Source: a virus. Taken from it: a stretch of DNA of 64,000 nucleotides. How positions within the stretch are numbered: the first letter of the stretch is position 1; each line of letters starts with the position of its first letter. Below the pieces are notes generated by a model. It made no database searches and was not told where the DNA came from. It worked only from the letters and a program-made list of their open reading frames with translations. This document shows, one piece after another, positions 1 through 64,000 of the stretch. Where the stretch lies: IMG/VR virus record IMGVR_UViG_3300020159_002019, positions 45,291-109,290 of that record; one strand, written 5' to 3'. The position numbers and the translations under genes are program-made.

Positions 1-1470
1 ATTACATCGTTGGGGTTTGATAATCAATACCCAACAATAGCATCAACTAATTTAGGTAAAGATACAACATTAAATAAATTTAACGGTGGTGGTATATTTA
101 TTAGACCTTCTATCAATTTCACAGGAACATTTAAAAACGTAACTGGTTCATTCACTAAAAACCTATTAGTAGGTTTATGGAAACAACCTAAATCAGGTGG
201 TAATTGGACATTAGTTAATGTTGATACTACTGACTTAAATGGTAAATTCGCATTTAGTCCTATCGTAGATACTACATATTGGACTTGTAAAATAGAAGTT
301 AAAGGTGATACGTTATCTTTAGGTAATGTGGTAACAACAGCAGATGCTCAAAAAGTTAATAGATTTGTATTAGGTATTGAAAATCCAAAAAGTTTTGATT
401 TCCATTCATCAGATCCAAATAATTCAGGTAATATATCTATTTCAGACGTATATACAATCTTTAATAGAATTGCAGGTAGATTTAGTAGTTTTACAACACC
501 TGACGTTAGATTTTTTACAGATATTCAATATAACACAATTACGACAGATAGTTTAACTAATCATTCATTAGATATACCAGGAAGTGCTAATTATTCATAT
601 ACAATTGTAACAGGTGTTGATTCAATTACAGTTTATGTATTAGCAACAGGTGACGTAAATGAAACAGGTTTCCGTATGGCTAGATTAGTTCCAATTAAAA
701 TAACTAATCCATTAAACGCACCTAATTTCATTATAGATCAAACAACTGATTACTACGCTTCATTAAATGAAATGGAAATTAATTTACCGACATTAAAAAT
801 TGAAGAGGGTAATTTAGTTAATATTCCGGTAACAGTTTTAACTAACGGACAAGAATTAGGGGCTGTGCAATTAGCAATGAAATATGATACAGATTTATTA
901 GAGTTTAGAGGTGTAAAAACCCTAAACTCAACCGCTAAATGGATGTCATTTACAAATCCTAACGATGGTGTAGTTGAATGGGGTGGTGTAGATATGAGCG
1001 AACAAAATAAAGTTAAAGATGGTAATGATGTAGTTGTAATGCAATTTTACGCTAAAAAACCTAAAGATGATTGGAATGGTTCTCCATTATATGTGACTCG
1101 TAAATTTGTAGGTAATTCAACAGCTAAAGATTTAAGTATTAAACCTACTGATGGTAGAGTGGAAGTTCTTAAAACATCTCCAATTGTATCAAGGTTAAAT
1201 GGTAGTTTAAATATATTAGTTTATCCAAACCCTTCAACAGGTATAGTATCAGTTCAATTTAACGTACCTGATAACAATAATACTATGGTTTATTTTATAG
1301 ATATGATTGGACATAAAGTGGCTGAAATAACTAATGGTAAAATGCCAAAAGGTGAATACAGATACACTGCAAATTTAACAGATTTACCAGTTAGTGCTTA
1401 TACAGCGGTAGTTGAGTGTGATGGTAAAATAATTGGTAGCGCGAAACTAATAAACGGCGTATTTATGTAG
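1..1470 (+). CDS. Secreted protein with dockerin-like, cohesin-like and C-terminal T9SS (Por) sorting domain; 5'-truncated by window edge
   Basis: Frame open from position 1; DPNNSGNISISDV dockerin-like loop; NIPVTV..LGAVQLAMKYDTDLLEF cohesin-like segment; C-terminal ILVYPNPSTG...GEY...Y T9SS type A CTD pattern. Confidence 0.7.
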   Translation: MTSLGFDNQYPTIASTNLGKDTTLNKFNGGGIFIRPSINFTGTFKNVTGSFTKNLLVGLWKQPKSGGNWTLVNVDTTDLNGKFAFSPIVDTTYWTCKIEVKGDTLSLGNVVTTADAQKVNRFVLGIENPKSFDFHSSDPNNSGNISISDVYTIFNRIAGRFSSFTTPDVRFFTDIQYNTITTDSLTNHSLDIPGSANYSYTIVTGVDSITVYVLATGDVNETGFRMARLVPIKITNPLNAPNFIIDQTTDYYASLNEMEINLPTLKIEEGNLVNIPVTVLTNGQELGAVQLAMKYDTDLLEFRGVKTLNSTAKWMSFTNPNDGVVEWGGVDMSEQNKVKDGNDVVVMQFYAKKPKDDWNGSPLYVTRKFVGNSTAKDLSIKPTDGRVEVLKTSPIVSRLNGSLNILVYPNPSTGIVSVQFNVPDNNNTMVYFIDMIGHKVAEITNGKMPKGEYRYTANLTDLPVSAYTAVVECDGKIIGSAKLINGVFM

Positions 1471-1500
1471 TAGAATAAACATACAAATATAAGAAATATT

Positions 1501-1845
1501 ATGGCAGAAGAAACAGAAAACACAAACGATGGAACATTGTCAGGTTTAAAGAAAACTATTATTGGTACTCTATCAACAGTAGTACTTGGAGCAGGTACTT
1601 GGCTAACAACAACATTTTTTAACGGACATTCAGATGATAATGCTGAAACTAAAACAGAACAAGCGGCACCTGCCCCAGCGGCAGCACCTGTTGTAATCAA
1701 CTTATCAAACAATAACGAACAAAAACAACAAAATAATAGTGGTGGTGGAAATACTACAATTATTAAAGAAAGAGTTATAGAAAAACCAGCTCCGGTTAAA
1801 GAAGAAAAGAAAAAAGAAGAACCAAAGGAAGAAGCGCCTTGGTAA
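1501..1845 (+). CDS. Small membrane-anchored hypothetical protein
   Basis: One hydrophobic segment (IIGTLSTVVLGAGTWL) then low-complexity tail; in operon. Confidence 0.6.
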   Translation: MAEETENTNDGTLSGLKKTIIGTLSTVVLGAGTWLTTTFFNGHSDDNAETKTEQAAPAPAAAPVVINLSNNNEQKQQNNSGGGNTTIIKERVIEKPAPVKEEKKKEEPKEEAPW

Positions 1846-1875
1846 TAAATCTTAAATAACGAAAACCAACAAAGA

Positions 1876-2589
1876 ATGAAAACCATAAACCAACAAAGCA
1901 TAATCAACTTCATAGTGGCTCTTTTAGGGGCGGCTATGATGTTTGGTTGTGGAACAACTAGAACAGAAAAATACACAGCTGATTTTGAAAAGAAACAATC
2001 AATACAAGTAGTAAGTGATTACGATGGGAAACCAATTCCTGTTCAAGTTCTTTCAATCGGTATTAGTGATAATGTCCTTACCTCATACCCAATTCTTAAA
2101 GAAAAAAATGTAGGATTAGGTGTTACAAATATAGCTTTAGATTACTTAGAAGGCACAAATAGATTCGAGTTTACAGAAGATAAAGAAGAAATCAAACTTA
2201 AAATGGTTAAACAATTCCAAGCAAGTGCTAAAGGCTTTACTGAAAATAAATTAGATGGTAAAGGTAAAATTAAACTTGCAAAGTATTTTGTTTATATTGA
2301 AGTATATGATTTTTCAGTAGATGAACAAGAAACCTATACTGCGGGTAAAAAGCAATTAGAAGTAACTACAAGATTAGGTCTACAAATTAGATTTGTTGAT
2401 GCTGAATCTGGACAAGTTAGAGTAGGTTCTGGTATGGGTGAAGCAACCCAATACGGTCAATCATTTTTGAAATCTCTTGATATGAAATTTGCGCAGTCAA
2501 CTGTTGGTATTTCGACAAGAAAATCCTTAGAAACAGCTTGTTCAAGGGTGGTATCCAAAATGATTAAAGATGGAATCTTTGAAAAATAA
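1876..2589 (+). CDS. CsgG-like outer-membrane lipoprotein
   Basis: Lipoprotein signal (LLGAAMMFG-C); TNRFEFTED and LQIRFVDAESGQV motifs typical of CsgG/FlgT-like folds. Confidence 0.6.
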   Translation: MKTINQQSIINFIVALLGAAMMFGCGTTRTEKYTADFEKKQSIQVVSDYDGKPIPVQVLSIGISDNVLTSYPILKEKNVGLGVTNIALDYLEGTNRFEFTEDKEEIKLKMVKQFQASAKGFTENKLDGKGKIKLAKYFVYIEVYDFSVDEQETYTAGKKQLEVTTRLGLQIRFVDAESGQVRVGSGMGEATQYGQSFLKSLDMKFAQSTVGISTRKSLETACSRVVSKMIKDGIFEK

Positions 2590-3817
2590 AATAATTTCTA
2601 TTATTTTAATTTTATTTATGATGAGTGGGTTGAGCGTAAAAGCTCAATCTATTTCATATTCATATGTTGATCCCTGTACTAAAGAAACTAAAAATATTAC
2701 AGTATCTGGATTAAATGGTACTTTACCTATTGTAATGAATTATTATGGGCAAGTAAAAGCATTTACACCAACAGAACTTCAAAACGGAACTTTTGACTCT
2801 TGGGCTAATTCAGTTTATAATGAATATGGTAAAGGAAATCCTTGCGCTCAAATAGGGATTCAAACAATTACAACGAATGTATTAAATGTAACTAATAACG
2901 TAGTTAATAATGTTGTTTCATTAGGTTCTATGCTAACTTCAATAACATCTTCAGGGGTTAATTCTATACCTACCGATGTAGTATCAACAACCGGAACTGG
3001 ATCTAATACTACCACTTCTAATAATAATTCAGGTGGAGGAAGAACTATAACAGGTGGTAAATCAGAAAAAGGAGTTCAAAGTAAAGAAGAAAAACAAGAA
3101 GAGCAAAAACAAGAAGAAGTTAAGCAAGAAGAAACTAAACAATCTTCTAATTCTGCCAAATCAACTAGTAAAGCAACCTCAAAATCAGACAAACCGGCTA
3201 TTATGTTAACAGGCGATTTGGTTGGTATGCAATCTGCTTCTGATAATACACAAGACGCTAAAGCTACAACATCATATATTAGAATATCTGGAAATAAAAA
3301 GACATCGTTAGGTGTATCAGCAGATTTTACAATAAATGCTAATATAGGTAATATAACAGTATTTAGATCTTGGATGACACAAAAAACAGCTCGTAAACAT
3401 ATTGATTTAGTTTCTAATAGTATATCAATATTACCAAACAGCTTTAGCAATACATTAGTATTTATAAGAATAGATAACGTAAAGAAATTCACTGGACTAT
3501 ATGGTGTTGGGGGTATGTATGGGGCTTTAAACAAAGAACCGCTAACTTCTTTATTAACTCTTGGTGGTGGGATGTATAAAGGACAACTAACTAAAAATGT
3601 TGATGCGGTATTTATATTAGTGGCTGTATATGTTCCATATATGAAATATTATACTGAAAGTATAATGAAATCAAAACCATTAATACTTCCATTTATGAAT
3701 ATAAACTATAAAGTAACTAAATCCTTTAGATTTGGATTAACGGCTGGAACCACATATTCGGTAAATGAACAACTAATAAACTATCAAGTATTATTTGGAG
3801 CTAAATTAACTTTATGA
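2570..3817 (+). CDS. Exported protein with probable C-terminal outer-membrane beta-barrel
   Basis: Signal peptide ending KA-Q; alternating amphipathic strands; ends YQVLFGAKLTL. Confidence 0.5.
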   Translation: MESLKNKIISIILILFMMSGLSVKAQSISYSYVDPCTKETKNITVSGLNGTLPIVMNYYGQVKAFTPTELQNGTFDSWANSVYNEYGKGNPCAQIGIQTITTNVLNVTNNVVNNVVSLGSMLTSITSSGVNSIPTDVVSTTGTGSNTTTSNNNSGGGRTITGGKSEKGVQSKEEKQEEQKQEEVKQEETKQSSNSAKSTSKATSKSDKPAIMLTGDLVGMQSASDNTQDAKATTSYIRISGNKKTSLGVSADFTINANIGNITVFRSWMTQKTARKHIDLVSNSISILPNSFSNTLVFIRIDNVKKFTGLYGVGGMYGALNKEPLTSLLTLGGGMYKGQLTKNVDAVFILVAVYVPYMKYYTESIMKSKPLILPFMNINYKVTKSFRFGLTAGTTYSVNEQLINYQVLFGAKLTL

Positions 3818-5469
3818 GAAAAATATTATTATTTTTACTATTATTATCATCAGTTGTTAAAAGTCAAAACTTTTCTCAGACAGGTAGGGTGTTTGGTATA
3901 AATAATGTAGGAGTATCTAATATAAGAATACAATTTTGGAAACGAACAACATCAGCCCTTACAGGATTCACATCCCAAACAAACTATAATGGACATTCTT
4001 ATTATCGTTCAACAACAACTAATACTTGGACAGGCTCTAAATCTACTTGTGAAAGTATGGGAGGACATTTAGTTACGATGTCTAACGCAGCTGAAAATAC
4101 ATTTGTGTTTGGAACATGGCCTTCAGGATGGTTTGGATATTATCAAGATAAAAGTACTGGGTATTTCTTTTCAGAGCCTTTAGGAGGATTTAGATGGACT
4201 GAATTACCTGTAACAACGAGTTTAGTTGCTAATTATGATATAGCAGATACTAATTCATATAAAACAACATCACCTACGTTAGTTAGGAATACTATTAAAG
4301 GAACTAACGCTACTTTATTTAGTACTCCAACATATACAGCAACATCAGGTAAGTATATGTCATTTAATGGTTCAACACAATATATGATGACTGAAAATCT
4401 TGGAAGTTATTTTAATTCAGGCGTTGTTAGTTTAATGTTATGGTGTTACCCAACAGATGCCGGTGTATTAGTATCTGAACAAGGACAACCTTCCGTTGAT
4501 GGTGGTTGGTTTGATTCTCAAATTGAAATAACTAATGTAAGTGGTTCAACCGGAACATTAAGGTGTGGAACTTGGAGTGGTAGTGGATTACAAAGTGTAA
4601 GTACAACAATAACATTAAATCAATGGAACTTTATATGTTTAACACATTCAGGAACTCAATTAAAAGGATACTTAAATGGGACAAACTTTAATTCTTTATC
4701 TTACGTAAGACAATACCCTTCTCAATTATATTATACCTTCGCTTCTAAATGTAATACAAATATGGGTGATGGAACATTTGCTAATGCCAGATTAGGTTCA
4801 TTTCAAGTATCTAATGTTGTATGGACAGATGATGAGGTAAATAGAAGTTATATGTTTAATGCTTATAGATTTGGAGTATATCCATATTCTAATTGGAATA
4901 ATGGCGAGCCTAATAATGCAGGAACAGAAGATTATGCTCAGTTCGTAAGTGGTGGTAAATGGAATGACTTACCAAACTCAGCGATGCTTAATTATGTATT
5001 GGAATTTGATTATATAACATCAAACGGAACTTGGGTTTTAGATACAACAGTATTAACAAATACTAGTGGAGATTATTCGGTTTTAAGAACATCTAACCCT
5101 TCTATTGAGTGGAGAATAATATTAGATACATTATCTATATCATCACCGCAAAGAACTAATGCTTTAGATAATAACAACCTTATATTTAATAAAAGAACTA
5201 TTAACGGAGCTGATTATTTTAGATATGATTTAAATACTGATAATAATTTTTCAGTTTCAGATATTTATTTACAAATAAAAAAACGTAGAGGATTGATTTG
5301 GACGGTACCAAATTATAGAATATATACACAAACGGAACATTCTACAATTAGGTTATCAGTCACGGATTTAAGATTAACATATCCGGGAGTTCAAACAACT
5401 ACAGCGTCACCACTAACAAATGGTGGTGTGACTAATTTTTATATATTAAGAACAGGCTATGACAATTAA
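3814..5469 (+). CDS. Secreted lectin: C-type lectin domain with inserted LamG/concanavalin-like domain and C-terminal dockerin-like motif
   Basis: Signal peptide; YNGHSYY...W...C..MGGHLVT; NWNNGEPNN...WND; LamG-like LNQWNFICLTHSG..LKGYLNG; DLNTDNNFSVSD. Confidence 0.7.
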   Translation: MRKILLFLLLLSSVVKSQNFSQTGRVFGINNVGVSNIRIQFWKRTTSALTGFTSQTNYNGHSYYRSTTTNTWTGSKSTCESMGGHLVTMSNAAENTFVFGTWPSGWFGYYQDKSTGYFFSEPLGGFRWTELPVTTSLVANYDIADTNSYKTTSPTLVRNTIKGTNATLFSTPTYTATSGKYMSFNGSTQYMMTENLGSYFNSGVVSLMLWCYPTDAGVLVSEQGQPSVDGGWFDSQIEITNVSGSTGTLRCGTWSGSGLQSVSTTITLNQWNFICLTHSGTQLKGYLNGTNFNSLSYVRQYPSQLYYTFASKCNTNMGDGTFANARLGSFQVSNVVWTDDEVNRSYMFNAYRFGVYPYSNWNNGEPNNAGTEDYAQFVSGGKWNDLPNSAMLNYVLEFDYITSNGTWVLDTTVLTNTSGDYSVLRTSNPSIEWRIILDTLSISSPQRTNALDNNNLIFNKRTINGADYFRYDLNTDNNFSVSDIYLQIKKRRGLIWTVPNYRIYTQTEHSTIRLSVTDLRLTYPGVQTTTASPLTNGGVTNFYILRTGYDN

Positions 5470-5902
5470 AAGTTTATTATTTGGGTTATTATTCCTTCCA
5501 TTGTTTTCATTTGGACAATGTGTAAAAGTTGATTCAGTTTATAATAAAACTGAAATGAAATCTATTGAAAATAGATCCGTATTATTTGGTATTAAACAAA
5601 TCACGGAAGATCTTTTACAAGATAAAGGTTTTGATATTTGTCAAGACGGATCACCAATATATGTTGAAATAACCTATATTGGATTACCTGAAAATACATT
5701 TAGAATTGCTGGATTTGCCTTACAAAACAAGATTACGGAAATTAAAGTTAAAATAATAAACGGAATTAGAATAATGGAAGGAACTGGAACTTATAAAACA
5801 TCTACAAATGCTATGATGCTTGAAATAAATGAAGAAGTTCCATTTAAACAAACAGTCCTATCTAATGCTATTAAATTAGCTTTGATAAACGCTTTGAGGT
5901 AA
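5459..5902 (+). CDS. Exported hypothetical protein
   Basis: Signal peptide (LLFLPLFSFG-Q); last gene of the operon. Confidence 0.55.
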   Translation: MTIKSLLFGLLFLPLFSFGQCVKVDSVYNKTEMKSIENRSVLFGIKQITEDLLQDKGFDICQDGSPIYVEITYIGLPENTFRIAGFALQNKITEIKVKIINGIRIMEGTGTYKTSTNAMMLEINEEVPFKQTVLSNAIKLALINALR

Positions 5903-7726
5903 TTATTTATTATATTTAGCGTCAATCCTTTCAATGATTTCTTCAATCACACCCTTGTTATCAATTACACCATCAATAGCCATATTAATAATGGATCTTT
6001 TTTTATCTAAAACTTCATATACTATCGTATCCACAGTATCGTCAAAAAGTGGAAAATAACAAATAACGTCCTTAGTTTGCCCTATCCTATACGCCCTATC
6101 TAATGATTGGTCAATATTTGCTGGGGTATAATTTAAATCATTTACAATAACAACTTCAGCTGCGGTTAAAGTTAATCCAACACCAGCAGCAACGGTATTA
6201 CCAATAAACAATCTAACATTTGGATTATTTTGAAAATCCTCAACAGCCTTTTGTCTATCCTTTTGACTTGTTTCACCATTAATAACAACACAAATATCTT
6301 TATATTCTTCTCTTAATGTATTAACAACTGAAGTATAATCGGTAAATACAATTACTTTTTTATCCGATTCTAATGAATTATTGATAAGTTCTTTGGTATG
6401 CTTTAATTTATTTTCGGCAACCCATCTTCTTAAAACAGATAATTCAACTAGTTTTTTAGCATATGAAACATTCTTACCTTGTTCTTCCCTCATTTGAATA
6501 TATCTTTCAACAGATGAATCATAATCAATTTTATCATCATCATCTAATTGTAAGTATATAGGTGAAATAATTTTATCAGGTAAATCTAATACATCTTCTT
6601 TTCTTCTTCTAATTGAAACAGGTTTAATCCTTCTATTTAATTCTTCTAAATTTGAAGCACCATCAGCCTTAATAATTCTTCTACCTTTAATCATCATAGT
6701 TTTAGCATTACAATAACTATATAGGAATGAATTATAATTGGTTGATAGTGGATGTTCTACCATAGATAATAATGAAAACAAATCCACAGGTTTATTTGTA
6801 ATTGGTGTTCCTGTTAAAAACCACCTTTTTTTAATTGTTTTAGCTATTTTTTTAACGTGTTTTGTTCTATTCGAACTTGATGATTTTAAATAATGTGCCT
6901 CATCACAAATAATCAAATCAAACTGTTCATTTAATATTTGATTATTAACAGCAACCTCATCGTATTCTTGGAACTTGAACTTAGGTTTTTTTTCTTTTTT
7001 AGGTTTTTCAATTGTATTAAACTTATCTAAGATATCATAATTTATAATTGTCCATTTATTAGGTTTCCATTCTCTTTGAATAATTGATACATTATCAGAA
7101 TCATCATATATAGATATTTCTTTTTTCCAATTTAATTTAAGTGATGCTGGGCATATAACCAATATTTTTTTAGCGTCAGATTCCAAAGCAGCGATAATTG
7201 ATGAGGCTGTTTTACCTAAACCTGGTGTATCTAATAATAAGAAATTATCATTTTGTAATAATTTAATAATAGCTTCTTCTTGATGCTTCATAGGAAGCCT
7301 TGAAGAGTATTTATTCCAATCCACATTTACTTCAGGTATAACCCTAAATAAATCTTCATTTAGTTGAGCTTTTGGTAGCCAAATAAGTTCAGAGTCTCTA
7401 TTTTTAAATAATTTAACTTGGGCGTGATATACCTTTTCTTGTTCCCCAACAATCTTTTCAATTAGGATTTTTTCTATTTGATTAGTAATATTAAATTGTC
7501 TCATTAAAGAGTTCCTAAAGAAATTAGTTAAATCTAAAAACTTATTTACTTCTTTTACTTGAAAATTATGATTATTTATAATATAATTTGCTTGATTTTC
7601 AGTTATCGGTAAGAATGATTTCTTTTCTCTTGTTTTTTTCAATTCCAAGATATAAGGATTATCCCCCACATAACTTTTTAATAAATCTAGAGCTTTAACT
7701 TTAGCAATGTCATTTAATTCTATCAT
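5903..7726 (-). CDS. SNF2-family (SMARCAL1/HARP-like) helicase/ATPase
   Basis: DTPGLGKT Walker A, DEAH, LTGTPITN, AAGVGLTL, QSLDRAYRIGQ. Confidence 0.9.
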   Translation of the reverse strand: MIELNDIAKVKALDLLKSYVGDNPYILELKKTREKKSFLPITENQANYIINNHNFQVKEVNKFLDLTNFFRNSLMRQFNITNQIEKILIEKIVGEQEKVYHAQVKLFKNRDSELIWLPKAQLNEDLFRVIPEVNVDWNKYSSRLPMKHQEEAIIKLLQNDNFLLLDTPGLGKTASSIIAALESDAKKILVICPASLKLNWKKEISIYDDSDNVSIIQREWKPNKWTIINYDILDKFNTIEKPKKEKKPKFKFQEYDEVAVNNQILNEQFDLIICDEAHYLKSSSSNRTKHVKKIAKTIKKRWFLTGTPITNKPVDLFSLLSMVEHPLSTNYNSFLYSYCNAKTMMIKGRRIIKADGASNLEELNRRIKPVSIRRRKEDVLDLPDKIISPIYLQLDDDDKIDYDSSVERYIQMREEQGKNVSYAKKLVELSVLRRWVAENKLKHTKELINNSLESDKKVIVFTDYTSVVNTLREEYKDICVVINGETSQKDRQKAVEDFQNNPNVRLFIGNTVAAGVGLTLTAAEVVIVNDLNYTPANIDQSLDRAYRIGQTKDVICYFPLFDDTVDTIVYEVLDKKRSIINMAIDGVIDNKGVIEEIIERIDAKYNK

Positions 7727-7900
7727 CTATAACAATATAATATTTTTCAATAAAAAATAAATAAATGTTTATTTTATGCTTTATATATTTATATTGACCA
7801 GGACCTTAATAATTAATAGTATATTAAATAATATATATAATAACTAGAAACTAGACCAGAACAGCTTTATATAAAATATATTATAGAACTATTTATATAT

Positions 7901-8266
7901 ATGGCAAAGCAAAAATTAGAATTTAATGATGATAGTTTAACATCATTACTTCAAGAAACATATTGTGAAATAGTTGATCAAAGAAATAAGGCTTTAGGAT
8001 TACTCAACAAGTATTTAAAGAATGTTGAAGAGAATAGTGATATAGCTATGGTTGGTAAAATCAATAACGAATTATTAAAAGTAATAGACTCTTCAATTGG
8101 TAAAAAGATTGAAGTGGTTAAACTTATGGCTGATATTATGAATAAGAAAGGTAGTATTAAAAATGATGATTCTTCAACAAATCAAATATCAAAAGAACAA
8201 AAAGCCGAAATGCGTAAATTGGTTAAAGAAATAAAAGAAGGTAAGATAAATATTAGTGGTGAATAA
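7901..8266 (+). CDS. Hypothetical protein
   Basis: 121-aa ORF, TATTTAT motif upstream, stop overlaps next start. Confidence 0.6.
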   Translation: MAKQKLEFNDDSLTSLLQETYCEIVDQRNKALGLLNKYLKNVEENSDIAMVGKINNELLKVIDSSIGKKIEVVKLMADIMNKKGSIKNDDSSTNQISKEQKAEMRKLVKEIKEGKINISGE

Positions 8267-9807
8267 TGGCTAATACCGGACAAGCAGATAAAAAACTTAT
8301 ACTTGATAGAGTTCAAAACTTTTTAATTACAATTGAGCAATTAAAAAAAGAAAAGCTCGTATTACAATTAACAAATTATTCATTACCTTCATTAAGAATA
8401 CCTAAAGACGATCCATTTGATTTTCTTATGGATTTACTTGGAACAATGAAAGGTAAGAAACAAGCTGTTCAAGAAGTTCTAAATTCAGTATTGGGTAGTA
8501 TAGATTCAATCAATATTAAACTTAAAGAAGGTTTAAAAAAAGTAATTCTTAAATCTTTCTTTTGTAATAATGACTTTGTTGTAAAACCAGAATATACAAA
8601 TGGTTCAAATGATATTGAATTCTCAATATCAAGCATAGATTATTTTTTCTTATTAAAAACTAGTCCATTAGATGATGTAAGTGGGGCTTATGAAATAAAT
8701 AGTGGATTGAATAGATTTATTTATGATACATTAAATGGTTCGGCAGGGACATCATCGTGGCAAGATTTACTAACTAATGTGAGTTTTAATCAATCAACAC
8801 AAGTTTTAAGTTTTAGAATAAATCCTAAATATGCGAATCAACCTGTAAGTGTATTTGTAAATGATTATGTAGATTCACTTACTATTATTGATAATGAGTT
8901 CTTCAAATCTTTATTTAGTATCTCTCAAAAACCAAATAAAGAATTACAGAAAAGATTACAATTTTTAAATAAATTGATTAATGATGTAAGAAATGCTTGT
9001 GCTCCGACATTGAATGATGTGGGTAAAAATAAGACAGAAAAAGAAGCTATATTAGTAGATTTATTAAATAATAAAGGGAAACCTTTAAGTCAAATATTAG
9101 CTGAAAGAATTGCTAAATACAATGAATATGATACTTTAGCTGATGATTTTACAAATAAAATAAATCAAATTCTTTGTCAGCCCATACAAACACCAATAAC
9201 AAACCAAACTGTATTGGATGCTTATAGTCAGATAAATGATGAAATAAACCAATTAAATAGTTTATTAAATGGCATTGATAGTGTATTAAATAATTCATAT
9301 CAAAATAATGCTAATGGAACAGGTAATGGTATTGCAACTGGTGGGGATCCAATAACTGATAGCCCTTTTTCTTTACCTACATTAAATATAGATTTCAAGT
9401 TAGGTATAATAGCTCAAATACCTAATAATATTGCTAGATTATTATTATCCCCAAAGGTAATAATGTTATTTGGTATTTTAACACAATTACAAAATTTACC
9501 ATGGAATGAAGGATTTGAAAGTTTTTTACAAAAATTTACAAAATCTTTATTTGATATGATTAAAAGTATTATAACTGAAATATATGATAAGATATATAAT
9601 TTAGTTGCTGATAATATATGGTTGATAATACAAGGTTTAATATTACAAATTGTGGGTGAAAAAACAAAGGCTAGGTTAGCCATAATATTATCCCTAGTGG
9701 CCTTATTTGATAAATTAAATGGTATTTTAAGTGATATTGATTTCGGTAATTGTAGGTCAATATTGGATGCCTTATTAAAACTAACATCACTATCCAGTCT
9801 ATTATAA
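8266..9807 (+). CDS. Hypothetical protein (possibly virion-associated)
   Basis: 513-aa ORF, no recognisable motif. Confidence 0.55.
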   Translation: MANTGQADKKLILDRVQNFLITIEQLKKEKLVLQLTNYSLPSLRIPKDDPFDFLMDLLGTMKGKKQAVQEVLNSVLGSIDSINIKLKEGLKKVILKSFFCNNDFVVKPEYTNGSNDIEFSISSIDYFFLLKTSPLDDVSGAYEINSGLNRFIYDTLNGSAGTSSWQDLLTNVSFNQSTQVLSFRINPKYANQPVSVFVNDYVDSLTIIDNEFFKSLFSISQKPNKELQKRLQFLNKLINDVRNACAPTLNDVGKNKTEKEAILVDLLNNKGKPLSQILAERIAKYNEYDTLADDFTNKINQILCQPIQTPITNQTVLDAYSQINDEINQLNSLLNGIDSVLNNSYQNNANGTGNGIATGGDPITDSPFSLPTLNIDFKLGIIAQIPNNIARLLLSPKVIMLFGILTQLQNLPWNEGFESFLQKFTKSLFDMIKSIITEIYDKIYNLVADNIWLIIQGLILQIVGEKTKARLAIILSLVALFDKLNGILSDIDFGNCRSILDALLKLTSLSSLL

Positions 9808-9849
9808 TATAGATTTTCTTTTTACATTTTTTTTATTATCCTTGTATAT

Positions 9850-10134
9850 ATGGAAAACAAGGAATACGAACACGTAAATCACCCAAACCATTACAATACT
9901 TTTAGTAAAGAAGTTATTGATATGATGGTAGATATTTGGGGTGTTGAAAAAACAATTGCTTTTTGTGAGATGAATGCTTTTAAGTATAAAATGCGTATGG
10001 GTGATAAACCAAATCAACCGTTGGAACAAGATGCTAAGAAAGCTTCTTGGTATATTAATAAAGCAAAAGAACTAAAAAGTAAGTTAGATACTTATGGTGT
10101 AATAGAAACAATCACGGAGGTAATATATAAATGA
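9850..10134 (+). CDS. DUF3310 family protein (T7 gp1.7-like)
   Basis: HVNHPNHY...NAFKYKMR.G.K....QDAKKASWY signature. Confidence 0.8.
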   Translation: MENKEYEHVNHPNHYNTFSKEVIDMMVDIWGVEKTIAFCEMNAFKYKMRMGDKPNQPLEQDAKKASWYINKAKELKSKLDTYGVIETITEVIYK

Positions 10135-10811
10135 TAGAATTCGCAAGAACAAATAAGGATGTTATTAAAACCGTATCGGATGAACAATCGGTTATTATTG
10201 ATAGCATATTAAAACTTTATATTCCATCTAGACAAATAGATGTAGATCCGACATATTCTAAAGGTAATTTCTATAAGAAAACAATTATACCTGAACCAAA
10301 ACATAAGTTTGATTTATACCCACAAACAGAAGATACAATTCAAGCATCTGCCGATAAACTACCATTACCTGATAATTCAGTAAATAGTATAATGTTCGAT
10401 CCACCATTTGTTGTTGGGACTCCTAATACTTCTAAAGGTAAAGTGGGCTCAAATATAATATCAAGCAGGTTTGGTTCATTTAAAAATATTGAAGAGCTTT
10501 GGAAATTCTATGAAGCATCAATTGGTGAATTTTCAAGAATAATAAACGATAATGGTGTTTTAATTGTAAAATGTCAGGATACTATTAGTTCATCAAAACA
10601 ATACTTATCACATATTGAAGTAATTAATTATGGTATAAGACACGGATTCTATTGTAAGGATTTGTTTATTCAAACAACTAAAAATAGGATATTATCAGGT
10701 AAGCATAAAGTTCAGATGCACGCAAGAAAATACCATTGTTATTGGGTTGTTTTCACTAAGGAAAAGAGTAAGGTAAAATATAATAATTTTTGGGATGAAG
10801 AACAAAAATGA
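10131..10811 (+). CDS. Putative DNA amino-methyltransferase
   Basis: DPTYSKGNFY SAM-binding-like motif and FDPPF catalytic motif. Confidence 0.75.
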   Translation: MIEFARTNKDVIKTVSDEQSVIIDSILKLYIPSRQIDVDPTYSKGNFYKKTIIPEPKHKFDLYPQTEDTIQASADKLPLPDNSVNSIMFDPPFVVGTPNTSKGKVGSNIISSRFGSFKNIEELWKFYEASIGEFSRIINDNGVLIVKCQDTISSSKQYLSHIEVINYGIRHGFYCKDLFIQTTKNRILSGKHKVQMHARKYHCYWVVFTKEKSKVKYNNFWDEEQK

Positions 10812-11046
10812 GATGAATATAAATCATCTAATTAATTCGGTTAATTTTTACTTCACTTTAGATATTTCTAAATCAAAAGAATATTGGGTTGAATTAAAAA
10901 GTAGATTAGAAAAAATATCTTGGAATGAAGAATTAATTAAAATGTATAATAAACCATTTTATGATAAGTATATAAGTAGTGGTTTATTAAGTAAAAAATT
11001 TGAGTTTAAAAATGGTGTTCCTATTAGTTGGGAGGGAGAAATATGA
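10795..11046 (+). CDS. Hypothetical protein
   Basis: 83-aa ORF overlapping both neighbours in operon. Confidence 0.5.
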   Translation: MKNKNEMNINHLINSVNFYFTLDISKSKEYWVELKSRLEKISWNEELIKMYNKPFYDKYISSGLLSKKFEFKNGVPISWEGEI

Positions 11047-11894
11047 GTTTGGAAATAAATAAAATACATAAAGGATTAACGGAAGAGTTAATCAAACAAA
11101 TGGATGATAAGTCAATTAATCTTATTGTCACGTCACCTGATTACGCTAACACAGTAAATTATGGTAAAAAAGTTAAATTATATAATGAGAATACTTTCGC
11201 TGATTGGTTTATACCGGTTATCAAAGATTTTTACAATAAACTAACTGATGATGGTTCATTTATTATGAATATAAATGATAAGGTATCTAATGGTGAGAGA
11301 AGTATCTATGTTATGGATTTGGTTTGTCGTATTGTTAGAGAAACAGATTTCAAGTTATACGATAGATATATTTGGGGTAAGAAAGCCGCTTTACCGACAG
11401 GTGGTAATAAAAGATTAAATGATAGAATTGAATATATCTTTCATTTTGTAAAATCACCAAAAGATTTTTATTGTGATACAAACGCTATTAGAGAACCATA
11501 TGCGGAAGCTTCCGTTAAACGATTTGACTATAAAGTAATGGCGAATGATGTTATTGATGAAAATGGTTTAACTGATAACACAAAAAAGAAAAAGGTGAAT
11601 GTAAATCCTTTGGGTAAAGTTCCTGGTACATTATTTCAATTCAATACAGCTGCGACTGTAAGAGATGAAAGTTCAGGAAGGCATCCCGCACCATTTAACC
11701 CTGAATTACCTGAGTTTTTTGTTAAATGGCTAACAAAGGAAGGTGATTTAGTTTTAGATCCTTTTAATGGAGTTGCTTCAAGTGGAGTTGCGTCTTACAA
11801 TAATAATAGAAACTATATTGGTTTTGATATGAATGAATTATATATTGATATCAGTAAAGAAAGATTGAATAAATTTAATAAATTAGAAGTATGA
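11043..11894 (+). CDS. DNA methyltransferase, N4/N6 beta class
   Basis: TSPDY motif IV variant, HPAPF, VLDPFNG motif I; ATG at 11043 preferred over TTG at 11028. Confidence 0.85.
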   Translation: MSLEINKIHKGLTEELIKQMDDKSINLIVTSPDYANTVNYGKKVKLYNENTFADWFIPVIKDFYNKLTDDGSFIMNINDKVSNGERSIYVMDLVCRIVRETDFKLYDRYIWGKKAALPTGGNKRLNDRIEYIFHFVKSPKDFYCDTNAIREPYAEASVKRFDYKVMANDVIDENGLTDNTKKKKVNVNPLGKVPGTLFQFNTAATVRDESSGRHPAPFNPELPEFFVKWLTKEGDLVLDPFNGVASSGVASYNNNRNYIGFDMNELYIDISKERLNKFNKLEV

Positions 11895-12151
11895 AAAAAT
11901 TGTTTATTTGGACAAAATTTGGATGTCCAGACTGTATTGAAATGAAAGGTATGTTAGATAACGCTAATATTCCTTATGAGGCTTTGGAAAGTGAATTGTA
12001 TCAAGGGTGGGATATTGCGGTTAGCGAAACTAAAAGTAATGGAGTACCGCAAGCTGAATTCGAATACCCTGATGGTAGTATTGTAAGGGTTTGGAACGCC
12101 GAAACATTGGATGAGTTATTACAAAAAATAAAAGATGAATGGGAAAAATAA
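11891..12151 (+). CDS. Glutaredoxin/NrdH-like redoxin
   Basis: CPDC active site, GVPQ cis-Pro motif. Confidence 0.8.
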   Translation: MKKLFIWTKFGCPDCIEMKGMLDNANIPYEALESELYQGWDIAVSETKSNGVPQAEFEYPDGSIVRVWNAETLDELLQKIKDEWEK

Positions 12152-12232
12152 TCACTAATTTTAGTAGTAAATATTTTACTTTATTAAATTTTTAGTTATT
12201 TATATATTATAATTCTTTGTTGGTTTTATAAT

Positions 12233-12275
12233 TAACCCACTTATCCGTAAAAAGATATAGTGGGTTATTTTTTTT
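12233..12275 (+). terminator. Intrinsic terminator
   Basis: taacccact...agtgggtta hairpin followed by T-tract. Confidence 0.7.
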
Positions 12276-12297
12276 ATATTTTCATCTATTTATATGT

Positions 12298-14892
12298 ATG
12301 AGTAAAATTTTAATCGAAGAAATCAATAGAAATAGAAAAGTGATGGGTATTCAACCCTTAACAGAATCACAAGAATTAGATTTAATATTAGAAGATATTA
12401 ACAAAGAAGTACTAAATGAAGGTTGGTGGGAAACAACTAAATATGCATTATCTAAATTAGGTAGATATAAAGCTAATGGTAAAATCTTGGGTAAAACACA
12501 AGAAACAGCTAAATCTGAAAGTAAGGTTAGGGATTTACTAATGAAAAAAGGTAATGAAATAATCCAACAATTAGATAAAGACATTCGTGGTATAGATCCT
12601 GAATTTCCAAATAACAAATCAAGAGTATCATTTTTAAGGTGTGTGATATTGGTTTCACAAGCTTATGATTCTATTGTGGCGGCAACTAAATTACCTCCAA
12701 CAGATCCTAAGTTTTTACCTATTGATGCCGCCAATCTTATTATTAATGATTTAAGGGAATACGTTAAAAAGTTTTTAGATACTGATTTAAGTGCGGCTTT
12801 TAGTATAATGGATAGTGAAATTATTGATGGTAATTTAATAACTGAAGATGAATTATTAGATGAGGCTGAACCAAGAAGCGCTAAATTATCACAAGCGGGT
12901 AAAACAGGTAAATTCGGCTCAACTAGAATGGATACACTTAAATCAAATAAATTACCTTTATTATTGGCTGGTTTAGGTGTTAGTTTAGGTGGTTTAAGTT
13001 GGTTAATGGATTCAGTTTGGGGGCAAAGATTCATTGAAGTTCCAACAGAAGAAGAAAAAGTTAAATATTTAAAAAATACTATTGGGACAATACAACCAGG
13101 TCAAGGTTTAACTCAATGGTTAAATATGTTTGAAGGTACTGGATTAAATCCAAATTCAACCCCACAACAATTTTTAGATGCCGTTACAAAAGTTGGTAAT
13201 GGTGATTTAGATAAAGGTATTGAGGCTTTAACAGAACAAGGTGGTATATTTAGAAACCCTGATGCGGCTAAACAAGTATTAGAACAAATTAAAAATAATC
13301 CTGATGGTTATAAAAACTTAGGTGAAATGTTTAAAGGGACTTGGGCTGGAACAGGAAAATCTATTGGTGATACATTAGTAACGGTTCCAGGTGCTTCGGT
13401 TGTGGAAACAATAGCAAAAAAAGTTGCTGTACCTGTATTAAAGAAAGTGTTAGTTAAAACTGCCGCTGGTTCAGCATCTCCAATTATAGGTGCTTTAGGT
13501 ATTGGTTTGATGGCGGCTGGTGCTCTTGTAAAGGGTATGAGAATTAAAGGACAGAAACAATCAAGAGCTAAAACATTAAATGACTTATATCAATCATTGG
13601 TAAATTTAGAACCAACAGAAGAAAACCCATCATCAGGTATTATTGAAACAGCTGGTGAAGGTGACGCAACAGGTGGTGATCAATCTAAATTGGGCGGTGC
13701 GACAGGTGTAAATATTGAATGTGTAAAAAATTTAATTAAGGCAACGATTCAGTTAAATGAAATGATTAATAAAGGTGTGGTTAAAAATCCGACTAATAAA
13801 AATGCTGCTGGTAGTAAAGGTAATATTAAAGTAGGTCAAGAATATTTATATAATAATAAACCTGTTTTAGTTCTTAATTTAAAAAATCCTGTAAGTAAAG
13901 GTTCTGATAAGAAATGGTTAACAAAAGATGACATTATTGGTAAAGATACTTTAGGTAATAATATGGTTTCTGTTGTATTTAAAAACAAATTAAATGATTA
14001 TAGTGATATGAACGCCAGTACGGCTGTCGATATTTCTAAATTAAAACCTATGACTGGTGGTAATAAACCACAACCAACACAACAAAAACAAGGTAGATTC
14101 CCTAATTCTAAGCCTTTAACTCAATCACAATTAAAATCTAGTATTGATTCAGTTGTTCATAATATACTTAGAGAGTTTATTGAATTACAAGAAGCGGGCG
14201 CTGCTTGGAATACGGCAAATGCTGCTAACGTAACTCAAACAAACGCACCTAAAGGTGGAGCTTTACAAGCCGGAGAAACAGATGCTGTGAATGGTTGGAA
14301 TAAAGTCGTAAATGCATTTAAACAAGCCAATGTATCTGCATTAGTTAAACCTATGGAATTATTGGTTAATACTTCAATTTCACAAGGTAAAGATACATTA
14401 AAGGCGGCTCAAGAGGATATGATGCAAATAGGTAATTTAATTATTCAGAATAGAGCAACTATTGGTAAAGTAATTCCATTTGAACAATTAGTAAAAGAAG
14501 CTGAAGACCCTAAAATAACTAGAAGTAGGAATGTTCAAGCAATAGCTAAATCGATATCATTAGTAAGTAGAATTATTATGGCGTATAAAGAAGATATTGG
14601 TTTAACAGGTGCTTATGGTAGTGCTAAAGCCCCTATGAATTTATTTATTCAAGCTTATGATTGTGTAGTTAAAGGTGGTGGTAAATCAGGGGGACAAACA
14701 ACTCAAGGAGGGAATCAACCATCACAAGGGGGAAATAACCAAGCAAATCAAGTTGGGGGTAATCAACCTGAAGGAAATGAAGAGGGTGGGACTGAACAAT
14801 CTGGAGGGGAAGAAACCTCAAATCAAAAACAAACCGGTGTTGGATTCGATACAAAAGTTAGTGGTTCTATTAGAGGTGATTACTTTAGATAA
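12298..14892 (+). CDS. Large hypothetical protein, probably virion/head-internal
   Basis: 864 aa; repeated L-x-E motifs; two hydrophobic helices; G/Q/N-rich tail. Confidence 0.55.
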   Translation: MSKILIEEINRNRKVMGIQPLTESQELDLILEDINKEVLNEGWWETTKYALSKLGRYKANGKILGKTQETAKSESKVRDLLMKKGNEIIQQLDKDIRGIDPEFPNNKSRVSFLRCVILVSQAYDSIVAATKLPPTDPKFLPIDAANLIINDLREYVKKFLDTDLSAAFSIMDSEIIDGNLITEDELLDEAEPRSAKLSQAGKTGKFGSTRMDTLKSNKLPLLLAGLGVSLGGLSWLMDSVWGQRFIEVPTEEEKVKYLKNTIGTIQPGQGLTQWLNMFEGTGLNPNSTPQQFLDAVTKVGNGDLDKGIEALTEQGGIFRNPDAAKQVLEQIKNNPDGYKNLGEMFKGTWAGTGKSIGDTLVTVPGASVVETIAKKVAVPVLKKVLVKTAAGSASPIIGALGIGLMAAGALVKGMRIKGQKQSRAKTLNDLYQSLVNLEPTEENPSSGIIETAGEGDATGGDQSKLGGATGVNIECVKNLIKATIQLNEMINKGVVKNPTNKNAAGSKGNIKVGQEYLYNNKPVLVLNLKNPVSKGSDKKWLTKDDIIGKDTLGNNMVSVVFKNKLNDYSDMNASTAVDISKLKPMTGGNKPQPTQQKQGRFPNSKPLTQSQLKSSIDSVVHNILREFIELQEAGAAWNTANAANVTQTNAPKGGALQAGETDAVNGWNKVVNAFKQANVSALVKPMELLVNTSISQGKDTLKAAQEDMMQIGNLIIQNRATIGKVIPFEQLVKEAEDPKITRSRNVQAIAKSISLVSRIIMAYKEDIGLTGAYGSAKAPMNLFIQAYDCVVKGGGKSGGQTTQGGNQPSQGGNNQANQVGGNQPEGNEEGGTEQSGGEETSNQKQTGVGFDTKVSGSIRGDYFR

Positions 14893-14906
14893 AAAATATT
14901 AAATTT

Positions 14907-15722
14907 ATGAAAATTAAAATAACAGAAGAACAATATAATACCTTATTAAATGAAGGTTTTTTTGATAGATTAGGTGCTAAAATATCTGCCGGAACTAAAC
15001 AAATTAAAGCTGTTGGGTCAAACATTAAAAATATCGTGACAGGTGATGGTAAAAGAACAAGTTATCAAGGGATAAAAAATTTAGGTGATGAAACTAAATT
15101 AAAAAGTATTGGATTATCAGTATATAATTTTATTGACAACTCAATAAAAAAAATTGTAGAAAATTACCCAAGTAGAAACGTGGATGTTTCTGAATATTTA
15201 TATCTTTTAGCTGATTTTACAGATCAAAATACTAAGGTTTTAAACCTAAATACTAAATATATTAAAATACCTAAAGCTCAATACTATACAGGTAAAAATG
15301 GGGATAACCGAGAAAATCTTAAACTAAAAAATGAAGGGATATCAATAAATAAAAATATTGAAAATACGATAAAAGATTTGGAAAAATTATTTTCTTCTAG
15401 TGGTAGGAATAATAATGATTTAATTGATTTAGCTTATAAATATATGTATTTCTTAAAAGAATTTTTAGGTGCAAATGAAAAAATGTTGAAATTAAATGAG
15501 AGTAGTTTATCTAAAGATAGTAATTTATTTTTTAATAAAAAAACAAATCAAACACAACCAACTCAAGCGACGCCTAATCAACCACAACCAACTCAAGGGG
15601 TTCAAAATAAACAAACACCTAATCAAACACAACCAACTCAAACTAATTATCCTGGTAGAACTGAAGAGTTGAGACAAAAAATGCAATCTAGATTAAACCC
15701 TAACCCTTATTACGGTAAATAA
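14907..15722 (+). CDS. Hypothetical protein with N-terminal KIKITEEQ...LLNE motif and QPTQ repeats
   Basis: 271-aa ORF; NQTQPTQ repeated near C-terminus. Confidence 0.55.
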   Translation: MKIKITEEQYNTLLNEGFFDRLGAKISAGTKQIKAVGSNIKNIVTGDGKRTSYQGIKNLGDETKLKSIGLSVYNFIDNSIKKIVENYPSRNVDVSEYLYLLADFTDQNTKVLNLNTKYIKIPKAQYYTGKNGDNRENLKLKNEGISINKNIENTIKDLEKLFSSSGRNNNDLIDLAYKYMYFLKEFLGANEKMLKLNESSLSKDSNLFFNKKTNQTQPTQATPNQPQPTQGVQNKQTPNQTQPTQTNYPGRTEELRQKMQSRLNPNPYYGK

Positions 15723-15763
15723 GTAAATATTTACAAAAAGTAAAAGTTTCATATATATAGTGT

Positions 15764-16549
15764 ATGGAATTAGATATAAAGAATTTAGATCAGTTAAAAG
15801 CTATTGGTGCCGCTCAAGAGAGTAATGAACCATACGATGTTATACCCTTACCAAGCGAAGGGTTATTTTACACAAATAAAAAATCATCTGTTAAAGTATC
15901 ATATTTAACCGCGGCTGATGAAAACATATTATTATCACCAAATCTACTTAAATCAGGTAAAGCTTTAGACGTTTTATTGGAAAGAAAGATAATGGATAAA
16001 GATATTAAGCACAATGAATTATTACCTGGTGATAGGGATGCTATATATATTTTTTTAAGAACAAGTGGTTATGGTAATATATACCCTGTTAAATTGACTG
16101 ATCCTAAAACAGGTGACGAATTTGAATATGGGGTTGATTTAAGTGATATAAAATATAAAGAATTAGTTGAGCCTGATAGTAATAATGAATACACTATGAA
16201 ATTACCCTTGTCAAAATCCACCATTAAATTTAGATTATTAACAACTAAAGATATTGAATCAATTGATGAGGAAATTGAAAAGAAAAAGAAAATGATGAAA
16301 TTTTATGTTGATGAAACATCAACAAAAAAATTAGAAAGAATGATAATGGAAATTGATGGTGATAGAGATAAAGGTAGAATTGCTCAATTTATATTAAATA
16401 TGAGGATTGGTGATAGTTCCGCTATTAGAAAAGAATACAATAGGGTAGAACCTGGTTTAGATTTAGGCTTGGAGGTTGAGGCTCCAAGCGGAGAATTTTT
16501 TCGTACTTCAGTACCAATCAGCCTTTCTTTCTTCTGGCCTGATTTTTAA
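15764..16549 (+). CDS. T4 gp26-like baseplate hub / tail assembly chaperone
   Basis: IPLPSEGLFY, LTAADENIL, GDRDAIYIFLR..GYG, ends FFWPDF; upstream of tape measure. Confidence 0.7.
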   Translation: MELDIKNLDQLKAIGAAQESNEPYDVIPLPSEGLFYTNKKSSVKVSYLTAADENILLSPNLLKSGKALDVLLERKIMDKDIKHNELLPGDRDAIYIFLRTSGYGNIYPVKLTDPKTGDEFEYGVDLSDIKYKELVEPDSNNEYTMKLPLSKSTIKFRLLTTKDIESIDEEIEKKKKMMKFYVDETSTKKLERMIMEIDGDRDKGRIAQFILNMRIGDSSAIRKEYNRVEPGLDLGLEVEAPSGEFFRTSVPISLSFFWPDF

Positions 16550-16703
16550 TACTGAAGAAAACCTATACGATGAATTTGATTTTTTATCACATCATAGGAA
16601 TATAACTTGGAATGATTTTTTATCTATGCCTGTTAAAACAAAAAGATATTTAATTGGTAGGGTTATAAAACAATTTGAAGAAATGGAAAACCGCAATAAA
16701 TAA
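16545..16703 (+). CDS. T4 gp51-like segment, probably a +1 frameshift extension of the gp26-like gene
   Basis: WNDFLSMPVKTKRYLI motif; no upstream ATG in frame; TTT-TAA slip site at 16544-16549. Confidence 0.55.
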   Translation, partial: FNTEENLYDEFDFLSHHRNITWNDFLSMPVKTKRYLIGRVIKQFEEMENRNK

Positions 16704-16716
16704 TTGTGGTTTTTTT
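16687..16716 (+). terminator. Intrinsic terminator
   Basis: aaaaccgcaat/attgtggtttt hairpin plus T-tract. Confidence 0.65.
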
Positions 16717-16736
16717 ATTTAGACATATTTATATAT

Positions 16737-17360
16737 ATGAAACTTATAGATTTATTTAATGAAATATTAAAAGAAGCTGATGATTTTAAAATTACTAGAG
16801 ATGGTGGTGGTAGAGTTGCTTCTAAAATTGCTAATGTTGGTAAACAACTAACACCAGGATTTATCAGATCACCTAAAGAATATAAAGGTATTGGTGGCGC
16901 TAGATTAGCTAATAAAAATGTTGAAAAAGCTGCGGATAAAATAGGTTTTAATATCCCTAGATCAAGACAAACTCGTGATGATGTTGAGGGTGAAGATAAA
17001 ACTAATAAAATAACAATATCTTTTACTACGAGAGATAATTACACAGGATTCCAATATCTTAAAGTTAGTGTGGATGATTACCAAAGAATAAAAGAAATTT
17101 TTACTAAAGGTAATGTTAAAATGAAAACAACGACAGGTTATCCGGATTTATTTTCTGTTGATTTTAATCCAACAGGTAATAAATATTTAGTTAAATTTAA
17201 TGATATTATATATAATAAAAAATCACCAAGTTCAGGTGTTATATACACACCTAATACTTATGATATGACATACTTAACAGCTTTGGATATAAATGATCTT
17301 GTAGATAAAAACAAATACAAGAAGTATCAATTTAGATTAAATGTAATTAACAAACCTTAA
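16737..17360 (+). CDS. Hypothetical protein
   Basis: ATG 16737 after TATTTAT motif; N-terminal ILKE motif. Confidence 0.55.
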   Translation: MKLIDLFNEILKEADDFKITRDGGGRVASKIANVGKQLTPGFIRSPKEYKGIGGARLANKNVEKAADKIGFNIPRSRQTRDDVEGEDKTNKITISFTTRDNYTGFQYLKVSVDDYQRIKEIFTKGNVKMKTTTGYPDLFSVDFNPTGNKYLVKFNDIIYNKKSPSSGVIYTPNTYDMTYLTALDINDLVDKNKYKKYQFRLNVINKP

Positions 17361-17373
17361 TACTTAAATAGTT

Positions 17374-19611
17374 ATGGCTACAGGTGGAGATCCTAAAGAA
17401 AGTTTAAATATATATAGGGAAATTAATGATTTAGTTACCCAAATCAACGCTAATATTGAAAGAACTAACTCATTTCAAAGTGCATTACCTGAAGAAATTA
17501 AAAAACAAAAAGAGTTATTAGAAAGGTTAAATGATTTAAAAAGAATTGAAAATGAATTATTAAATGAGGAATATGATTTAAGACAAAAAACAAGAAAATT
17601 AACATTTGATGGGTTAAAAGAGAATATTAAAGCAGGTGAAGCTTATCGTAAAATACAAAAAGAAAACAGTAACTTATACCGTTCAATAAATGACTTACAA
17701 AAAATAGCAGACAAAGCTGAAGGTGAAAGAAAGAAAAATTTAGAAGAAATAATCAAATTAAAAAAACAAGAGTATGCTGAAAATCAAGCGGCTGCTGATA
17801 GTGTTGGTAGGTCCGTAATTGGTGGTAAGGCAATGGCTTCACTTATAGGTAGAATGGTTCCGGTTGCTGGGGTACTTGGTGGTATATTTTCAGAAATTAA
17901 AGATTTCTTCATTAATTATTACGATAAATTAGATAAAGCGGCTAGAACATTGTCCGTTGATGTTGGTATGACATCAGAACAGATGATGAATTTAAGACGC
18001 CAAGCCGCATTAACTGCTGTTCATACACAAGCAATGGGTGTTCATATTGCTGATATGTTGGCGGGTCAGAAAGCTTATAACGATGCTTTAGGTAGGAGTG
18101 TTGTATTATCAAGCAAGATGATGGCTGATATGACCGACATTGCTCTCGGGACTGATTTAGGTGCTGATGGTGCGGGTAGAATGGCAGCTTCTTTTGAAGC
18201 CTTTGGTTATAATATGACTGATGTTAAAGATTTAGTTGAAACAACTTTCATCACCAATCAAAAACTTGGGTTAAACTCATCTAAAGTATTAAAAAATATT
18301 GAAGGTAGTTTAAAAACGGCTCAAAAATATAGTTTCAAGGATGGGGCTAAAAACTTAGCTCAAATGGCTCAAACCGCAACGTCAGTTAAAATGAGTATGG
18401 AATCCGTATTTGGTTTATCTGAAAAGTTATTTGAGTTGGAAGGTGCTGTTGAATTATCTGCTCAATTACAAGTATTAGGTGGTAGTTTTGCATCTTTAGG
18501 AGATCCAATGCAGTTGATATATCAAGCAAGAAATGATATGGAAGGATTACAAAAATCCTTAATTGAAGCAACTAAAGGTGTGGCTATGTTTGATAAAGCA
18601 ACAGGTGAATTTAAAATACCTTCAGCCGAATTACATAGATTGAGAAAAGTTGCTGAAGCAACAGGTATATCTATTGATGAAATGACTGAAAGTGCTTTAG
18701 CATTGGCAAGACAAGAAAAGGCTTTAAGTCAAGTGAAAAATTTATTTGAATTCGATAAAGAACAGCAAGAATCAATTAAAAACTTAGCTCAATTAAATAA
18801 AGGGACTGGGAAGTTTGAAATTTTAGTTGGGGACAATATGGAATTATTGGAAAATTTAAGTCCTAGTAGTTTAAAGAAAGCTATTGGTGAGCAAAATAGA
18901 TTGGCAGATGCCGCAACTCAAAGATTAACATTCTTTGATAAGATGAAAAATTTATTTGAAATTTTAAAGGCTGGATTTGCACCAATAATGGATAAATTTA
19001 TTGCTGTTTTAGATAGAACCGATTTTGCTGAAAATTTAACTAAGGCTATGGAAACTGTTGGAAATGTAATTGGTAATATGATTGAAGGTGGTGGTTTAGA
19101 TAGTTTTCTAAAAAGTTTAATTGATGGTGTTAAAACTTTAGGTGATTTTATAGCTGGCGCTTTTAGTCCTACTAGGAACAAAACTTTAGGTGATGTATTA
19201 AGTAGTTTAGCTGATGTAATAGCCGGTGTTTTTACGGTTGCATATAATAAAGTGGCTACAAAAAGTTGGCTTTTACCTGATTTAGATAAGGGTGAAACTA
19301 CTATTGCGGAATATGCTAAAATAAATAATATAAAAATACCTGGTTATGCTAATGGCGGAGTTGTTCAAGGACCACCTGGTGTGGATAATGTTTTAGCTAG
19401 ATTGACACCAGGTGAATTAGTTGTACCTAAAAATAAAGTCGCTAATGGTTTAAATGCTAACGTAAATATTAATGGTACTTTAAAATTAGATTTAGGGATG
19501 GGTGTTACCGCTGATATGAGAAATGATTTGGCTAGTAGTCCTGATTTTAGATATGCTGTTTTACAACTAGTTTCAAATAATATGACTGAATTAATGAATG
19601 GTACTGTATAA
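17374..19611 (+). CDS. Tail tape measure protein
   Basis: Long alpha-helical Ala/Leu-rich protein; C-terminal YANGGVV...DNVLARLTPGELVV motif; tail-module context. Confidence 0.75.
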   Translation: MATGGDPKESLNIYREINDLVTQINANIERTNSFQSALPEEIKKQKELLERLNDLKRIENELLNEEYDLRQKTRKLTFDGLKENIKAGEAYRKIQKENSNLYRSINDLQKIADKAEGERKKNLEEIIKLKKQEYAENQAAADSVGRSVIGGKAMASLIGRMVPVAGVLGGIFSEIKDFFINYYDKLDKAARTLSVDVGMTSEQMMNLRRQAALTAVHTQAMGVHIADMLAGQKAYNDALGRSVVLSSKMMADMTDIALGTDLGADGAGRMAASFEAFGYNMTDVKDLVETTFITNQKLGLNSSKVLKNIEGSLKTAQKYSFKDGAKNLAQMAQTATSVKMSMESVFGLSEKLFELEGAVELSAQLQVLGGSFASLGDPMQLIYQARNDMEGLQKSLIEATKGVAMFDKATGEFKIPSAELHRLRKVAEATGISIDEMTESALALARQEKALSQVKNLFEFDKEQQESIKNLAQLNKGTGKFEILVGDNMELLENLSPSSLKKAIGEQNRLADAATQRLTFFDKMKNLFEILKAGFAPIMDKFIAVLDRTDFAENLTKAMETVGNVIGNMIEGGGLDSFLKSLIDGVKTLGDFIAGAFSPTRNKTLGDVLSSLADVIAGVFTVAYNKVATKSWLLPDLDKGETTIAEYAKINNIKIPGYANGGVVQGPPGVDNVLARLTPGELVVPKNKVANGLNANVNINGTLKLDLGMGVTADMRNDLASSPDFRYAVLQLVSNNMTELMNGTV

Positions 19612-19638
19612 AAATTAAAAATCATTTATTTATTGTAA

Positions 19639-22600
19639 ATGAGTAACTCTAATATCAAATTAACAGACGAAGCAAAAATACAAATTGCCAAATTATTAGG
19701 TTTTGATATATCACCTGATAAAATGGATGATTACCATCAAATACTTGATGACGCTATTAGAAAAACTGCGTTATTAAATATAAATAATGTTAAGAATCTT
19801 GTCCCTACTGGATTGGAAAATCCTGTTGGTGATCCTTTAATTGAGACACAAATACAAACGCAAAAAAACGAAGTAACCAAAAACATTCAACCAAATGATT
19901 TGGTTGCTTATCACGGAAGAAATGTTATTGACGATTTATTTGATATAGTTGAAGATTTACCTACAAGAAATAACGTAAATCAAATTAAAACAACTTTAAT
20001 TGATGATAACGCTATTACAGATCCTCAACTTAGAGGGGATATAAAAAATCAAAAAAACCAAATACTTAAAAACTTATCTGAAGCCGATGCGTTACAATAT
20101 CTTAATTCAGGTCCAAGACAATATAATGCATTATTTGATGACTTACAAACTGATGGTGCGGTTGCAAATGTTTTAAGAAACGTAATTAATTCTAAGTTAG
20201 ATGATTTTATTGAACCAACAAAAACTTATTTATTAACTAAAAACTTAGAAATACCTGAGTTTATTAATAGATATGGCGCTGGATTATTCCAAAATATTTT
20301 AATAAAAGACTTATCAAACGCCGATACAGGTAGTATAGATTTCTTTATTGATTATGTGACACAAGTTCAAATAGGTAGAGCGTCATTTTTAGGTAATTTA
20401 ATGGTGAATAATACCCCAGGTGTTGATTTAATATCTAACAATCAAATTGAATTAACGAATAAGGGTAAGGATGCTAAAAAATATATAAAATACACAACAA
20501 AAGATGTTGGTAAAGATGTTGATTTAGATAGGATAAGACAAGTTCCTGATACAACAGGTAGTGATGAATACCCTGTTGATGGTTATTTTGTAATTGGAGA
20601 ACAAGGAAATTATAATTTTTCAGATCAAATAAACAAGTTTTCAAGTGTAGAAAGAACTCAGGTTGATATTCAAAACGATATTCAATTACCTAATGAAAGA
20701 ACACTTGATGGTTATTTAATAAATCTTGGTGAGCCAACTAATTCTGCTGGCGAATCTTTAACTCCTTTCATTGGACAAACACAATTCACTAAAAACGATT
20801 TAAGTTACGGTTTCAATGCTAATGGTGGGTCAGAATTACCTGCAACATTTAATTTAATAACTGATTTAGCTTCGGATGGATTACCATTATCTGTTCAAGG
20901 GGATTCTGAATTAGGTAAGGGTGGTTATATATTCTTAAAACAAACAATATTAAATAGGATTGATAGGGCTCAAACAAAAGAACTTGAGGGTAGGTATGGT
21001 AACGTAACTGACGCTATGGACGATCCTTTAGGTGCTGGTGTGGCGTTATTAAAAGGACAAGCACCACCATTTACTTTAAGTTATGATATTACAACATTAC
21101 CAGGATTTTTAACGGCATTTGATGTCGCTAGAAGATTATCAGGTATTGATTTGGGTATAAGCCCTATCCCTGAAGAAAATATTGCGAGTAGTGTGGTAAC
21201 TACTATTAAAAATGGTATAAATACCTTATTTGGTAGAAATATATTTGGTGGTGATATAACTGAATGTGATACTAATAATAGTGAATTAGTTCCTCCACAT
21301 ATCCCAAGAAATAAAACATTATTGAGATATACAAGTTCAGGTCAATTATTTAAGATGTATAATACTTTATCTTACAATAAATTTACCCCTGAATGGTTGA
21401 GAGATCCTGATACATTAGACATATTTGGAAAATTAGTACCAAAACCAAAATCTAATTTATATATTGATAGTGAAAGAAGTTATAGTGTATTTCAGAAAAT
21501 TGGTGGTATATTAGGATTACCTGTTAAAGAACCTGATTCTAATTACGTGATTGATAATACTGACCCTGTAAGATTAAATGACAGTCCAAGAAATAGTGGT
21601 TTAGGTAGTGGTAAATTAAGTGATGATTTTGTAGAATATGATAGTAATGCTGATGGTGCGGTTAAAGGTGGTAGAATTAATACTATTGCTATAAGGGCTG
21701 GAGAATCAACTGACGATATTTATTGGGAATCAAAGACTCCGTTAAGAGATAACGCTTCCTTTGCAAATCCATATGTTACGAATTATGGTCCATTTTATGA
21801 CGATAAACAAAATTGGCTTGTTCCATATTTTTCAAAAGATTATAGTTTTAATGGTGATAGTATTTTATGTGGAACACAAGCTTTGGCTAATAGAGATGAT
21901 ATTATAGGCGATGTTGTAAGAAACTCAACTAGAAGTTTAAGAGGTATGTCTAAGGGTAATGCCGTTAAATGGCCTAATAATGAAACAAATAAAAAGTTTT
22001 GTAGGGTATGGACAAAAGATAATAACTATAATCAAATAAGTGATTTAGTTAGAAAAGGTTATAGAGGTTATGGTAGAGGTTTAATGACTGATACGAAATA
22101 TACTACATTAGATAAGAATGGTATTCCGATAATAGCCCCAACTAAACAAAACTCAATTATAGATGAATATGGTGAAGGGACACTTGATCCAACAATAGCT
22201 AAGAGATATATGTTATCAATTGAAAACTTAGCTTGGAGAGGTGCTAAGGTATTTTTACCTTGTGGTGAAGTTGGACCTAATGGTGGTAGAATTATGTGGT
22301 TTCCGCCGTATAATATATCATTTAGTGATAATACTACTGTTAATTGGACTACGAATGAATTTGTTGGTAGGCCTGAACCAATATATACATATAATAATTC
22401 ATCAAGAAGCGGTTCTTTAGGATTTAAGATTGTTGTGGATCATCCATCCATTGTAAATCATTTTAATAGTAGTATTTATAACGAGGATAATTACGGTACA
22501 AAACCTGGTGAATTAGAAGCTTTTTTCGCTGATTGTGTCAATTACCCAATTGAAGATTTATTAGAAAAATATAAACAATTCTCTAGTGATGAAATAAATA

Positions 22601-24183
22601 ATTTAGTTACATTAATAAATAAAAATAAAGCAATATTAGATTTAATTTATAGTGGTAATCCTAAAGTTTATTACCATAATGATTTACCTGGTGATTGTAC
22701 CGCTGAAAAAAGAAATGGTAATAATCCTAATCCTGAAGGATGTTCTGCAACTTTTGTAACTAAAGATTTGGAAAAATTAAAAAATGATTATTTGGATTTA
22801 CGTAATATGTATATTGGTGGTCAAACAGATGAAACGTGGGGTGATATACCAAAAACGGAAGATTTTTTTGATAATATAATTCCTAATGGTTGGACTGATT
22901 TAAATAATTTAATTACTAAAATATGTGATACAATTAAAGAGGTACTTAATCAAAATAAAGATGCTGTGGTTTTAAATATTACAATACCTATCGAAACTAA
23001 TACATCTTATTTAAATGTATCTGAGAATAATTATAATAAAAATTTATCGGAAAGAAGAAAAACAGCTTTAGCTAAGTATATTAAAGAACAAATTAAAAAC
23101 CAAATATCTGATTTTGATGTGAATAAAATTAAATTTAATGGGGGGGTATTAAAATACCAAGCAAACAAAAATTCTTTAGATCAAGGTAGTGTAGTGGAAA
23201 CTCCATCGGTTAATTTAAATGATAAGGCTAAAGTAGAATTAGAAGATGAAAATGGTCTTAGAGCTGTATATTCAAAAGAATCTTATTTGTATAGATATGC
23301 GGTTATTAATGGTGGGGGTGTTAAAATAACATATAGTGATGGTACGGTACAAAATTTAGCTGATAAGGTTAATAGGGATAACGCTGCATTACAATTAAAA
23401 TTAGATTATTATAATTCATTATTTGAAAGATTGAAGGCTGGTGTTTTACAACCATTCAATAAAGAATGTGATATGTTTGAAGAATTAAAAGAAGATTCAC
23501 CATTTTTATATGATAGATTAATTGAAAAGTTAAAGTTTTTCCATCCGGCATTTCACTCAACAACACCTGAAGGATTTAATAGTAGATTAACATTTTTACA
23601 ACAATGTGCTAAGGCTGGTGATTCTATTGACACGAGTGTTGTGACAAATACTGCGTTTGGACCTCCACCTGTTTGTATATTAAGAATTGGTGATTTTTAC
23701 CATACTAAAATTATTATAAATGGTATAAACATAACTTACGATCCTTTAGTTTGGGATATGAATTATGAAGGTATTGGTATGCAACCAATGATTGCGAATG
23801 TGGATATTCAGTTTAGTTATATTGGTGGAAGTTCATTAGGTGGCCCAATAAATGAATTACAAAATGCGTTATCGTTTAATTACTTTGCAAATACTAATTT
23901 ATATGATAATAGGGCTAAATTAAGTAAAGATGAACAAGATATTGTTAACTTCGCTAATAAACCTATTTTAAAGAAAAGTGAAGTTGTTGAAATAGAATCA
24001 AGACCTTTATCACCATTAACTACATCACCTCTTAATGGTAGGGATTTAATTGTACCAAAAAACCCAACACCTGAATTTTATATACGTAAAAAGAATAATC
24101 CAAATGCGGAAACACCTAAAGTTCCGCCATTTATTGGGGATAATCAGGAAGAACAAAATCCGGTGGATCTTGAAACTAGATAA
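19639..24183 (+). CDS. Large baseplate/tail-associated protein with OmpA-like segment
   Basis: GRPEPIYTYNNSSRSGSLGF and PPVCILRIGDFYHTKI tube-initiator-like motifs; YNKNLSERRK OmpA-like motif. Confidence 0.55.
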   Translation: MSNSNIKLTDEAKIQIAKLLGFDISPDKMDDYHQILDDAIRKTALLNINNVKNLVPTGLENPVGDPLIETQIQTQKNEVTKNIQPNDLVAYHGRNVIDDLFDIVEDLPTRNNVNQIKTTLIDDNAITDPQLRGDIKNQKNQILKNLSEADALQYLNSGPRQYNALFDDLQTDGAVANVLRNVINSKLDDFIEPTKTYLLTKNLEIPEFINRYGAGLFQNILIKDLSNADTGSIDFFIDYVTQVQIGRASFLGNLMVNNTPGVDLISNNQIELTNKGKDAKKYIKYTTKDVGKDVDLDRIRQVPDTTGSDEYPVDGYFVIGEQGNYNFSDQINKFSSVERTQVDIQNDIQLPNERTLDGYLINLGEPTNSAGESLTPFIGQTQFTKNDLSYGFNANGGSELPATFNLITDLASDGLPLSVQGDSELGKGGYIFLKQTILNRIDRAQTKELEGRYGNVTDAMDDPLGAGVALLKGQAPPFTLSYDITTLPGFLTAFDVARRLSGIDLGISPIPEENIASSVVTTIKNGINTLFGRNIFGGDITECDTNNSELVPPHIPRNKTLLRYTSSGQLFKMYNTLSYNKFTPEWLRDPDTLDIFGKLVPKPKSNLYIDSERSYSVFQKIGGILGLPVKEPDSNYVIDNTDPVRLNDSPRNSGLGSGKLSDDFVEYDSNADGAVKGGRINTIAIRAGESTDDIYWESKTPLRDNASFANPYVTNYGPFYDDKQNWLVPYFSKDYSFNGDSILCGTQALANRDDIIGDVVRNSTRSLRGMSKGNAVKWPNNETNKKFCRVWTKDNNYNQISDLVRKGYRGYGRGLMTDTKYTTLDKNGIPIIAPTKQNSIIDEYGEGTLDPTIAKRYMLSIENLAWRGAKVFLPCGEVGPNGGRIMWFPPYNISFSDNTTVNWTTNEFVGRPEPIYTYNNSSRSGSLGFKIVVDHPSIVNHFNSSIYNEDNYGTKPGELEAFFADCVNYPIEDLLEKYKQFSSDEINNLVTLINKNKAILDLIYSGNPKVYYHNDLPGDCTAEKRNGNNPNPEGCSATFVTKDLEKLKNDYLDLRNMYIGGQTDETWGDIPKTEDFFDNIIPNGWTDLNNLITKICDTIKEVLNQNKDAVVLNITIPIETNTSYLNVSENNYNKNLSERRKTALAKYIKEQIKNQISDFDVNKIKFNGGVLKYQANKNSLDQGSVVETPSVNLNDKAKVELEDENGLRAVYSKESYLYRYAVINGGGVKITYSDGTVQNLADKVNRDNAALQLKLDYYNSLFERLKAGVLQPFNKECDMFEELKEDSPFLYDRLIEKLKFFHPAFHSTTPEGFNSRLTFLQQCAKAGDSIDTSVVTNTAFGPPPVCILRIGDFYHTKIIINGINITYDPLVWDMNYEGIGMQPMIANVDIQFSYIGGSSLGGPINELQNALSFNYFANTNLYDNRAKLSKDEQDIVNFANKPILKKSEVVEIESRPLSPLTTSPLNGRDLIVPKNPTPEFYIRKKNNPNAETPKVPPFIGDNQEEQNPVDLETR

Positions 24184-24229
24184 ATAATTAGGATTTTATA
24201 TTCTATGTATTTATATTATATATAATAAT

Positions 24230-24538
24230 ATGGACAGATATAAAGAAACATTTATAAACAATAAACATAGGACATTACCATTTGTTAAATTACCAAAGAA
24301 ATCTACCGATAAACAATATTTTTATAGTGTTGGTAGTTCTAGGTTAGATAAGATAAGTAATGATTTTTATGGTAATCCTACTTATGGTTGGTTAATAATG
24401 ATGGCTAACCCCCAATATGGTGCTTTGGAAATTAATATACCCGATCAAACAATATTAAATGTCCCATATCCTTTACAAGCTAGCTTATTAGATTATAATT
24501 CGGCAATAAATAATTATTTTAATTTATACGGATATTAA
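24230..24538 (+). CDS. Baseplate wedge protein (gp53/tail X/LysM-like)
   Basis: RLDKISNDFYG..YGWLIMMANP motif. Confidence 0.7.
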   Translation: MDRYKETFINNKHRTLPFVKLPKKSTDKQYFYSVGSSRLDKISNDFYGNPTYGWLIMMANPQYGALEINIPDQTILNVPYPLQASLLDYNSAINNYFNLYGY

Positions 24539-27500
24539 TGAGTGTAAACACAATTGATGGGTTAAATATGTATGACCCTAATGAAAATATTGGGGGTAGT
24601 GAATATACGTCTTATGGTTTTGGGACTAATCCTAATAGCAATAATGCAGTAAATCAAGAAGATTTGATTATGTATTGTAATCTAAGGGCTTTTACTAGAC
24701 CTAGATCGTATATAATGACCTCAAATGCTGATGGTGTTAAAACACAAGCCGTGGCTTCAGGTAGAATTAATTTTCTTAAACCAAATAAGGATAAAGATAA
24801 ATTTACAACAGATTGGACTGAATTAGATGCTTCAGGAAAGCCGAATGGTGAAGAAATGTTAGGTATTAACTCAGTTCAAATAACATATGATACATCTTAT
24901 GTTCCGAGAGTAACAATAACAATGACAGATGTTAGAGGACAAGCATTAAATGAGGACCCTAAAGATTCTCCATATGGGGCTTTTTTTAATTTTCCATACC
25001 CTATGTTTGTTTTAGAAGTTAAAGGTTATTATGGTAAGGCGGTTAAATACCTATTACATTTATTAAAATACTCATCTAGGTTTGACTATTCAACAGGAAA
25101 CTTTCAAATAACCTGTGAGTTTGTTGGATTTACATATGCTTTATTGTCAGATTTAAGTGTTCAATATGGTTTAGTGGCGTCTCAAATGGAAATAAATGGT
25201 AAATCAGCCAAAGAAAGGTTATGGGAAAAATTTAAGTTACAGTATGATAAATATAAAGATGTTCCTGGATTTAGTGCGGATATATCTTTAATTATTGGAG
25301 GGACTGATAGTTTTAATCCAAATAAGGGTGTTTACACTTTAGTTGATTTAATAAATAAAGCTAAGGATTTAAGTACATTTGTAGAAACTTTAGGACAAGA
25401 CAATAAAAAATTCAGAGAAAAAGCTGCGTTAGATAATTTTATTGATATAATACAAAGATTATACGATTCTATATTTAAAAAAGAAGAAATTTTAAATCAA
25501 GGGTTTAATGATCAAGTTAAAAATATAAATGCAAATTCATTATTTGCTGAATTCCCTGAATATAAACAACAATTAGAATGTAATGTTACGACTACTGGAA
25601 AACCAACCGATTTAATAAATCAACAAACAATAGATGAGTATAACAAATATTATAATAATGCAAAAAATGTAATAACTAGTAAAAATACTGACATACAAAA
25701 AGAATTAAATGATGAGGTTAAATCCCAATTAACTAGTTTTTTAGGATTCAAACCCTCAATAAGGAACATAATGTTGATTATTTGTAATAACTTTGAATTA
25801 TTCTTGGATTTATTGACAGAGACAACACAAAGGGCTGCTGAGAATAGAACAAGAAATAATGATTTCAATGGTATAATGAAGGATGGTAATCCAAAAAGAG
25901 AGGATAATAAAAAATTGGAACAAGTTTTTCCTTGGCCTGCTTTATACAATGACAATTATGAAACTTGTTATTTCGATGATTTACCTGAATTAAAAGCTAT
26001 TGATTATCCGGAAAAAGAATTTGTTGAGTCGTATTTAAGTGCAACCCAATACACTAATAAGTTATTGGCTGCTACAGGTACAAGTAACACCGTTTCAACT
26101 GAAATAACTAACCCTGTTAAATTTAATCCAATACACACACAACAATATGATAGTAATACCTTAAAAAAACCCATATTTGATATAGATATAAATAAGATTT
26201 TAATTCAAATAGTAGAACATGCTTTATTAATTTCTAGTAATTCTTATGGTGTCGATTCCGGAGGTGGTGGTACTCCTAATGTTGTTAAACAAATACAAAA
26301 TTTTGGTAAGGTAGATGCTAATAATTTATATGTGCAATTAGGTAATACTGGTATGAATACTATTTTACCTATACTTAGAAAAAGTTTAAATTGGATAACG
26401 GATAAAGATAAAGCTGTAGAAAGTACAAGAGGTATATTACAAACTATAATTGGTAATGATAATGTTATTGCTATTGGCGAATTAACCAACCCTTTTAATA
26501 ATATAAAGAAACAATTTCAATACATTAAAGATTATAGTTCTGATTATTTAACAGATATTGTAGAAACTCAAGATATAATAAAGTTAAAGGATAAGTATTC
26601 TAAATTACAAGAATTAAGATTTGTGCCTGAAGTTACAGGTAATTTATTAGGTGTTGGTGAATATGGCGCTGGTTCTGTTACAACCGATGGAAATAATGGT
26701 TTTATTTATTATGAAAAAGAAAACAAATTTTCATTCCCTGAGAAAATATCGTTAACTATGTTTATGCCATTTATGGAAACTAGAAAAATTAATGATAAAG
26801 ATATTAAATATATTAACAAAGAATATTTAAAAAATAACGATTTATTATTAAAATCTTTAATTAATGTTTTAAAAACAATACAACAAAGTGGTAGTGTTTT
26901 AGGACCTGAAGAATTATTAACTAATATACCTGGTATCACAGACAATTTTGATTTTATTTTATTTAATGGAATTCATAAAACAAAAATGGTGAATGCTTTA
27001 AGTACTTTATTTTTTAATGATGAATATGTTATTGATAATGTTAGTTATAATAATGGTGATAAAATAAAGGAATTAAAAAAATATAGGTATTATTTTCCTT
27101 TTACAACGGAAGGTACGGAATCATACGAAAATAATCCTAGTTATTATACAAAAAATAAATTGGCATTTTTGTCTGTTTATAGAGAATTGTTGATTAATCA
27201 GTTAAATAAATTTACTGAACAATTTACGAAAGATCAAATAAATGCAAATCCATCATTAAATGATATAAGTGAGCTTGAATTATATAGGGAAAAATTAGAT
27301 GGCGCTGCTTTTAAAGTGGATAAAAACGGTGTTGTGGGTTTAGATCCGACAACTAGTGATGCTTTTAAAAAATCTGTCGATAATAAAGTGTATGTTGACA
27401 TTTATGCCGATTTTAAAGAGTTTTTTGAAACACCGATACAAATGGTTGCAAAATCAAAAGGTTTATCAGATATTTATAAAAATCCATATAAATATTGGAC

Positions 27501-29616
27501 GAATAATAGTACGTGGAATAAAACTCCCACAAATGATCGAACAAAATTTATTAGGTATAATAACAAAATTTATGATGCATATAATAGTGGTAGTTTAATA
27601 AATTTTTATCTGAAAGGTTTCCAAGAAAGAATTATTGAAATTGAAAAAGGTGTAATTGAAAGTGATAAAAATAATCCCCAATCTGGATCTAATACAGCTG
27701 GCGTAAAAACAGCTAGTGATTTAAAAAGATCTATATACCAAACATTTAAAAATATAAACGATAAATGGATTATTGATAAACCTAATGGTGGTAAAAATCA
27801 ATATAGTTGGGGTTTAGAAGGTGATGTTGATCCAAATAACAATAATGAATTAAAGTATAATCCTAAAAGAGAATTTTTATTTGATCATTTCTTTTTTGTT
27901 GATAGAGTTAATAGAGATATTGGTAACGAAGTATTGTTAGATTTTAGAGTATTATATAATTACTATGATAAAGTAAATACTAAAAATAGTTTATATAGTA
28001 TCATAGGTGAATTGGCGAAAATGAATGAAATGATTTTTCATCCATTAACATCATATATTAGTTTTAATGGTGCGACTTCAGACAAAGCATCAATTGATAA
28101 TTTATTTAAACCAACAACCGTATTGGATTTTCAATCCACATCACCTGTATTTATTATGCAATATGTGGGTAAAAATGCTTCATATCAATATGAAAACCAA
28201 AACCATTTACCTGATGTGGTTAAAATTGATTTTTCAGGAAATGGTAAATTTTTAAGCCCTAAAGATTCGCCATTTAAAGATAATACTAATAGAATAAATG
28301 AGCCGGTGGCTTTTTTTGTTGATATGGGTATTAAAAATCAAAATATGTTTAGAGGTATTAGTTTAGATCAGGCTGAATTTAGGGAGACAAATGAAAGTAT
28401 TACTGTTTGGGATCAATTAACATCTCAAAAAGAAAGTAGATCGATACAAACAATAGGTAATAACATATATCCTATTTTATCTAGAAGAAGTTATACCTGT
28501 AAAGTTGAATCGTTAGGTAATATGATGATACAACCAACAATGTATTTTTATTTAAGATATATTCCATTATTTAGTGGTTTGTATTTGATAACAAAAGTAT
28601 CCCATTCAATACAACCAAACAATGTTGTAACAAACTTTGAAGGTGTTAGAATGTCTAGCTTAAACTTCCCATTTGTAAGCGAATTCGTTTCAACAATAAC
28701 AAAAGAAATATTAGAAAAAGGTGCTGGTGCGGTTACACCATATTTAACTAATCAAGATCCTAATTGGTGGGCTAATCAAAAAGATGTTGCATTGAGAAAT
28801 AGAATTGTTAATTTCTATAATAACATTAAAAATGTAATACCAAACCCTGCCGTTCAAGCTGCTTTGATTGCTATTGCGTATAAAGAATCTGGACTAAAAC
28901 CCAAAAATGAATCTTCATATGGTGGGACAACCTCTTTTGAAACATTTAATTCATTTAATAACTTAACACCATACACTACTAAAGGTGCTAACGGTAAAGA
29001 AACATCCCAATTTATAAATCAATTAAAAACATATGATGCCGCATTTTATAATTTTATTTATGGTACAAATGTACCGGGCACTAAAAACCCAAACAAAGCT
29101 AAAGAACTTGGTAATATCCCTATTAGTTCTAAGAATAAAAATCCTATAACTATTAAAGATAATAATGGTAATAATATTACTGTTTATAATGATGAAAATG
29201 GTGATGGTTATAAGTATAGGGGTAGAGGGTATAATGGAATAACCGGTAGGGGGGGATATGAAAAGGCTCAAAAAGATACAAATGTTGATGTTATTACATA
29301 TCCTGATAAATTGAATGATCTTGATACAGCGGCTAAAGCTTATGTGGGGTATATGAATAGAGGTGCTGAAGGTAAAGTTACGCAACCAACCAACAAAGAA
29401 AATTTATTTTATCAAGTATATAGTAGAACACCATTAAAGAATTTTGATCCCGCAAACTATCAAAAAGCGTATAATACTTTATTTTCAATAAACGCTGGAT
29501 CTGGTAATAGTATGGAAGTACATCTTAGTAACGCTATAAAAAAGGGTGGTTATAATGATGGTTATTTTATATTACAATCAATATATAACGCAATAAATGC
29601 CGGTGAAATTAAATAA
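24538..29616 (+). CDS. Baseplate hub-like protein with C-terminal GH19/lysozyme-like domain
   Basis: Hub-like LGINSVQI and GLYLITKVSHSI motifs; AIAYKESG and GDGYKYRGRGYNGITGR GH19 signature. Confidence 0.65.
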   Translation: MSVNTIDGLNMYDPNENIGGSEYTSYGFGTNPNSNNAVNQEDLIMYCNLRAFTRPRSYIMTSNADGVKTQAVASGRINFLKPNKDKDKFTTDWTELDASGKPNGEEMLGINSVQITYDTSYVPRVTITMTDVRGQALNEDPKDSPYGAFFNFPYPMFVLEVKGYYGKAVKYLLHLLKYSSRFDYSTGNFQITCEFVGFTYALLSDLSVQYGLVASQMEINGKSAKERLWEKFKLQYDKYKDVPGFSADISLIIGGTDSFNPNKGVYTLVDLINKAKDLSTFVETLGQDNKKFREKAALDNFIDIIQRLYDSIFKKEEILNQGFNDQVKNINANSLFAEFPEYKQQLECNVTTTGKPTDLINQQTIDEYNKYYNNAKNVITSKNTDIQKELNDEVKSQLTSFLGFKPSIRNIMLIICNNFELFLDLLTETTQRAAENRTRNNDFNGIMKDGNPKREDNKKLEQVFPWPALYNDNYETCYFDDLPELKAIDYPEKEFVESYLSATQYTNKLLAATGTSNTVSTEITNPVKFNPIHTQQYDSNTLKKPIFDIDINKILIQIVEHALLISSNSYGVDSGGGGTPNVVKQIQNFGKVDANNLYVQLGNTGMNTILPILRKSLNWITDKDKAVESTRGILQTIIGNDNVIAIGELTNPFNNIKKQFQYIKDYSSDYLTDIVETQDIIKLKDKYSKLQELRFVPEVTGNLLGVGEYGAGSVTTDGNNGFIYYEKENKFSFPEKISLTMFMPFMETRKINDKDIKYINKEYLKNNDLLLKSLINVLKTIQQSGSVLGPEELLTNIPGITDNFDFILFNGIHKTKMVNALSTLFFNDEYVIDNVSYNNGDKIKELKKYRYYFPFTTEGTESYENNPSYYTKNKLAFLSVYRELLINQLNKFTEQFTKDQINANPSLNDISELELYREKLDGAAFKVDKNGVVGLDPTTSDAFKKSVDNKVYVDIYADFKEFFETPIQMVAKSKGLSDIYKNPYKYWTNNSTWNKTPTNDRTKFIRYNNKIYDAYNSGSLINFYLKGFQERIIEIEKGVIESDKNNPQSGSNTAGVKTASDLKRSIYQTFKNINDKWIIDKPNGGKNQYSWGLEGDVDPNNNNELKYNPKREFLFDHFFFVDRVNRDIGNEVLLDFRVLYNYYDKVNTKNSLYSIIGELAKMNEMIFHPLTSYISFNGATSDKASIDNLFKPTTVLDFQSTSPVFIMQYVGKNASYQYENQNHLPDVVKIDFSGNGKFLSPKDSPFKDNTNRINEPVAFFVDMGIKNQNMFRGISLDQAEFRETNESITVWDQLTSQKESRSIQTIGNNIYPILSRRSYTCKVESLGNMMIQPTMYFYLRYIPLFSGLYLITKVSHSIQPNNVVTNFEGVRMSSLNFPFVSEFVSTITKEILEKGAGAVTPYLTNQDPNWWANQKDVALRNRIVNFYNNIKNVIPNPAVQAALIAIAYKESGLKPKNESSYGGTTSFETFNSFNNLTPYTTKGANGKETSQFINQLKTYDAAFYNFIYGTNVPGTKNPNKAKELGNIPISSKNKNPITIKDNNGNNITVYNDENGDGYKYRGRGYNGITGRGGYEKAQKDTNVDVITYPDKLNDLDTAAKAYVGYMNRGAEGKVTQPTNKENLFYQVYSRTPLKNFDPANYQKAYNTLFSINAGSGNSMEVHLSNAIKKGGYNDGYFILQSIYNAINAGEIK

Positions 29617-29645
29617 TTTAACTATTTATATAGAAAGATAAAATT

Positions 29646-29816
29646 ATGGAAACTCAAAATATTAATGACTTCATTGAAATTGAAGGTAAAGAAAAAAAAG
29701 ATAACGAAAAAGTAGTTATCACAACTAAAGATGGTCTTGTAGAAAGAATCGACAAAAAATTAGTTGTTGAAGATGGTAGAGAATTAATCAGAGAAATTAC
29801 CTACGGAATATTATAA
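29646..29816 (+). CDS. Small hypothetical protein (56 aa, absent from ORF track)
   Basis: METQNINDFIE...DGLVERIDKKLVVEDGRELIRE; TATTTAT motif upstream. Confidence 0.6.
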   Translation: METQNINDFIEIEGKEKKDNEKVVITTKDGLVERIDKKLVVEDGRELIREITYGIL

Positions 29817-29842
29817 ATAATAAATCTGGCATATTTATTACT

Positions 29843-30514
29843 ATGAAAGAAACATTATTAGAAAAAGAATTAAAAAGATTCAATAATATACTTGGATATA
29901 AGTATTATATAAAAGAAGCGGAAGGTGATAAACCATTTGAAACCGCTGACGATACAACTATGGATGATGTTATTGATTTAGATAATCCAGTTGAAGAACA
30001 ACAACCAACATCAGGTAAAGATGCTCAAGGTATAAATGTTACAGATATTGTAAATAAAGTTGGTGACGTTGAAGAAAAGGTGGTTGATAGTGATGATAAT
30101 TTAACTAAAATTATGGACACTATTTCTAGTTTAGAAGCTAAATTAGGTAATATGGAACAAATCTTATCTAAAATAGATGATTTGGAAAATAAGATTGAAA
30201 AAACAATGCCGAAAACACCTGAACAAAAGTTAGAACTTAGAAGTTTAGATTCGTATCCATATAATGTTAAACTTGATGACTTTTGGAAGAAAGATATACC
30301 AGGTTATGATATTGAAAAATCTAATGGTGAAACATTTAAGAAAAAGGAATTGGTATTAACTCAAGATGAGGTTGATGATTATTCGGATCAAGAAGTGAGA
30401 GATTCTTTCTCAATCCCTGATTATGATGCTGACGAAGAGGATAAAAACTATAAGTTTGAGAAAAAAGTGGCTTTTAAAACCGGACCTAGTAGAATGACAG
30501 GTGGTTATTGGTAA
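29843..30514 (+). CDS. Acidic coiled-coil hypothetical protein
   Basis: 223 aa; heptad pattern; TATTTAT motif upstream. Confidence 0.6.
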   Translation: MKETLLEKELKRFNNILGYKYYIKEAEGDKPFETADDTTMDDVIDLDNPVEEQQPTSGKDAQGINVTDIVNKVGDVEEKVVDSDDNLTKIMDTISSLEAKLGNMEQILSKIDDLENKIEKTMPKTPEQKLELRSLDSYPYNVKLDDFWKKDIPGYDIEKSNGETFKKKELVLTQDEVDDYSDQEVRDSFSIPDYDADEEDKNYKFEKKVAFKTGPSRMTGGYW

Positions 30515-30537
30515 TATTTAAATTAAAGAATATAAAA

Positions 30538-30729
30538 ATGGGAAAGAAAATACAATTAACAGAAACGGAACTAATCAATCTTATTGAAAAGATGGTTAAA
30601 GAATATGATAAACCAGCAATGGCTTCATTCCAAAAACAATACGGAAAGAAAAAAGGAAAATCTGTTTATTATGCAACAGCAAATAAACAAAAAAGAAGTC
30701 CTGAAACTTTTAAGTTAAAAAGAAAATAA
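30538..30729 (+). CDS. Small basic hypothetical protein
   Basis: MGKKIQLTETELINLIEKMVKE; YGKKKGKSVYYATANK. Confidence 0.55.
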   Translation: MGKKIQLTETELINLIEKMVKEYDKPAMASFQKQYGKKKGKSVYYATANKQKRSPETFKLKRK

Positions 30730-30758
30730 TAAAAATAAAAAAAGTAAATAATAGACAA

Positions 30759-31178
30759 ATGAAAAAAATTGTAAGATTAACAGAAAACGATATTAGAAGA
30801 ATCGTTAAAAGAGTTATGAATGAAGCTAAAGGTCCTGGTATGAATGAGGCTTTAGGTTTATTAGATGGTGATAGTGATACTCCAAGATCGGGTAGAAAAA
30901 TGCCAAAACAATATCTGACTAGACATATAGAATCAAGGGAAGATGCTGCAAGATATACTAAAGGAACTAAGATATCCGCTAGAGTATTGTTTGATATGTA
31001 TATGAAAGGTACAGATATTGAAGTTATAATGAATCCTGATAATGTTACCGGTCCTAATGGTAGACATAAGAAATTATTTGTTCTTAGTACGGGTCAAGTA
31101 TATAATGAATTAGATGAATATATGGGTAATTATAAAAAAGAAGGGTTTGATAAATTTGAAGATTATTTAGAATCTTAA
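30759..31178 (+). CDS. Hypothetical protein with KKIVRLTE N-terminal motif
   Basis: 139-aa ORF. Confidence 0.55.
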   Translation: MKKIVRLTENDIRRIVKRVMNEAKGPGMNEALGLLDGDSDTPRSGRKMPKQYLTRHIESREDAARYTKGTKISARVLFDMYMKGTDIEVIMNPDNVTGPNGRHKKLFVLSTGQVYNELDEYMGNYKKEGFDKFEDYLES

Positions 31179-31188
31179 AAAATAAATA

Positions 31189-31218
31189 AAAAAATCCCCT
31201 AACAAAGGGGATTTTTTT
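31189..31218 (+). terminator. Intrinsic terminator
   Basis: aaaatcccct/aggggatttt hairpin plus T-tract. Confidence 0.75.
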
Positions 31219-31243
31219 ATGCCTTTTTATTATACTTGTAATA

Positions 31244-32191
31244 ATGGATTATTCACTTATTACAGATTTAGTTGTTTCAATATTTGGAAACATTAAAAAA
31301 ACTTATCACGGAAACTCACAAGTAACCGTTGATTGTCCTTTGTGTTCCGCCGATAAAGGTGTTGAATATGATGGGAAAGGAAACCTTGAAATAAACCTTG
31401 AACAAGGATTATCTCATTGTTGGTCTTGCGAAAGAACACCCGGAACAATTGATGGACTTATTAAAAAGTTCGGAAATAAACCCCAATATAAGACATTTAA
31501 AGTTATTGCCCCTGAATATGATTACCAAATCAATAAAAGAAAATATACTAAAAAAGATAATAACATTACGGAGTTTCCAAAAGAATTTATCCCGTTCTCA
31601 ACAATAAATAAAAGAAACTATATCCACCTTCAACCATATAATTACATTATATCGAGAGGTTATACAGATGAATTATTAAAGGAATATAATATAGGGTTTT
31701 GTTTAGAAGGGAAATATAAACAAAGAATAGTAATACCATTATACGATAAGAAAGGTAATATTATTTATTTCTCAACCAGGTCATATACAGGTGCTAAACA
31801 AAAATATCTAAATCCTGATACAGATAAAGATGATTTAATATTTAATGAAAATAGAATTGATTGGGAAAAACCATTATATATTACAGAAGGTGTATTTGAT
31901 GGATTACCAATACCTAACCATTTCTTATTATTAGGGAAATCATTATCGGAGTTTAAATGGAAAACAATATATGATAACGCTAAATCGGATATTGTAATTG
32001 CTTTAGATCCTGACGCTAAAGAACAGACGTATAGAATGTATCAGAAGTTAAATGCTGGTAAATTAAGGAATAAAGTATTTGTATTACAATATACCGATGA
32101 TAGGGATTTAGGTAAATTATTTGAAAATAAAAAAGATTTTAACGATACGATATTGAATTACAGATATTTAAGTGAATTTGAAATAATTTAA
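31244..32191 (+). CDS. DNA primase (Zn-finger + TOPRIM)
   Basis: CPLC...HCWSC; RIVIP; KYLNP; ITEGVFD; ALDPD. Confidence 0.85.
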   Translation: MDYSLITDLVVSIFGNIKKTYHGNSQVTVDCPLCSADKGVEYDGKGNLEINLEQGLSHCWSCERTPGTIDGLIKKFGNKPQYKTFKVIAPEYDYQINKRKYTKKDNNITEFPKEFIPFSTINKRNYIHLQPYNYIISRGYTDELLKEYNIGFCLEGKYKQRIVIPLYDKKGNIIYFSTRSYTGAKQKYLNPDTDKDDLIFNENRIDWEKPLYITEGVFDGLPIPNHFLLLGKSLSEFKWKTIYDNAKSDIVIALDPDAKEQTYRMYQKLNAGKLRNKVFVLQYTDDRDLGKLFENKKDFNDTILNYRYLSEFEII

Positions 32192-32291
32192 TTTAAAAAA
32201 CATTTGGAAGTATAAAAAATTATATTACCTTTGTGGTATGAAAAATTAATTACATATTTAATGGTAATTATTTAAAAAAAATAAAAAAAAG

Positions 32292-32322
32292 TTTGACAAT
32301 TAAAAAAAAAGTAGTATCTTTG
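32292..32322 (+). promoter_or_regulatory. Bacteroidota-type primary-sigma promoter for tRNA operon 1
   Basis: TTTG-N19-TATCTTTG; a second copy (TTTG-N19-TACCTTTG) at 32203-32233. Confidence 0.75.
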
Positions 32323-32368
32323 TATCACAAATAAGAAAAACATACTATTTATTAGTAAGAAAATATAT

Positions 32369-32441
32369 CGTGGAGTAGTAGCAGTGGTAGCTCGCAAGGC
32401 TCATAACCTTGAGGTCGGTGGTTCGAATCCATCCTCCGCAA
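32369..32441 (+). tRNA. tRNA-fMet (CAT), initiator
   Basis: Cloverleaf, caagg-ctcataa-ccttg, C1:A72 mismatch. Confidence 0.9.
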
Positions 32442-32479
32442 CAATTTAAAAAAAGTAAAACAATTAAAAAAAAAAGATT

Positions 32480-32557
32480 ATGACAACAATTATTAACATA
32501 TTTGAATTTAACGTGATTGAGGATAGAAGCCTCGGTTTGGGATATCTTTGTGTCTAA
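32480..32557 (+). CDS. Leader peptide 1 (MTTIINIFEFNVIEDRSLGLGYLCV), putative attenuator peptide
   Basis: Ile/Phe/Glu/Asp-rich; contains GGTTTGGG complementary to the terminator 5' arm. Confidence 0.7.
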   Translation: MTTIINIFEFNVIEDRSLGLGYLCV

Positions 32558-32584
32558 TAATGTGTAGTTAGAATGAATTAAAAG

Positions 32585-32615
32585 AAACCCAAACCTAATA
32601 AGTTTGGGTTTTTTT
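32585..32615 (+). terminator. Attenuator terminator 1
   Basis: aaacccaaac-ctaataa-gtttgggttt plus T-tract, directly before tRNA-Asp. Confidence 0.8.
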
Positions 32616-32640
32616 GTTTTATATTGTTATTTGAAAATAC

Positions 32641-32716
32641 GGTTCATAGGTCAAATGGTTAAGATATCTCCCTGTCACGGAGTATGGAGCGGGTTCGATT
32701 CCCGTATGAACCGCCA
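32641..32716 (+). tRNA. tRNA-Asp (GTC)
   Basis: ctcc-ctgtcac-ggag; GGTTCGATT; encoded CCA. Confidence 0.9.
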
Positions 32717-32722
32717 AAATAG

Positions 32723-32799
32723 GGTATCAGGGGCTGCTGGGTGTGGCTACTTGACTGTCACTCAAGAAAAACAGGTGGGTTCGAATCCCATTGGTACCG
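32723..32799 (+). tRNA. tRNA-Asp (GTC), second divergent copy
   Basis: cttga-ctgtcac-tcaag; GGTTCGAATCC. Confidence 0.8.
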
Positions 32800-32810
32800 C
32801 AAAAATAAAT

Positions 32811-32884
32811 GTTCCGTTGGACAAATTGGTTAAGTCGTTTCCCTTTCAAGGAAAAGATTGCGGGTTCAAATCCCGTACGGAATA
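32811..32884 (+). tRNA. tRNA-Glu (TTC)
   Basis: tttcc-ctttcaa-ggaaa. Confidence 0.9.
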
Positions 32885-32891
32885 CAAAAAT

Positions 32892-32964
32892 GGGTTTATA
32901 GTGAAATTGGTGATCACGCATCCCTGATAAGGATGTATTATAGGTTCAAATCCTATTAGACCTA
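32892..32964 (+). tRNA. tRNA-Ile (GAT)
   Basis: catcc-ctgataa-ggatg. Confidence 0.85.
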
Positions 32965-32970
32965 CAATAT

Positions 32971-33043
32971 GGTGCAGTGGCAGATAAGGTTATTGCGGCG
33001 GACTGAAAATCCGTAGGAGTCGGATCGTTACCGACCTGCACCA
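32971..33043 (+). tRNA. tRNA-Phe (GAA)
   Basis: gcgga-ctgaaaa-tccgt; variant T-loop. Confidence 0.85.
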
Positions 33044-33052
33044 CAATAATAT

Positions 33053-33126
33053 ACTACCATAGCTCAATTGGTGAGAGCAGGATGCTTATACCATCAAGGT
33101 TGTCGGTTCAAATCCGGTTGGTAGTA
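33053..33126 (+). tRNA. tRNA-Ile (TAT)
   Basis: gatg-cttatac-catc; canonical D and T arms. Confidence 0.8.
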
Positions 33127-33131
33127 CAAAT

Positions 33132-33202
33132 GGGATAAAAGCACATAAGGATGTGCAGACCCTAAACAGGGTAAGGATTGGGTTCGAATCCCAGATATTC
33201 CA
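33132..33202 (+). tRNA. tRNA-like element with shortened anticodon loop (undetermined)
   Basis: D stem gcac/gtgc and T arm GGTTCGAATCC present; accct-aaac-agggt gives only a 4-6 nt loop. Confidence 0.55.
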
Positions 33203-33220
33203 CAAAAAAATTAAAAAAAG

Positions 33221-33251
33221 TTTGGAAATAATAAAAAAAGGAGTATCTTTG
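33221..33251 (+). promoter_or_regulatory. Bacteroidota-type promoter (near-leaderless mRNA)
   Basis: TTTG-N19-TATCTTTG, 4 nt before ATG. Confidence 0.7.
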
Positions 33252-33255
33252 TAGT

Positions 33256-34113
33256 ATGGCAAAAATAGAAACATTAAAAGCAAAATTCCCTAATATAACC
33301 GAACAAACATTTATTCGTTTATTTGAGGGTGACAAGACATCTACTAAAAAGTATGCTGAATTTTTACTTTCCGCTTGGAATAGAAAAGGGACAAATTATG
33401 GTGGTTTAAGGGGTGTTGATGACTATATTAAATTGGTTGAGAATTTTGAGAAATTAACCCCTTATATTGATAATAAGGATATATACTCTTATGGAGATAT
33501 TCAATCAATAGTTGGTGTTGTTAAAATAGCTGAAGCCGAAAAAAATGAAAAATCTTTTGATAAAGATGAACACATTTCAGTTATTGAAGAAACTGAAGAT
33601 TATATCTTTTTGATACCTAAAACACACGTTGGTTCATTAAAATATGGTTCTAATACTAAATGGTGCACAGCGGCATCAACAAGTCCTGGAACTTTTAAAT
33701 CATATATTGATAGAGGTTTTTTAGCTTATTTAGTTGATAAGAAAAATAAAAAGACGAATAATCAAAATAAATTGGCTTTTTATTTTACAAATAAAGAAAA
33801 CTTACTTACACAAGTAATCCAAATCTTTAATCAATTAGATTCACTTGTAAATGAAAACCAAGTAATACAGAGTGGTTGGGATATTATGTTATTGAGTAAT
33901 CTTATAACTAAATTGAGGGTTTTCTTATTTGAGTTTAAGGAGAAAGAAAAAGTTAGGGTTGAAGTATCTAAAACAATTCAACAATTGAATCAAATCAATT
34001 ACGATAACTTCTTTAATGCTTTAAATACGTTAAAGATAAATCCTGAGAATGTTGAAGAATTGAAAAACGCTTTAGGGTTAGTTAAAACTTCAATGAAAAA
34101 AATCAAAGTATGA
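33256..34113 (+). CDS. Hypothetical protein, YG-x-x-(T/S)KWC repeat family
   Basis: GSLKYGSNTKWCTA motif shared with three other ORFs. Confidence 0.6.
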   Translation: MAKIETLKAKFPNITEQTFIRLFEGDKTSTKKYAEFLLSAWNRKGTNYGGLRGVDDYIKLVENFEKLTPYIDNKDIYSYGDIQSIVGVVKIAEAEKNEKSFDKDEHISVIEETEDYIFLIPKTHVGSLKYGSNTKWCTAASTSPGTFKSYIDRGFLAYLVDKKNKKTNNQNKLAFYFTNKENLLTQVIQIFNQLDSLVNENQVIQSGWDIMLLSNLITKLRVFLFEFKEKEKVRVEVSKTIQQLNQINYDNFFNALNTLKINPENVEELKNALGLVKTSMKKIKV

Positions 34114-34460
34114 GGAGTGTAAAACAAATCAAAAAGTTAAGATATACTAATGATTGGGTGTCAAATGTTGATGATTCAAATATAACTTATCGTCTTTTTA
34201 CTTATAATGGTTTAACTTGGAATGTTATTTTAACTAACCGACAAGAATTAGGTGGTTGGACAATAAGGTTATGTAATAATGATGGTGATGAATTATACAT
34301 TTTTAATTCAGGTGTGAATAGAATGTCCATATCAATAAATGACGATTTAATTTACGAATTAGATGGTTGGTATTATGAAAATATAACTGAATTGAAGAAT
34401 AGGTTAGAAAACGATTTAATCGTATTATTAAGGAAATATGAGGAGTATATCAAAAATTAG
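34110..34460 (+). CDS. Hypothetical protein
   Basis: 116-aa ORF, ATGA-coupled. Confidence 0.5.
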   Translation: MRSVKQIKKLRYTNDWVSNVDDSNITYRLFTYNGLTWNVILTNRQELGGWTIRLCNNDGDELYIFNSGVNRMSISINDDLIYELDGWYYENITELKNRLENDLIVLLRKYEEYIKN

Positions 34461-34770
34461 GGTAAGTGTAAAACAAGATTTTCAAGAATGGTTGGAAAAA
34501 ACTACCATTAGTAGATGGATGCCAAGACATAGAATAATATGTAATGATGGGTTTTCTATGTCAGTTCAGGGTGGTGAGTTTACATATTCAAACCCAAGAC
34601 AATTTGGTAGTAGTTTTACTGAAATGGAGATTGGGTTTCCTTCTGAGTATGAAGAATTGATTAGTAGTTATTCTGACTCTAATGAATATACTCAAACTGT
34701 TTATCCATATGTCCCAGTAAGTTTAATTATTGAAGTGATTGAAAAACACGGAGGAATAAAAAAAGATTAG
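34438..34770 (+). CDS. Hypothetical phage protein
   Basis: CNDGFSMSVQ...EIGFPS...VYPYVP..IEKHGG. Confidence 0.6.
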   Translation: MRSISKIRVSVKQDFQEWLEKTTISRWMPRHRIICNDGFSMSVQGGEFTYSNPRQFGSSFTEMEIGFPSEYEELISSYSDSNEYTQTVYPYVPVSLIIEVIEKHGGIKKD

Positions 34771-34787
34771 AAAAAAATAAAAAAAGA

Positions 34788-34818
34788 TTTGACAAGTTAA
34801 AAAAAAATGTTATCTTTG
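34788..34818 (+). promoter_or_regulatory. Bacteroidota-type promoter for tRNA operon 2
   Basis: TTTG-N19-TATCTTTG. Confidence 0.75.
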
Positions 34819-34897
34819 TATAACAAATGGGATATGAAAATATTTTTTAGATTTCCTTGACAAAAACAAAAAAACAAACTATTTATAAATTAAAGAT

Positions 34898-35008
34898 ATG
34901 AAAAACACGAATAAAAATATGACTATGGTTGTGAAAGCAACGGCAAAAGGTGGGAATAGAAATACCACACTTGGTTTAGGGCGTGTTATGTCTTTAATGG
35001 ATAGATAA
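34898..35008 (+). CDS. Leader peptide 2 (MKNTNKNMTMVVKATAKGGNRNTTLGLGRVMSLMDR), putative attenuator peptide
   Basis: First 24 residues are all K/N/T/M/V/A/G/R; contains GGTTTAGGG antiterminator. Confidence 0.75.
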   Translation: MKNTNKNMTMVVKATAKGGNRNTTLGLGRVMSLMDR

Positions 35009-35032
35009 TACAATAATATAAAAAGATATATT

Positions 35033-35069
35033 AAAAACCCTGAACCATAAAAAAGTTCAGGGTTTTTTT
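35033..35069 (+). terminator. Attenuator terminator 2
   Basis: aaaaaccctgaac-cataaaaaa-gttcagggttttttt, directly before tRNA-Thr. Confidence 0.8.
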
Positions 35070-35077
35070 ATTTATAA

Positions 35078-35149
35078 TCCAGATTAGTTTAATTGGGAAA
35101 ACACGTCTCTTGTAAAGATGAAAAGTTGGTTCGAATCCGACATTTGGAT
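35078..35149 (+). tRNA. tRNA-Thr (TGT)
   Basis: cgtct-cttgtaa-agatg; GGTTCGAATCC. Confidence 0.85.
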
Positions 35150-35255
35150 CAAAGAAAATAGTAAAAAATTAATTAAAAATATGAAACGAAAACAGTAGGG
35201 TGTATGATCAATTAGGAATAGGTTGCATACACTAAAAATTAAAAAAAATGTATAT

Positions 35256-35343
35256 GCACCTATGGCTTAATTGGTAGAGCAACCGGCTTTTAACCGGTGG
35301 GGTAGACGAAAGTCCGTTGAAGGTTCGAGTCCTTCTGGGTGCA
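35256..35343 (+). tRNA. tRNA-Lys (TTT) with long variable arm
   Basis: accgg-cttttaa-ccggt; extra gac-gaaa-gtc hairpin. Confidence 0.8.
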
Positions 35344-35349
35344 CAATTT

Positions 35350-35422
35350 ACTTTCGTAGCTTAATTGGTAAAGAAACTAACTCTTAATTAGTGTGATGTG
35401 AGTTCGAGTCTCACTGGAAGTA
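35350..35422 (+). tRNA. tRNA-Lys (CTT)
   Basis: actaa-ctcttaa-ttagt. Confidence 0.8.
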
Positions 35423-35449
35423 CTAAATGTTATTTGAAATATTATAAAT

Positions 35450-35522
35450 TGGGATGTAACTCAGAGGCTAGAGTGTTTGCCTGTTAAGCAAAAAGTCGAG
35501 ATATCGTAATTCTCCATCCCAG
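35450..35522 (+). tRNA. tRNA-Asn (GTT)
   Basis: tttgc-ctgttaa-gcaaa; atypical T-loop. Confidence 0.75.
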
Positions 35523-35583
35523 CAAAAATTGAAAGATAAACGTATGAAACAAAGGAATGTAGTGGTTTATTAAGTAAATATAT

Positions 35584-35655
35584 GGCTCTATCGTTTAACG
35601 CATAAGACATTTCTCTTCTAAAGAAAGAATAGGGGTTGGATTCCCTTTAGAGCCA
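35584..35655 (+). tRNA. tRNA-Arg (TCT)
   Basis: tttct-cttctaa-agaaa. Confidence 0.8.
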
Positions 35656-35659
35656 CAGC

Positions 35660-35687
35660 AATCCAAGTTCGATTCTTGGTGGGAGTA
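35660..35687 (+). pseudogene. Orphan tRNA 3' half (T arm + acceptor strand)
   Basis: ccaag-ttcgatt-cttgg-tgggagta with no matching 5' half. Confidence 0.55.
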
Positions 35688-35696
35688 CAAAAAAAT

Positions 35697-35767
35697 ACCT
35701 TCTTAGTTAAATGGGAGAATATCTGTTTTACATACAGAAGATAACTGTTCGATTCAGTTAGGGGGTA
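35697..35767 (+). tRNA. tRNA-Val (TAC)
   Basis: tctgt-tttacat-acaga. Confidence 0.8.
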
Positions 35768-35819
35768 CAAAAAAAGATTTGATTTTTTAAAAAAAATTAT
35801 TATCTTTAAAAAACAATAT

Positions 35820-35892
35820 GGGGTTATGGTATAGTTGGCGAACACAGTAGCTTTGCAAGCTTCAGTCCCGAGTTCAAATCTCGGTAGCTCCA
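35820..35892 (+). tRNA. tRNA-Ala (TGC)
   Basis: agc-tttgcaa-gct; G3:U70 pair. Confidence 0.85.
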
Positions 35893-35895
35893 CAA

Positions 35896-35965
35896 TGTTT
35901 CACTTAGAATAAAAACAAACGCTTAATAGCAACAAACTCTTAATTTGTCAATTATTAGTGAAACA
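35896..35965 (+). repeat. CACTTAGAATAA stem element, copy 1
   Basis: Closing stem tgtttcact/agtgaaaca. Confidence 0.6.
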
Positions 35966-35968
35966 AAT

Positions 35969-36039
35969 GTCGATATAGTTAAATGGGATAACACCCCTCT
36001 CATCAAGGGAAGTTATTGGTTCGAATCCAGTTATCGATA
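35969..36039 (+). tRNA. tRNA-Met (CAT), elongator (Ile2 not excluded)
   Basis: ccct-ctcatca-aggg; GGTTCGAATCC. Confidence 0.75.
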
Positions 36040-36050
36040 CCCTGAAATAA

Positions 36051-36127
36051 TATTTCACTTAGAATAAAAAACTATTTGAATTTATCCTCCAATGGAGGGT
36101 GTATTTAATCCAATTAATAGTGAAATA
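36051..36127 (+). repeat. CACTTAGAATAA stem element, copy 2
   Basis: Closing stem tatttcact/agtgaaata; internal cctcc/ggagg hairpin. Confidence 0.6.
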
Positions 36128-36130
36128 AAT

Positions 36131-36203
36131 GCGGGTGTAGCTCAATTGGTAGAGCGCGACCTTGCCAAGGTCGAGGCTGTGGGATCGTACCCCATCACCC
36201 GCT
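36131..36203 (+). tRNA. tRNA-Gly (GCC)
   Basis: cgacc-ttgccaa-ggtcg. Confidence 0.9.
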
Positions 36204-36206
36204 CAT

Positions 36207-36412
36207 TGAGTAAGAGGTACTCAGTAGTCTTTAATCCAAGACTCATTTAACAATGGATTCGCTTAAATCGGACAGCGAAAATGCCGGTTCTTAGGAATAA
36301 GGAGCGAAGCACACCTCCCCTTCGTAGTGTGACTATTTTTAATGGGGATGCCCTTCAGGTTTTTGGAAAGAAGAAAACCGAAATGACTACTCACCTAAAT
36401 CTCAAGGTGGGG
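36207..36412 (+). ncRNA. Candidate structured ncRNA between the two tRNA-Gly genes
   Basis: GC-richer than genome; several hairpins, a long-range stem and two possible pseudoknots. Confidence 0.45.
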
Positions 36413-36419
36413 TAAACAA

Positions 36420-36491
36420 GCGAGTATCGTATAATGGCTATTATACCACGCTTCCAACGTGGGGATGTGATTTCGATTATCACTACTCGCT
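36420..36491 (+). tRNA. tRNA-Gly (TCC)
   Basis: ccacg-cttccaa-cgtgg. Confidence 0.85.
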
Positions 36492-36520
36492 CCGGACGTT
36501 TTAGAAATCAGTAATATTTT

Positions 36521-36552
36521 TTTGGTATTACTGATTTTTTTTATTACCTTTG
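36521..36552 (+). promoter_or_regulatory. Bacteroidota-type promoter
   Basis: TTTG-N20-TACCTTTG. Confidence 0.65.
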
Positions 36553-36568
36553 TAGAAATAATAAAATT

Positions 36569-37018
36569 ATGACACTTAAAGAACAAATTCAAAAAGACTT
36601 CATCACGGCTATGAAAAATAAAGATGAATGGACTAAATCCGCTCTAAGTGGGTTAAAATCAAAGATTACTGAAGCTGAAAAAGTTAATGGAACAGAATTA
36701 TCAGACGCTGATATTCTTAAACTAATTAATAAAGGTATTAAACAAAGGGAAGAATCTGCTACTATATATAGTGAAGCAGGTCGTCCGGAATTAGCTGCGA
36801 AAGAATTACTTGAACTTAATGTTTTAATGGATTATATGCCAGCTCAAATGACTGATGAGGAAATTGAAACGGCTGTAAGGGAAATTATTGTTGGATTACC
36901 TACAATGACAAACGCAAATGCCTTGTCAGGAAAAACTATGGGTGAATTCAATAAAAAGTATCAAGGAATGGCTGATTCTAAAAGAGTTTCAGAAATTATA
37001 AAAAAAGTTGTATCATAA
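36569..37018 (+). CDS. GatB/YqeY domain protein
   Basis: MTLKEQIQKDFITAMKNKD...KQREESATIYSEAGRPELA.KE..EL.VL..YMPAQM. Confidence 0.9.
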   Translation: MTLKEQIQKDFITAMKNKDEWTKSALSGLKSKITEAEKVNGTELSDADILKLINKGIKQREESATIYSEAGRPELAAKELLELNVLMDYMPAQMTDEEIETAVREIIVGLPTMTNANALSGKTMGEFNKKYQGMADSKRVSEIIKKVVS

Positions 37019-37062
37019 TTTGACTTTCAATAAACAATAAACTATAATTAAAAAACAAAAAT

Positions 37063-37173
37063 GGGGGGTAATTTTTTAGTGGATTGAAAATACCACTTAG
37101 AATAACTCTAAACTATATTGGTAAAAGTTTGACTAATAATCAAATATAGAAGGTTCGAACCCTTCACCCCCCG
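37063..37173 (+). ncRNA. tRNA-like RNA (AAT loop) with ~40-nt insertion carrying CACTTAGAATAA copy 3
   Basis: ggggggt/acccccc acceptor, tttga-ctaataa-tcaaa arm, gaagg-ttcgaac-ccttc T arm. Confidence 0.6.
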
Positions 37174-37203
37174 CAATTATTAACAATATAAAACATAAAG
37201 TAT

Positions 37204-39042
37204 ATGACAGAATTAGTAAAAGAAAAAATGAAGTTATCTAACACATTAGATACATTACAATTTTTAAGAACCGCTAAAGGTGCTTCAGATGAAAAAATTC
37301 ATTTGGCTTTAGATAAAGCCTATGCTGAAACAACATCTAATGGAGTTGAGGAAATGTTATATAGAATTATGTTTCATATTGGAGATATTTCAAGAAAGCA
37401 TAATATCTTTAAAGAATTTGAAATCAACTCAGAAGTGGGTGGGGCTCAAGAAAGAAAGATATTTAGATCTTGTGTAAGATGGATGCAAAAGAACACCCCA
37501 GAGTTCTTGCATAACAACTTAAAGTTAGTAGTTGAATATACTTCATACGAAACTTTAATGTATTACCAAGTAAGCACAAACAGATATTTGGGTAATGTTA
37601 TGGGTGTTGAAAAACTATTCATTGACAACCAATATTTGTTCCCTTTCTTAAAGTCTGAGATTGAATCAGGTGTAAACTTGAACTTAATCGCAAGACACTT
37701 ACCTAAATATGCTACAGGTAAGCAAAGAACAACTAAAAAGACTTTAGTTGGTAAAAGGGGAAGAACTGAATTCAGTTGGACATTACCGAAAGGTAAGACT
37801 TGGGTTAAAATCAATGGAAACCTTGTAAATGGTGATAAAATCACGGTTAAGCATGGTGATGTTGCTGAATACCCAAGAGAAAAGAAATCTGAGTCTTTAA
37901 CAAGACAAAGTTTCTTAAACAAGTGGATTAAGGATTTCTGTGATTATATGAAATGGACAATCGCTGATTACAAAGCATTTAAGGGTAAGCAGAATACTGC
38001 TGAACAAAAAATGTCAAGTGGTTCAGTAATGTCTATGACAGAAGATCAATTTAATGGTTTCTTGGATTCTTTGACTGCGGGACAAAGAAAAAGGGTTGTA
38101 AAATCATTGGGTAATCCTAAATGGGGACAGCTAACTAAATGGTATAAGGCTTGGGAAGATGACCAATCTAACTTAGCTGAAAAAATTAGAAAAGCTACCA
38201 CACCTGCTGAAAAAGCCGCTTTGATGAAAGATTTCAAAGTTAAAACAACAGGGGATCAAACAATTGATTTGTTGGCTGAAATGCTTGGTAAGGGTTTAAA
38301 TGCTCAACAAGTAAATAACAACTATCAATCAATGATTGAGAGAATGAACATTAAACATTCAGTATTTCCAATTATTGACGGTTCGGGTTCTATGGATAGT
38401 ACTTTTGACCATAACGGTGTAGGAATATCTAACAGACAAGTAGCATACGCAATGGCAATTGCATTTACTACAATGAATCCAAACCCAAGATTTAGAAATA
38501 CTTATGGTTGGTTCTCAAACGACTTTAAGGTTTTTGGTAGGTCTGAGTATGGTGATACCTATATATCTATGTTTAAGAATGTGGATAAGTATGTAAGTCA
38601 TACAAAGACTTTTACTGAGAATTACAGATTACTTATGGAGACAGATCCAAAAGAAATTACATCTACAAATATGTTTGCTTCGGTAGAATATTTTGTAAAT
38701 CTTGTGAAAACAGGAAGATGTACTATGGAAGAATTACCTGAAACATTACTTTATCTTACAGATAATGAGTATAATTCAGGTAAATCACCAAAAGAAGCGG
38801 TTACTTTAGCCAATTCAATTGGATGGAGACCAAAGTTAATTTTTTGGGGTATTACCACAATGACTCATTCTATTAAGGAAGAGTTAAAATATACTCCGAA
38901 TGGTTTATTCATCGGTGGTTTCAACGAAAGTTGTTTATCACAAATCTTGGATGGAATCTCAAAAGATTCAATAAATCCAGAAGATGAATTGTGGGCTATT
39001 TATAACGATATTCGTTATAGTGTAATTAAAGTAGGTGAATAA
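37204..39042 (+). CDS. DUF2828/TROVE-like protein with C-terminal vWA domain
   Basis: GGAQERKIFR N-terminal motif; IIDGSGSM MIDAS; STNM; LLYLTDNEYN; PKLIFW. Confidence 0.65.
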   Translation: MTELVKEKMKLSNTLDTLQFLRTAKGASDEKIHLALDKAYAETTSNGVEEMLYRIMFHIGDISRKHNIFKEFEINSEVGGAQERKIFRSCVRWMQKNTPEFLHNNLKLVVEYTSYETLMYYQVSTNRYLGNVMGVEKLFIDNQYLFPFLKSEIESGVNLNLIARHLPKYATGKQRTTKKTLVGKRGRTEFSWTLPKGKTWVKINGNLVNGDKITVKHGDVAEYPREKKSESLTRQSFLNKWIKDFCDYMKWTIADYKAFKGKQNTAEQKMSSGSVMSMTEDQFNGFLDSLTAGQRKRVVKSLGNPKWGQLTKWYKAWEDDQSNLAEKIRKATTPAEKAALMKDFKVKTTGDQTIDLLAEMLGKGLNAQQVNNNYQSMIERMNIKHSVFPIIDGSGSMDSTFDHNGVGISNRQVAYAMAIAFTTMNPNPRFRNTYGWFSNDFKVFGRSEYGDTYISMFKNVDKYVSHTKTFTENYRLLMETDPKEITSTNMFASVEYFVNLVKTGRCTMEELPETLLYLTDNEYNSGKSPKEAVTLANSIGWRPKLIFWGITTMTHSIKEELKYTPNGLFIGGFNESCLSQILDGISKDSINPEDELWAIYNDIRYSVIKVGE

Positions 39043-39053
39043 CCTACTTTTTT
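39028..39053. terminator. Bidirectional terminator
   Basis: aaagtaggt/acctacttt between convergent genes. Confidence 0.65.
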
Positions 39054-39271
39054 TATGCCTTTATTTTAACCACAACCTCACCTTCATTATTAGTGGTTAG
39101 ATAATATTCTTTTTTGTTTGTAAATCCATATTTTTTAGATATGTTTGATTCTATCCTTTTTTTGGTTGATGGTGTGTTAGCAAATGTAATATGTGGTTGA
39201 ACATATTCATCTTTGAATTGTTCCATTTTATTTACCGTTTCTTTAATAATTCTCTTAATTAAATTTTTCAT
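39053..39271 (-). CDS. Small hypothetical protein
   Basis: MKNLIKRIIKE N-terminus; TATTTAT motif upstream on minus strand. Confidence 0.55.
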   Translation of the reverse strand: MKNLIKRIIKETVNKMEQFKDEYVQPHITFANTPSTKKRIESNISKKYGFTNKKEYYLTTNNEGEVVVKIKA

Positions 39272-39338
39272 ATAAATAAATATTTGGTTTTATGAAAACT
39301 ATTATTTATATTTGTATTGTAATTAAAAAATAAAATAT

Positions 39339-40004
39339 ATGTATAATAACAAAACAGATTTTAACAAATTCGCAACATCGCATATGGGTATATCGTCTTT
39401 ATACCTCGATGATCTTCAATCGTCAATGACACCTCACATCTTAGAAGAAAGACCGACAAGAGCAAATCTTATGTCAGTATTTGATAGATTGATGCAAGAT
39501 AGGATTATTTGGGTTGCCGGTGCGGTTGATGAGGGTATGTCACAAGTTATTCAAGCGCAATTGATTTACTTGTCAAACTCAGACCCTAAGAAAGAAATTA
39601 CGATGCACATTGACACTCCTGGTGGTTCAGTAAAGGCTGGATTATCAATCGTGGATGTAATGGATTATGTTAAACCTGACATTAGAACAATCAATACAGG
39701 TATGGCGGCATCAATGGGTTCAGTATTGTTAGGCGCTGGAACCAAAGGAAAAAGAATGTCTTTAAGATTTTCACAAACAATGCTACACCAATCTTCAGGT
39801 GGTGTGAGAGGAAATATTCAGGATGCTAGGATAACAATGATTGAATGGGAAAAAATAAATGATTTGTTATTTAATTTGTTAGGTGGGTATTGTGGTAAGG
39901 ATGCTATCCAAGTAAAAGAAGATGCTTCTCGTGATTTATGGTTAAGTTCTGAAGAAGCGTTGGCTTATGGGATAATTGACGAAATAATCAAACCAAAAAA
40001 ATAA
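39339..40004 (+). CDS. clpP: ATP-dependent Clp protease proteolytic subunit
   Basis: DTPGGSV, GMAASMGSVLL (catalytic Ser), MLHQ, RDLWLSSEEALAYGIID. Confidence 0.95.
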   Translation: MYNNKTDFNKFATSHMGISSLYLDDLQSSMTPHILEERPTRANLMSVFDRLMQDRIIWVAGAVDEGMSQVIQAQLIYLSNSDPKKEITMHIDTPGGSVKAGLSIVDVMDYVKPDIRTINTGMAASMGSVLLGAGTKGKRMSLRFSQTMLHQSSGGVRGNIQDARITMIEWEKINDLLFNLLGGYCGKDAIQVKEDASRDLWLSSEEALAYGIIDEIIKPKK

Positions 40005-40015
40005 TTAAAAAAAAG

Positions 40016-40046
40016 TTTGACAATTAGAAAAAAAATATTATCTTTG
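40016..40046 (+). promoter_or_regulatory. Bacteroidota-type promoter for tRNA operon 3
   Basis: TTTG-N19-TATCTTTG. Confidence 0.75.
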
Positions 40047-40121
40047 TATTATAAATGGGATGTGAAAAATATTTTTCACATTTCCATAACAAAAACAAAA
40101 AAACAAACTATTTAATATAAA

Positions 40122-40256
40122 ATGAAAACATTAATTAACATATCATTATCGTCATTGTATCTATTACAGTCGCTATGCCAAAGTTGTGTTTCGGTATTAC
40201 CGTTACATCAGTATTGGTTAGTGCTAGGATTTAGTGCGGTGGGTATGTTAAGTTGA
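40122..40256 (+). CDS. Leader peptide 3 (MKTLINISLSSLYLLQSLCQSCVSVLPLHQYWLVLGFSAVGMLS), putative attenuator peptide
   Basis: 24 of residues 8-33 are S/L/Y/Q/C/P/H/W; contains GGATTTAG antiterminator. Confidence 0.75.
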   Translation: MKTLINISLSSLYLLQSLCQSCVSVLPLHQYWLVLGFSAVGMLS

Positions 40257-40278
40257 TAAGACAATAATATACCTTATT

Positions 40279-40320
40279 AAACCCCCTAAATCCGTATAAA
40301 TGAGATTTAGGGGGTTTTTT
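40279..40320 (+). terminator. Attenuator terminator 3
   Basis: aaaccccctaaatc...gatttagggggtttttt, before tRNA-Pro. Confidence 0.8.
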
Positions 40321-40354
40321 ATTTTAGTTATTTGACATATTGTATTAGAAATAT

Positions 40355-40427
40355 CAGGGTGTATATCAATTGGGAGATTACTCCATTTGGATTGGAGAGG
40401 TTGTAGGTTCGAGTCCTATCACCCTGA
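40355..40427 (+). tRNA. tRNA-Pro (TGG)
   Basis: ctcca-tttggat-tggag. Confidence 0.85.
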
Positions 40428-40434
40428 CAAATAT

Positions 40435-40505
40435 TCCCCTTTCGTCTAACGGCAGGACAGATGGTTTTGAGCTATCGAATCGAGGTTCGAATCCTTGAGG
40501 GGGAA
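40435..40505 (+). tRNA. tRNA-Gln (TTG)
   Basis: gatgg-ttttgag-ctatc; U1:A72. Confidence 0.85.
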
Positions 40506-40557
40506 CCGGTTTGGGTTTTACACTTTTAAACTTACGAGATAAGGAAAAAGTGAAATT

Positions 40558-40628
40558 GGGATGATGCCGAGAGTGGTCAGACGGTCTGTAAAACCGAACT
40601 GCATAGTGTTTGAGTCACTTCCATCCCA
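40558..40628 (+). tRNA. tRNA-Tyr (GTA), atypical with short variable region
   Basis: cggt-ctgtaaa-accg; degenerate D and T arms. Confidence 0.65.
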
Positions 40629-40638
40629 CAAAATAAAC

Positions 40639-40712
40639 GTAAGTGTAGTGAACAATGGCTAACACGTTCGGTTCCAACCCGAAAGATGTGGGTTCGACCC
40701 CTACCACTTGCG
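40639..40712 (+). tRNA. tRNA-Trp (CCA)
   Basis: ttcgg-ttccaac-ccgaa; G73. Confidence 0.85.
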
Positions 40713-40719
40713 CAAATAA

Positions 40720-40814
40720 GGAGAGGTGCTAGAGATGGATTATTGGGCTAGTCTTGAAAACTAGAGATCGTCAGTGATGGGGATCCGTGGGTTCGAATCC
40801 CACTCTCTCCTCCA
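40720..40814 (+). tRNA. tRNA-Ser (TGA)
   Basis: ctagt-cttgaaa-actag; long variable arm; CCA. Confidence 0.9.
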
Positions 40815-40819
40815 AATAT

Positions 40820-40898
40820 GGGTTTGTTGGTGTTAATTGGATGAGCATTTACGATTGTGGCTCGTAAGGTGAGGGGTTCGAATCCCCCATAAACCCCA
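40820..40898 (+). tRNA. tRNA-His (GTG)
   Basis: tacga-ttgtggc-tcgta; G-1:C73. Confidence 0.85.
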
Positions 40899-40978
40899 AA
40901 AGTAAGGAATTAGGTTATTATACGTAGGCTCCGAGTGTAATAACTGAAATTTAGATCCTTATGAACTTCGGTCCGCAG

Positions 40979-41066
40979 GGAGAATTGACAGAGTGGTAAT
41001 GTATCGGTTTGCTAATCCGTAGTCTATGTAAAAGTAGCGGGGGCTCGAATCCCTCATTCTCCGCCA
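40979..41066 (+). tRNA. tRNA-Ser (GCT)
   Basis: ttgctaa loop; long variable arm; G73 then CCA. Confidence 0.8.
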
Positions 41067-41075
41067 AAAATAAAT

Positions 41076-41164
41076 GCTTCTGTGGCGAAATTGGTAGCAC
41101 GCGATGGACTTAAAATCCATTGGGAAATAACAGTACCGTGTCGGTTCGATTCCGACCAGAAGTA
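41076..41164 (+). tRNA. tRNA-Leu (TAA)
   Basis: atgga-cttaaaa-tccat; long variable arm. Confidence 0.9.
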
Positions 41165-41171
41165 CAAACAT

Positions 41172-41257
41172 ACCCCAATGTTGGAATGTAGACAACCTAG
41201 TTTTAGAAACTAGTGTGAAGTAATAGTAGCGTCTGGGTTCAAATCCCAGTTGGGGTA
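41172..41257 (+). tRNA. tRNA-Leu (TAG)
   Basis: ctagt-tttagaa-actag; long variable arm. Confidence 0.85.
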
Positions 41258-41263
41258 CAAAAT

Positions 41264-41351
41264 GGGAATGTGGTGTGAGTGGTTGAAACCGGGGGTCTGC
41301 AAAACCCCAAAAACGAAAGTTTTCACGTCAGTTCGAATCTGATCATTCCCT
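41264..41351 (+). tRNA. tRNA-Cys (GCA) with long variable arm
   Basis: ggggt-ctgcaaa-acccc; aaaac-gaaa-gtttt extra arm; U73. Confidence 0.8.
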
Positions 41352-41360
41352 CAATTACAT

Positions 41361-41433
41361 GACCCCATAGTTCAATGGATTAGAATACTTGAATACGGAT
41401 CAGGAGATGAGAGTTCAAATCTTTCTGGGGTTA
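41361..41433 (+). tRNA. tRNA-Arg (ACG)
   Basis: cttga-atacgga-tcagg. Confidence 0.8.
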
Positions 41434-41440
41434 CAAAAAG

Positions 41441-41466
41441 AAAACCATTTTTATATGGTTTTTTTT
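41441..41466 (+). terminator. Terminator ending tRNA operon 3
   Basis: aaaaccat/atggtttt plus T-tract. Confidence 0.6.
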
Positions 41467-41489
41467 ATGCCATTACATATTTATTACAT

Positions 41490-44162
41490 ATGATTATTAT
41501 TGAAGGAAAATTAGAAGATTTATCTAAGAAATATATACCGAAGTTTAATAGGGATTCATTTACTGAAGGTTTAACCCCTGAATCTGTTATTGAGCATTTA
41601 TATGTTTCAGATCCATCACCAACAAAGAAATACTTTGAGTGGATGATTAAAGAATGTTTGGGATTGATAGAACGTAATTATGTTATTAACAATGAAAAAA
41701 TAGCTAAACTTGTAACGGATATCCAAGAATTTGATAGAAATATTGATAAACTTAGTCAGGATTTTTTAGATTATAATAAAGAAGAAATTGGTGAAATTGC
41801 GTATAAGTTTTTAAATGGTAAGGCTTTAAAAGATATTGGTACATATAATTACGATATTTTAAGAAAAATAATACCTTCATTGGTAGAATATAAGACAGAA
41901 AGTCAAAGAAGAAGATTGGCTAAAGAAGGTGCTAAAATTATATTTCAAGATGAAAAATATGATGTTTATGAAATAGATACTTATGACGCTTCTTGTTTTT
42001 ATGGTCAAGGTTCTAAATGGTGTACAACTTATAAACAAAGTGATTCACATTTTAAATCATATGGTACTGGTAGGAATAAATTATTATATGTTATTAGTAA
42101 AACTAAGACAAAAGAAACTGATCCTCAATTTTATAAGATTGCTATAAATATAAGGTATGTTGATGAACAAATAACATTTTGGGATGCTCCTGATAATAGT
42201 TTTAATGGTTGGAAATATTTTAGGGAACAAGATCCAAATATTTTAACTTTTTTGATTTCTTATATTAAAGAAAAGAATCCTGAAGGATATCTTAAAATGA
42301 TACCTGAAAACTATTTAATAACGATTAAACAAGAAGAAGAAGGTTTAAGTGATTTAAATATTATTTCGGTTTTAGATGTTGATAAATCTAGTGATTGGTT
42401 AAGTCATAAATATGGGTTAAATGGTGTGGATACTATTATTAAAAAATTGGATATATTACAAGGTAATGTCAGTAATTTTTTAGGTGATTATTTTACCAGT
42501 GATGAAAAAGAGTATTTAATCATAAAAAGAAGTGAGAAATTAGAACCAAGAGGTTTGTCGTGGAAAGATTTAGTTAAAAGTTATCACCAATTAGCAATTA
42601 CTCTAGATAGCTATCAACCAAGTTGGTTTATTGATAATTTTTTAGGTGGGGATAAAAACAAAGCGTTAGAAATTGGGACAAAAGAACCGATAGTACTATA
42701 TTGGTTGGCTAGAGGTAGTGTTAATATAAAGGATTTGGGTGATTTATATGGAGCTGAAAAACTTGTTAAATATATTACTAAAAGTAAAGTTAAAGTTATT
42801 TTTGGGTTAAGTGATATATTGGGTGGTTTATTTACAAATGAAACTCCAAAGAAAAGAAAGGAGTTATATGAAATTGCTTATAAGTATGATGGCAAAAAAA
42901 GGAATATTGAATTAGTCGATTATTTGTCTAGACGTATGGGTAAAGAGGGATTCATTGCGTCATTTAATAAAGGTGATGGATATGGAATTGAACCTGATTC
43001 ATATGGAAGAGCATTTTTATATGTTAAAAATAATAACCCTGATTTAATAAGTAATGTATTTAACATTGAGGATATTAGTAAAATCTTCAAGTCAAACGAA
43101 AAAGCGTTTACTTATTTATTAAAAAATTATGATGAATTTACACGTAATTTAGATATTAGTGATTTAACTGAAATGTTTAGTGGTGATGTTCCTGATAGTA
43201 TATATGGTAAATATATGAGTGATTGGGAAAAGAGGAATGTTGCGTCAATATATAGAATGAAAAATGGTTCTGAAAAACTATTTGATTTTGTTCTTAAAAA
43301 GTTTTCTTTTAAAAAGTTAGCCGATATCATCGGATATGATGGAGTATTTCAATTATTTTCTATTGTTAAGTTTAAAAAAGGTATAAACTATATGATTGAA
43401 AATAAGGTTGGCGATATCGCTATTGATGATATAAAAATAAAAGATGGTAAGGTGGTATTGGTTGTTAATGATAGAACGGATTATGCGTTTTTATTTGATG
43501 ATGAAGATTTGGCTAAAACTATATTGGGTGAAGATATGGATTGGGAACCGTATAACGATACTATTTATAATTGGTATGATCAAGTATGGGATTGTATGGT
43601 ACCAAAATCAATTGAACTGGTTAAGTCTTGGATTAAAAGTAATATAACAGATTATGAGAATGATGAAGGTGAAAAAATTGATTTAGGTGATACATATTTA
43701 AATGAAATAGATGATGATGATTTGGGTAAAATAATAGATGAGTACGATGAATTTAGGGATTTAAAAAATGAGATGAGTTGGGCTTATGATAATGGTTATA
43801 ATTCTGTTGCTCAAAGTGATATTATTAGTAAAACACAAGATCAATTAGAAGAATATTTAGGTAGTTATATAGGGTATGAACCAGTTAAAAAGAATGGTCG
43901 TAGATATAATAAAGAAACAGGTAATTCTGAATCATACGAATATACAGCATATGAATACTTATATAATGTGGGTGATGGTTTATATGATATATTATATGAT
44001 TATGCAACTACTAATTGGGGTCATTCGGTTGATTACAACACATATTTTAGCACTTTATTAAAGGATTCTGACCCTAAAAAGTTATATATTGATACTGAGG
44101 CTTATCCAGACGATAAAGAAATTTGTGAGTATTTTAATGATGATTTACCGGAAAGAATATGA
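41490..44162 (+). CDS. Large hypothetical protein, YG-KWC family with acidic C-terminal domain
   Basis: DPSPTKKYFEW; ASCFYGQGSKWCTT. Confidence 0.6.
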   Translation: MIIIEGKLEDLSKKYIPKFNRDSFTEGLTPESVIEHLYVSDPSPTKKYFEWMIKECLGLIERNYVINNEKIAKLVTDIQEFDRNIDKLSQDFLDYNKEEIGEIAYKFLNGKALKDIGTYNYDILRKIIPSLVEYKTESQRRRLAKEGAKIIFQDEKYDVYEIDTYDASCFYGQGSKWCTTYKQSDSHFKSYGTGRNKLLYVISKTKTKETDPQFYKIAINIRYVDEQITFWDAPDNSFNGWKYFREQDPNILTFLISYIKEKNPEGYLKMIPENYLITIKQEEEGLSDLNIISVLDVDKSSDWLSHKYGLNGVDTIIKKLDILQGNVSNFLGDYFTSDEKEYLIIKRSEKLEPRGLSWKDLVKSYHQLAITLDSYQPSWFIDNFLGGDKNKALEIGTKEPIVLYWLARGSVNIKDLGDLYGAEKLVKYITKSKVKVIFGLSDILGGLFTNETPKKRKELYEIAYKYDGKKRNIELVDYLSRRMGKEGFIASFNKGDGYGIEPDSYGRAFLYVKNNNPDLISNVFNIEDISKIFKSNEKAFTYLLKNYDEFTRNLDISDLTEMFSGDVPDSIYGKYMSDWEKRNVASIYRMKNGSEKLFDFVLKKFSFKKLADIIGYDGVFQLFSIVKFKKGINYMIENKVGDIAIDDIKIKDGKVVLVVNDRTDYAFLFDDEDLAKTILGEDMDWEPYNDTIYNWYDQVWDCMVPKSIELVKSWIKSNITDYENDEGEKIDLGDTYLNEIDDDDLGKIIDEYDEFRDLKNEMSWAYDNGYNSVAQSDIISKTQDQLEEYLGSYIGYEPVKKNGRRYNKETGNSESYEYTAYEYLYNVGDGLYDILYDYATTNWGHSVDYNTYFSTLLKDSDPKKLYIDTEAYPDDKEICEYFNDDLPERI

Positions 44163-44944
44163 AAGAACTAATAAGAAAAATATTAAGGGAAGAGGTTGGG
44201 ATGAAATCCACCGATAAAGAATTTGATGAGATTAAGGATTCTTGGTTTTATAGATTAAGAAATTATACATTGGGAGATATTGTAGATAATTGGGATTCGT
44301 TAAAAAATAACGAAAATGATAACATACAAACAATAAAATATTTTGTTGAAAATCCTGATAAGATAACTGACTTAATTTATGATGAAAAAGGTTTGGAAGA
44401 TGGATATCACAGATTGACCGCTGCTAAAATATTGGGGATACCAAAATTTAAATATATAAAGGGAGAAACCATAACTGAAAGTCGTGTTAAGAAGAGTGAT
44501 AGGATTGATATTTATAGGGATGAGAACATAGTGGTTGTCGCCCCTTTAACCCACGAAGCATTACAAAAATACGCGAGTGAATGTGCTTGGTGTATAAATC
44601 GCGATAAATACGAATGGACACATTACCATCAAGGTAAGATTGCTGTTATAATACAAAGAAAACCTAAAAAAAATAAAATAGGTAAAACAGAACAAGAAAC
44701 TTCGGAGGAGATTTATGACTTTACCCATAATGGGACGAGAAATCAAGAAGAAGATCATTATTTTGATGACCTAATTAGTAGTATGAGTAATTTTGATACC
44801 AACATTGTTTATTATAACCCCAGTGAAAGTATTATCTATGATAAAGGTGATAATTGTATGAGTGATTTTGGTTATTCTATCTATGATATTCCATATATAA
44901 CTGAAGAAATTATAAAGAAAATAAAATCAACTTTAATGAATTAG
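44159..44944 (+). CDS. ParB/Srx-like domain fused to a YG-KWC family domain
   Basis: EDGYHRLTAAKILG; ALQKYASECAWCIN. Confidence 0.55.
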   Translation: MKELIRKILREEVGMKSTDKEFDEIKDSWFYRLRNYTLGDIVDNWDSLKNNENDNIQTIKYFVENPDKITDLIYDEKGLEDGYHRLTAAKILGIPKFKYIKGETITESRVKKSDRIDIYRDENIVVVAPLTHEALQKYASECAWCINRDKYEWTHYHQGKIAVIIQRKPKKNKIGKTEQETSEEIYDFTHNGTRNQEEDHYFDDLISSMSNFDTNIVYYNPSESIIYDKGDNCMSDFGYSIYDIPYITEEIIKKIKSTLMN

Positions 44945-45468
44945 AAGCCACGAAATTCCGTAATATCCACAGGAACACATAAGATTTTATTATAAAAAGT
45001 TTTATACCCACCACGAGTTTTTTCGGTTTCAGCTTCAATCCTATTAGGATCTACAACTTTATAATATTTAACATTTGTTTCACTATCCGCATACCCAACA
45101 AAATCACCCAATTCTATATCACATTTCTTTTCTTCCAATTGTTTTTTATAAACATAAAATGTAAGATTGCCATAATCCTCATAGAATAATGTACCATTAG
45201 GGTTATATGATTTTGGAGCATTATCCTCAATACTTACCAATACTTTCAGTTCAATTGGGGGTTTAAATCTTATTTCATCTTGAAGAGTTTCTCCGTAAAT
45301 ATCGTCATAATTTGTTTTTTGTCTGTCTATTTGATATAAGACAACTGTAAAGTTATTATCATCTTCTAGGTATTCGCGGCCCATTTCTATGTCAAGCGAA
45401 AAATCTACATCGTCATACCATTTTGATAATCTGGTAATAGGTATTTTTTTGTTATTTAATGGATTCAT
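44941..45468 (-). CDS. Putative neck/head-closure protein (gp14-like)
   Basis: DDIYGE...FKPPIEL...GNLTFYVY...IELGDF pattern; TATTTAT upstream. Confidence 0.5.
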   Translation of the reverse strand: MNPLNNKKIPITRLSKWYDDVDFSLDIEMGREYLEDDNNFTVVLYQIDRQKTNYDDIYGETLQDEIRFKPPIELKVLVSIEDNAPKSYNPNGTLFYEDYGNLTFYVYKKQLEEKKCDIELGDFVGYADSETNVKYYKVVDPNRIEAETEKTRGGYKTFYNKILCVPVDITEFRGF

Positions 45469-45528
45469 TTCTAATAAATATTTGTTTTTAATATTTTATT
45501 GTTTATAGTTATGATAATTAAAAAAATT

Positions 45529-46005
45529 ATGAAATTTGAGATACCTAAAAAAATGTCTATGGTGGATGCCAAGAACATTAAAGATATTAAATTATACATT
45601 AGTGATTATATAAATACTAATGGTAGTGTGAAATTATTCATTGGTTGTGATTCAAAACAATCTGGGGATTTTACTACTTATGCGGTATCTGCTGTTCTAT
45701 ATAAAAAAGGATTGGGTGGGCATGTTGTGTATTCCATTGATAAAGTTCCAAGAATTAGGGATATGTTTACTAAATTATGGGGTGAAGTAGAAAGAACAAA
45801 AGAGTTTTTAGAATACTTAGGTGAAGATATGAAACCTTTTGTTGAGGAAGTTCATTTAGATTTTAATCCATCACCCACACATAAATCAAATATGGTGCAT
45901 GATGCGGGTATTGGATTAATTAGTTCTATGGGTTATAAAGCAATTGCTAAATACGGTAGTTGGTGTGCCACACACGCGAGTGATAAAATATTAAAAAATG
46001 AGTAA
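45529..46005 (+). CDS. RNase H-like YkuK/DUF458 family protein
   Basis: LFIGCDS, KLWGEV, EVHLDFN, ATHASD. Confidence 0.8.
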   Translation: MKFEIPKKMSMVDAKNIKDIKLYISDYINTNGSVKLFIGCDSKQSGDFTTYAVSAVLYKKGLGGHVVYSIDKVPRIRDMFTKLWGEVERTKEFLEYLGEDMKPFVEEVHLDFNPSPTHKSNMVHDAGIGLISSMGYKAIAKYGSWCATHASDKILKNE

Positions 46006-46013
46006 TAGATAAA

Positions 46014-46619
46014 ATGGAAAATAAAGATTGGGTAGGGAATAAGAATAGTATTTTTAAAACATTAGGTGCGAGTAATCATACGGATAAAGAGCGTGAAAAT
46101 GATGATTTTTATGCTACAGATCCTGATGCTGGTAAAATGTTATTAGATTTAGTTGAGTTAAATAAGAATATTTGGGAATGTGCTTGTGGTCAAGGACATC
46201 TAAGTGAAATATTTAAAAATGCTGAACATAATGTTAAATCAACAGATTTAGTTGATAGGGGTTATGGTGAAACAGGTATTGATTTTTTATCACAAACTGA
46301 ATTATTTGATGGTGATATCGTAACAAATCCACCATATAAATACGCTAAGGAGTTTGTTGAGAAAGGATTGGAATTAGTGAATGATGGTAATAAAGTTATT
46401 ATGTTTCTTAAATTACAATTTATGGAAGGTAAAGCCAGAAAAAAGTTATTTACTAAACACCCACCAAAAACAATTTACGTATCTTCAAGTAGAATAACCT
46501 GTGCTAAAAATGCTGATTTTGAAATGATGAAAGCGGGTGGTGGTTCTGCCGTAGCCTATGCTTGGTATGTATGGGAAAAGGGTTTTAATGGGGAAACTAT
46601 CGTAAAATGGTTTAACTAA
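46014..46619 (+). CDS. DNA N6-adenine methyltransferase (phage type)
   Basis: DFYATDP, WECACGQG, IVTNPPY. Confidence 0.85.
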   Translation: MENKDWVGNKNSIFKTLGASNHTDKERENDDFYATDPDAGKMLLDLVELNKNIWECACGQGHLSEIFKNAEHNVKSTDLVDRGYGETGIDFLSQTELFDGDIVTNPPYKYAKEFVEKGLELVNDGNKVIMFLKLQFMEGKARKKLFTKHPPKTIYVSSSRITCAKNADFEMMKAGGGSAVAYAWYVWEKGFNGETIVKWFN

Positions 46620-46657
46620 TATTTGTTTATTTAAGTTTTAATTCATACATTTGTAAA

Positions 46658-47149
46658 ATGGTTAAAGTATTAGCGAGATTTTTATTTTGGGGTATGTTGA
46701 AGAAACAAGGGATTACCGATTCTAATGTTGAGAATCAGGATAATACCTATTTCATATCAATTAATTCAACTGAAGGGAATGATATGGAGCCTTATTTTAA
46801 GGAAAAACATTCAAATGTATTGACATTATATTTTGATGATTGTAATGAATATAAAAAACATCCCATTATTGGTTGTTCTGGTGAGTTCTACGAGCAAATA
46901 CCTATGAGTGAAGAACAAGCGTTAGAGGTGGTTAATTTCGTTGAAAAAATGAATGAAAACTCTAAAGTGTATGTTCATTGTACTGCTGGCGTATCAAGAA
47001 GTGGTGCTGTTGGTGCATTTATAAATGATTATTTTGGTATGAGTTGGGATAAGTTTAAGTTTGATAACCCACAAGTGATTCCAAATTCACATATATCATC
47101 ATTGTTAAAGAAGGTGTATTATGGGAAATATCCTGACATATATAAATAA
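46658..47149 (+). CDS. Dual-specificity/tyrosine phosphatase-like protein
   Basis: VHCTAGVSRSGA (CX5R); Bacteroidota promoter immediately upstream. Confidence 0.85.
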   Translation: MVKVLARFLFWGMLKKQGITDSNVENQDNTYFISINSTEGNDMEPYFKEKHSNVLTLYFDDCNEYKKHPIIGCSGEFYEQIPMSEEQALEVVNFVEKMNENSKVYVHCTAGVSRSGAVGAFINDYFGMSWDKFKFDNPQVIPNSHISSLLKKVYYGKYPDIYK

Positions 47150-47178
47150 AAAAAGGGGTTTATTTAACCCCTTTTTTT
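47149..47178. terminator. Bidirectional terminator
   Basis: aaaaaaggggtt/aacccctttttt. Confidence 0.75.
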
Positions 47179-48062
47179 ATGATTAAAATTTCGTGTGATT
47201 CTTTAACTATTTTACCTTCATTTAATTCTAATCTATTTTTACCAATTCTTTTTTCACCATTAGACATAGAATAATTCCATTCAGGAAAATAGAAATCGAA
47301 ATCTTTATAATATTCTCTTATGGTTTCACAATTATTATATGAAAGAACAAAATCTCCTTTATGTTCTAATAACATATCTCTTAGAAGTTGGTGGTTGAAA
47401 CCTGAATGATGAACATCTATATTTTTCATCGGATACATACCTTTATGCATTTTATTATCACTATCTTTATCCAAGTAGTAAGGTGGGTCTAAATAAAGAA
47501 AATTTTCTTTATGTTTATCTAAAGTCACATCAAAAGTTTGATTATAAACAGATAAGTTTGGACAACTAAATAATCTTACATTGTTTATCATATCACCCCA
47601 TTTTTTATCCGTTAAATAAACACTACTACCCCAACCAAGATAACCGGGCCCATATGAACAATTATGGTTGAAATAATAATAAGCTGCTAATGTAATATCA
47701 TCTAAAGTAATAACATCATTTCTTTTATAGTAGTCGGTATTCCAATTTTTAAGCAATTCTTGTGTTTTATCACATTTAATGAGAATATCTTTTATTCTAC
47801 TATATTCTTCATTGGTTGGATTTATTTCACTCATTTTTTGAGATAATTCATTTGGTTTAGATAATAAAACATTCCAAAAGTTAGTCAGAACATCAAATAC
47901 ATCATAACCAATAACTGTCTTATTTAAATTACCAGCCCAATGAACTTCTAATGAACCACCACCAATAAAGGGAGAAATAATTTTATCGTAATCAACTATG
48001 AATGGTGTAATATGTTTAATTGCCTTTGATTTACCGCCAGCGTATCTAATAATTGTTTTCAT
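47160..48062 (-). CDS. Dam-like (D12 class) DNA adenine methyltransferase
   Basis: RYAGGKS, SPFIGGGS, YLDPPY, LSYN. Confidence 0.9.
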   Translation of the reverse strand: MKTIIRYAGGKSKAIKHITPFIVDYDKIISPFIGGGSLEVHWAGNLNKTVIGYDVFDVLTNFWNVLLSKPNELSQKMSEINPTNEEYSRIKDILIKCDKTQELLKNWNTDYYKRNDVITLDDITLAAYYYFNHNCSYGPGYLGWGSSVYLTDKKWGDMINNVRLFSCPNLSVYNQTFDVTLDKHKENFLYLDPPYYLDKDSDNKMHKGMYPMKNIDVHHSGFNHQLLRDMLLEHKGDFVLSYNNCETIREYYKDFDFYFPEWNYSMSNGEKRIGKNRLELNEGKIVKESHEILIIKKGVK

Positions 48063-48145
48063 AATAAAAATATATGGTTTGATGATATAAAAACATAGAT
48101 ATAGGTAATATTTATTTTTAGTAATCTTATACTTATATATGGTGT

Positions 48146-48202
48146 ATGAGTAAAATTAAAATGTTGGTTACAACGATAGATGGCGCTGGTGTGGGTGCTT
48201 AA
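48146..48202 (+). pseudogene. Stranded N-terminal fragment of glycosyltransferase (MSKIKMLVTTIDGAGVGA*)
   Basis: Same peptide as 49234-49326 with different codons; stops at the insertion junction. Confidence 0.7.
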
Positions 48203-48965
48203 TATTTTTTATTTCATTTAATATAAAATCAATACCTTTTTCTTTGTAATCATACTCCCAAATCGTAATAACGGTAAATCCTTTACTCTCACCTAATATG
48301 GTTTTTTGTTTATCATATTCCCATAATTCTTTTGCCGTCATACCCTTTTTTTTGTTCATATAATCACTATTATATAATTTAGGGTTACAATGCCAGTAAT
48401 CACCATTGAACTCAATTAGAATGTTTTTATTGGGTATATGGAAATCAAATAATTTACCTTCAATGTTGAAGTTTAATTTTATATCGTTATAATTTTTTTT
48501 AAGTAGAGATAGTATTTCATTTTGTGTTTTTGATGTTGGCGAGTATTTTAATTTACCTAATTTATGTCTATTAGACATAACTTTCTTCATTTTTTCTCTG
48601 GTTTTTTCTAAATTACCACTATCCCAAGACTTTTTAAGACCTTCAGAAACTTTTTTTCTATTTTCAGGTTTATTCATAGCGTTAGCGTCACCACAACCCT
48701 TATTTTTTCTTGATTTTGATATTTTTTTTATTGACTCTTCATTGTGTTTTTTACCCGCAAATGGATTACCTGAACCTGTTTGTGATATTACTGTACATTT
48801 ATGACATTTTTTATTTTTCTTAGTAAAGGTTTTTATGTTTCGTATTAAATAATATTTGGCGTTTTTTTGATTACCATCTGTTGAATGTGTTATTTTATCA
48901 CCACAAATAGGGCAATTTCTATTAGCGTAATACCTACCATTTTCATATTTTATATCTATATCCAT
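48168..48965 (-). CDS. Putative homing endonuclease (Zn finger + NUMOD3 + Vsr/DUF559-like nuclease)
   Basis: CPIC/CHKC; GNPFAGKKHNEESIKKIS; FDFHIP..NILIEFNGDYWH; ITIWE. Confidence 0.8.
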   Translation of the reverse strand: MDIDIKYENGRYYANRNCPICGDKITHSTDGNQKNAKYYLIRNIKTFTKKNKKCHKCTVISQTGSGNPFAGKKHNEESIKKISKSRKNKGCGDANAMNKPENRKKVSEGLKKSWDSGNLEKTREKMKKVMSNRHKLGKLKYSPTSKTQNEILSLLKKNYNDIKLNFNIEGKLFDFHIPNKNILIEFNGDYWHCNPKLYNSDYMNKKKGMTAKELWEYDKQKTILGESKGFTVITIWEYDYKEKGIDFILNEIKNIKHPHQRHLSL

Positions 48966-49138
48966 TATATAATAAAATCTTCATTTATTTTATTGTTTTT
49001 TAATAAATCTCTATAAACTAAATGCTCAATATACTTAGATTTATTTTTATGTGATTCACCCATAATCTTATCTAATTCAGGATTTAAGGTTATACTTACT
49101 TTAACTTTCTTTTTTCCTTCTTCTATTTTATTTCTCAT
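48965..49138 (-). CDS. Ribbon-helix-helix-like small DNA-binding protein
   Basis: KVKVSITLNPEL...NKSKYIEHLV. Confidence 0.65.
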   Translation of the reverse strand: MRNKIEEGKKKVKVSITLNPELDKIMGESHKNKSKYIEHLVYRDLLKNNKINEDFII

Positions 49139-49233
49139 ATTATATAAATACACAAAAAAAATAAAAAACAAGATTTTTATAGTATTTTTTCATTAATGTT
49201 TATTTTTCTTACTACATTAGTTATATATGGTGT

Positions 49234-49326
49234 ATGAAAAATAACGAAATTACGGGAGAACAAAAATACAACCCTGGCAAGATCAAGATGTTGGTGACAA
49301 CTATTGATGGTGCTGGGGTTGGTTGA
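49234..49326 (+). CDS. Second N-terminal segment of glycosyltransferase (MKNNEITGEQKYNPGKIKMLVTTIDGAGVG*)
   Basis: Ends GGT-TGA, out of frame with the main ORF. Confidence 0.65.
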   Translation: MKNNEITGEQKYNPGKIKMLVTTIDGAGVG

Positions 49327-50486
49327 ATAAAGGTGCTTATAGAATGAGATGGCCTCACGTTCATCTACAAGAAATGTTTCAGGATGAAATACATATAGAT
49401 ATTATTGATATATCTGACTTTACAGATATTACAATATATAAAGATTATAATATTATATTCTGTCATAGAAGTTTAACTCCTGATATTGGAGCAACTCCTG
49501 AAATATATAAAAGATTAAAACAACAAAACCCTAATCAAATTATTATTGGTGATATTGACGATCATTGGTTGGTTGATCCATCACACGGATTATATCAAAT
49601 CATCAAGTTCCAACAAATAGATAAAAAGATTGTTGAGAATTTAAAAATATTTGATTATGTGACAACAACCAATTTATATTTCGCTTCTAAGATAAGGCAA
49701 TATAATAAGAATGTGGTAATATTCCCAAATGCTATTAATCCAAGAGATAGACAATTTATCCCTAATAGGGAAGAAAATGATAAGATTGGTATTGGTTATT
49801 TAGGTGGTTCATCACATTTAAAAGATTTACAATTATTGCATGGTGTGACGAATGTTCTATCAGGCGATAAGTCCGTTATGGATAAGATACAATTGGTTTT
49901 ATGTGGTTTTGATTTAAGGGGGACAAAAACAACCATAAATGCTCAAACTGGGGAACAAATGCAAGAACCGATTAAACCTCACGAAACTGTTTGGTATGAT
50001 TACGAAAAAATTGTAACGGATAATTATAATATTATTTCACCACAATATAAGAACTATTTAGATAGATTTACTCAAGGATCATTTGATGATAAGAATGAAC
50101 CGTATAGAAGAAGATGGACATTACCAATCAACAAATATGCTACAAACTATAACTACTTTGATATATCATTGGCTCCATTAGTAGAAACTGAGTTTAATAG
50201 GGTTAAATCGTCATTGAAGGTAATGGAAGCAGGTTTCCATAAGAAAGCTTTAATTGCGTCACATATTGAACCATATTCAGAAGATATTATTGATGGTAAG
50301 AATGGGTTTTTAATTGAACAAAAAAGAAGTCATAAAGATTGGCATAAAACAATTAAGAAATTGGTTAATAACCCTGAACAAATAAAAGATATGGGTGAAG
50401 CGTTATATGAAACCGTAAAGGAAAAATATAACTTAGATTTTGTATCAAAAAATAGGATGGAATTTTATAGGTCAGTAATAAAATGA
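49323..50486 (+). CDS. Glycosyltransferase (GT-B fold), main body
   Basis: GAYRMRWPH, DIDD, GYLGGSSHLKDL, DISLAPL...FNRVKSSLKVMEAG. Confidence 0.85.
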   Translation: MNKGAYRMRWPHVHLQEMFQDEIHIDIIDISDFTDITIYKDYNIIFCHRSLTPDIGATPEIYKRLKQQNPNQIIIGDIDDHWLVDPSHGLYQIIKFQQIDKKIVENLKIFDYVTTTNLYFASKIRQYNKNVVIFPNAINPRDRQFIPNREENDKIGIGYLGGSSHLKDLQLLHGVTNVLSGDKSVMDKIQLVLCGFDLRGTKTTINAQTGEQMQEPIKPHETVWYDYEKIVTDNYNIISPQYKNYLDRFTQGSFDDKNEPYRRRWTLPINKYATNYNYFDISLAPLVETEFNRVKSSLKVMEAGFHKKALIASHIEPYSEDIIDGKNGFLIEQKRSHKDWHKTIKKLVNNPEQIKDMGEALYETVKEKYNLDFVSKNRMEFYRSVIK

Positions 50487-50728
50487 GGACTATAAATCAA
50501 TACATTATTGAAAACAAACGGAAAGTTAAATTAAATTTAAGAACCGTTAATGTTAATGTTGGTGCTCGACCAATTAGAGCGATTTGGACACCTGAAATGG
50601 TTCAAGATATTTCTGCGTTTCATAATATAGATGCTGAGGCTGAATTATCTAGAATATTAAATGAAGAATTAAGTAGGAATATTGATTATCAAATTATTAG
50701 GAATTTTTTAAATAATGATTTACATTAA
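50483..50728 (+). CDS. Small protein resembling an internal fragment of T4 gp23-like major capsid protein
   Basis: ARPIRAIWTPEMVQDISAFHNIDAEAELSRILNEELSRNID. Confidence 0.7.
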   Translation: MRTINQYIIENKRKVKLNLRTVNVNVGARPIRAIWTPEMVQDISAFHNIDAEAELSRILNEELSRNIDYQIIRNFLNNDLH

Positions 50729-50982
50729 TGAGAACAATAAAACAATATAATATACAACGAAGGTTAAGAAATAACCTAAATAAGTGGGATGTCGTATTAG
50801 GAAATAGAGGTGGGGTTGATACCGGTTTGGTATTTGCTCCATATATACCAGTTCAATTAGATCCGGTAATGTTAGACAATCAAATAGTTGGTGTTAGTAG
50901 TAGATATGCGTCCGTTCAGGTAAATCCGAATAATTATGGTGTTATTAATATACCGAATGTAAATGGAAGGATATTTGTATGA
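50728..50982 (+). CDS. Small protein resembling the C-terminal fragment of gp23-like major capsid protein
   Basis: DTGLVFAPYIPVQL...GVSSRYA...NPNNYGVINI. Confidence 0.7.
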   Translation: MRTIKQYNIQRRLRNNLNKWDVVLGNRGGVDTGLVFAPYIPVQLDPVMLDNQIVGVSSRYASVQVNPNNYGVINIPNVNGRIFV

Positions 50983-51203
50983 GAAGTTTAAAAAATTTAA
51001 TAGGTAGGAAAAAACCTTTAATTGATTTAAGTTGGGATAGCGCCAATCTGACTATCGGTGATTTTTATCCTATAACTAATAATATTAGCAATAATATAAT
51101 TACAAATGGTGGGATTGTGTTTAATAATTTACCTATTAGTCCAATAGGATTAACAGAGGGTAGTGTGTGGAGAGATGGTGAAGGTATTTTAAGAATTGTT
51201 TGA
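50979..51203 (+). CDS. Small protein with fibre-like C-terminal motif
   Basis: NLPISPIGLTEGSVWRDGEGILRIV. Confidence 0.5.
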   Translation: MRSLKNLIGRKKPLIDLSWDSANLTIGDFYPITNNISNNIITNGGIVFNNLPISPIGLTEGSVWRDGEGILRIV

Positions 51204-51234
51204 TTTTATAGACATTTTTTACTACTATTAAGTA

Positions 51235-52251
51235 ATGACAAAAACATTAGTGATAGATGGTAATTATCTATTAAAAAGGGGAACTAAAGGCGCTAAAAAT
51301 ATTATCTTTAATGAAGATAAGATAGGTGGGTTATATCAGTTCATCATTACAATAAAGATGATGATGAATAAGATATTCCCTGATAAGGTAATTGTATTTT
51401 GGGATGGACCCAATTCCAAAGATTATAGAAGAACATTTTACCCTGAATACAAAATACAACGAGAGGAGTTAAACAATAAGATTGATAAAGATTATCAGTT
51501 TAACATTCAAAAAATTAAATCCCAATATTATTGTGAAGAACTATATTTAAGACAATTTGAAGATGAAGGATCTGAGGCTGATGATAGTATTGCTTATTAT
51601 TGTTTAAATACTCCAAATGAGTATAAGTATGTATATACAAATGACAGGGATATATTACAGACAATTAGTGAAAATACTGAAGTTTATTTAGCGGACAAAA
51701 GAGATTTTGTAAATAAAAAAAATTGGAGTAAGTATTTAGATTATCATTATAAAAATATATGTTTAGTAAAAGTTTTAACAGGTTGTAATTCGGATAACAT
51801 AGCAGGTGTTTATGGTATGGGTGAAGCAACATTGTTTAAGTTATTTCCTGAGTTAGTAAAAGAAGAAAAAACATTAGAATGGGTATTTGAAAAAGCAAAC
51901 CAATTATTACCTGAATCGAGAGGTAGGGATGCGTCAGTATTAAGAAATCTCATTAACGGAAAATCAAAACACGGAGTAATGGGTGAAAACCTATATATTA
52001 CAAATCAAAAGATTATTGATTTAAGCCAACCTTTGCTAACTGATAACGTAAAAGAGAGGATTGATGATGAATTAATAAATGGTGTATTAAACCCTGAAGG
52101 TAGGGATTATAAGGTATTAATGAAACAAATGATTAATGATGGTATCTATTCATATATGCCGAAATCAGATTCTGGGTTTATTGATTTTTTTAAGCCATTT
52201 TATATTATTATGGAAAAGGAAAAGAAATTATATAAGAAAGCAATATTATGA
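51235..52251 (+). CDS. 5'-3' exonuclease / flap endonuclease (PolI N-terminal / T4 RNase H-like)
   Basis: LVIDGN, FWDG, YPEYK, EADDSIA, TNDRDILQ, SDNIAGVYGMGEAT. Confidence 0.9.
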   Translation: MTKTLVIDGNYLLKRGTKGAKNIIFNEDKIGGLYQFIITIKMMMNKIFPDKVIVFWDGPNSKDYRRTFYPEYKIQREELNNKIDKDYQFNIQKIKSQYYCEELYLRQFEDEGSEADDSIAYYCLNTPNEYKYVYTNDRDILQTISENTEVYLADKRDFVNKKNWSKYLDYHYKNICLVKVLTGCNSDNIAGVYGMGEATLFKLFPELVKEEKTLEWVFEKANQLLPESRGRDASVLRNLINGKSKHGVMGENLYITNQKIIDLSQPLLTDNVKERIDDELINGVLNPEGRDYKVLMKQMINDGIYSYMPKSDSGFIDFFKPFYIIMEKEKKLYKKAIL

Positions 52252-52544
52252 GTAAAGAAAGAATTAATTTAAATTCGGAAGAACTAAGGGATTTATGGAA
52301 TGGTGTGTATCATAAAGGTAATACATATGAATTAAACGGTGAGGTATATGAACAAGTGGAAAAAATAGACACATCTAAATATTCAGATGGACCATCTTGG
52401 GATTATATAATCCAAAGAAAAGATGATGGTAAGTATTTTAAATTTAATGTTTGGGATGCTGGGGAACATAATGGGTATATTTTTGAAGATGAATATTTGG
52501 AAGAAGTGGAACAATATAAGAAAATAATTAATGAATATAAGTAA
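52248..52544 (+). CDS. Hypothetical protein
   Basis: 98-aa ORF coupled to neighbours. Confidence 0.55.
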   Translation: MSKERINLNSEELRDLWNGVYHKGNTYELNGEVYEQVEKIDTSKYSDGPSWDYIIQRKDDGKYFKFNVWDAGEHNGYIFEDEYLEEVEQYKKIINEYK

Positions 52545-52966
52545 TGATAGTAAGATTTAAAAAATTAAGTGAAAGAGCGGTAAAGCCGCAGTATGCAAAA
52601 CCTGGTGATGCTGGTATGGATATGGTAGCAACATCATTAGTTAAAAATGAAGTGTTTTATGAGTATGGAACAGACATTGCTGTTGAAATACCTGAAGGTT
52701 ATGTTGGATTAGTTTTCCCAAGATCGTCAATTAGTAAGACAAAACAAATATTAGCAAATCACGTTGGTGTCGTAGATTCAGGTTATAGAGGTGAAATCAA
52801 GTTCAGATTTAAGAAATTGGATTGGGATAGTGGTGAAGTATATAACGTAGGTGATAAGGTTGGTCAATTAATAATTATACCATACCCAACTATTGAATTA
52901 GAAGAGGTAAGTGAATTAAGTGAAACTCATAGAGGTGATGGGGCATTTGGCTCGAGCGGAAAGTAA
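52544..52966 (+). CDS. dut: dUTPase (trimeric)
   Basis: DAGMD, PRSS, GVVDSGYRGEI, RGDGAFGSSG. Confidence 0.95.
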   Translation: MIVRFKKLSERAVKPQYAKPGDAGMDMVATSLVKNEVFYEYGTDIAVEIPEGYVGLVFPRSSISKTKQILANHVGVVDSGYRGEIKFRFKKLDWDSGEVYNVGDKVGQLIIIPYPTIELEEVSELSETHRGDGAFGSSGK

Positions 52967-52997
52967 AACAAGTTTAACAATTAAATATAAATAAAAA

Positions 52998-53483
52998 ATG
53001 AGTATCGGAAACGAAAAATTTAAAACACGATTTGAGTTCGTGTTAAAACTGAACAAAGACATTATTGTTCAAAGATTCTTCAACGTAAGAAAGTTTAATG
53101 AAAAAGCTGCAAGAAGTTTGTTTATGAAAGACACAACTAACGAAGTAGTAAATATCGTTAAAAAGGGTATTATGAAGAAGAGTGTAGATCACCTTTGGAA
53201 TAATTATGACCCATATGGGTTTTATTATGACGATGATGGTGAAATCGTAATTAAGGATATACCAAAGTATAATCTTAACGATATTAAAGACAACTTTACA
53301 TTTACTGTAAAGGTAGATGGAAGACCTGTATCGGAAACTATGTTTTCTGGATATGGATTATGTATCCCAGTTTTCTTTGAAAGTGGTCAAAGAATTAGAT
53401 ACATTGTAGATATTAAAGATTCTATTTCCACAATAATTTCAAGGCTACAAAACGCTTTACAATATACAGAAGAGGCTGAATAA
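52998..53483 (+). CDS. Hypothetical protein
   Basis: 161-aa ORF in replication operon. Confidence 0.55.
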   Translation: MSIGNEKFKTRFEFVLKLNKDIIVQRFFNVRKFNEKAARSLFMKDTTNEVVNIVKKGIMKKSVDHLWNNYDPYGFYYDDDGEIVIKDIPKYNLNDIKDNFTFTVKVDGRPVSETMFSGYGLCIPVFFESGQRIRYIVDIKDSISTIISRLQNALQYTEEAE

Positions 53484-53484
53484 T

Positions 53485-54873
53485 ATGGGTGATAAAGAAA
53501 ATTTTGGGTATTTAGGTGATAGCTTTCAATCTAAAGTTCTGGCTCAGATTTTTACTGACAGAACTTTTGGAGAGAACTACATTAATATAATCGATCCAAA
53601 ATATTTTGATAATCAATATTTTAGGGTTATCACTCAATATATTAAGGAGTATTATGTTAAGTATGATGCTATCCCTACAATGGATGCTATTGAAAATGTC
53701 ATCAATTCAGAGGCATCGTCAGAAGTTACAAGAAGAGTTCTTGTTGATGAACTTGAGGGTATTAAATCGGCTGAATTAGCTGACAGTAGTTTTATTCAAC
53801 ACAAAGTAATTAATTTCTGTAAGCAACAAGAATTAAAGAAAGCCATTCAGAAGGTTCAAAAGATACTTGAAAAAGGAGATTTTGAGTCATATGATAAGTG
53901 TGAAGATATTATTAAAAAAGCAATCAACATATCGGAAGATAAAGATAATGGTGAAGATGCTTTGGATAATATAGAAAATGTATTAGATAATGATGAAAGA
54001 AAACCATTACCATTCGGTATCGGTGGATTTGATAGATCTACTGGTGGTGGATTAGGTTCAGGTGAAGTAAGTTTAGGTATTGCACCGTTAGGAACAGGTA
54101 AATCTACTTGTGCTACTAAGATAGCGAATACAAACTATAATTTAGGTAAGACAGTATTACATATTTTCTTTGAGGATAAAGTTAGGGATATTAAACGTAA
54201 GCATTACGCTTGTTGGACAGGTATTCCAATCAATGACTTAAAAGAGAATAAATCAGCGGTTATTGAGATAATTGAAGGTATTAAAGGTAAAGGTAAGCTT
54301 GTATTAAAGAAGTTCCCTTCATACGGAACAACTTTTGAGAAAATCCGTAATTGGGTTAAAAAACAAAGACAGAATAATATTATACCTGATATAATTGTTG
54401 TAGATTACTTAGATTGTATTCAATTGGCGGAAGAAAGTTGGACTGCTGAGGGTGTATTGGTAAGACAATTTGAAACACTCGCAGAAGAACTTAAAATACC
54501 TATTCACTTATTCACTCAAGGTGGTAGGCAATCAATCGGACAAGAAATTGTTACATCTGATATGGGTGGTGGTTCAATTAAGAAATCACAATTCGCTCAC
54601 TTCTTATATTCTATTGGTAGAACGATGGAACAACAAGAAAGTGGTAGGGCTAATTTATCAATTTTAAAGAATAGATTTGGACCCGCTGGTGTTGTATTTG
54701 AAAATGCATTGTTTGATAACGGTTCAGTTCAAATTGATACTGATAATGTCACAGAAGAACTTACTTTTTTAGGTGTTGAAAACAAAAAAGAAGAAAAGAA
54801 AAGGAATAGAATTAACGACATTCTACAAAAAAAACAGAAAGAAAAAGTTACAGATGACGAAGAAGCTCTGTAA
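53485..54873 (+). CDS. Replicative DNA helicase (DnaB/gp41-like)
   Basis: APLGTGKST, IVVDYLD, ILKNRFG. Confidence 0.9.
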   Translation: MGDKENFGYLGDSFQSKVLAQIFTDRTFGENYINIIDPKYFDNQYFRVITQYIKEYYVKYDAIPTMDAIENVINSEASSEVTRRVLVDELEGIKSAELADSSFIQHKVINFCKQQELKKAIQKVQKILEKGDFESYDKCEDIIKKAINISEDKDNGEDALDNIENVLDNDERKPLPFGIGGFDRSTGGGLGSGEVSLGIAPLGTGKSTCATKIANTNYNLGKTVLHIFFEDKVRDIKRKHYACWTGIPINDLKENKSAVIEIIEGIKGKGKLVLKKFPSYGTTFEKIRNWVKKQRQNNIIPDIIVVDYLDCIQLAEESWTAEGVLVRQFETLAEELKIPIHLFTQGGRQSIGQEIVTSDMGGGSIKKSQFAHFLYSIGRTMEQQESGRANLSILKNRFGPAGVVFENALFDNGSVQIDTDNVTEELTFLGVENKKEEKKRNRINDILQKKQKEKVTDDEEAL

Positions 54874-54887
54874 GGAAAAAAACATTT

Positions 54888-54960
54888 TCCCCCAATTATA
54901 TATAACTACCTAATATTGATTTTATTAGGTTTTTAATAAAAAATAATTGGGGGATTTTTT
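54888..54960 (+). terminator. Long hairpin/terminator after helicase
   Basis: tcccccaattat...ataattggggga plus T-tract; inner acctaata/tattaggt. Confidence 0.6.
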
Positions 54961-55033
54961 ATTTTACCTTGTATTTTTTCTAAAAAATAGCATATTTATA
55001 AAGACAATAAAATAATTAAAAAAAAGATAAAAA

Positions 55034-57301
55034 ATGAGTAAAAATGGACTTCAATTGGCGAGTGATTTAAAATATTATTTAGATTATTCGAGATGGATTG
55101 ACGATGAAAATAGAACTGAAACTTGGGAAGATTCAGTTAATAGGGTAATGAACATGCATAAAACAAAGTATGCTGAATTTTTAAGTAACCCAAGATTTGT
55201 AGAATTATTTGAAAGGGCTGAAAATGCTTATAAGGATAGATTAGTATTAGGCTCTCAAAGAGCGTTACAATTTGGTGGTGATCCAATTATGAAACACAAT
55301 GCGAGGTTATATAATTGTACAGCAACTTATGTAGATAGAGTTAGAAGTTTTCAAGAAATAATGTATTTGTTATTATGTGGTTGTGGTGTTGGATTTTCGG
55401 TTCAATATAAACACATTGGTAAATTACCTAATTTAGCAAAAAGAAATAAAGGAACAAAAACATTTGTAGTTCCAGATTCAATTGAAGGGTGGAGTGATGC
55501 TTTTGGTATTTTAATATCTTCATATATTGAAGAAGGAAATGAAACGCCATTCCCTGAGTATCAAGGATACGAAATTAGATTTGATTTAAGTTTAATTAGA
55601 CCTGAAGGTGCTATGATTAGTGGTGGATTTAAGGCTCCTGGACCTGAAGGATTAAGAAAATCATTATTAAAATGTGAAGAATTAATTGAAAGAAACTTAA
55701 ATCAAGGGGTTAATTTGATGAAACCTATTATGGCTTATGACTTCATTATGTATATGGCGGATGCTGTATTATCTGGTGGTGTAAGAAGAAGTGCTACGAT
55801 TTGTTTATTCTCACCGGAAGATGATGAAATGATGAATGCTAAAGTTGGTAATTGGTATTATGAAAACGCACAAAGAGCTAGATCTAACAACTCAGCAGTA
55901 ATCAACAGAAACACTACAACAAAAGAACAATTCAATAAGATTTTTACATCAATTAAAGATTTTGGTGAGCCAGGTTTCTATTTTGTGGATGATGAAGATC
56001 AAGTAACTAACCCTTGTGTTGAGATTGGTTTATACCCACAAATTGAAGGTTTAAGCGGATTTCAAGGATGTAATTTAACTGAAGGTAATGGTGGTATGTG
56101 CACAACAGAAGAAAAGTTTTATGAGGCTTGTGAATCTTTATCAATCTTAGGGACATTACAAGCTGGTTATGCTGATTTCCCATACTTAGGTGAAGTAACA
56201 GAATCAATTTTCAGAAGGGAAGCTTTGTTAGGATGTTCATTTACAGGTTGGATGGCTAATCCACACATTATGATGAATCCTGAAATTCAAAGAAAAGGTG
56301 CTGAAATAGTTAAAAAGATAAACCAAGAGTTAGCTGAAATTATCGGTATTAATCCAGCGTCAAGAACGACTTGTGTTAAACCATCAGGAAATGCTTCGGT
56401 ATTATTAAAATCACCTTCAGGTTGTCACGGAGATCATGCACCAAGATACTTTAGGGTAATGCAAATCAATAAACAATCAGGTATCGGTAAATACTTAAAT
56501 GAAGAACATTCGTATTTGATTGAAGAATCTGTATGGAGTGCTAATAAAACGGATTATGTAGCATACATTCCAGTAATCGCTAATAAGAACGCTAAGTTCA
56601 AGAAAGATTTGGTTGGTATGAATCAATTAGAAGTGGTTAGAACAATCCAAAACAATTGGGTTGAGTATGGAACAAATCACGAAAGAAATGTTCAACCATA
56701 TTTAAGACATTCAGTTTCTAATACGGTTGAATTAGATTATTCGGATTATGATGTGGTAGAGGATTATTTATTTAACAATAGATTTGATTTCGCGGCTGTA
56801 TCATTCTTACCTTTAACAGGTGATAAAGATTTCAACCAAGCACCATTTACATCGGTATTATCAGGTGAAGATTTATATGATAAGTATGATGACGCAGCTT
56901 TCTTCGCTTCAGGTTTAATTGTTGATGGATTACACGCTTTTGATGGTAACTTATGGGAGGCTTGTGATTATGTAAACAAAAGGGACTTGAAATTACAAGG
57001 GACTAGGGTTGAGGCTTTAATTAAGAAAGATTGGATTAGAAGAGCTAAACAATTCGCTAAGAGATTCTTCAAGGGCGATATTAAAGAAATGGTATTATGT
57101 ATTAAAGATTTACATTTATATCATAAATGGGTTAGAATTAATCGTGAATTAAAACAAAGAGATTTTGATTTTAATGAAGCAATTAAGCAACCTGAATATG
57201 TTAATATGGATACTATGGGAGCTGTATCTTGTAGTGGTCCTAATGGATGTGAAATACCGGCAGACATAATGGAGGCTATGAAATCTTCAATAACTTCTTA
57301 A
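55034..57301 (+). CDS. nrdJ: Class II (adenosylcobalamin-dependent) ribonucleotide reductase
   Basis: YNC, GCGVGFSV, GGVRRSA, TNPCVEI, CNLTE, TCVKPSG, C-terminal CSGPNGC; no small-subunit gene adjacent. Confidence 0.85.
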   Translation: MSKNGLQLASDLKYYLDYSRWIDDENRTETWEDSVNRVMNMHKTKYAEFLSNPRFVELFERAENAYKDRLVLGSQRALQFGGDPIMKHNARLYNCTATYVDRVRSFQEIMYLLLCGCGVGFSVQYKHIGKLPNLAKRNKGTKTFVVPDSIEGWSDAFGILISSYIEEGNETPFPEYQGYEIRFDLSLIRPEGAMISGGFKAPGPEGLRKSLLKCEELIERNLNQGVNLMKPIMAYDFIMYMADAVLSGGVRRSATICLFSPEDDEMMNAKVGNWYYENAQRARSNNSAVINRNTTTKEQFNKIFTSIKDFGEPGFYFVDDEDQVTNPCVEIGLYPQIEGLSGFQGCNLTEGNGGMCTTEEKFYEACESLSILGTLQAGYADFPYLGEVTESIFRREALLGCSFTGWMANPHIMMNPEIQRKGAEIVKKINQELAEIIGINPASRTTCVKPSGNASVLLKSPSGCHGDHAPRYFRVMQINKQSGIGKYLNEEHSYLIEESVWSANKTDYVAYIPVIANKNAKFKKDLVGMNQLEVVRTIQNNWVEYGTNHERNVQPYLRHSVSNTVELDYSDYDVVEDYLFNNRFDFAAVSFLPLTGDKDFNQAPFTSVLSGEDLYDKYDDAAFFASGLIVDGLHAFDGNLWEACDYVNKRDLKLQGTRVEALIKKDWIRRAKQFAKRFFKGDIKEMVLCIKDLHLYHKWVRINRELKQRDFDFNEAIKQPEYVNMDTMGAVSCSGPNGCEIPADIMEAMKSSITS

Positions 57302-57307
57302 TATATT

Positions 57308-57333
57308 AAAAGGTGGGGAAACCCACCTTTTTT
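57308..57333. terminator. Bidirectional terminator
   Basis: aaaaggtggg-gaaa-cccacctttt. Confidence 0.8.
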
Positions 57334-57742
57334 ATTGCATTAACCTAATACATTCTGGTCCAATACCTCTTTCAATTGATTCAGGTGTTGTGAGTTTTCT
57401 ACCACACCTACCACAACTTCCTTCGTGAAGGACTTGAACAATTGAAGGTATTTTATTAATATTATTAATAAACCAATTAAAAACTTTGAATGATGTTGCT
57501 TCACTACTAATTCTTGATTTTTTACTTGAATTAAAAACACCTTTTTTGATATACCCAATAAATGAATAATTACTTGTGTTGTCTGAACCAGTTAAAACTG
57601 ATACAAAATAAATATCATTATCCTTGGCTTTACGAACTCTATAAGTAAAACGATTACCTGTGTTGGTATTAGTTATCGTGAAAATAGCTTTCCCTGCAAA
57701 AATGAAGGTTTTTATGTCGTTGTTTTCTAATTGGTTAATCAT
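57332..57742 (-). CDS. DUF6011 family Zn-ribbon protein
   Basis: CGRCGRKLTTPESIERGIGPEC; Bacteroidota promoter upstream on minus strand. Confidence 0.8.
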   Translation of the reverse strand: MINQLENNDIKTFIFAGKAIFTITNTNTGNRFTYRVRKAKDNDIYFVSVLTGSDNTSNYSFIGYIKKGVFNSSKKSRISSEATSFKVFNWFINNINKIPSIVQVLHEGSCGRCGRKLTTPESIERGIGPECIRLMQ

Positions 57743-57856
57743 ACACAAATATAATACCTTTATTTGGAACTACCAAATTTATTTTTAAAATATTGATTTT
57801 CAGGTTTATTAAAAATAGATTTGTTTTTTTTATATTGTTTTCTTATTATTAAAAAT

Positions 57857-59035
57857 ATGGATATACTTTCTTTACAAATCGACTCAAAATACAAAAAATG
57901 GTTAAAAAATCTTTATGATGGTAGTGGCTTACACCCTTCATTCGTTTTTATGTGTAATAAACATAAACGATTGAGTGATAATATACCTATTGAATATCGT
58001 GATATTTTTAACTTTAAATCCGTAGATGATTTCATATCATATGTGGATAGTTTAGAATCTGAAACAGAAAAAGAAGAAACTATTAAAAATAGTGGATCTA
58101 CAACAATTTATGAAAATGAAGATTTTTTAGTGAAAAGAATTCATAATTTGGATGCTATGAAATTATATGGTAAGGGAAGTAAATGGTGTATTGCTTCTGA
58201 CGATATTAATATTTGGGATAAATATGAGAAGTATGGTGATATTTTCTTCTTGGTGTTTTCTAAAAAATTACCATACACAAGCCAATTTAATAAGTTTGTC
58301 GTTCAATTAAACAATCAAAAATATTTAACGATTTGGGATAGAACGGATTGTGCTTATGGGTCCAACATATTTGATTTAATTAATTTAGATGGTGAGATAT
58401 TCCGAAATCATTATAATTTAGAGATAGTGTCAAAACTAATACATTATATTTCAGATATTAATGTGTTAGATGTATTAGTTAATAATAACGCAATAATAGC
58501 GGGTGGTGCTCTAACATCTATTATATTGAATGAAAGAATAAATGATTTTGATATATGGTTTTCAAATGAAAACGACTACAAACAAGCTATTATTAATATG
58601 AATGTTTTATATATGACAAAGAAAAACCAATCTAATGATAATGTTTTTGAGTATATTAGTCATAGTAAATATACGACTACCAACGCTATAACATATACTA
58701 TTGATAATAAAAAATATCAATTCATTAGTCCATCCAGATATACTTTTGGTAATGTTGATACAATAATCAATCAATTTGATTTCACTTGTGTTATGTGTGG
58801 TGTGGATGTAAAAAATAAAAAATTAATACATAATGATAAGTTTTTTAGTGATGCTAAATCTAAAAAATTAATCATAAATAAAGGGTTAAAATCACCAGCT
58901 TCTTTATTGGATAGGATTGTTAAATACACCAAAAAAGGATATAGGGTTTCTAAAGAATCACAAAGAGATGCTCTAAGATTATTATCTAAAGTGACTGAAC
59001 AGGAAATAAATGACGTGACACTAACAATGTATTAA
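57857..59035 (+). CDS. YG-KWC family domain fused to nucleotidyltransferase (poly(A) polymerase/CCA-adding-like head)
   Basis: AMKLYGKGSKWCIA; IIAGGAL...INDFDIWF; FDFTCV; RIVKYTKKGY. Confidence 0.65.
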   Translation: MDILSLQIDSKYKKWLKNLYDGSGLHPSFVFMCNKHKRLSDNIPIEYRDIFNFKSVDDFISYVDSLESETEKEETIKNSGSTTIYENEDFLVKRIHNLDAMKLYGKGSKWCIASDDINIWDKYEKYGDIFFLVFSKKLPYTSQFNKFVVQLNNQKYLTIWDRTDCAYGSNIFDLINLDGEIFRNHYNLEIVSKLIHYISDINVLDVLVNNNAIIAGGALTSIILNERINDFDIWFSNENDYKQAIINMNVLYMTKKNQSNDNVFEYISHSKYTTTNAITYTIDNKKYQFISPSRYTFGNVDTIINQFDFTCVMCGVDVKNKKLIHNDKFFSDAKSKKLIINKGLKSPASLLDRIVKYTKKGYRVSKESQRDALRLLSKVTEQEINDVTLTMY

Positions 59036-60838
59036 TTATTTCAATCTAACTATAATGTCAATAGAAGGGTTTAATATTTGTAAGATTTGATTATCATCTG
59101 CAAGTATTACCTCTTCTGTTATTTGTATTTCACCATCAGAAGCCACAGTTTGAACCGATGTATTTTGTGAGTAAATACCACCCACTTTATTATATACTTT
59201 AAGTGATGTTAAGTTTAATACCCCTGGCGTATTCATAATGGCGTTTTTAACTGTCCCTAAAAAAACATCATCACCCAAAGCAAGTTTAGATTTATCAAAA
59301 ATATTGGCGATATTTGTTACAATCGCTGATGATAAATCGGTTGGTGAGTATTGTTTATTGTACTGAACATCTAATACAAAACTAAGATTAACTACCTGAG
59401 CTGGTTGAACAACCACATAGTCATTTATCATTCTATATTGTGATAAGTAAGTCGATATGTTATTCGCTATATTAGAGTTAATATCACTTGTTAAATTACC
59501 ATTTACGTCAGTAGTAAGGATATTTACATTTATCTTATTACCTGTTTTAGTAACACTAACCTTAGAAGGCGCTCCAAACTTACCAGGCATCTTAAATATT
59601 TGTGATTCGTAATCTTCAAGGGTAACACACCTTTCTTGTGATGCGAAATTAAAACCAATATAATTCCTCGCTTCTTCTATTGTAGGTTGATTTGCTCCAC
59701 CTAATGAAGAAGTAACATTCGTCGCTCTTAATGAATTAGAAACTGCTGTATTGATAGTTGAATTAGGTCCATTAACAACGAAATTAGATGATGTAATCCT
59801 TGTAAGTGTGTTAGGGTTAAGAATTGATTGTTGTCCCCCACCAACTCTATATTTAACAAATATTGTTGTATTTGCTTTTGGCGCTAAACCTAAAACAGGG
59901 TTATTAGTAATCTCGTTATAATCAATATTAAATTCGTTTAATGTAAATTGTGTGATTGCATCGTTATCGGTTTCAGATCCACCAAAAGTAATAACCATAA
60001 AGTTTTCTGGTGTATATTCCGTAATAAACTTTTTATTTATTTTAGTCCATTTACCTTGTCTGATTCCATCTACAACAGGTAGGTTAGGATCTTCAATATA
60101 AACGCTTTGTTGAGCTAAAGCATCTACTTCAAACCATCTTTGATTATCGTCAAAAAATACTGAATCTTCAGGGATTGTGGTAATTGCTGTTCCATCTTGA
60201 ACTACTATTGAACTAATAGAAAGAACATTTCTTTCAGGTAGAATAATTTGATAGAATGGTTTAACATTATTTGTATTTACGATTTGTCTAAGTGTTCTTG
60301 TTTCACCATTTACAACAACCTCTGTTTTAATTATTTGATATGAAACAACTTTATTGTTTGCATCAAATATTGGTAATTTTAACCTATTTTGAAAACCATT
60401 TGAGTTAATCGTTGAAGAAAAATCAATATCAGTTAAAGTTTCAAATACCTGACCACCGCCACTAATTTTAGTCCCTGCTTTAAGGATACCTAAATAATTT
60501 ACATCTTCTTTATCACCATCAACAGGAACATTTATACTGAATTGACATACAGCAACTGAAGGTCTATTTCCTGGTATTTTTAAACCATAGGTTCTGGCAA
60601 TATTATAGATTGAATTAGTTTGTTGTGCGAATTGAAGATAAGTTTCTTGGATACTTCTATCAATGTGGAAGTTTAAGTTATCGGCAACAGCTGCGTTGAT
60701 ATCTACTAATACTGAGAATAAACCAGCATCACCAAAGTTGGTAATTAAATCAGGGTAATAAGTTTGAACATAACCAATAAGTTCATTTCTTAAACCTGTG
60801 AATTCACGTTCTGCGTATGATATTTTTCTTTCTGCCAT
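59036..60838 (-). CDS. Baseplate wedge subunit (T4 gp6/baseplate J-like)
   Basis: ETYLQFAQ...SIYNIARTYG; YRVGGG; ASQERCVTLEDY. Confidence 0.85.
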   Translation of the reverse strand: MAERKISYAEREFTGLRNELIGYVQTYYPDLITNFGDAGLFSVLVDINAAVADNLNFHIDRSIQETYLQFAQQTNSIYNIARTYGLKIPGNRPSVAVCQFSINVPVDGDKEDVNYLGILKAGTKISGGGQVFETLTDIDFSSTINSNGFQNRLKLPIFDANNKVVSYQIIKTEVVVNGETRTLRQIVNTNNVKPFYQIILPERNVLSISSIVVQDGTAITTIPEDSVFFDDNQRWFEVDALAQQSVYIEDPNLPVVDGIRQGKWTKINKKFITEYTPENFMVITFGGSETDNDAITQFTLNEFNIDYNEITNNPVLGLAPKANTTIFVKYRVGGGQQSILNPNTLTRITSSNFVVNGPNSTINTAVSNSLRATNVTSSLGGANQPTIEEARNYIGFNFASQERCVTLEDYESQIFKMPGKFGAPSKVSVTKTGNKINVNILTTDVNGNLTSDINSNIANNISTYLSQYRMINDYVVVQPAQVVNLSFVLDVQYNKQYSPTDLSSAIVTNIANIFDKSKLALGDDVFLGTVKNAIMNTPGVLNLTSLKVYNKVGGIYSQNTSVQTVASDGEIQITEEVILADDNQILQILNPSIDIIVRLK

Positions 60839-61212
60839 TATATTGTAATATTAATTGTATCTTGCTTTCCAAATATTGAGCCATTGTTTATGTATTTAAT
60901 TTGAAGATTGGCTTTTCTTTCGTTATTTGGGTCTATGTTTATTATTATATCAGTTATTTGTAATTGTGGGAAGTATTTTGTAACCGCAGTTTTTACTTCT
61001 TCTTTCATTGCATCATAGGTGGTATTATCATTCGGATTAAAGATAAAGTTTCTAAGATTTGTTCCAAAATCAGGTAAATAATATCTTTCACCTTTATTAG
61101 TTAATAATAAATGCGTCAATGATGAACGTATTTCATCATTAGTTGTTGTTGTTTGTTTAACAAATTCAGTATCACTCTCTGTGAATGGAAAAAATATACC
61201 AATACTAGCCAT
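60838..61212 (-). CDS. Baseplate wedge subunit gp25-like
   Basis: LLLTNKGERYYLPDFGTNL. Confidence 0.9.
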   Translation of the reverse strand: MASIGIFFPFTESDTEFVKQTTTTNDEIRSSLTHLLLTNKGERYYLPDFGTNLRNFIFNPNDNTTYDAMKEEVKTAVTKYFPQLQITDIIINIDPNNERKANLQIKYINNGSIFGKQDTINITI

Positions 61213-61267
61213 ATTTAAATAAATATATTACTTTAGAATTTTTGAAAATCATTTATTTATTATATAA

Positions 61268-63928
61268 ATGAATAAATATAGAATTAAAACTAAAATACTT
61301 CCTGAGCAAAATCAATACTTAAAAGTAAATCTTGAACAAGATTTTGATGTGCTCGATATTTTAACTTTAAGCGTTTATGGAACGGATGCGTATCCTAACC
61401 CTTGTGGGGATTGGGGTGTTATTATGGGTAGAATTGTTGATAGTAATAGTTTCCCAATGGAAAATGTTAAAGTTGGTTATGTGATACCATTAGATGATAA
61501 TGATAAAAATGATATAACTATTAGTTCCATATATAATGACATTATGGGTAATAAATATCCTTTATTACCGAAATATAAGGTAAATAAAAATCATTATCCT
61601 GTTGGTGGATTTCCGAGCGAAGATGAGGTAATGGCTAATTCAGCTTTGGAATATGTTTATAAAAAATATTTTAAATTCGTAACCTCAACCAATCAAAATG
61701 GTGATTACACTATTTTAGGTATTCCATTAGGTAAGGGTAGTTTAGTGATGAATTTTGATAGTACCGATGCTGGTTCATTAAGCACAACACCGGTTCAACA
61801 ATTAGCGACAGGTAATAAAGATAAGAAAAACTTTAAAAAGGATCAAAGATTAAATGGTTCTCCGATAAGTGCTAATAGTGGTGATCCTGTCACAGGTAAT
61901 ACTAGCGGTGCGTCAGTTTCTTTGGGTAATATAACACAAATAGGTGAAGGTGGGACTGTGGTAAATGTTATAACCGGAGCAACCGCAACTGCTGTGGGTG
62001 GTGGGACAAACTCGAAAAATCAGGCTGGGGATACTATATCGGTAATACAAAAACAAATTCCTAATGATGGTAGTGGTGTTGATAATACAGCGGGCGTTTT
62101 AATATCAAGATCAACAGACATTCAAATTAAATCATTTTTTGGTGATTTTGATATATGTGAAATAGGTATAAATAGGTATGATTATAAATTAGATTATAGA
62201 TACCAACCTTGTAATTATATTATTGGTTCATTTTATGCTGATTTTGCGGTGTTTAATTCTGCAACGCCGACATATACAATAAATAATATGGCTTTGGCCA
62301 CATCTAAACAAAATATGGGTGGTAAAGTAGCATTTTTATTGGATGGAACAGATGAAATTGATCCTGATGTTTCGGCTGATGTCGCACCTGATGGAACATT
62401 TTATGCTGCGATACCTTGTAAATGGGATAGGTATAATATCGATGAAGAAGGTAATTGGTATAAGACAAATGATGATTTTACTAAGAATCCAACAGGTATT
62501 TTTACGAGAACACCTTATTGTTTAATGATATACATTAATAATAATGTTAGTGTAAATTTAAATGATAGTAAAACTTATTCAAGGGCTTCAAGTATAGGTT
62601 TTAACTTAAATAATAGTGCTGATTTTGTAGAACAAATAGGTTATGACGGCTCAACTGGTATAACGACAGTTAATAGATTTAATATTAACTATAACGCTCA
62701 ATACTATCCGGCATCACCATTCCCAAATGGGTTTTATAACCCAATAAATACTAATTATTATCCATATCCAAAAGAAGATGTTGGAACAAAGTATAGAAAT
62801 GGTGCTGAGTTAAATTGGGATTATACTAATAGGAGAAGTAATATTTATACAATAGCAAGTCAATGGACAAAGTATGGTTATTATTCAGCATTAAATGTTG
62901 AAAATAATGGATTAAGTGGAACATATAGTGATATATTAACAAAGGGTAGATATGCTCCAATGCCAAATTGTTATTCAACAAAACCATTATCAGGTAATAC
63001 ACAACTTATCACTACTTTAACGACTAAAGGTTTGGCTTTACCTGGTGAGCAATTACCATTAGATGACACTAATTTAAACAATAGTAATTGGTATCCGTAT
63101 AATACAGATACAGGTTTATATCCTGATGGAACAATAGGTAATACTAGTAATCCACCACCCCCTGTAACCAACCCACCAACCCCAAGTGACAATTTACCTG
63201 ATTTTAATTTTACAAATTTTAATCCGGATGTTGGTATTTGGTCAAATGATGGTGGTAACACAAATAGTGTGTTTGAAGTTAAAAGTGCTGGTAATTATAA
63301 CATAAAAGGTAGTTTTAGGATGATTGGTGATGTACAGGTTAAATATAGGGGTAATGATCCACCCTATACTTATGATGATCTTTGGTATTCTTATGCGATT
63401 AAGAAATATTCTAATGGTAATAATATAAATTTATTAGTGGGTAGGCAAAATGCCGCTAATAATTCAGGAATACAATATGGATTATTTAAAGATTTTAGTT
63501 TTAATGAAAATTATTACTTACAAGAAGGTGATTTAATATATTTTCAGTTTTACTCTGAACAACTCACGGAACGTAGAAATATGCGTTTAGAAAATGTTAA
63601 TATTAATTTCTTTAAAAGACCTACTGGTAATATATTCCCTTTAATTATTGGTAATATGTATTTACCAACATTTGAGGCTACTAAATACGATACTGTGTAT
63701 TATCCAATCGGAGCTGGAAAAGATATTTTTGACACGAATAGTGGTGGATTTAACGCACCTAAATTAACCGAAATGGATTTAATGCTTTATCCAATAACAG
63801 ATGAAATGTTTAACATTGTTGAACATACACAAATAAATAACCCATATGAAAATGAAACAATAAATTATTATTTCTTTTGTAATCAATATTGGAAATTAAG
63901 AGATTTTATATATAACGAAATAAACTAA
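61268..63928 (+). CDS. Large putative structural protein
   Basis: 886 aa; beta-rich; TNQNGDYTILGIPLG carboxypeptidase-regulatory-like motif. Confidence 0.5.
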   Translation: MNKYRIKTKILPEQNQYLKVNLEQDFDVLDILTLSVYGTDAYPNPCGDWGVIMGRIVDSNSFPMENVKVGYVIPLDDNDKNDITISSIYNDIMGNKYPLLPKYKVNKNHYPVGGFPSEDEVMANSALEYVYKKYFKFVTSTNQNGDYTILGIPLGKGSLVMNFDSTDAGSLSTTPVQQLATGNKDKKNFKKDQRLNGSPISANSGDPVTGNTSGASVSLGNITQIGEGGTVVNVITGATATAVGGGTNSKNQAGDTISVIQKQIPNDGSGVDNTAGVLISRSTDIQIKSFFGDFDICEIGINRYDYKLDYRYQPCNYIIGSFYADFAVFNSATPTYTINNMALATSKQNMGGKVAFLLDGTDEIDPDVSADVAPDGTFYAAIPCKWDRYNIDEEGNWYKTNDDFTKNPTGIFTRTPYCLMIYINNNVSVNLNDSKTYSRASSIGFNLNNSADFVEQIGYDGSTGITTVNRFNINYNAQYYPASPFPNGFYNPINTNYYPYPKEDVGTKYRNGAELNWDYTNRRSNIYTIASQWTKYGYYSALNVENNGLSGTYSDILTKGRYAPMPNCYSTKPLSGNTQLITTLTTKGLALPGEQLPLDDTNLNNSNWYPYNTDTGLYPDGTIGNTSNPPPPVTNPPTPSDNLPDFNFTNFNPDVGIWSNDGGNTNSVFEVKSAGNYNIKGSFRMIGDVQVKYRGNDPPYTYDDLWYSYAIKKYSNGNNINLLVGRQNAANNSGIQYGLFKDFSFNENYYLQEGDLIYFQFYSEQLTERRNMRLENVNINFFKRPTGNIFPLIIGNMYLPTFEATKYDTVYYPIGAGKDIFDTNSGGFNAPKLTEMDLMLYPITDEMFNIVEHTQINNPYENETINYYFFCNQYWKLRDFIYNEIN

Positions 63929-63929
63929 A

Positions 63930-64000
63930 ATGGAAAATAAGAAAATATTATTACCGAATAAAAAATACATTGGAAGTCCTGATAAAGATATCCAAATTAA
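63930..64000 (+). CDS. Hypothetical protein, 3'-truncated by window edge
   Basis: ATG directly after previous stop; frame open to end. Confidence 0.5.
   Translation, partial: MENKKILLPNKKYIGSPDKDIQI

Follow-up and report, generated by a model that had tools for sequence, protein, structure and literature searches.

Three tRNA arrays of a large lake phage, each probably placed behind a leader-peptide attenuator whose codons match its own tRNAs

Leader-peptide attenuators may respond to more than one amino acid; in enterobacteria, the ilvGMEDA leader senses Ile, Val, and Leu, and the thr leader senses Thr and Ile. In the pheST attenuator of E. coli (pheM leader), the leader peptide controls a component of the translation apparatus through the supply of charged tRNA. 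T-box riboswitches need no translation, since their specifier codon and T-box motif bind the uncharged tRNA directly. The reasons why phages carry tRNA genes, and the use they make of them, are debated; it has been proposed that these genes match codon usage, compensate for the decay of host tRNAs, or help to evade tRNA-cleaving defence. The nearest system in print to the one described here is the trn operon of Anabaena sp. PCC 7120, a silent extra tRNA array induced by translational stress (PMC8421152) and controlled at the promoter, through direct repeats and the RHH repressor TrcR (PMC10272220). The terms leader peptide, attenuation, and terminator are absent from both papers (PMC8421152, PMC10272220), and a literature search found no published description of the leader-peptide control of tRNA genes.

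The window analysed in the present work is a stretch of 64,000 nucleotides from a large lake phage (IMG/VR record IMGVR_UViG_3300020159_002019, positions 45,291 to 109,290). A previous sequence-only reading had claimed that the same cassette, consisting of a promoter, a short ORF, a strong intrinsic terminator, and a tRNA array, occurs three times in it; all of these elements were found at the positions claimed. We consider it likely that each cassette is a ribosome-mediated transcription attenuator of the trp/ilv type controlling tRNA genes, translation and regulated read-through being inferred, and that each tRNA set is probably produced only at times when it is in short supply for the ribosomes. 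The features are the following (window coordinates, strand):

32293..32322, +: promoter of unit 1, TTGACA-N16-TATCTTTG, with Bacteroidota-type -33/-7 spacing
32369..32442, +: tRNA-Met(CAT), initiator-like, with a C1xA72 mismatch (pairing read from the sequence)
32480..32557, +: leader ORF 1, 25 codons; codons 2-18 include I x4, F x2, E x2, D x1
32534..32541, +: region 2 of unit 1, GGTTTGGG, complementary to the 5' arm of terminator 1
32581..32615, +: terminator 1, 14-bp stem and T run
32641..33127, +: array 1, Asp, Asp, Glu, Ile(GAT), Phe, Ile(TAT)
34789..34818, +: promoter of unit 2
34829..34857, +: 5' hairpin in the transcript of unit 2, with no assigned function and missing in the relative L114
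34898..35008, +: leader ORF 2, 36 codons; codons 2-24 exclusively K/N/T/M/V/A/G/R(AGA)
34973..34981, +: region 2 of unit 2, GGTTTAGGG
35033..35067, +: terminator 2
35078..36493, +: array 2, Thr, Lys x2, Asn, Arg(TCT), Val, Ala, Met, Gly x2
36505..36542, +: terminator-like hairpin and T run closing array 2 (read from the sequence)
40017..40046, +: promoter of unit 3
40055..40087, +: 5' hairpin in the transcript of unit 3
40122..40256, +: leader ORF 3, 44 codons; S/L/Y/Q/C/P/H/W make up 26/34 sensing codons
40227..40234, +: region 2 of unit 3, GGATTTAG
40279..40318, +: terminator 3
40355..41434, +: array 3, Pro, Gln, (Tyr candidate), Trp, Ser, His, Ser, Leu x2, Cys, Arg(ACG)
40558-40629, +: the tRNA-Tyr candidate of array 3, found only with a lowered ARAGORN threshold and missed by Rfam
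41441..41466, +: weak terminator-like hairpin and T run closing array 3 (read from the sequence)

The three promoters are the only exact copies of this sequence in the whole 109-kb record. The leader ORFs start with ATG, are preceded by A-rich sequence without a Shine-Dalgarno (SD) motif, and are conserved among relatives. The terminator hairpins of units 1, 2, and 3 (-14.9, -16.2, and -22.7 kcal/mol, respectively) are followed by T runs; an RNAfold-based finder was used for terminators, since a rule-based one misses bulged stems. The three tRNA subsets jointly cover all 20 amino acids. The initiator-like tRNA-Met lies between the promoter and leader 1, hence outside the gate; its mismatch was read by eye, the automated 1:72 check of CAT tRNAs being unreliable because ARAGORN ends vary. 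Each unit also contains, inside its own ORF, an 8-9 nt copy of the terminator 3' arm, referred to here as region 2. As had been claimed, the three segments are complementary to the 5' arms of their own terminators, with a single G-U pair (unit 2), and they differ among the units in step with the respective terminator.

The sequence-only reading had further claimed that the codons preceding region 2 match the tRNAs downstream. This holds for 58 of 75 codons (chi-square P 3e-13), the rows of the table of leaders against array amino-acid sets being 9,6,2; 0,23,1; and 2,6,26 for leaders 1, 2, and 3, respectively. The diagonal was reached by 0/200,000 permutations, and the shuffling of operon assignments that had been suggested as a check gave values of 8-32 under the five wrong assignments. 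The enrichment is specific to the ORF frame and is gone in both other frames; moreover, in the long ORFs of the phage itself, no window of 24 or 33 codons attains a match as high as that of unit 2 or unit 3. The codons for any one amino acid number one to five and are scattered, with no runs. The first three to seven codons of leaders 1 and 3 fall outside the matching set, and leader 3 has no codon for the tRNA-Arg(ACG) of its array.

The match of unit 1 taken alone is modest (9/17, P 0.013), the leaders are short, and leader 3 is hydrophobic and could pass as a membrane peptide, all of which would agree with the ORFs being genes for micro-proteins, or having arisen by chance, with leaky terminators behind them and a likeness to the tRNA sets that is coincidental or compositional. 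The joint, frame-specific table speaks against this explanation, as do three observations on related phages. A terminator-pattern scan found 91 viral contigs, with 39 matches less than 150 nt upstream of a tRNA. In some 30 distinct units, spread over several clades of phages, the tRNAs are partitioned differently and the leaders follow. The covariation in related phages proposed earlier as a check was thus borne out: differently split arrays carry correspondingly different leaders. Over 30 distinct leaders, the share of residues belonging to the leader's own array is 0.61, against 0.38 with shuffled arrays, and the proportion of array amino acids present in the leader is 0.95, against 0.75; both values were matched by 0/20,000 shuffles. 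In the locus L021 and related loci, the partition is Pro-Asn-Asp-Gly-Thr(-Ala); Leu-Arg-Leu; and Glu-Val-Phe-Lys-Cys-Trp-Tyr-Met-Gln-Arg-His-Ser, and in L021 itself the third array lacks Val and Lys, with V and internal K missing from its leader. The L115 array represents 13 amino acids, 13/13 of which occur in its leader, with 21/23 sensing codons in the set.

The second observation concerns arginine. Leaders of arrays with Arg(TCT) hold 22 AGA and 3 CGN codons, and those of arrays with Arg(ACG) hold 13 CGN and 3 AGA codons; a match at the level of the isoacceptor cannot be explained by the function of a peptide. Thirdly, the peptide sequence drifts and set membership stays. In the window's own clade, region 2 and the terminator are conserved, and no part varies more than the sensing stretch, which nevertheless stays within the set: 21/21 codons of the L114 leader belong to set 2, and 6/7 changed codons in L005 remain in the set. 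Furthermore, the G-U pair of unit 2 becomes G-C in L114. According to these data, the micro-protein or chance-ORF explanation is strongly disfavoured, and we find it scarcely credible.

The distance between the terminator and the first tRNA is 25, 10, and 33-36 nt in units 1, 2, and 3, respectively, and the TAnnTTTG box is absent from all three of these spacers. Since the spacers are short and lack the box, the arrays of the window should be reachable by read-through only. In relatives, the box is found between the terminator and the first tRNA in 20/38 distinct units, none of which belongs to the window's clade, and in some of them TTTG lies 19 nt further upstream, where the T run ends; relatives' arrays behind the box may therefore have an additional promoter of their own. 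This raises the alternative that the arrays are transcribed from promoters past the terminators, the leader-terminator units giving separate short transcripts without any control over the array. Against it stand the lack of the box in the three window units and in L005, and also, judged by eye, in the L114 spacers, as well as the mere 10 nt available in unit 2; besides, it leaves the codon match unexplained, and we regard it as very unlikely. Within the window, TAnnTTTG is not enriched, and SD-like motifs precede just 6 of the 49 long ORFs; a Bacteroidota host is therefore an inference and not a finding.

Returning to attenuation, mutually exclusive terminator and antiterminator structures, expected from the sequence-only reading, do exist. 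The predicted antiterminators (-13.6, -20.8, and -21.6 kcal/mol for units 1, 2, and 3) are roughly as stable as the terminators. In the fold model, the terminator 5' arm pairs with region 2 when a ribosome masks the sensing codons, and this pairing is absent when the ribosome is placed over region 2. In the equilibrium model, it is invariably the terminator that prevails, so the switch must be kinetic. The end of region 2 lies 24 nt (unit 2) and 19 nt (unit 3) from the stop codon; therefore, termination under plenty would need a well-timed ribosome passage over region 2, or hairpins internal to the leader. As regards an upstream (1:2) hairpin, which in an untranslated leader would sequester region 2, folds of the leaders alone (-15.8, -19.2, and -39.1 kcal/mol) leave region 2 partly paired, but minimum free energy folds without a ribosome still contain the antiterminator in two units (1 and 3). 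For 24 of the 34 distinct units, pairing of the leader 3' part with the terminator 5' arm was stronger than with 95% or more of the shuffled arms (median z -2.8). The arm-only RNAduplex comparison of own and cross pairs (-9.2 vs -8.4 kcal/mol) was uninformative, because the CCCTGAAC arm is common to most units.

These folding data bear on two further alternatives. The leader might sense decoding with an output other than terminator switching, namely Rho access, RNase processing, or precursor stability. The equilibrium folds, in which the terminator is never disfavoured, are compatible with this, as are the merely 4-5 bp of the arm-only duplex with region 2 in the relatives' Pro-Asn-Asp-Gly-Thr units and a conserved, unexplained motif immediately upstream of the first tRNA. 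It does not account for region 2 copying the terminator 3' arm in 3/3 units and changing in step with it, nor for an arm-leader pairing above that of shuffled controls in 24/34 units, and we consider it improbable. The logic might also be reversed, with stalling promoting termination and tRNAs made only during healthy translation; the direction has not been measured, and making tRNAs in amino-acid starvation would be futile. Yet region 2 follows the sensing codons and has its complement in the 5' arm of the terminator, so that a ribosome stalled upstream frees it and a running one covers it, which is the geometry of trp, his, and ilv; a reversed switch thus appears extremely unlikely.

The attenuation interpretation is therefore supported, all the computational tests proposed earlier having turned out favourable. 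The following scheme is set on the anatomy, statistics, alternative folds, and covariation observed above; leader translation, the direction of the switch, its physiological trigger, and the response of read-through to tRNA supply are inferred in it. The transcript would start at the shared promoter, and a ribosome would translate the leader. If all codons were decoded fast, the ribosome would overrun region 2, the terminator would form, and transcription would end 10-36 nt short of the first tRNA. A stall at any codon within the first two thirds of the leader, where the codons are those of the amino acids, and largely of the isoacceptors, of the array downstream, would leave region 2 free to pair with the emerging terminator 5' arm, and RNA polymerase would enter the array. 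The outcome would be negative feedback, each tRNA subset being produced once its charged members become limiting. The initiator-like tRNA, which stalling during elongation cannot sense, would escape this control by its location upstream of the gate. Such a switch cannot distinguish tRNA loss from amino-acid starvation.

A broader reading, possible and advanced only tentatively, is that the three cassettes form a modular tRNA-pool homeostat, i.e., three independent codon-reading sensors by which a jumbo phage replaces exactly the tRNA subset being lost, through host anticodon nucleases or through the phage's own host shut-off. Host anticodon nucleases as the selective reason remain a conjecture, on which no evidence presented here bears. 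The same layout is present in phiCbK, an isolated phage of Caulobacter, with units at JX100813 49540-49769 and 51341-51502. If the homeostat were real, the design would span lineages infecting different phyla, namely phiCbK and lake phages that are poor in SD motifs and have promoters of the Bacteroidota type; it would therefore be ancient or repeatedly invented, and would represent a general, hitherto unreported layer of phage translation control.

No cultured close relative was found in the isolated-phage collection by megablast or tblastn: the 9.3-kb region gave tRNA-sized matches only with megablast, and the neighbouring 285-aa protein gave no tblastn match. The 612-aa protein has no Pfam or PDB sequence match. 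Phage DNA is present in lake metagenomes, with 14 runs from six studies holding at least half of the phage's words. Of the region, contigs from RNA libraries cover nothing but the gene of the 612-aa protein, apart from stray pieces of tRNAs belonging to other organisms; they leave leaders and terminators uncovered, giving no basis for a statement on expression. As phiCbK has the layout, a standard laboratory host is available for testing it. A sensor reading the codons of its own tRNAs would show that a phage measures decoding capacity and tops it up per channel, would broaden leader-peptide attenuation to include RNA genes and the simultaneous sensing of many amino acids, and could offer compact, programmable, codon-specific sensors for synthetic biology.

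In comparison with known systems, the proposed phage switches and the T-boxes are alike in being terminator/antiterminator switches that report a specific tRNA state; no T-box was matched with the Rfam model at E-values up to 1. Among the Rfam leader families, none reached the gathering score, and only Thr_leader gave sub-threshold matches (27 and 23 bits; cut-off 55), which fall on the terminator hairpins. Like the Anabaena trn operon, each cassette would be an extra tRNA array kept off until translation is impaired; the former has neither codon-specific sensing nor amino-acid channels, both of which are proposed for the phage. As in pheST, a translation component would be controlled by charged-tRNA supply, with the difference that pheST is cellular, controls a synthetase, and senses one amino acid, whereas the phage cassettes are viral, would control tRNAs, and would sense several. 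With the ilvGMEDA, thr, trp, his, leu, and phe leaders, they share a short leader rich in regulatory codons (its translation being inferred in the phage), an intrinsic terminator, and an antiterminator made of the 3' part of the leader and the terminator 5' arm; as in ilvGMEDA and thr, each leader is proposed to sense more than one amino acid. Unlike the enterobacterial leaders, which regulate biosynthetic enzymes, those of the phages would regulate tRNAs; they cover up to 8-13 amino acids with scattered codons in place of the runs of his and trp, follow in their codon choice the isoacceptors of the array, and form three parallel channels within one phage genome.

The window constitutes the final 64 kb of a virus record from IMG/VR that is 109 kb long; CheckV puts its completeness at 34%, implying a phage of roughly 300 kb of which the record is only a fragment. 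The GC content of the window is 30%, and SD-like motifs were found ahead of only 6 out of 49 long ORFs. ARAGORN and Rfam retrieved 27 tRNA genes, all on the + strand and arranged in three blocks; a 28th, tRNA-Tyr(GTA) (40558-40629), was seen only at a lowered threshold and, once it is counted, each of the 20 amino acids is represented somewhere in the three blocks. The following features were also observed in and between these arrays:

33132-33203: tRNA-like element immediately following array 1 (23.8 bits in Rfam, short of the cut-off; anticodon AAA by low-threshold ARAGORN)
35256-35344: tRNA-Lys(TTT), 89 nt
36204-36420: 216-nt spacer between both tRNA-Gly genes of array 2, relatively GC-rich and structured-looking
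36569-37018: YqeY-like protein, between arrays (Pfam E 5e-38)
37204-39042: 612-aa ORF, between arrays 2 and 3
39339-40004: ClpP protease, between arrays (E 3e-57)
41264-41352: tRNA-Cys(GCA), 89 nt

The two 89-nt genes are unusually long for class I tRNAs and possibly carry an insertion or a long extra arm. The tRNA-Gly spacer harbors neither a tRNA nor an Rfam match, and may represent an unknown small RNA; an equivalent gap of about 213 nt is kept in the relative L005. The 612-aa ORF has no Pfam match and no PDB sequence match, and near-identical contigs occur in RNA libraries of four studies.

Each of the three tRNA blocks is preceded by a cassette of identical layout, so that all the elements of the threefold arrangement proposed by the sequence-only reading (promoter, short leader ORF, terminator, tRNA array) could be located. 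The promoters share the form TTGACA-N16-TATCTTTG, with no other exact copy in the whole record, and a TTTG to TAnnTTTG spacing of 19 nt, a value typical of Bacteroidota promoters. The leader ORFs start with ATG, and in all three units the terminator consists of a strong hairpin with a T run behind it. Each leader contains a segment (region 2) complementary to the 5' arm of the terminator in the same unit (GGTTTGGG, GGTTTAGGG, and GGATTTAG). The units are as follows:

Unit 1: promoter at 32293, + strand; leader of 25 codons; first tRNA 25 nt 3' of the terminator; region 2 to 5'-arm fold -13.6 kcal/mol, terminator -14.9 kcal/mol
Unit 2: promoter at 34789, + strand; leader of 36 codons; first tRNA at 10 nt; region 2 to 5'-arm fold -20.8 kcal/mol, terminator -16.2 kcal/mol
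Unit 3: promoter at 40017, + strand; leader of 44 codons; first tRNA at 36 nt; region 2 to 5'-arm fold -21.6 kcal/mol, terminator -22.7 kcal/mol

The alignment of the three cassettes revealed that they are paralogues. Directly after the promoter, at the 5' end of the transcript, units 2 (34829-34857) and 3 (40055-40087) have conserved hairpins, the one of unit 2 being absent from the relative L114. In unit 1, this place is occupied by a tRNA-Met(CAT) in which base 1 stands opposite an A (C1xA72), the mark of bacterial initiator tRNAs; thus, the only tRNA that elongation stalling cannot report would sit outside the gate. In G006, a 933-nt insertion splits this initiator-like tRNA from leader 1.

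To compare leaders and arrays, codons were counted from codon 2 up to the segment copying the terminator arm, and each was assigned to the array carrying its amino acid, with Arg split into AGR and CGN. The resulting leader-by-array table (9, 6, 2; 0, 23, 1; 2, 6, 26) deviates strongly from independence (chi-square P 3e-13); not one of 200,000 permutations reached its diagonal of 58, and diagonals of only 8-32 result from the five incorrect leader-to-array pairings. Taken alone, unit 1 shows a modest match (P 0.013); no 24- or 33-codon window among the phage's own 37 long ORFs attains the values of units 2 and 3. Since the enrichment disappears when the same DNA is read in the other two frames, the signal comes from the reading frame and not from base composition. 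The proposed match between leader codons and downstream tRNAs is upheld and frame-specific.

The three region 2/5'-arm pairs differ between units, both partners changing in step, as the same reading had maintained. Folding was performed with the ribosome modelled as 28 masked nucleotides and the transcript as it is before the 3' arm emerges. When the ribosome masks the sensing codons (those before region 2), a duplex forms between the 5' arm and region 2. In unit 1 this pairing persists to Asp15 and in unit 3 to Tyr31, and in unit 2 it is seen at most positions as far as Arg21. When the ribosome masks region 2, the 5' arm is left unpaired. At equilibrium, the full transcript prefers the terminator in every case. 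This, in turn, implies that the decision must be kinetic, as in the trp attenuator. The stop codon, 24 nt (unit 2) and 19 nt (unit 3) past region 2, departs from the classical attenuator picture.

A close relative (L004/L005), about 90% identical, carries all three units. Seven sensing codons of its leader 2 differ from those of the window and six of them remain in the set, and its leader 3 gained CGC, a codon that the Arg(ACG) in array 3 decodes. In leader 2 of L114, a third member of the clade, all 21 sensing residues are in the set, about a third of them differing from the window, and a G-U pair of region 2 is replaced by G-C. According to the three-way alignment of the clade, the sensing stretch is the most variable part, the ORF start, region 2, and the terminator being conserved. 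In L005, array 3 is also interrupted by a 778-nt insertion (17674-18452) that separates tRNA-Ser from tRNA-His, and neither Leu(TAA) nor Ile(TAT) was retrieved there by ARAGORN.

Moreover, L021, a distant complete phage of 317 kb (neighbouring protein 37% identical), groups its tRNAs otherwise, and two of its leaders are rich in exactly the residues of their own arrays:

8523-8428, minus strand: leader ahead of Pro-Asn-Asp-Gly-Gly-Thr
3751-3653, minus strand: leader ahead of Glu-Phe-Cys-Trp-Tyr-Met-Gln-Arg(ACG)-His

Scanning for the shared terminator by its pattern (AACCCTGAA...TTCAGGGTTTTT) retrieved 91 viral contigs, with 39 out of 109 matches lying less than 150 nt ahead of a tRNA. About 30 distinct leaders were obtained by an objective procedure that required a terminator, defined by RNAfold, no more than 170 nt from a tRNA and took the longest ATG ORF whose end lay at most 110 nt ahead of that terminator.

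Agreement between leaders and arrays (own array; arrays shuffled; shuffles reaching the observed value)
Leader residues in the array's set: 0.61; 0.38; 0/20,000
Array amino acids present in the leader: 0.95; 0.75; 0/20,000

Three classes recur: Pro-Asn-Asp-Gly-Thr(-Ala); Leu(TAA)-Arg(TCT)-Leu(TAG), with an L/R-rich leader of 22 codons; and Glu-Val-Phe-Lys-Cys-Trp-Tyr-Met-Gln-Arg(ACG)-His-Ser, whose leader holds all twelve. In the contig L115, the 32-codon leader includes all 13 amino acids of its array (21 of 23 sensing codons in the set). Hence, related phages have other groupings with matching leaders, as expected from the initial proposal, though covariation at fine scale is only partial: the third array of L021 and its leader both lack Val and Lys, and Ala occurs in 7/7 leaders ahead of arrays with tRNA-Ala and in 3/6 ahead of arrays without it. 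The strongest single argument is that the Arg codon choice tracks the isoacceptor: leaders of Arg(TCT) arrays hold AGA 22 times and CGN three times, those of Arg(ACG) arrays CGN 13 times and AGA three times, always as codon 2. A function of the peptide explains none of this pattern. Furthermore, pairing of the terminator 5' arm with the leader 3' part surpasses that of 95% or more of shuffled arms in 24 of the 34 distinct units.

Some arrays of the relatives may also have a basal promoter of their own besides regulated read-through, since 20 out of 38 distinct units have a TAnnTTTG box in the spacer that separates the terminator from the first tRNA. All 20 belong to L021-like phages and other terminator-scan contigs and none to the window's clade; the window's three spacers (only 10 nt in unit 2) contain no such box. 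In some of these units, the T run closes with a TTTG located 19 nt upstream. In L021, L105, L111, and others, the T run ends in TTTG 19 nt before a TATCTTTG box, so that terminator and possible promoter overlap just before the first tRNA. A different motif, close to TTCTTTGACATATTGG (40330-40345 in the window), is conserved across several clades, at 15-25 nt ahead of a unit's first tRNA (also in L005, L115, L024, L053, L055, L110, and others); it is too near the tRNA to be its -35 box.

Every available computational test favours the attenuator interpretation, and we consider it quite probable that slow decoding of its own codons opens each tRNA array through ribosome-mediated attenuation, leader translation and the read-through response being inferred. 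The trigger remains open, the candidates being host anticodon nucleases (a conjecture), host tRNA decay during infection, late-gene demand, and starvation.

The same layout is present in a cultured, tractable phage, phiCbK (JX100813): gp083, which has 45 codons and is rich in S, L, P, and K, precedes an annotated terminator and Pro-Pro-Lys-Lys-Leu-Leu-Leu-Ser-Ser, and a 32-codon ORF (51341-51439) with the stretch Y-R-Q-F-V-R-Q-I-Q-V-V precedes an annotated terminator, a Tyr-like tRNA, and Phe-Val-Ile-Ile-Val-Gln-Gln.

The sequence-only reading knew of no described case, and a full-text literature search likewise found no paper describing tRNA genes under the control of a leader peptide. Closest in the literature comes an extra tRNA operon in Anabaena, which is silent and induced under translational stress (PMC8421152) and whose control rests on promoter repeats and the repressor TrcR (PMC10272220); leader peptides, attenuation, and terminators go unmentioned in both papers. 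The cassettes match no Rfam leader family or T-box; in their proposed working, they resemble the multivalent ilv and thr attenuators and that of pheST.

Follow-up and report, generated by a model that had tools for sequence, protein, structure and literature searches.

We present a phage tRNA operon, hereafter unit 1, with the organization of a ribosome-mediated (leader-peptide) transcription attenuator, and consider it likely, in the absence of any expression or ribosome data, that it functions as one. An earlier note on this DNA had put forward the same reading, and our analysis supports it: its in-silico features are present in unit 1, and the leaders track their arrays in two further units (2 and 3) of the window, i.e. 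the entire stretch of 64,000 nucleotides that was analysed, as well as in relatives. What we observe is the anatomy of the unit, the match between leader codons and array anticodons, the alternative pairings of the leader RNA, the conservation of these elements and the covariation of leaders with arrays. The decisive support for the attenuator, insofar as sequence comparison can provide it, lies outside unit 1, where the leaders of units 2 and 3, and those of no fewer than four other families in relatives, track their own arrays. The leader is written in codons that the tRNAs of the array read, and a switchable stop lies ahead of the array; the phage is thus likely to produce these tRNAs only at times when they are in short supply for the ribosomes. 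Phage tRNA genes are usually seen as constitutive helpers in codon usage or as spares against host tRNA nucleases, and to our knowledge the control of their expression is essentially unexplored.

The viral record and its promoter motif

The viral record comprises 109,290 bp with 29% G+C and a CheckV completeness of 34%, and is therefore a jumbo-phage fragment. In the window, three arrays with 27 tRNA genes in total were recovered by ARAGORN and Rfam. Sites of the form TTTG-N19-TAnnTTTG occur seven times in the window against an expectation of 0.85, a count that none of 100 shuffles reached. The 34-nt promoter consensus common to units 1-3 is found without mismatches only at 32292, 34788 and 40016 in the 64 kb, with no occurrence expected by chance. 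From the promoter motif and its excess alone a Bacteroidota host may be inferred, and no more than inferred. A YqeY homologue search of bacterial genomes returned only distant matches, of 33% and 28% identity, in unrelated phyla. Cultured relatives were sought in a phage collection by blastn with unit 1, a unit of L029 and a unit of a 317-kb relative, and by tblastn with the 890-aa neighbour, which gave only tRNA-level matches.

Anatomy of unit 1

Unit 1 presents, in this order, a promoter, an initiator-like tRNA-Met gene, an ORF of 25 codons, an intrinsic terminator and tRNA genes for Asp, Asp, Glu, Ile, Phe and Ile. Its features, together with a further promoter-like site upstream, are as follows:

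32203..32233, + strand: promoter-like site (TTTG, 19 nt, TAnnTTTG), directly after a primase-like gene and upstream of the unit 1 promoter
32292..32325, + strand: unit 1 promoter (TTTG, 19 nt, TAnnTTTG at 32292-32322), with the 34-nt consensus shared by units 1-3
32369..32442, + strand: initiator-like tRNA-Met(CAT) (ARAGORN; Rfam, 50.4 bits), upstream of the leader and outside the terminator gate
32480..32560, + strand: leader ORF (32480-32557), ATG start, 25 codons and stop, with a second stop at 32558-32560 and an A-rich upstream context
32489..32524, + strand: putative sensing stretch, codons 4-15, nine of twelve being Ile (three ATT, one ATA), Phe (two TTT), Glu (GAA, GAG) or Asp (GAT)
32515..32537, + strand: predicted 1:2 hairpin (anti-antiterminator), dG -7.7 kcal/mol
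32534..32549, + strand: putative antiterminator 5' strand (region 2), within the ORF, 6-21 nt ahead of the stop codon
32581..32615/32616, + strand: intrinsic terminator (regions 3 and 4), a hairpin of 14 pairs with a T run (U tract), dG -15.6 kcal/mol
32641..33127, + strand: gated array of Asp(GTC), Asp(GTC), Glu(TTC), Ile(GAT), Phe(GAA) and Ile(TAT) tRNA genes (ARAGORN, Rfam)
33132..33202, + strand: tRNA-like element closing the array, with a 4-nt loop (tetraloop) in place of the anticodon loop (Rfam, 23.8 bits, below the cut-off of 29)

The composition of codons 4-15 had been given in the earlier note as nine of twelve Ile, Phe, Glu or Asp, which is exact at the coordinates above. Its reading of the Ile codons as three ATT and one ATA, set against an Ile(GAT) and an Ile(TAT) tRNA in the array, is equally correct, and the two Asp, the Glu and the Phe tRNAs that it named are recovered by both ARAGORN and Rfam. 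The extent that it claimed, to position 33202, stands in part: the tRNA genes continue up to 33127, and 33132-33202 holds only the sub-threshold tRNA-like element, which is conserved among the relatives. The U tract of the terminator is separated from the first tRNA gene, tRNA-Asp, by 25 nt. The short ORF that an attenuator leader would occupy is present in unit 1 and remains intact in each of its close relatives, four IMG/VR contigs that carry the same units, its translation being inferred.

The tRNA-Met gene indeed lies between the promoter and the leader, as previously claimed, and it lies there in each of the four close relatives too. We compared 14 Met(CAT) tRNAs from 11 loci, and the 1:72 pair is open only in the one upstream of leader 1 (C1xA72 in the window, and a mismatch in a relative); it is closed in all Met tRNAs inside gated arrays, the leaders of which, e.g. 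that of unit 2, contain internal ATG codons. The anticodon stem of the upstream tRNA has two G-C pairs beside the loop, not the canonical three, and we call it no more than initiator-like, an identity that rests on the C1xA72 mismatch. It had been argued that the initiator is left outside the gate because a sensor of elongation cannot report on it; the position and the 1:72 data fit this argument, which is thus far confined to one lineage and has no expression data behind it.

Codon composition of the unit 1 leader

We used the codon usage of 96 long ORFs as background, in which Asp, Glu, Ile and Phe codons account for 26%. Against it, nine cognate codons in the best window of twelve have a scan-corrected simulation p of 0.0077. 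Among the 417 ATG ORFs of 20-60 codons in the six frames of the 109-kb record, the unit 1 leader ranks seventh for these codons, with six others scoring equal or higher. All five anticodon species of array 1 have cognate codons in the leader, for which the probability alone is 0.18. Taken by itself, unit 1 is modestly above chance. It also displays no covariation of its own, being in essence invariant across its four relatives.

Alternative structures of the leader RNA

The earlier note had pointed to GGTTTGGG at 32534-32541 and CCCAAACC at 32588-32595 as complementary; they are exact reverse complements, and CCCAAACC is a portion of the 5' arm of the terminator hairpin. The free full-length leader RNA is predicted to fold as the terminator together with the upstream hairpin at 32515-32537. 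The 5' strand of this 1:2 hairpin lies in codons 12-15, the last of the regulatory codons, and its 3' strand runs into the start of GGTTTGGG. With the 3' arm of the terminator omitted, the minimum-energy fold contains the 8-bp helix between GGTTTGGG and CCCAAACC, extended by inner helices. The resulting 2:3 antiterminator structure spans 32534-32595, with a perfect 8-bp duplex between 32534-41 and 32588-95, and it cannot coexist with the terminator in unit 1. The predicted energies are -7.7, -18.3 and -15.6 kcal/mol for the 1:2, 2:3 and 3:4 pairings, respectively. The duplex with the terminator arm in unit 1 is better than that of 97% of dinucleotide shuffles (fraction 0.030, p about 0.03), and the corresponding fractions are 0.023 in unit 2 and 0.017 in unit 3. 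Outside the window the antiterminator duplex is often no better than shuffles, with a mean z of -1.26 over 14 units.

By its geometry, a ribosome held anywhere in codons 4-13 would leave the in-ORF strand free. That strand ends 6 nt ahead of the stop codon, and a terminating ribosome would therefore cover part of it. A ribosome stalled at codons 4-5, for its part, would not cover the 1:2 hairpin. We also considered the reverse logic, in which fast translation physically blocks the terminator, and rejected it as the stop codon lies at least 23 nt ahead of the hairpin.

Units 2 and 3 of the window

Two further units repeat the organization of unit 1 downstream:

34788..36493, + strand: unit 2, with promoter 34788-34818, leader 34898-35008, terminator 35033-35067 and ten tRNAs (Thr, Lys, Lys, Asn, Arg-TCT, Val, Ala, Met, Gly, Gly)
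40016..41434, + strand: unit 3, with promoter 40016-40046, leader 40122-40256, terminator 40281-40315 and ten tRNAs (Pro, Gln, Trp, Ser, His, Ser, Leu, Leu, Cys, Arg-ACG)

Each leader is the first of the same 417 small ORFs for the codons of its own array. In unit 2, all 23 of codons 2-24 are readable by the ten tRNAs of the array (raw p 6.6e-9), and in unit 3 the array's set accounts for 22 of the 26 codons at positions 8-33 (raw p 3e-10). When leaders 1-3 are tabulated against the codon classes, the table is strongly diagonal (9/9/5, 1/29/5, 3/11/27). A tRNA-Tyr was sought in the array 3 slot at 40508-40638; ARAGORN, even with relaxed settings, and Rfam made no call there and the slot has no cloverleaf fold, and Tyr was left out. 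The matching slot of array 3 in one close relative is occupied by a true tRNA-Tyr.

Close relatives

The leader and terminator of unit 1 are almost invariant in the close relatives, with one synonymous and two replacement changes, the replacements falling in the 3' part. Three of the four relatives encode exactly the unit 1 peptide, and the fourth departs from it at two residues. Against this near-invariance, the upstream tRNA-Met gene has a different sequence in two relatives, and a third has an inserted ORF that separates tRNA-Met from the leader. The leaders of the other units offer more change: three of the four replacements in the sensing part of unit 2 of one relative remain in the array's set, and in unit 3 of another a Cys codon has given way to Arg-CGC, readable by the Arg(ACG) tRNA of that array. 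One close relative has lost the unit 2 leader together with eight tRNAs, its promoter now adjoining the Gly-Gly pair; the gate is therefore dispensable, at least in that relative.

Searches with the pattern of the unit 1 terminator, which served as a control, found 32 loci, of which tRNAs follow only in three of the close relatives. The homologues of the neighbouring 285-aa gene include four others, all on fragments without tRNAs.

Distant relatives and covariation of leaders with arrays

We identified a more distant relative in a 317-kb phage, with a neighbour gene 37% identical to its counterpart, which carries two such units with arrays grouped differently:

first unit of the 317-kb relative: array of Pro, Asn, Asp, Gly, Gly and Thr; 13 of 16 central residues of the leader from this set
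second unit of the 317-kb relative: array of Glu, Phe, Cys, Trp, Tyr, Met, Gln, Arg and His; 16 of 20 residues of the leader from this set plus Ser

The Ser tRNA of the second unit is located further downstream.

A scan for terminators of the unit 2 type yielded 44 loci on viral contigs, 33 of which have a tRNA within 150 nt downstream. In all 33 of these an ATG ORF ends 25-38 nt ahead of the terminator; it is 27-43 codons long, except at a single locus truncated upstream, where it has 19. Across these phages the tRNA genes are combined into arrays in different ways, and the leaders change accordingly. For an analysis of covariation we assembled 14 units in seven leader families, defining the arrays by a fixed rule and scoring at the level of codons. 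The true pairing of leaders with arrays is the best of the 5040 permutations over the seven families, for each of four choices of representatives. The sampling of codons is also exhaustive in five units with 10-15 anticodon species, where every species is represented in codons 2-24, an outcome not seen in any of 200,000 random draws (P<5e-6). Where an array has no Val, Lys and Ile tRNAs, the homologous leader has replaced its Val and Lys codons and two of its three Ile codons. At the finer level of isoacceptors, assessed where the array holds a single isoacceptor family, the match is imperfect, with 19 codons in agreement and 8 not. The pairing potential of the leader RNA has likewise been maintained in one instance, in the alignment that shows the loss of the Val, Lys and Ile codons: where the 5' arm of the terminator has changed from T to C, the in-ORF strand has changed from A to G, in a synonymous Ser codon, such that perfect antiterminator pairing is kept in both lineages. 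We take this single compensatory change as support for the predicted antiterminator pairing.

Alternatives to a translated sensor

It remains possible, if unlikely, that the terminator is a plain one or an insulator that ends the transcript of the promoter and tRNA-Met, the ORF being no sensor and the array being served by an unrecognised promoter or by unregulated, leaky read-through. Terminators are common, the codon statistics of unit 1 are only modest, and the promoter rules of the host are known solely by inference from the motif. Moreover, a good TTTG-N19-TAnnTTTG promoter does stand between the terminator and the first tRNA in certain distant units, namely those of the Pro/Asn/Gly/Asp/Thr type (L028, L031, L038, L066) and the second unit of the 317-kb relative; in these the gate would control only the part of transcription that comes from the upstream promoter. 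In the window, however, the TAnnTTTG motif is absent between the terminator and the first tRNA of units 1-3, i.e. from the 25 nt ahead of tRNA-Asp in unit 1 and from the gaps of 10 and 33 nt in units 2 and 3. The nearest candidate in unit 1, a motif one base short at 32627-32633, is not conserved in the relatives and was rejected. A plain terminator also leaves unexplained the tracking of arrays by leaders over seven families, the intact ORF that always ends 25-38 nt ahead of the hairpin, and the compensatory change in the in-ORF strand.

An alternative that we hold to be quite improbable is a translation-independent switch, in which the leader RNA responds to a bound protein or uncharged tRNA, by protein-mediated or T-box-like antitermination, and the reading frame is incidental. 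In favour of such a switch, the alternative pairings by themselves do not reveal what chooses between them. Nevertheless, an Rfam search of 32000-42000 at E values up to 1 found no T-box and no other riboswitch, returning only weak, sub-threshold Thr_leader matches over the terminators; the best leader match (Thr_leader RF00506, 32544-32618) has 27 bits against a gathering cut-off of 55 and mostly covers the terminator, and unit 1 belongs to none of the Rfam leader families. Likewise, ATG ORFs of 25-44 codons are conserved in all leader families compared, and their residue order changes while their composition is kept. The sampling of up to 15 codon species also exceeds what a single specifier-type contact would account for.

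Such drift is seen in the most diverged unit 3 homologue (L023), where 10 of 26 sensing positions are replaced and 20 of 26 are still in the array's set, a CTT codon appearing along with a new Leu(AAG) tRNA. To judge from such comparisons, the order of residues drifts and their composition is kept, as would be predicted for a codon sensor and not for a functional peptide. Hence, that the small ORFs encode functional micropeptides, each with its own terminator and a composition reflecting peptide function, is scarcely credible despite the hydrophobic, Leu/Ser-rich unit 3 leader that resembles a membrane helix and the near-identity of the unit 1 peptide in the close relatives, given the radically different compositions from unit to unit that follow the downstream tRNA set, including the rare Cys, Trp, His and Met once or twice, the preservation of that set through the ten replacements in the unit 3 homologue, and the fact that conservation is highest in the RNA pairing strand, whose Gly-Leu-Gly derives from a GGTTTRGG motif.

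A model for the control of the phage tRNA arrays

Returning to the leader-peptide attenuator, we propose that the strong promoter would fire and the initiator-like tRNA-Met would be transcribed unconditionally, while a ribosome translates the leader of 25 codons as RNA polymerase nears the terminator. As long as there is an ample supply of charged tRNA-Ile of both species, and of charged tRNA-Phe, tRNA-Glu and tRNA-Asp, the ribosome would reach the stop codon, where it would cover the strand at 32534-32549 or leave it sequestered; the terminator at 32581-32615 could then form and the tRNA genes would remain untranscribed. Slow decoding at any of the sampled codons would cause the ribosome to stall within codons 4-13, preventing or opening the 1:2 hairpin and allowing the in-ORF strand to pair with the 5' arm of the terminator. 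The polymerase would then read through into the Asp-Asp-Glu-Ile-Phe-Ile genes, and the new tRNAs might relieve the stall, thereby closing a negative feedback loop. The other two arrays would come under the same control through units 2 and 3. The translation of the leader, the direction of the switch and the response of read-through to scarce charged tRNA are all inferred here. So is the nature of the signal, which could be a scarcity of tRNA or of amino acid, between which a stall cannot distinguish.

On balance, we lean toward a more general proposal, namely that these units are closed-loop, codon-resolved feedback devices, in which a sampler leader devotes one or two codons to each encoded tRNA species and thereby gauges how well the cell can decode just those codons, the gate opening if any one of them becomes limiting, and which have diversified along with their arrays in several lineages of large, uncultured phages. 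Such devices could replace host tRNAs on demand, e.g. when these are depleted or cut during infection. If this is true, unit 1 would be the first case of an attenuator that produces the molecule to which it responds, and thus a simple homeostat for decoding capacity. It would also offer a direct test of when phages need tRNAs of their own, and a compact natural design of a multi-input sensor for synthetic biology. For the annotation of phage tRNA operons, the succession of a small ORF, a terminator and a tRNA array provides a practical rule.

Comparison with known systems

In our full-text searches of the literature we came across no account of tRNA genes controlled by leader-peptide attenuation. 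The classical enterobacterial attenuators include the multivalent leaders of thr (Thr/Ile) and ilvGMEDA (Ile/Val/Leu), as well as trpL, hisL, leuL and pheL. The mechanism of leader-peptide attenuation in amino-acid operons has been summarised (PMC3082878). The phage units share with these operons a short leader enriched in the cognate codons, the 1:2, 2:3 and 3:4 hairpins and an intrinsic terminator ahead of the regulated genes, and, with the thr and ilv types, the principle that a stall at any of several types of codon signals shortage. In contrast, amino-acid operon attenuators regulate biosynthetic enzymes (or a synthetase), whereas unit 1 regulates six tRNA genes. Their leaders run one to three codon species in tandem, whereas those of the phages sample many species once or twice (up to 13-15 in relatives). 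Furthermore, in the phage units the product would act directly on the stall itself, the units are viral, and there is no sequence homology between the two groups. Thus, unit 1 would work like the classical amino-acid operon attenuators without being a member of that family.

Attenuation by a leader peptide (pheM) also governs pheST of E. coli, a component of the translation apparatus, and is keyed to charged tRNA-Phe; unlike the phage units, it controls a synthetase rather than tRNA, responds to one amino acid and is cellular. The T-box riboswitches of Firmicutes similarly use transcription antitermination to report the state of a specific tRNA and to control genes for charging or amino-acid supply. 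They differ in binding uncharged tRNA through a specifier codon and the T-box sequence, independently of translation, and none was matched in 32000-42000. The nearest published case that we found is the trn operon of Anabaena PCC 7120, a silent, long tRNA array that is repressed by TrcR and induced by translational stress (PMC8421152, PMC10272220). As proposed for the phage arrays, it is an accessory tRNA array that stays off until translation is impaired (PMC8421152, PMC10272220). It differs from them in being held by a ribbon-helix-helix repressor at its promoter, with no leader ORF or codon-resolved sensing, and in residing on a cellular megaplasmid.

Elements within and between the tRNA arrays

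We find several elements other than recognisable tRNAs inside the arrays, and three protein-coding genes that occupy the interval between arrays 2 and 3:

33132-33202, tRNA-like element, the last in array 1 (Rfam 23.8 bits, below the cut-off)
36205-36419, long spacer of 215 nt inside array 2
36569-37018, YqeY-like protein, after array 2 (Pfam E 5e-38)
37204-39042, 612-aa ORF between the YqeY-like and ClpP-like genes
39339-40004, ClpP-like protease, before unit 3 (E 3e-57)
40898-40978, long spacer of 81 nt inside array 3

The element closing array 1 displays a cloverleaf fold with a 4-nt loop in place of the anticodon loop; relaxed ARAGORN settings assign it an AAA anticodon, which is an unlikely call. 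It is conserved, being found in close relatives too. Equivalents of both long spacers are likewise carried by close relatives, and neither spacer yielded an Rfam or tRNA match. For the 612-aa ORF, Pfam gave no hit at E 0.001.

In array 3, the slot flanked by tRNA-Gln and tRNA-Trp (40508-40638) contains a CTGTAAA motif, and neither a callable tRNA nor a cloverleaf fold was recovered from it. Hence, the window is without a recognisable Tyr tRNA, despite the two Tyr codons of leader 3. The equivalent place in the close relative L002 is occupied by a true tRNA-Tyr(GTA) (2039-2121 of that contig).

Rearranged and additional units in related viruses

Two further close relatives depart from the arrangement seen in the window. 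In the contig L003 (780-900, minus strand), the unit-2 promoter is joined directly to the region immediately preceding the two Gly tRNAs; eight tRNAs are deleted there, along with the unit's leader and terminator. In L067 (880-1300, minus strand), a protein-coding ORF occupies, with its 3' end, the space directly 5' of leader 1, and the tRNA-Met is found about 750 nt 5' of that leader; this ORF may be a mobile endonuclease-type gene. The related contig L026 possesses an additional small ORF and terminator (6374-6500), about 590 nt 5' of an Asp-Glu-Met...Thr...Tyr series. This ORF contains codons for all five of these amino acids. It may represent another, looser unit.

Sequences between the terminator and the first tRNA

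Many arrays, belonging to several leader families, have a roughly 25-nt motif conserved immediately 5' of the first tRNA:

40322-40354, the motif in the window
L023, L026, L029, L038 and L066 (related contigs), the motif just upstream of the first tRNA

It runs from TTTGAC through TATTGG to an A-rich run ending with TATAAT-like bases. The spacing of these elements is not that of a promoter. Separately, some relatives carry a well-formed promoter (TTTG-N19-TAnnTTTG) that overlaps the terminator's U tract and lies 5' of the first tRNA:

L028, L031, L038 and L066, first units
L020, 3590-3555, minus strand

Thus, the layout in these lineages is promoter, leader, terminator, promoter and array.

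Follow-up and report, generated by a model that had tools for sequence, protein, structure and literature searches.

Why would a giant phage divide tRNA genes for the whole genetic code among separate arrays that hardly overlap? The usual explanation for tRNA genes in phages is codon usage or, lately, escape from tRNA-cutting defences, and little appears to have been reported on their regulation. The window analysed here (the whole stretch of 64,000 nucleotides of viral DNA) contains 28 tRNA genes that represent all 20 amino acids, arranged as a single Met gene of the initiator type and arrays of 6, 10 and 11 genes, although the source record is only about 34% complete and more tRNA genes may lie beyond it.

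tRNA genes and their partition

ARAGORN at default settings identifies 27 of these genes, all of them on the + strand, and Rfam concurs. The weak one is tRNA-Tyr (40558-40629), which Rfam does not report and ARAGORN finds solely when its threshold is relaxed; its homologue in a relative (L002) is called by ARAGORN at default settings. The genes and their supporting programs are:

32369-32442, + strand: single tRNA-Met, initiator type (ARAGORN, Rfam)
32641-33127, + strand: array 1, Asp, Asp, Glu, Ile(GAU), Phe, Ile(UAU) (ARAGORN, Rfam)
33132-33203, + strand: weak tRNA-like element after array 1 (sub-threshold in Rfam at 23.8 bits; ARAGORN at the relaxed setting only)
35078-36493, + strand: array 2, Thr, Lys, Lys, Asn, Arg(UCU), Val, Ala, Met, Gly, Gly (ARAGORN, Rfam)
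40355-41434, + strand: array 3, Pro, Gln, Tyr, Trp, Ser(UGA), His, Ser(GCU), Leu(UAA), Leu(UAG), Cys, Arg(ACG) (default ARAGORN and Rfam, except Tyr)

The array contents given in the original prediction are thus recovered by both programs, with three amendments: the weak Tyr call, the tRNA-like element after array 1 and the tRNA-Met at 32369-32442, which lies outside the interval that the prediction covered. The first base of this tRNA-Met is unpaired with base 72 (C1 opposite A72, as read from the sequence), and a base 1 unable to pair with base 72 is the mark of bacterial initiator tRNAs; Met is therefore present twice in the window, as initiator and as elongator. In close relatives, the extra tRNA genes are isoacceptor copies within the same array (a second Trp, a second Thr and a third Leu). 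Megablast searches of cultured phages with this region returned matches to single tRNA genes only, and a profile search with a neighbouring protein of 612 residues gave no match among solved structures.

The prediction that the three arrays divide the 20 amino acids almost without overlap is borne out. Arg is the sole amino acid split across arrays, and it is split by codon family, array 2 holding the gene that reads AGR and array 3 the one that reads CGN. When the genes are dealt at random, 0.6% of the deals leave no more than one amino acid split. The partition also follows the first letter of the codon. All ten genes of array 2 read purine-first codons, as had been proposed, and in arrays 1 and 2 together 15 of 16 genes do so (base 36 being a pyrimidine), with Phe in array 1 as the exception. 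Array 3 had been described as reading pyrimidine-starting codons plus Ser AGY, and indeed pyrimidine-first codons are read by 10 of its 11 genes (base 36 being a purine), Ser(AGY) being the exception. The sorting by base 36 of arrays 1 and 2 against array 3 is highly significant (Fisher p=1.4e-5; permutation p=2e-5), and stays so with each codon box counted once (p about 5e-5) or when any two-class rule at any anticodon position is allowed (nine possible rules, p=8.5e-4). Sorting by base 35 (the second position) or by the wobble position is not significant in the window. An origin of the grouping in tandem duplication followed by anticodon change was rejected, since tRNAs for different amino acids are equally alike within and between arrays (identity 0.582 and 0.587, respectively).

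Leaders, terminators and the proposed control

Each array has its own set of control elements, in the order promoter, short leader frame, terminator/antiterminator and tRNA genes. The promoter motif occurs in five copies on the same strand, with identical 30-base spacing and all in the tRNA region. The elements discussed here are:

32292-32321, + strand: promoter copy 1 (TTTG, 19 bases, TATCTTT; also readable as TTGACA-16-TATCTT), ahead of the initiator tRNA and leader 1
32480-32557, + strand: leader frame 1, 25 codons, enriched in Ile, Phe, Glu and Asp
32581-32615, + strand: terminator 1, 5' arm able to pair with the end of leader 1
34788-34817, + strand: promoter copy ahead of leader 2
34898-35008, + strand: leader frame 2, 36 codons
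35033-35067, + strand: terminator 2, 5' arm pairing with codons 25-28 of leader 2
35778-35807, + strand: internal promoter-motif copy in array 2, just 5' of tRNA-Ala
40016-40045, + strand: promoter copy ahead of leader 3
40122-40256, + strand: leader frame 3, 44 codons, rich in Ser, Leu, Tyr, Gln, Cys, Pro, His and Trp
40282-40314, + strand: terminator 3, 12-pair stem, 5' arm pairing with the end of leader 3

The codons of the leaders match the tRNAs behind them. Codons 1-24 of leader 2 specify exclusively the eight amino acids of array 2, all eight being present, and 30 of its 35 residues belong to its own array, a value equalled by none of about 16,800 windows of the same length from the phage's own genes. 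In leader 3, 29 of 43 residues are own-array residues and the best stretch of 15 codons scores 15/15, again unmatched by any window of the phage's own genes. Leader 1 shows a moderate match, weaker than those of leaders 2 and 3: 9 of its 24 residues come from the four amino acids of array 1, and its best 15-codon stretch holds 9 of them (P=0.007). In relatives, this leader is identical or near-identical. An exact scan of IMG/VR with the 26-base 5' leader segment common to units 2 and 3 found it nowhere outside the window, and a variant of the leader start in which Asn is AAT instead of AAC occurs at 118 loci, none of them with a tRNA behind a short frame.

The intrinsic terminators (stems of 11-14 pairs followed by T runs) lie 10-40 bases ahead of the first tRNA, and their 5' arms have an alternative partner in the leader. 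In the model, 12 of the 14 bases of the terminator 1 arm are paired in this way unless a ribosome stands on codon 18 or later of leader 1, and 12 of the 14 bases of the terminator 3 arm unless one stands on codon 34 or later of leader 3. The duplex between the terminator 2 arm and leader 2 is predicted at -16.8 kcal/mol (z=-4.2); the stop codon of leader 2 lies about 25 bases past the pairing segment, so that a ribosome parked there would not cover it. The fold predicted without any ribosome is the antiterminator, unlike in the trp design.

We consider it probable (roughly 0.7) that each of the three arrays is a tRNA transcription unit with an attenuator of its own, and that the partition of the amino acids is the wiring of three sensors. 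The anatomy of the units, the match between leaders and arrays, the pairing potential and the comparative pattern described below are observed; from them, translation of the leaders, ribosome stalling and transcriptional read-through are inferred. When the codons of an array are decoded slowly, the ribosome would lag in the first two thirds of the leader, and the exposed leader end could then pair with the terminator's 5' arm; with this arm sequestered, transcription would continue into the array. When decoding is fast, the ribosome would cover the leader end, the terminator would form and the array would stay off. The initiator tRNA sits between promoter copy 1 and leader 1 and so is not behind the attenuator; this placement would fit the scheme, in which stalling during elongation cannot report on an initiator. 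A Met tRNA is found 5' of leader 1 in relatives too, and 5' of a leader in another lineage (G008). The internal promoter-motif copy of array 2 may allow Ala, Met and the two Gly tRNAs to be made also independently of leader 2. Because each array has a separate promoter, leader and terminator, a shortage that hits one tRNA set could switch on one array; in this respect, the proposal that one attack induces one operon agrees with the build of the locus, although the cause of the grouping that it suggested, position 36/37 features or nuclease class, is not general (see below).

Leaders and groupings in other lineages

The same design of promoter, leader and terminator is present in many other large phages, including the cultured Cellulophaga phage phi38:1, and no publication on leader-gated phage tRNA arrays was found in the literature search. 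Across 20 non-redundant leaders, residues of the leader's own array are in excess by a mean of 0.25, whereas for other arrays the mean is 0.00 (permutation P<1e-5), and the own array is ranked first for 15 of the leaders. An extreme case is a run of seven Gln codons ahead of four Gln tRNA genes. In a relative whose anchor protein is 49% identical, the partition differs and its leader tracks it: the array comprises Ser, Thr, Leu, Arg(UCU) and Cys, and 14 of the 15 sensing residues of the leader come from this set. Arg codons in the sensing stretches follow the family of the Arg tRNA in the array, including CGN-only leaders in AT-rich genomes, suggesting that matching is at the level of the tRNA family and not of the amino acid, which would explain why Arg(AGR) and Arg(CGN) can stand in separate arrays. 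The predicted pairing also recurs: in 19 of the 20 leaders, the best partner of the terminator 5' arm ends between -45 and +25 nt from the stop codon, and all but one of these 19 segments lie inside the frame, with a different sequence each time. In silico, the antiterminator pairing of the 20 leaders has a median z of -2.5 against shuffles, and in five of six modelled cases it is lost once a ribosome masks the final third of the frame. Across these sequences, co-membership of tRNAs in an array varies by lineage, and the leaders vary with it.

First-letter sorting is found in two of the six leader-keeping lineages, those of the window and of phi38:1 (phi38:1/G007), and is not seen in L008/L035, G008, G010 or L264. 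Phage phi38:1 (NC_021796) is a 72.5-kb podovirus and not a jumbo phage, yet it carries three leader-gated arrays with a split similar to that of the window. Its array one contains Ala, Lys, Ile, Gly, Met, Asp, Thr, Val and Arg(UCU), the second consists of U-first readers and the third mostly of C-first readers (p=0.001 for purine/pyrimidine, p=0.0002 by base), although Asn and Glu fall on the opposite side of the split. One of its leaders is annotated merely as a hypothetical protein and the others are unannotated. The partition of the window resembles that of phi38:1 (P=0.0017) and not that of five other lineages; of 18 lineage pairs, only 2 have partitions that agree more than chance would give. 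There is no sign of a recent shared origin of the window and phi38:1 arrays: the window tRNAs are no closer to those of phi38:1 (0.65) than to those of other lineages (0.66-0.67), identities being at the same saturated level as elsewhere. The proposed grouping by position 36/37 class is therefore not supported as a rule, sorting by base 36 being seen in the window and phi38:1 and not in the other four lineages. The outcome is close to the random grouping in leader-keeping relatives that the original prediction had set against its own reading.

The purine/pyrimidine sorting is thus real and non-random in these two lineages, and attenuation does not require it; most likely, it has been kept by descent or by a local advantage. 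An inherited arrangement leaves something unexplained, however, for random dealing would hardly yield so strong a sorting (p about 1e-4 to 1e-5), and phi38:1 shows it again. It is conceivable, though unlikely, that the sorting is adaptive and that arrays are composed by anticodon-loop class, that is, by base 36 and the linked modification of base 37 or by the target set of an anticodon nuclease. One insult would then stall ribosomes on one leader and induce exactly the replacement set, a scheme to which we give rather little credence. The strength of the sorting in both phages speaks for it, as does the agreement of their partitions despite tRNAs that are no closer than those of other lineages. 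The targets of the PARIS nuclease AriB, moreover, are tRNA Lys(UUU), Thr(UGU) and Asn(GUU), which it cleaves at a U36-A-A-U motif (PMC12409363), a U36 class made up of the very tRNAs that head array 2; the suggested comparison with known nuclease specificities thus yields a resemblance only, in a different host. Against an adaptive sorting stand its absence from four of six lineages with the same leader system and the exceptions within the genome itself, Phe and Ser(AGY). The Pro and Leu(CUN) tRNAs of the window have A37 and not G37 in their listed anticodon loops, so that its CNN readers do not appear to form a single uniform base-37 class. Modifications are unreadable from DNA.

Sorting by demand is much less probable: arrays 1 and 2 would serve the codons that this AT-rich phage uses most, and array 3 those it uses less, with sorting by first letter as a by-product. 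Codons of arrays 1 and 2 do occur more often (median of 35 per 1000, compared with 18; p=0.035), and 68% of the phage's codons begin with A or G, but usage separates the arrays far less than the first base does, the heavily used Leu(UUR) and Tyr being in array 3 and the little-used Ala and Lys(AAG) in array 2. Least credible of all is a partition left behind by tandem duplication or by chance, the arrays being ordinary phage tRNA clusters and the short frames meaningless. The isoacceptor copies of close relatives would fit such a view, which is contradicted by the equal likeness of tRNAs within and between arrays and by a leader-array match and an antiterminator placement far beyond chance.

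Known attenuators and the meaning of the partition

The predicted design is leader-peptide attenuation, a known kind of control that would here govern phage tRNA arrays. Multivalent leader-peptide attenuators are known from enterobacteria (thr, ilvGMEDA), together with those of trp, his, leu, pheA and pheST. Like the units of the window, they combine a codon-enriched short frame, an intrinsic terminator and an alternative pairing governed by ribosome position, and one leader may sense several amino acids. In the window, by contrast, control would act on tRNA genes themselves and in a phage, with as many as nine amino acids sensed by a single leader and with matching by tRNA family (Arg AGR versus CGN). 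Moreover, the phage scheme is two-state, its ribosome-free predicted fold being the antiterminator, in contrast to the enterobacterial 1:2/2:3/3:4 scheme. No sequence relation to enterobacterial leaders was found, Rfam leader families giving only a sub-threshold match in 30000-44000. T-box riboswitches also report the state of a particular tRNA by transcription attenuation, but they bind uncharged tRNA directly via a specifier codon and need no translation; an Rfam search of 30000-44000 with E up to 1 gave no T-box match.

The trn operon of Anabaena is similar in being a supplementary tRNA array, silent until translation is impaired. This long array is induced under translational stress (PMC8421152, PMC10272220) and is reported to be under the protein repressor TrcR (PMC10272220). 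It differs in being cellular, on a megaplasmid, and a single operon instead of several with codon-matched leaders. Phage tRNAs are also able to rescue infection from tRNA-cleaving defences, as shown for T5 against PARIS (PMC11464382, PMC12409363) and for the evasion of retrons (PMC11555353). These are phage replacements for destroyed host tRNAs, several of one class being needed together, and no leader-based control is described in those studies. By analogy, the arrays could be class-specific counter-defence circuits, in which a nuclease or the loss of a modification that disables one class of host tRNAs triggers the matching phage set; we regard this as doubtful. If it were true, lineages would group their tRNAs differently because their hosts carry different nucleases.

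On the attenuation reading, the partition of the genetic code among the arrays would be the layout of independent feedback sensors, each one reporting on its own tRNAs. Since leaders always track their arrays and groupings are mostly lineage-specific, any cause of the grouping in tRNA chemistry or nuclease class must be specific to the host and not universal. Phage phi38:1, a cultured phage with a tractable host, opens both the mechanism and the meaning of the sorting to bench work.

The tRNA genes of the window and their partition

By ARAGORN, in agreement with Rfam, the window has 27 tRNA genes; they all lie between 32369 and 41434 on the plus strand and confirm the list of the original prediction except for its Tyr gene, called at a relaxed threshold only. 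The T-loop of this gene is degenerate; in a close relative ARAGORN calls the corresponding gene at default settings. Once Tyr is counted there are 28 genes and all 20 amino acids are represented. The viral record is 109 kb long, with an estimated completeness of 34%; the window makes up its final 64 kb, and no tRNA gene lies in the remainder.

tRNA arrays (ARAGORN and Rfam unless indicated) and the genes between them
32369, plus strand: lone tRNA-Met
32641-33127, plus strand: array 1 (Asp, Asp, Glu, Ile, Phe, Ile)
35078-36493, plus strand: array 2 (Thr, Lys, Lys, Asn, Arg(UCU), Val, Ala, Met, Gly, Gly)
36569-37018: YqeY/GatB-like protein
37204-39042: 612-residue protein with an Asp-Gly-Ser-Gly-Ser motif and a match to a PHROG 'RNA-binding protein'
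39339-40004: ClpP-type protease
40355-41434, plus strand: array 3, default calls (Pro, Gln, Trp, Ser, His, Ser, Leu, Leu, Cys, Arg(ACG))
40558-40629, plus strand: Tyr gene of array 3 (ARAGORN, relaxed threshold)

Arg is the sole amino acid divided between arrays, and its division follows codon family. When the genes are dealt at random into arrays of the observed sizes, at most one amino acid is divided in 0.6% of trials, so that the nearly overlap-free partition originally proposed is borne out. It had also been claimed that array 2 reads purine-first codons only and array 3 pyrimidine-first codons plus Ser(AGY), and this is upheld. The first codon base is read by anticodon base 36. In arrays 1 and 2 this base is a pyrimidine in 15 of the 16 genes, and in array 3 it is a purine in 10 of the 11 (p=1.4e-5 by Fisher test, p=2e-5 by permutation), with Phe and Ser(AGY) as exceptions. 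The split has p=8.5e-4 after allowing for nine two-class rules over three anticodon positions, and p of about 5e-5 with each codon box counted once per array.

Several elements of the arrays are unusual in form. Lys(UUU) (35256-35344) and Cys (41264-41352) have 89 bases each, with extended variable regions; the Tyr gene has only 72, against 83 for its counterpart in L002 (a 94% relative), and a 96-base Trp tRNA is seen in relatives. Directly 3' of array 1, at 33132-33203, there is a tRNA-like element in which a six-pair hairpin replaces the normal D-arm (anticodon AAA by ARAGORN at relaxed threshold only; 23.8 bits in Rfam, sub-threshold), and in close relatives the matching position gives a degenerate tRNA-like call. 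The two Gly genes are separated by a 215-base spacer (36205-36419) that matches nothing in Rfam and contains no convincing frame.

Leader units preceding the arrays

Each of the three arrays is preceded by a similar unit composed of a promoter, a short leader frame and a strong terminator, and its first tRNA begins within about 40 bases of that terminator. Five copies of the promoter motif, all with the same 30-base spacing, lie on the plus strand (32292, 33221, 34788, 35778 and 40016).

Leader frames and terminators
32480-32557, plus strand: leader frame 1, 25 codons, downstream of promoter copy 32292
32581-32615: terminator 1, after leader frame 1
34898-35008, plus strand: leader frame 2, 36 codons, downstream of promoter copy 34788
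35033-35067: terminator 2, after leader frame 2
40122-40256, plus strand: leader frame 3, 44 codons, downstream of promoter copy 40016
40282-40314: terminator 3, after leader frame 3

Codons 1-24 of leader 2 specify exclusively the eight amino acids of array 2, all eight being present, and 30 of its 35 residues belong to that set. Of the 43 residues of leader 3, 29 come from the array 3 set, the rare Cys, His, Trp and Pro among them. These values are reached by none of about 16,800 equal-length windows from the phage's own long genes. The match of leader 1 is weaker (9 of 24 residues; best stretch 9 of 15, P=0.007). When the transcript is folded up to the terminator loop, the terminator 5' arm is predicted in every case to pair near the end of the leader frame, and a ribosome placed on the last third of the frame would disrupt this pairing. 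Besides the moderate match of leader 1 and a promoter copy inside array 2, two points weaken an attenuator reading: by default, with no ribosome present, the antiterminator is the predicted fold, and the stop codon of leader 2 lies well beyond the pairing segment.

The lone tRNA-Met, in which C1 stands opposite A72 (the initiator tRNA signature), sits between the promoter and leader 1, so the sole tRNA invisible to elongation stalling would escape the attenuator. Another promoter copy (35778-35807) is internal to array 2, before tRNA-Ala, and may free Ala, Met, Gly and Gly from leader 2 control. The 9-base motif CACTTAGAA is found before tRNA-Met, tRNA-Gly and the 612-residue gene (35901, 36056 and 37094), and similar CTTAGAA motifs are repeated between the tRNA genes of the relative L011; these motifs and the internal promoter copy may be internal promoters or processing signals.

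Leaders and arrays in relatives and other phages

Relatives were gathered using the 612-residue protein as anchor, which adjoins tRNA arrays in several of them (about 46-52% identity); some of their tRNA genes are atypical and may be missing from the counts. In close relatives (86-97% identity) tRNA order and grouping are unchanged, which by descent was counted as one observation. The partition differs in a relative at 49% identity: the leader of its Ser, Thr, Leu, Arg(UCU) and Cys array draws 14 of 15 sensing residues from that set, and the leader upstream of its Met, Ile, Tyr, Phe, Val and His array is rich in those residues.

Several leaders begin with Met-Lys-Thr-x-Ile-Asn-Ile, and an IMG/VR scan for this start found many further units on unrelated contigs. 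The start is conserved at the nucleotide level (loci L049-L122 and L145-L262): among 74 matches with AAC for Asn, 50 frames have at most 70 codons, 42 of these have at least 12, and tRNA genes follow 17 of the 42; of the 118 IMG/VR matches with AAT, none precedes a tRNA gene. Clear cases were plentiful among whole tRNA regions, such as seven Gln codons ahead of four Gln tRNA genes, a Ser/Arg leader ahead of Ser and Arg(CGN) tRNAs, a Glu/Tyr/Gly/Ile/Ala leader ahead of precisely those tRNAs, and a 44-codon leader with nearly all amino acids ahead of about 20 tRNAs that form a single array. Across 20 non-redundant leaders, the residue excess averages 0.25 for the own array and 0.00 for other arrays (P<1e-5), and the own array ranks top for 15. 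In 19 of the 20, the end of the terminator-arm partner falls in a range from 45 nt before the stop codon to 25 nt after it, all but one of these partners lying inside the leader frame. Arg codons of the sensing stretches track the Arg tRNA family of the array, indicating that leaders match tRNAs and not merely amino acids. Unit anatomy, statistics and this tracking of arrays by leaders are what the analysis shows. One leader-bearing genome is that of Cellulophaga phage phi38:1 (NC_021796, 100% identity), in which one leader is annotated as a hypothetical protein and the rest are unannotated.

Other features of these regions vary. L002 (8318-9333) has a natural deletion of the leader-gated portion of array 2, in which leader 2 and eight tRNA genes, Thr through Met, are gone and the two Gly genes are kept. 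Inserts of 0.6-1 kb break arrays in the relatives L003 (5002-5964), L001 (14091-14869) and L009 (300-900, with an open frame between two tRNA genes). Suppressor-type tRNAs (anticodon CUA or UUA) lie by the anchor gene in the more distant relatives L010 (14006), L025 (9183), L028 (10658) and L039 (2339), a hint that some of these phages may have reassigned a stop codon.

The units share their working design with the multivalent leader-peptide attenuators of thr and ilvGMEDA and with the pheST leader, although here the genes controlled are tRNAs themselves, in a phage. T-box identity was rejected by an Rfam search. Full-text literature searches returned no description of leader-gated tRNA arrays; the nearest published inducible array found is the Anabaena trn operon, which is under the repressor TrcR (PMC8421152, PMC10272220).

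Lineage-specific sorting and its explanations

In our reading, the partition lays out three feedback circuits that would work independently. When the codons of one set are decoded slowly, the antiterminator would be left free and that array would open, and with fast decoding it would close; leader translation, ribosome stalling and read-through into the arrays are what we infer from the units.

It had been proposed that the grouping may reflect anticodon-loop features held in common, such as modifications at position 36/37, or else classes of host tRNA nuclease, one attack inducing one array, and that random grouping in leader-keeping relatives would count against this. Sorting was compared at codon-box level in a small sample of six lineages, whose array sets had been curated from automatic calls. 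By first codon letter it reaches significance for the window and for phi38:1 (purine/pyrimidine p=0.001, base p=0.0002), and not in the leader-keeping lineages L008/L035 (p=1.0), G008 (0.34), G010 (0.17) and L264 (0.75). Grouping by position 36/37 class is not supported as a general rule, and the Pro and Leu(CUN) tRNAs of the window carry A37 and do not fit a uniform base-37 class. Adaptive sorting by class has a low probability. One published nuclease offers a lead from another host, rather than evidence for the window: PARIS AriB, which acts around a U36-A-A-U motif, cleaves tRNA Lys(UUU) and Thr(UGU) and, with lower efficiency, Asn(GUU) (PMC12409363), and array 2 opens with Thr, Lys, Lys, Asn. 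Codon demand separates the arrays, though weakly (p=0.035), and is an unlikely basis, as is chance. A relic of recent duplication was rejected, since tRNAs of the window are no more alike within one array than between arrays.

Pairwise, the window partition agrees beyond chance with that of phi38:1 (P=0.0017) and with none of five other lineages, such agreement being found in only 2 of 18 pairs. The two arrangements may share descent, a question that tRNA similarity decides neither way, the window tRNAs being no nearer in sequence to those of phi38:1 than they are to the tRNAs of the other lineages. The first-base sorting is real, yet lineage-specific; new here are the test of this rule in several lineages and the connection to phi38:1, a phage in culture.

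Follow-up and report, generated by a model that had tools for sequence, protein, structure and literature searches.

The second of the three tRNA modules identified in this viral genome is most probably a ribosome-mediated attenuator of the trp/ilv type, which gates an array of ten tRNA genes and through which the speed of decoding would be fed back onto tRNA transcription; nothing of this has yet been shown experimentally. We favor this reading, already put forward in the original prediction, because of the presence of an upstream promoter, an intrinsic terminator, an antiterminator strand within the leader ORF, a frame-specific match between leader and array, and leaders that track arrays repartitioned in related phages. 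Its sequence-level predictions held for the module itself and for both sister modules, and likewise for orthologues and for phages that are unrelated. The architecture, its statistics, its conservation, and the co-variation of leaders with arrays are established at the level of sequence. All positions refer to the analyzed window, i.e., the whole stretch of 64,000 nucleotides, and are collected in Table 1.

Architecture of the second tRNA module

Table 1. Features of the three tRNA modules (window coordinates).
Feature	Position	Strand	Basis or details
Initiator-like tRNA-Met	32369-32442	+	C1 x A72 mismatch, acceptor stem read directly
Sister module 1	32480-32615	+	Leader ORF 32480-32557, terminator 32581-32615
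Module-2 promoter, Bacteroidota type	34788-34818	+	Motif (-33 TTTG, -7 TAnnTTTG)
5' UTR (inferred)	34825-34897	+	Imperfect palindrome ~34829-34856, then A-rich
Leader ORF 2 (36 codons + TAA)	34898-35008	+	Translation
Sensing stretch, codons 2-24	34901-34969	+	All array-2 amino acids
Antiterminator strand (region 2)	34972-34982	+	Complement of terminator 5' arm, within leader ORF
Intrinsic terminator	35036-35069	+	Arms 35036-35045 / 35055-35064, T7 run 35063-35069
tRNA-Thr-UGU	35078-35150	+	ARAGORN, Rfam
tRNA-Lys-UUU	35256-35344	+	ARAGORN, Rfam
tRNA-Lys-CUU	35350-35423	+	ARAGORN, Rfam
tRNA-Asn-GUU	35450-35523	+	ARAGORN, Rfam
tRNA-Arg-UCU	35584-35656	+	ARAGORN, Rfam
tRNA-Val-UAC	35697-35768	+	ARAGORN, Rfam
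tRNA-Ala-UGC	35820-35893	+	ARAGORN, Rfam
tRNA-Met-CAU	35968-36042	+	ARAGORN, Rfam
tRNA-Gly-GCC	36131-36204	+	ARAGORN, Rfam
tRNA-Gly-UCC	36420-36493	+	ARAGORN, Rfam
Sister module 3	40122-40322	+	Leader ORF 40122-40256, terminator 40280-40316 + T-run

Array 2 (35078-36493) consists of exactly the ten tRNAs listed in the original prediction, which score 52-65 bits with the Rfam tRNA model. The Bacteroidota-type promoter motif was found 12 times in the window, versus 4.07 ± 1.96 expected, and near-identical copies are located at 32292, 34788, and 40016, one ahead of each of the three arrays. The only promoter of module 2 that satisfies the strict motif lies upstream of the leader ORF, and no such motif was found between 35069 and 36500. 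A near-promoter (TTTG ... TATCTTTA, ~35773-35806) ahead of tRNA-Ala fails the strict motif and could let the last four tRNAs of the array bypass the gate. The transcription start of module 2 was inferred and not mapped. The sequence corresponding to the 5' UTR shows 97% identity in the related locus L001, and its A-rich stretch before the leader ORF is devoid of a Shine-Dalgarno sequence. Translation of the leader is an inference.

The terminator hairpin of module 2 (-16 kcal/mol) has its 3' end 8 nt ahead of tRNA-Thr, which leaves no space for a further promoter. Taken together with the position of the upstream promoter, this means that tRNA-Thr, at least, can be made by read-through only.

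Translation of leader ORF 2 agrees with the claim that its residues 1-24 comprise only Met, Lys, Asn, Thr, Val, Ala, Gly, and Arg, all eight of which are present. These amino acids constitute 46.2% of the phage proteome, and the probability of such a composition, the calculation of which had been proposed along with the original prediction, is 2e-8 for the 23 residues following the first one. ATG-started runs as long as this one are expected 7.5e-5 times per genome, and no run of this kind in any of the six frames of the genome (109,290 bp) is longer, the runner-up having 13 residues. In a random-codon model with the genome base composition, the corresponding p-value is ~1e-11. A chance origin of this run is excluded.

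The match extends to the codons. The single type of Arg codon in the sensing stretch is AGA, as had been noted, which fits Arg-UCU of the array, and the Gly codons GGT and GGG suit both of its Gly tRNAs (Gly-GCC and Gly-UCC). Under strict wobble rules, the anticodons of array 2 read 20 of the 24 leader codons, while the codons ACT, ACC, and GTT require four-way reading by U34. It had also been proposed that the match ends where the antiterminator begins. The 24-residue run was upheld, but its sharp end was not: 7 of the 12 tail residues also belong to the set, which is near expectation, and the boundary must therefore be considered soft.

The predicted pairing of GGTTTAGGG (34973-34981) with CCCTGAACC (35038-35046) was confirmed by direct reading (9 bp, including one G-U pair). 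The free energy of the antiterminator duplex is -14.4 kcal/mol versus -8.0 ± 1.5 kcal/mol in dinucleotide shuffles, none of the 200 of which reached it. In silico folding indicated that with a ribosome masking any of codons 1-21 the 5' arm of the terminator would be paired upstream with P = 0.8, and with a ribosome on codons 23-33 with P = 0.24-0.45. According to these folds, the antiterminator is already occluded when the ribosome occupies the final two or three codons of the match, so these codons cannot signal. The stop codon is located 23-24 nt beyond the antiterminator strand, and the footprint of a ribosome at the stop would not, by itself, cover this strand. When a ribosome is placed at the stop in the equilibrium model, the antiterminator is free again (P = 0.8), and hence termination under fast decoding would have to rely on timing or on a second helix. 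Leader 2 has only a weak sequestering helix of the 1:2 type (P = 0.33 versus 0.72-0.74 in leaders 1 and 3), and the antiterminator is also predicted to be favored at equilibrium (0.8) in the ribosome-free transcript.

Sister modules, relatives, and the wider family

The genome carries three paralogous modules, the leader of each of which fits its own array. Leader 1 is rich in Ile, Phe, Glu, and Asp, and array 1 encodes Asp, Asp, Glu, Ile, Phe, and Ile tRNAs; leader 3 is rich in Ser, Leu, Gln, Cys, Pro, His, Trp, and Tyr, and is followed by tRNAs for Pro, Gln, Tyr-like, Trp, Ser, His, Ser, Leu, Leu, Cys, and Arg. The Tyr codons of leader 3 point to the Tyr-like tRNA gene, which was missed by both ARAGORN and Rfam. 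An ATA codon is paired with Ile-UAU, i.e., leader and array correspond at the level of isoacceptors. The antiterminator and terminator sequences vary among the three modules, but their complementarity is kept. An initiator-like tRNA-Met, in which two G-C pairs (not three) adjoin the anticodon loop, is located between the promoter and leader 1 and is consequently outside the gate.

These observations bear on the question of what is sensed. The same device might have evolved to respond to amino-acid starvation, i.e., to uncharged tRNA and not to the amount of tRNA, like the attenuators of biosynthetic operons, in which case starvation would increase tRNA transcription and no true feedback would exist. 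Leader-peptide sensors cannot separate missing from uncharged tRNA, as established for the trp and his attenuators, and the codon match of leader 2 fits both readings. Nevertheless, we consider starvation an unlikely signal: additional tRNA would not relieve an amino-acid shortage, so that such wiring brings no benefit, the regulated genes are the exact decoders of the leader codons down to the isoacceptor (AGA with Arg-UCU, ATA with Ile-UAU, GGT and GGG with the two Gly tRNAs), and the initiator-like tRNA, which elongation does not sense, stays outside the gate.

The start, frame, and stop of leader ORF 2 are conserved in two related loci (L001:8069-8179 and L010:1055-1159). In L001, the nucleotide changes are concentrated in codons 9-16, where all three residue changes remain within the eight-amino-acid set; the only further change in the sensing stretch, Asn20 to Asp, leaves it. 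In L010 (86% anchor identity), all eight substitutions in the first 23 residues stay in the set, and a T-to-C change in the antiterminator converts the G-U pair into G-C. In these orthologues, it is not the sequence of the peptide that is conserved, but the membership of its residues in the amino-acid set of the array. In L004 (49% anchor identity), the tRNAs are partitioned otherwise, into {Met,Tyr,Ile,Val,Phe,His} and {Ser,Thr,Leu,Arg-UCU,Cys}, and the two leaders (L004:71-160 and L004:9002-9091) track their repartitioned arrays, the Arg codon again being AGA.

Ungated arrays also occur in some related phages (at L007:13640, and the Gly-Gly pair of L002, whose promoter drives the tRNAs directly). 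L005, L006, L007, and most of the metagenome loci (L014-L038) lack a leader or contain few tRNAs or none, and the device is therefore not universal in the protein-defined group. A blastn search of 50,697 phage records with the region as query returned tRNA-level matches only and no cultured relative, a tblastn search with the anchor protein gave nothing beyond 24-27% matches in Campylobacter phages, and a profile search with the neighboring 612-aa protein against PDB sequences yielded no match.

Of the 58 viral matches to the N-terminal pattern of the leader, 17 represent short ORFs that precede a terminator and, behind it, a tRNA array, and in other viral records the same design is present at nearly every array. 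In an unrelated viral contig, seven Gln codons are found in a leader (L102:4926-5006) ahead of four tRNA-Gln genes, a Ser/Arg leader (L105:5652-5720) precedes Ser, Arg, Ser, Ser, Arg, and Ser tRNAs, and another one (L106:738-833) is located ahead of Glu, Tyr, Gly, Ile, and Ala tRNAs. The family statistics were calculated for 26 non-redundant leaders, which do not form fully independent pairs with their arrays, as leader and array are co-inherited. The sum of own-array z-scores was 75.3, compared with 0.36 ± 7.4 for permuted pairings (a difference of ~10 SD; the highest sum in 200,000 permutations was 42.2), and for 17 of the 26 leaders the own array ranked first. The leader-array match was 0.44 in frame, whereas the two alternative frames gave 0.22 and 0.23 (p ~1e-9 and 6e-8, respectively). 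The gap between the leader stop and the terminator is 20-31 nt, the terminator ends mostly 5-30 nt ahead of the first tRNA, and complementarity to the terminator arm within the ORF was detected across the family (mean z = -2.77).

The frame dependence is relevant to the possibility that the region is a translation-independent RNA element (e.g., one that binds tRNA in a T-box-like manner) or that the match merely reflects base composition. An A-rich sequence does favor Lys and Asn codons, and there is no other specific support for such an explanation, which we regard as scarcely tenable, given that the match is confined to one frame, that the random-codon probability of the run is very low, and that the positions of the leader start and stop are conserved. 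Rfam searches of the region 31500-42000 (E <= 1) detected neither a T-box nor any other cis-regulatory leader family. Sub-threshold matches to Thr_leader only (23-27 bits versus a 55-bit cut-off) overlie the terminators, and a classical amino-acid operon leader (Thr_leader, His_leader, Trp_leader, etc.) was rejected, the regulated genes being tRNA and not biosynthetic genes.

It may also be considered that promoter, small ORF, and terminator constitute a self-contained micro-gene or a small RNA that senses nothing, and that the tRNAs are expressed constitutively through a leaky terminator or from unrecognized internal promoters. The near-promoter ahead of tRNA-Ala, the Gly-Gly pair of L002 transcribed straight from its promoter, and the lack of expression data leave some room for this view. 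We find it very unlikely, however, since the peptide is not conserved while the array-set membership of its residues is, the terminator is mostly placed so close to the first tRNA, the complement of the terminator arm within the ORF is significant family-wide, and leader composition tracks array content even in unrelated phages.

In bacterial and archaeal genomes, none of the 65 short ORFs with the N-terminal pattern (among at least 120 loci listed) was found directly before a tRNA array; in a Ferruginibacter MAG (L162), a 17-tRNA array is located ~1 kb downstream of a pattern match. Within the limits of this narrow test, there was no sign of host tRNA operons using the leader cassette.

Proposed mechanism and comparison with known systems

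In the attenuator reading, host RNA polymerase would start at the module-2 promoter and a ribosome would translate the 36-codon leader. Slow reading of a Thr, Lys, Asn, Met, Val, Ala, Gly, or Arg (AGA) codon at positions 2 to ~21 would make the ribosome lag, leaving 34972-34982 free to pair with 35036-35046, so that the terminator would be blocked and the tRNA genes transcribed. With fast decoding, the ribosome would pass the antiterminator strand toward the stop, the hairpin and T7 run would form, and transcription would stop 8 nt before tRNA-Thr. Both this polarity of the switch and its physiological signal are inferred. As the products of the array speed the decoding of the sensed codons, negative feedback would result, by which decoding capacity would be held at a set point. 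The tRNAs of array 2 would thus be made whenever the tRNA pool of the host is too small, poorly matched, or depleted, and modules 1 and 3 would exert the same control over the remaining two tRNA blocks.

The closest known counterparts are the enterobacterial multivalent leaders, i.e., those of ilvGMEDA (Ile/Val/Leu) and thr (Thr/Ile), while trpL, hisL, leuL, and pheL respond to single amino acids. The phage module shares with the ilvGMEDA and thr attenuators the order of promoter, short translated leader (here inferred), and intrinsic terminator, an antiterminator strand that competes for the 5' arm of the terminator with the regulatory codons upstream, and the reading of several amino acids by one leader. 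It differs in that tRNA genes, and not biosynthetic enzymes, are regulated, in that its output would feed back on the sensed quantity, and in that the leader stop follows the antiterminator, its distance to the terminator being fixed at 20-31 nt. Moreover, leader 2 contains one to five codons for each of eight amino acids instead of a long run for a single one, and the module belongs to a phage, has a promoter of the Bacteroidota type, and shows no leader match in Rfam.

The leader-peptide attenuator of the E. coli pheST (phenylalanyl-tRNA synthetase) operon likewise puts part of the translation machinery under the control of how fast ribosomes read the cognate codons, but its target is a synthetase gene and one amino acid is sensed. 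T-box riboswitches bind uncharged tRNA directly, without a ribosome, by means of a specifier loop and a conserved T-box sequence. They resemble the phage module in sensing the state of tRNA and in setting terminator read-through by an alternative antiterminator, whereas the module has no T-box match and its signal is frame-specific. In leaders of the ermC/cat type, an antibiotic together with a specific nascent peptide stalls the ribosome, and most of them act on translation and not on termination. Stalling within a short ORF remodels the downstream RNA in both cases, but in the phage the stall would arise from codon supply. Finally, the trn operon of Anabaena sp. PCC 7120 is a long tRNA array that is silent and becomes induced when translation is impaired; a repressor protein, TrcR, controls its promoter (PMC8421152, PMC10272220). 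An accessory tRNA array is switched on in both systems, with the difference that the control in Anabaena is repressor-based; the terms leader peptide, attenuation, and terminator are absent from both of these papers (PMC8421152, PMC10272220).

Implications for tRNA carriage by phages

Searches of the literature uncovered no report of tRNA genes being controlled by leader-peptide attenuation. Attenuation, which is known for amino-acid and synthetase genes, would hereby be extended to tRNAs, in the form of a closed loop in which a single leader would read as many as eight or nine amino acids. For genome annotation, the device may be recognized by a terminator located just ahead of a tRNA (by a few nucleotides) and a short ORF that ends 20-31 nt upstream of this terminator, and the leader codons may be used to predict missed or non-canonical tRNAs.

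More tentatively, several phage lineages may carry a modular "tRNA-stat", in which each tRNA block is autoregulated by a leader sampling that very block, and tRNAs are made on demand; we regard this generalization as possible only. Such a device could be triggered by codon-usage mismatch, by phage-induced loss of host tRNAs, or by host anticodon nucleases, and would switch off once decoding recovers. A cassette with the conserved MKTxINI-type start would be expected to spread among phages together with tRNA blocks.

Codon-usage compensation, replacement of degraded host tRNAs, and escape from anticodon nucleases have been proposed as answers to the long-standing question of why phages carry tRNAs. 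A sensor of decoding speed before each tRNA block would mean that the phage treats its tRNAs as an on-demand supply. The leader sequence would then be a statement of the codons that the phage expects to run limiting, and the question of why tRNAs are carried would become testable.

Organization of the second tRNA module and composition of its leader

The window forms the 3′ 64 kb of a single viral contig (109,290 bp, 29% G+C) and carries three plus-strand tRNA arrays, with 27 called tRNA genes together. All three arrays are preceded by near-identical copies of a promoter whose motif occurs 12 times in the window versus 4.07 ± 1.96 expected. In module 2, a short leader ORF and a terminator separate this promoter from the array (tRNA-Thr begins 8 nt past the terminator), and no strict promoter motif was found inside the array. 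A near-promoter (TTTG ... TATCTTTA) at 35773–35806, which fails the strict motif, is located ahead of tRNA-Ala; if active, it would allow the Ala, Met, Gly, and Gly genes to escape the gate, i.e., the leader ORF and terminator.

Leader ORFs and associated features of the tRNA modules (window positions, unless a fetched locus is named)
Feature	Position	Strand	Description
Promoter 2	34788–34818		Bacteroidota type (TTTG, 19 nt, TAnnTTTG), motif scan; upstream of array 2
5′ UTR 2	between promoter 2 and leader ORF 2		A-rich
Leader ORF 2	34898–35008		36 codons
Terminator 2	35036–35069		hairpin (−16 kcal/mol), then T7
Array 2	35078–36493	+	Thr-UGU, Lys-UUU, Lys-CUU, Asn-GUU, Arg-UCU, Val-UAC, Ala-UGC, Met-CAU, Gly-GCC, Gly-UCC; same calls from ARAGORN and Rfam
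Leader 1	32480–32557		rich in Ile, Phe, Glu, Asp; ahead of Asp, Asp, Glu, Ile-GAU, Phe, Ile-UAU
Leader 3	40122–40256		rich in Ser, Leu, Gln, Cys, Pro, His, Trp, Tyr; ahead of Pro, Gln, Trp, Ser, His, Ser, Leu, Leu, Cys, Arg-ACG
Relative L004, leader	71–160		rich in Ile, Tyr, Phe, Val, His; ahead of Met, Tyr, Ile, Tyr, Ile, Met, Val, Phe, His
Relative L004, leader	9002–9091		made of Thr, Ser, Leu, Arg (AGA), Cys; ahead of block with Ser, Thr, Leu, Arg-UCU, Cys
Viral locus L102	4926–5006		seven consecutive Gln codons; ahead of four tRNA-Gln genes
Viral locus L104	3029–3100		Gln-rich; ahead of tRNA-Gln block
Viral locus L108	3406–3456	−	Gln-rich; ahead of tRNA-Gln block
Viral locus L105	5652–5720		Ser and Arg alternating; ahead of Ser, Arg, Ser, Ser, Arg, Ser
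Viral locus L106	738–833		made of Ile, Tyr, Gly, Ala, Glu; ahead of Glu x3, Tyr x2, Gly x3, Ile, Ala x2
Viral locus L105	758–862		made of His, Lys, Phe, Trp, Ser; ahead of His, Lys, Trp, Phe, His, Phe, Lys x3
Viral locus L103	1290–1421		23/24 residues in set of own 17-tRNA array

According to the original prediction, the first 24 residues of leader 2 are confined to M, K, N, T, V, A, G, and R, the amino acids of the array's own tRNAs (its set), with all eight present, and translation of the ORF confirmed this. The claim also withstood a probability check: as the set accounts for 46.2% of the phage's predicted proteome, a set-only run of the 23 residues following the first has p = 2 × 10−8, and 7.5 × 10−5 ATG-started runs this long are expected in the genome. 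It is the longest run of these residues across the six frames (the runner-up has 13). The sole Arg codon of the stretch is indeed AGA, which Arg-UCU reads, and the Gly codons, GGT and GGG, correspond to one per Gly tRNA. Under strict wobble, the anticodons of array 2 read 20 of the 24 codons, the remaining distinct ones (ACT, ACC, and GTT) requiring four-way reading by U34. The sensing stretches of leaders 1–3 employ genome-rare, mostly G-ending codons, i.e., TCG (three times; 5% of Ser codons), CAG (twice; 8%), CTA (three times; 6%), CCG, ACG (twice), GGG, and GAG, which are those depending most on the arrays' U34 tRNAs.

Several other features of this region were recorded. The tRNA-Lys(UUU) gene (35256–35344) spans 89 nt and has a variable region enlarged by about 14 nt, and its orthologue in the relative L001 (8428–8502) has 75 nt. 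The 215-nt spacer between the two tRNA-Gly genes (36205–36419), with mutually complementary 5′ and 3′ ends and its first ~95 nt ~76% conserved in the relatives L001 and L008, could be a small structured RNA. A YqeY-like gene (36569–37018; Pfam E = 5 × 10−38) is located directly behind the array.

Predicted RNA switch

The antiterminator, a strand within the leader ORF able to pair with the terminator 5′ arm, had been placed at GGTTTAGGG (34973–34981), with CCCTGAACC (35038–35046) as its partner; direct reading bore out both positions and the pairing. The best leader partner of this arm was 34972–34982, with a duplex energy of −14.4 kcal/mol versus −8.0 ± 1.5 kcal/mol in dinucleotide shuffles, none of 200 being as strong. 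In ribosome-masking folds (nascent RNA up to the terminator loop, with a 30-nt ribosome footprint masked codon by codon), the 5′ arm was paired upstream with P = 0.8 for a ribosome at codons 1–21 of leader 2, and with P = 0.24–0.45 at codons 23–33. For leaders 1 and 3 a corresponding step, down to 0.02–0.1, fell exactly past the last matched codons. Taken with the composition, the folds therefore place the end of the matched stretch where the ribosome begins to hide the antiterminator, and such a modelled boundary, shared by peptide composition and RNA structure, does not appear trivial.

We consider it probable that the module is a trp/ilv-type attenuator exerting block-by-block negative feedback on decoding capacity. 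Slow decoding at any sensed codon would hold the ribosome upstream, the antiterminator would form, and RNA polymerase would enter the tRNA genes; with fast decoding the terminator would be able to form. Because the array products decode the sensed codons, the loop would act on decoding capacity within each block. The same device might read amino-acid starvation and not the tRNA level, which we regard as unlikely; an unregulated micro-gene with a leaky terminator seems very unlikely.

For leader 2, the attenuator interpretation is supported in silico, and experimental proof is absent. Its stop codon lies 23–24 nt past the antiterminator strand, which a ribosome at the stop would therefore leave uncovered; this is a weak point of the switch model. 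The upstream helix sequestering the antiterminator in the ribosome-free transcript is weak in leader 2 (P = 0.33 versus 0.72 and 0.74 in leaders 1 and 3). Moreover, the polarity of the switch (stall leading to read-through) is inferred from geometry and has not been shown.

Sister modules, relatives, and statistics of leader-array pairs

The terminators of the three modules are unlike in sequence, and each in-ORF strand complements its own terminator arm. Leader 1 contains ATA, the codon for Ile-UAU. An initiator-like tRNA-Met (C1 × A72) sits between the promoter and leader 1, i.e., outside the gate, which makes sense, since the initiator cannot be sensed during elongation. Two Tyr codons occur in leader 3, and no tRNA-Tyr is among the called genes of the window. 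These codons predict a gene that lies at ~40558–40632; it resembles a tRNA, with a GTA (Tyr) anticodon loop and a degenerate T-arm (4-bp stem, TTTGAGT loop), and was missed by both ARAGORN and Rfam (E ≤ 1). It is kept in the relatives L001, L003, and L008, and L002 carries a canonical tRNA-Tyr at that position.

Another tRNA-like element (33132–33202, after array 1; Rfam tRNA score 23.8 bits, under the 29-bit cut-off) has a normal T-arm, lacks a proper anticodon loop, and is 93–96% conserved in L001 and L002. The arrays (32369–41434) are roughly sorted by first codon letter, with A-/G-starting codons in array 2 and C-/U-starting ones in array 3; Arg is split accordingly (AGR via UCU, CGN via ACG), and Asp, Glu, Ile, and Phe belong to array 1. 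A ClpP protease gene (39339–40004; E = 3 × 10−57) is found ahead of module 3. Directly behind the −7 box of promoter 3 there is a perfect 22-bp palindrome (40060–81, within 40057–40085), with an imperfect copy at promoter 2 (34829–34856) and none in module 1; it might form a 5′ stem-loop in the transcript or serve a dimeric protein as its operator.

Relatives were fetched with the 612-aa ORF at 37204–39042 as the anchor. This ORF gave no Pfam or PDB sequence match and resembles Campylobacter phage proteins annotated as 'RNA-binding' or 'vWA-like' (24–27% identity). In L001 (anchor identity 94%) the module is 97% identical, with a cluster of nucleotide changes in leader codons 9–16; the three resulting amino-acid changes stay within the set, and the stretch has just one further residue change, from Asn20 to Asp, which exits it. 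In L010 (86% anchor identity) the first 23 residues carry eight substitutions, all eight within the set, and a G-C pair replaces the G-U pair of the antiterminator. Judged from these orthologues, it is set membership that is conserved and not the peptide sequence. The locus L002 (9200–9740) is a natural deletion variant that lacks leader 2, its terminator, and, with them, the eight tRNA genes running from Thr to Met, leaving the Gly-Gly pair ungated, directly behind the promoter.

In L004 and L025 (49% anchor identity) the tRNAs are partitioned differently, and the amino acids that moved to another block moved to another leader too. Such repartition cases are the strongest evidence against mere co-inheritance.

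The pairing was further analyzed in 26 non-redundant pairs, defined by a terminator no more than 150 nt ahead of a tRNA gene, with an ORF that ends 10–60 nt before that terminator. Own-array z-scores sum to 75.3 versus 0.36 ± 7.4 for permuted pairings (maximum 42.2 in 200,000 permutations), and 17 of the 26 leaders rank their own array first of 26. It should be stressed that these pairs are not independent events, since a leader is inherited along with its array. In frame, residues of the own set make up a fraction of 0.44, versus 0.22 and 0.23 in the other two frames (paired t, p ~1 × 10−9 and 6 × 10−8), and a translation-independent element, or chance, is scarcely credible as an explanation. 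As for geometry, the stop-to-terminator gap is 20–31 nt (median 25), the median terminator-to-tRNA gap is 15.5 nt, and the antiterminator begins, at the median, 10.5 nt past the best matched segment. For complementarity between leader and terminator 5′ arm, the mean z is −2.77, and at most 5 of 200 shuffles reached the observed value in 12 of the 26 pairs.

Distribution among viruses and comparison with known systems

The first seven codons of leader 3 (MKTxINI), used as a DNA pattern in IMG/VR, retrieved 58 loci, 17 of which, on unrelated contigs, are ORFs of 16–45 aa with a strong terminator and then a tRNA array behind them. In bacterial and archaeal genomes the pattern gave at least 120 loci, including at least 65 short ORFs, none directly ahead of a tRNA array among the matches listed. 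In a Ferruginibacter sp. MAG (L162), a 17-tRNA array lies ~1 kb downstream of an MKTxINI-type short ORF; this Bacteroidota MAG contig may represent a prophage or else a phage contig that was binned with the MAG, and may hint at the host range. The MKTxINI start (40122–40142) is conserved at the nucleotide level in unrelated viral contigs (L044, L053, L054, L065, L067, L086, L091, L095, and others), and folding predictions pair its INI codons with the final codons of that ORF, giving a long-range helix that closes the whole leader. This conserved start might act as an anti-antiterminator or occlude the start site, or it might reflect the common descent of a mobile cassette. In the tRNA regions fetched from four of the viral records, nearly every array begins 5–60 nt past a terminator, with a matched short ORF ahead of it.

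The ilvGMEDA and thr leaders are multivalent attenuators and are closest to the phage device in working principle; in the phage, however, the targets are tRNA genes. Rfam gave no match to a leader or T-box model in the region, and full-text literature searches did not find attenuation of tRNA genes by leader peptides described. Among published inducible tRNA arrays, the nearest is the trn operon of Anabaena, which is under the control of the repressor TrcR, whereas leader-peptide attenuation is proposed here; leader peptides, terminators, and attenuation go unmentioned in both papers on that operon (PMC8421152, PMC10272220). The analysis supports, in silico and without experimental proof, an extension of leader-peptide attenuation to tRNA genes, with multi-amino-acid matching between leader and array.
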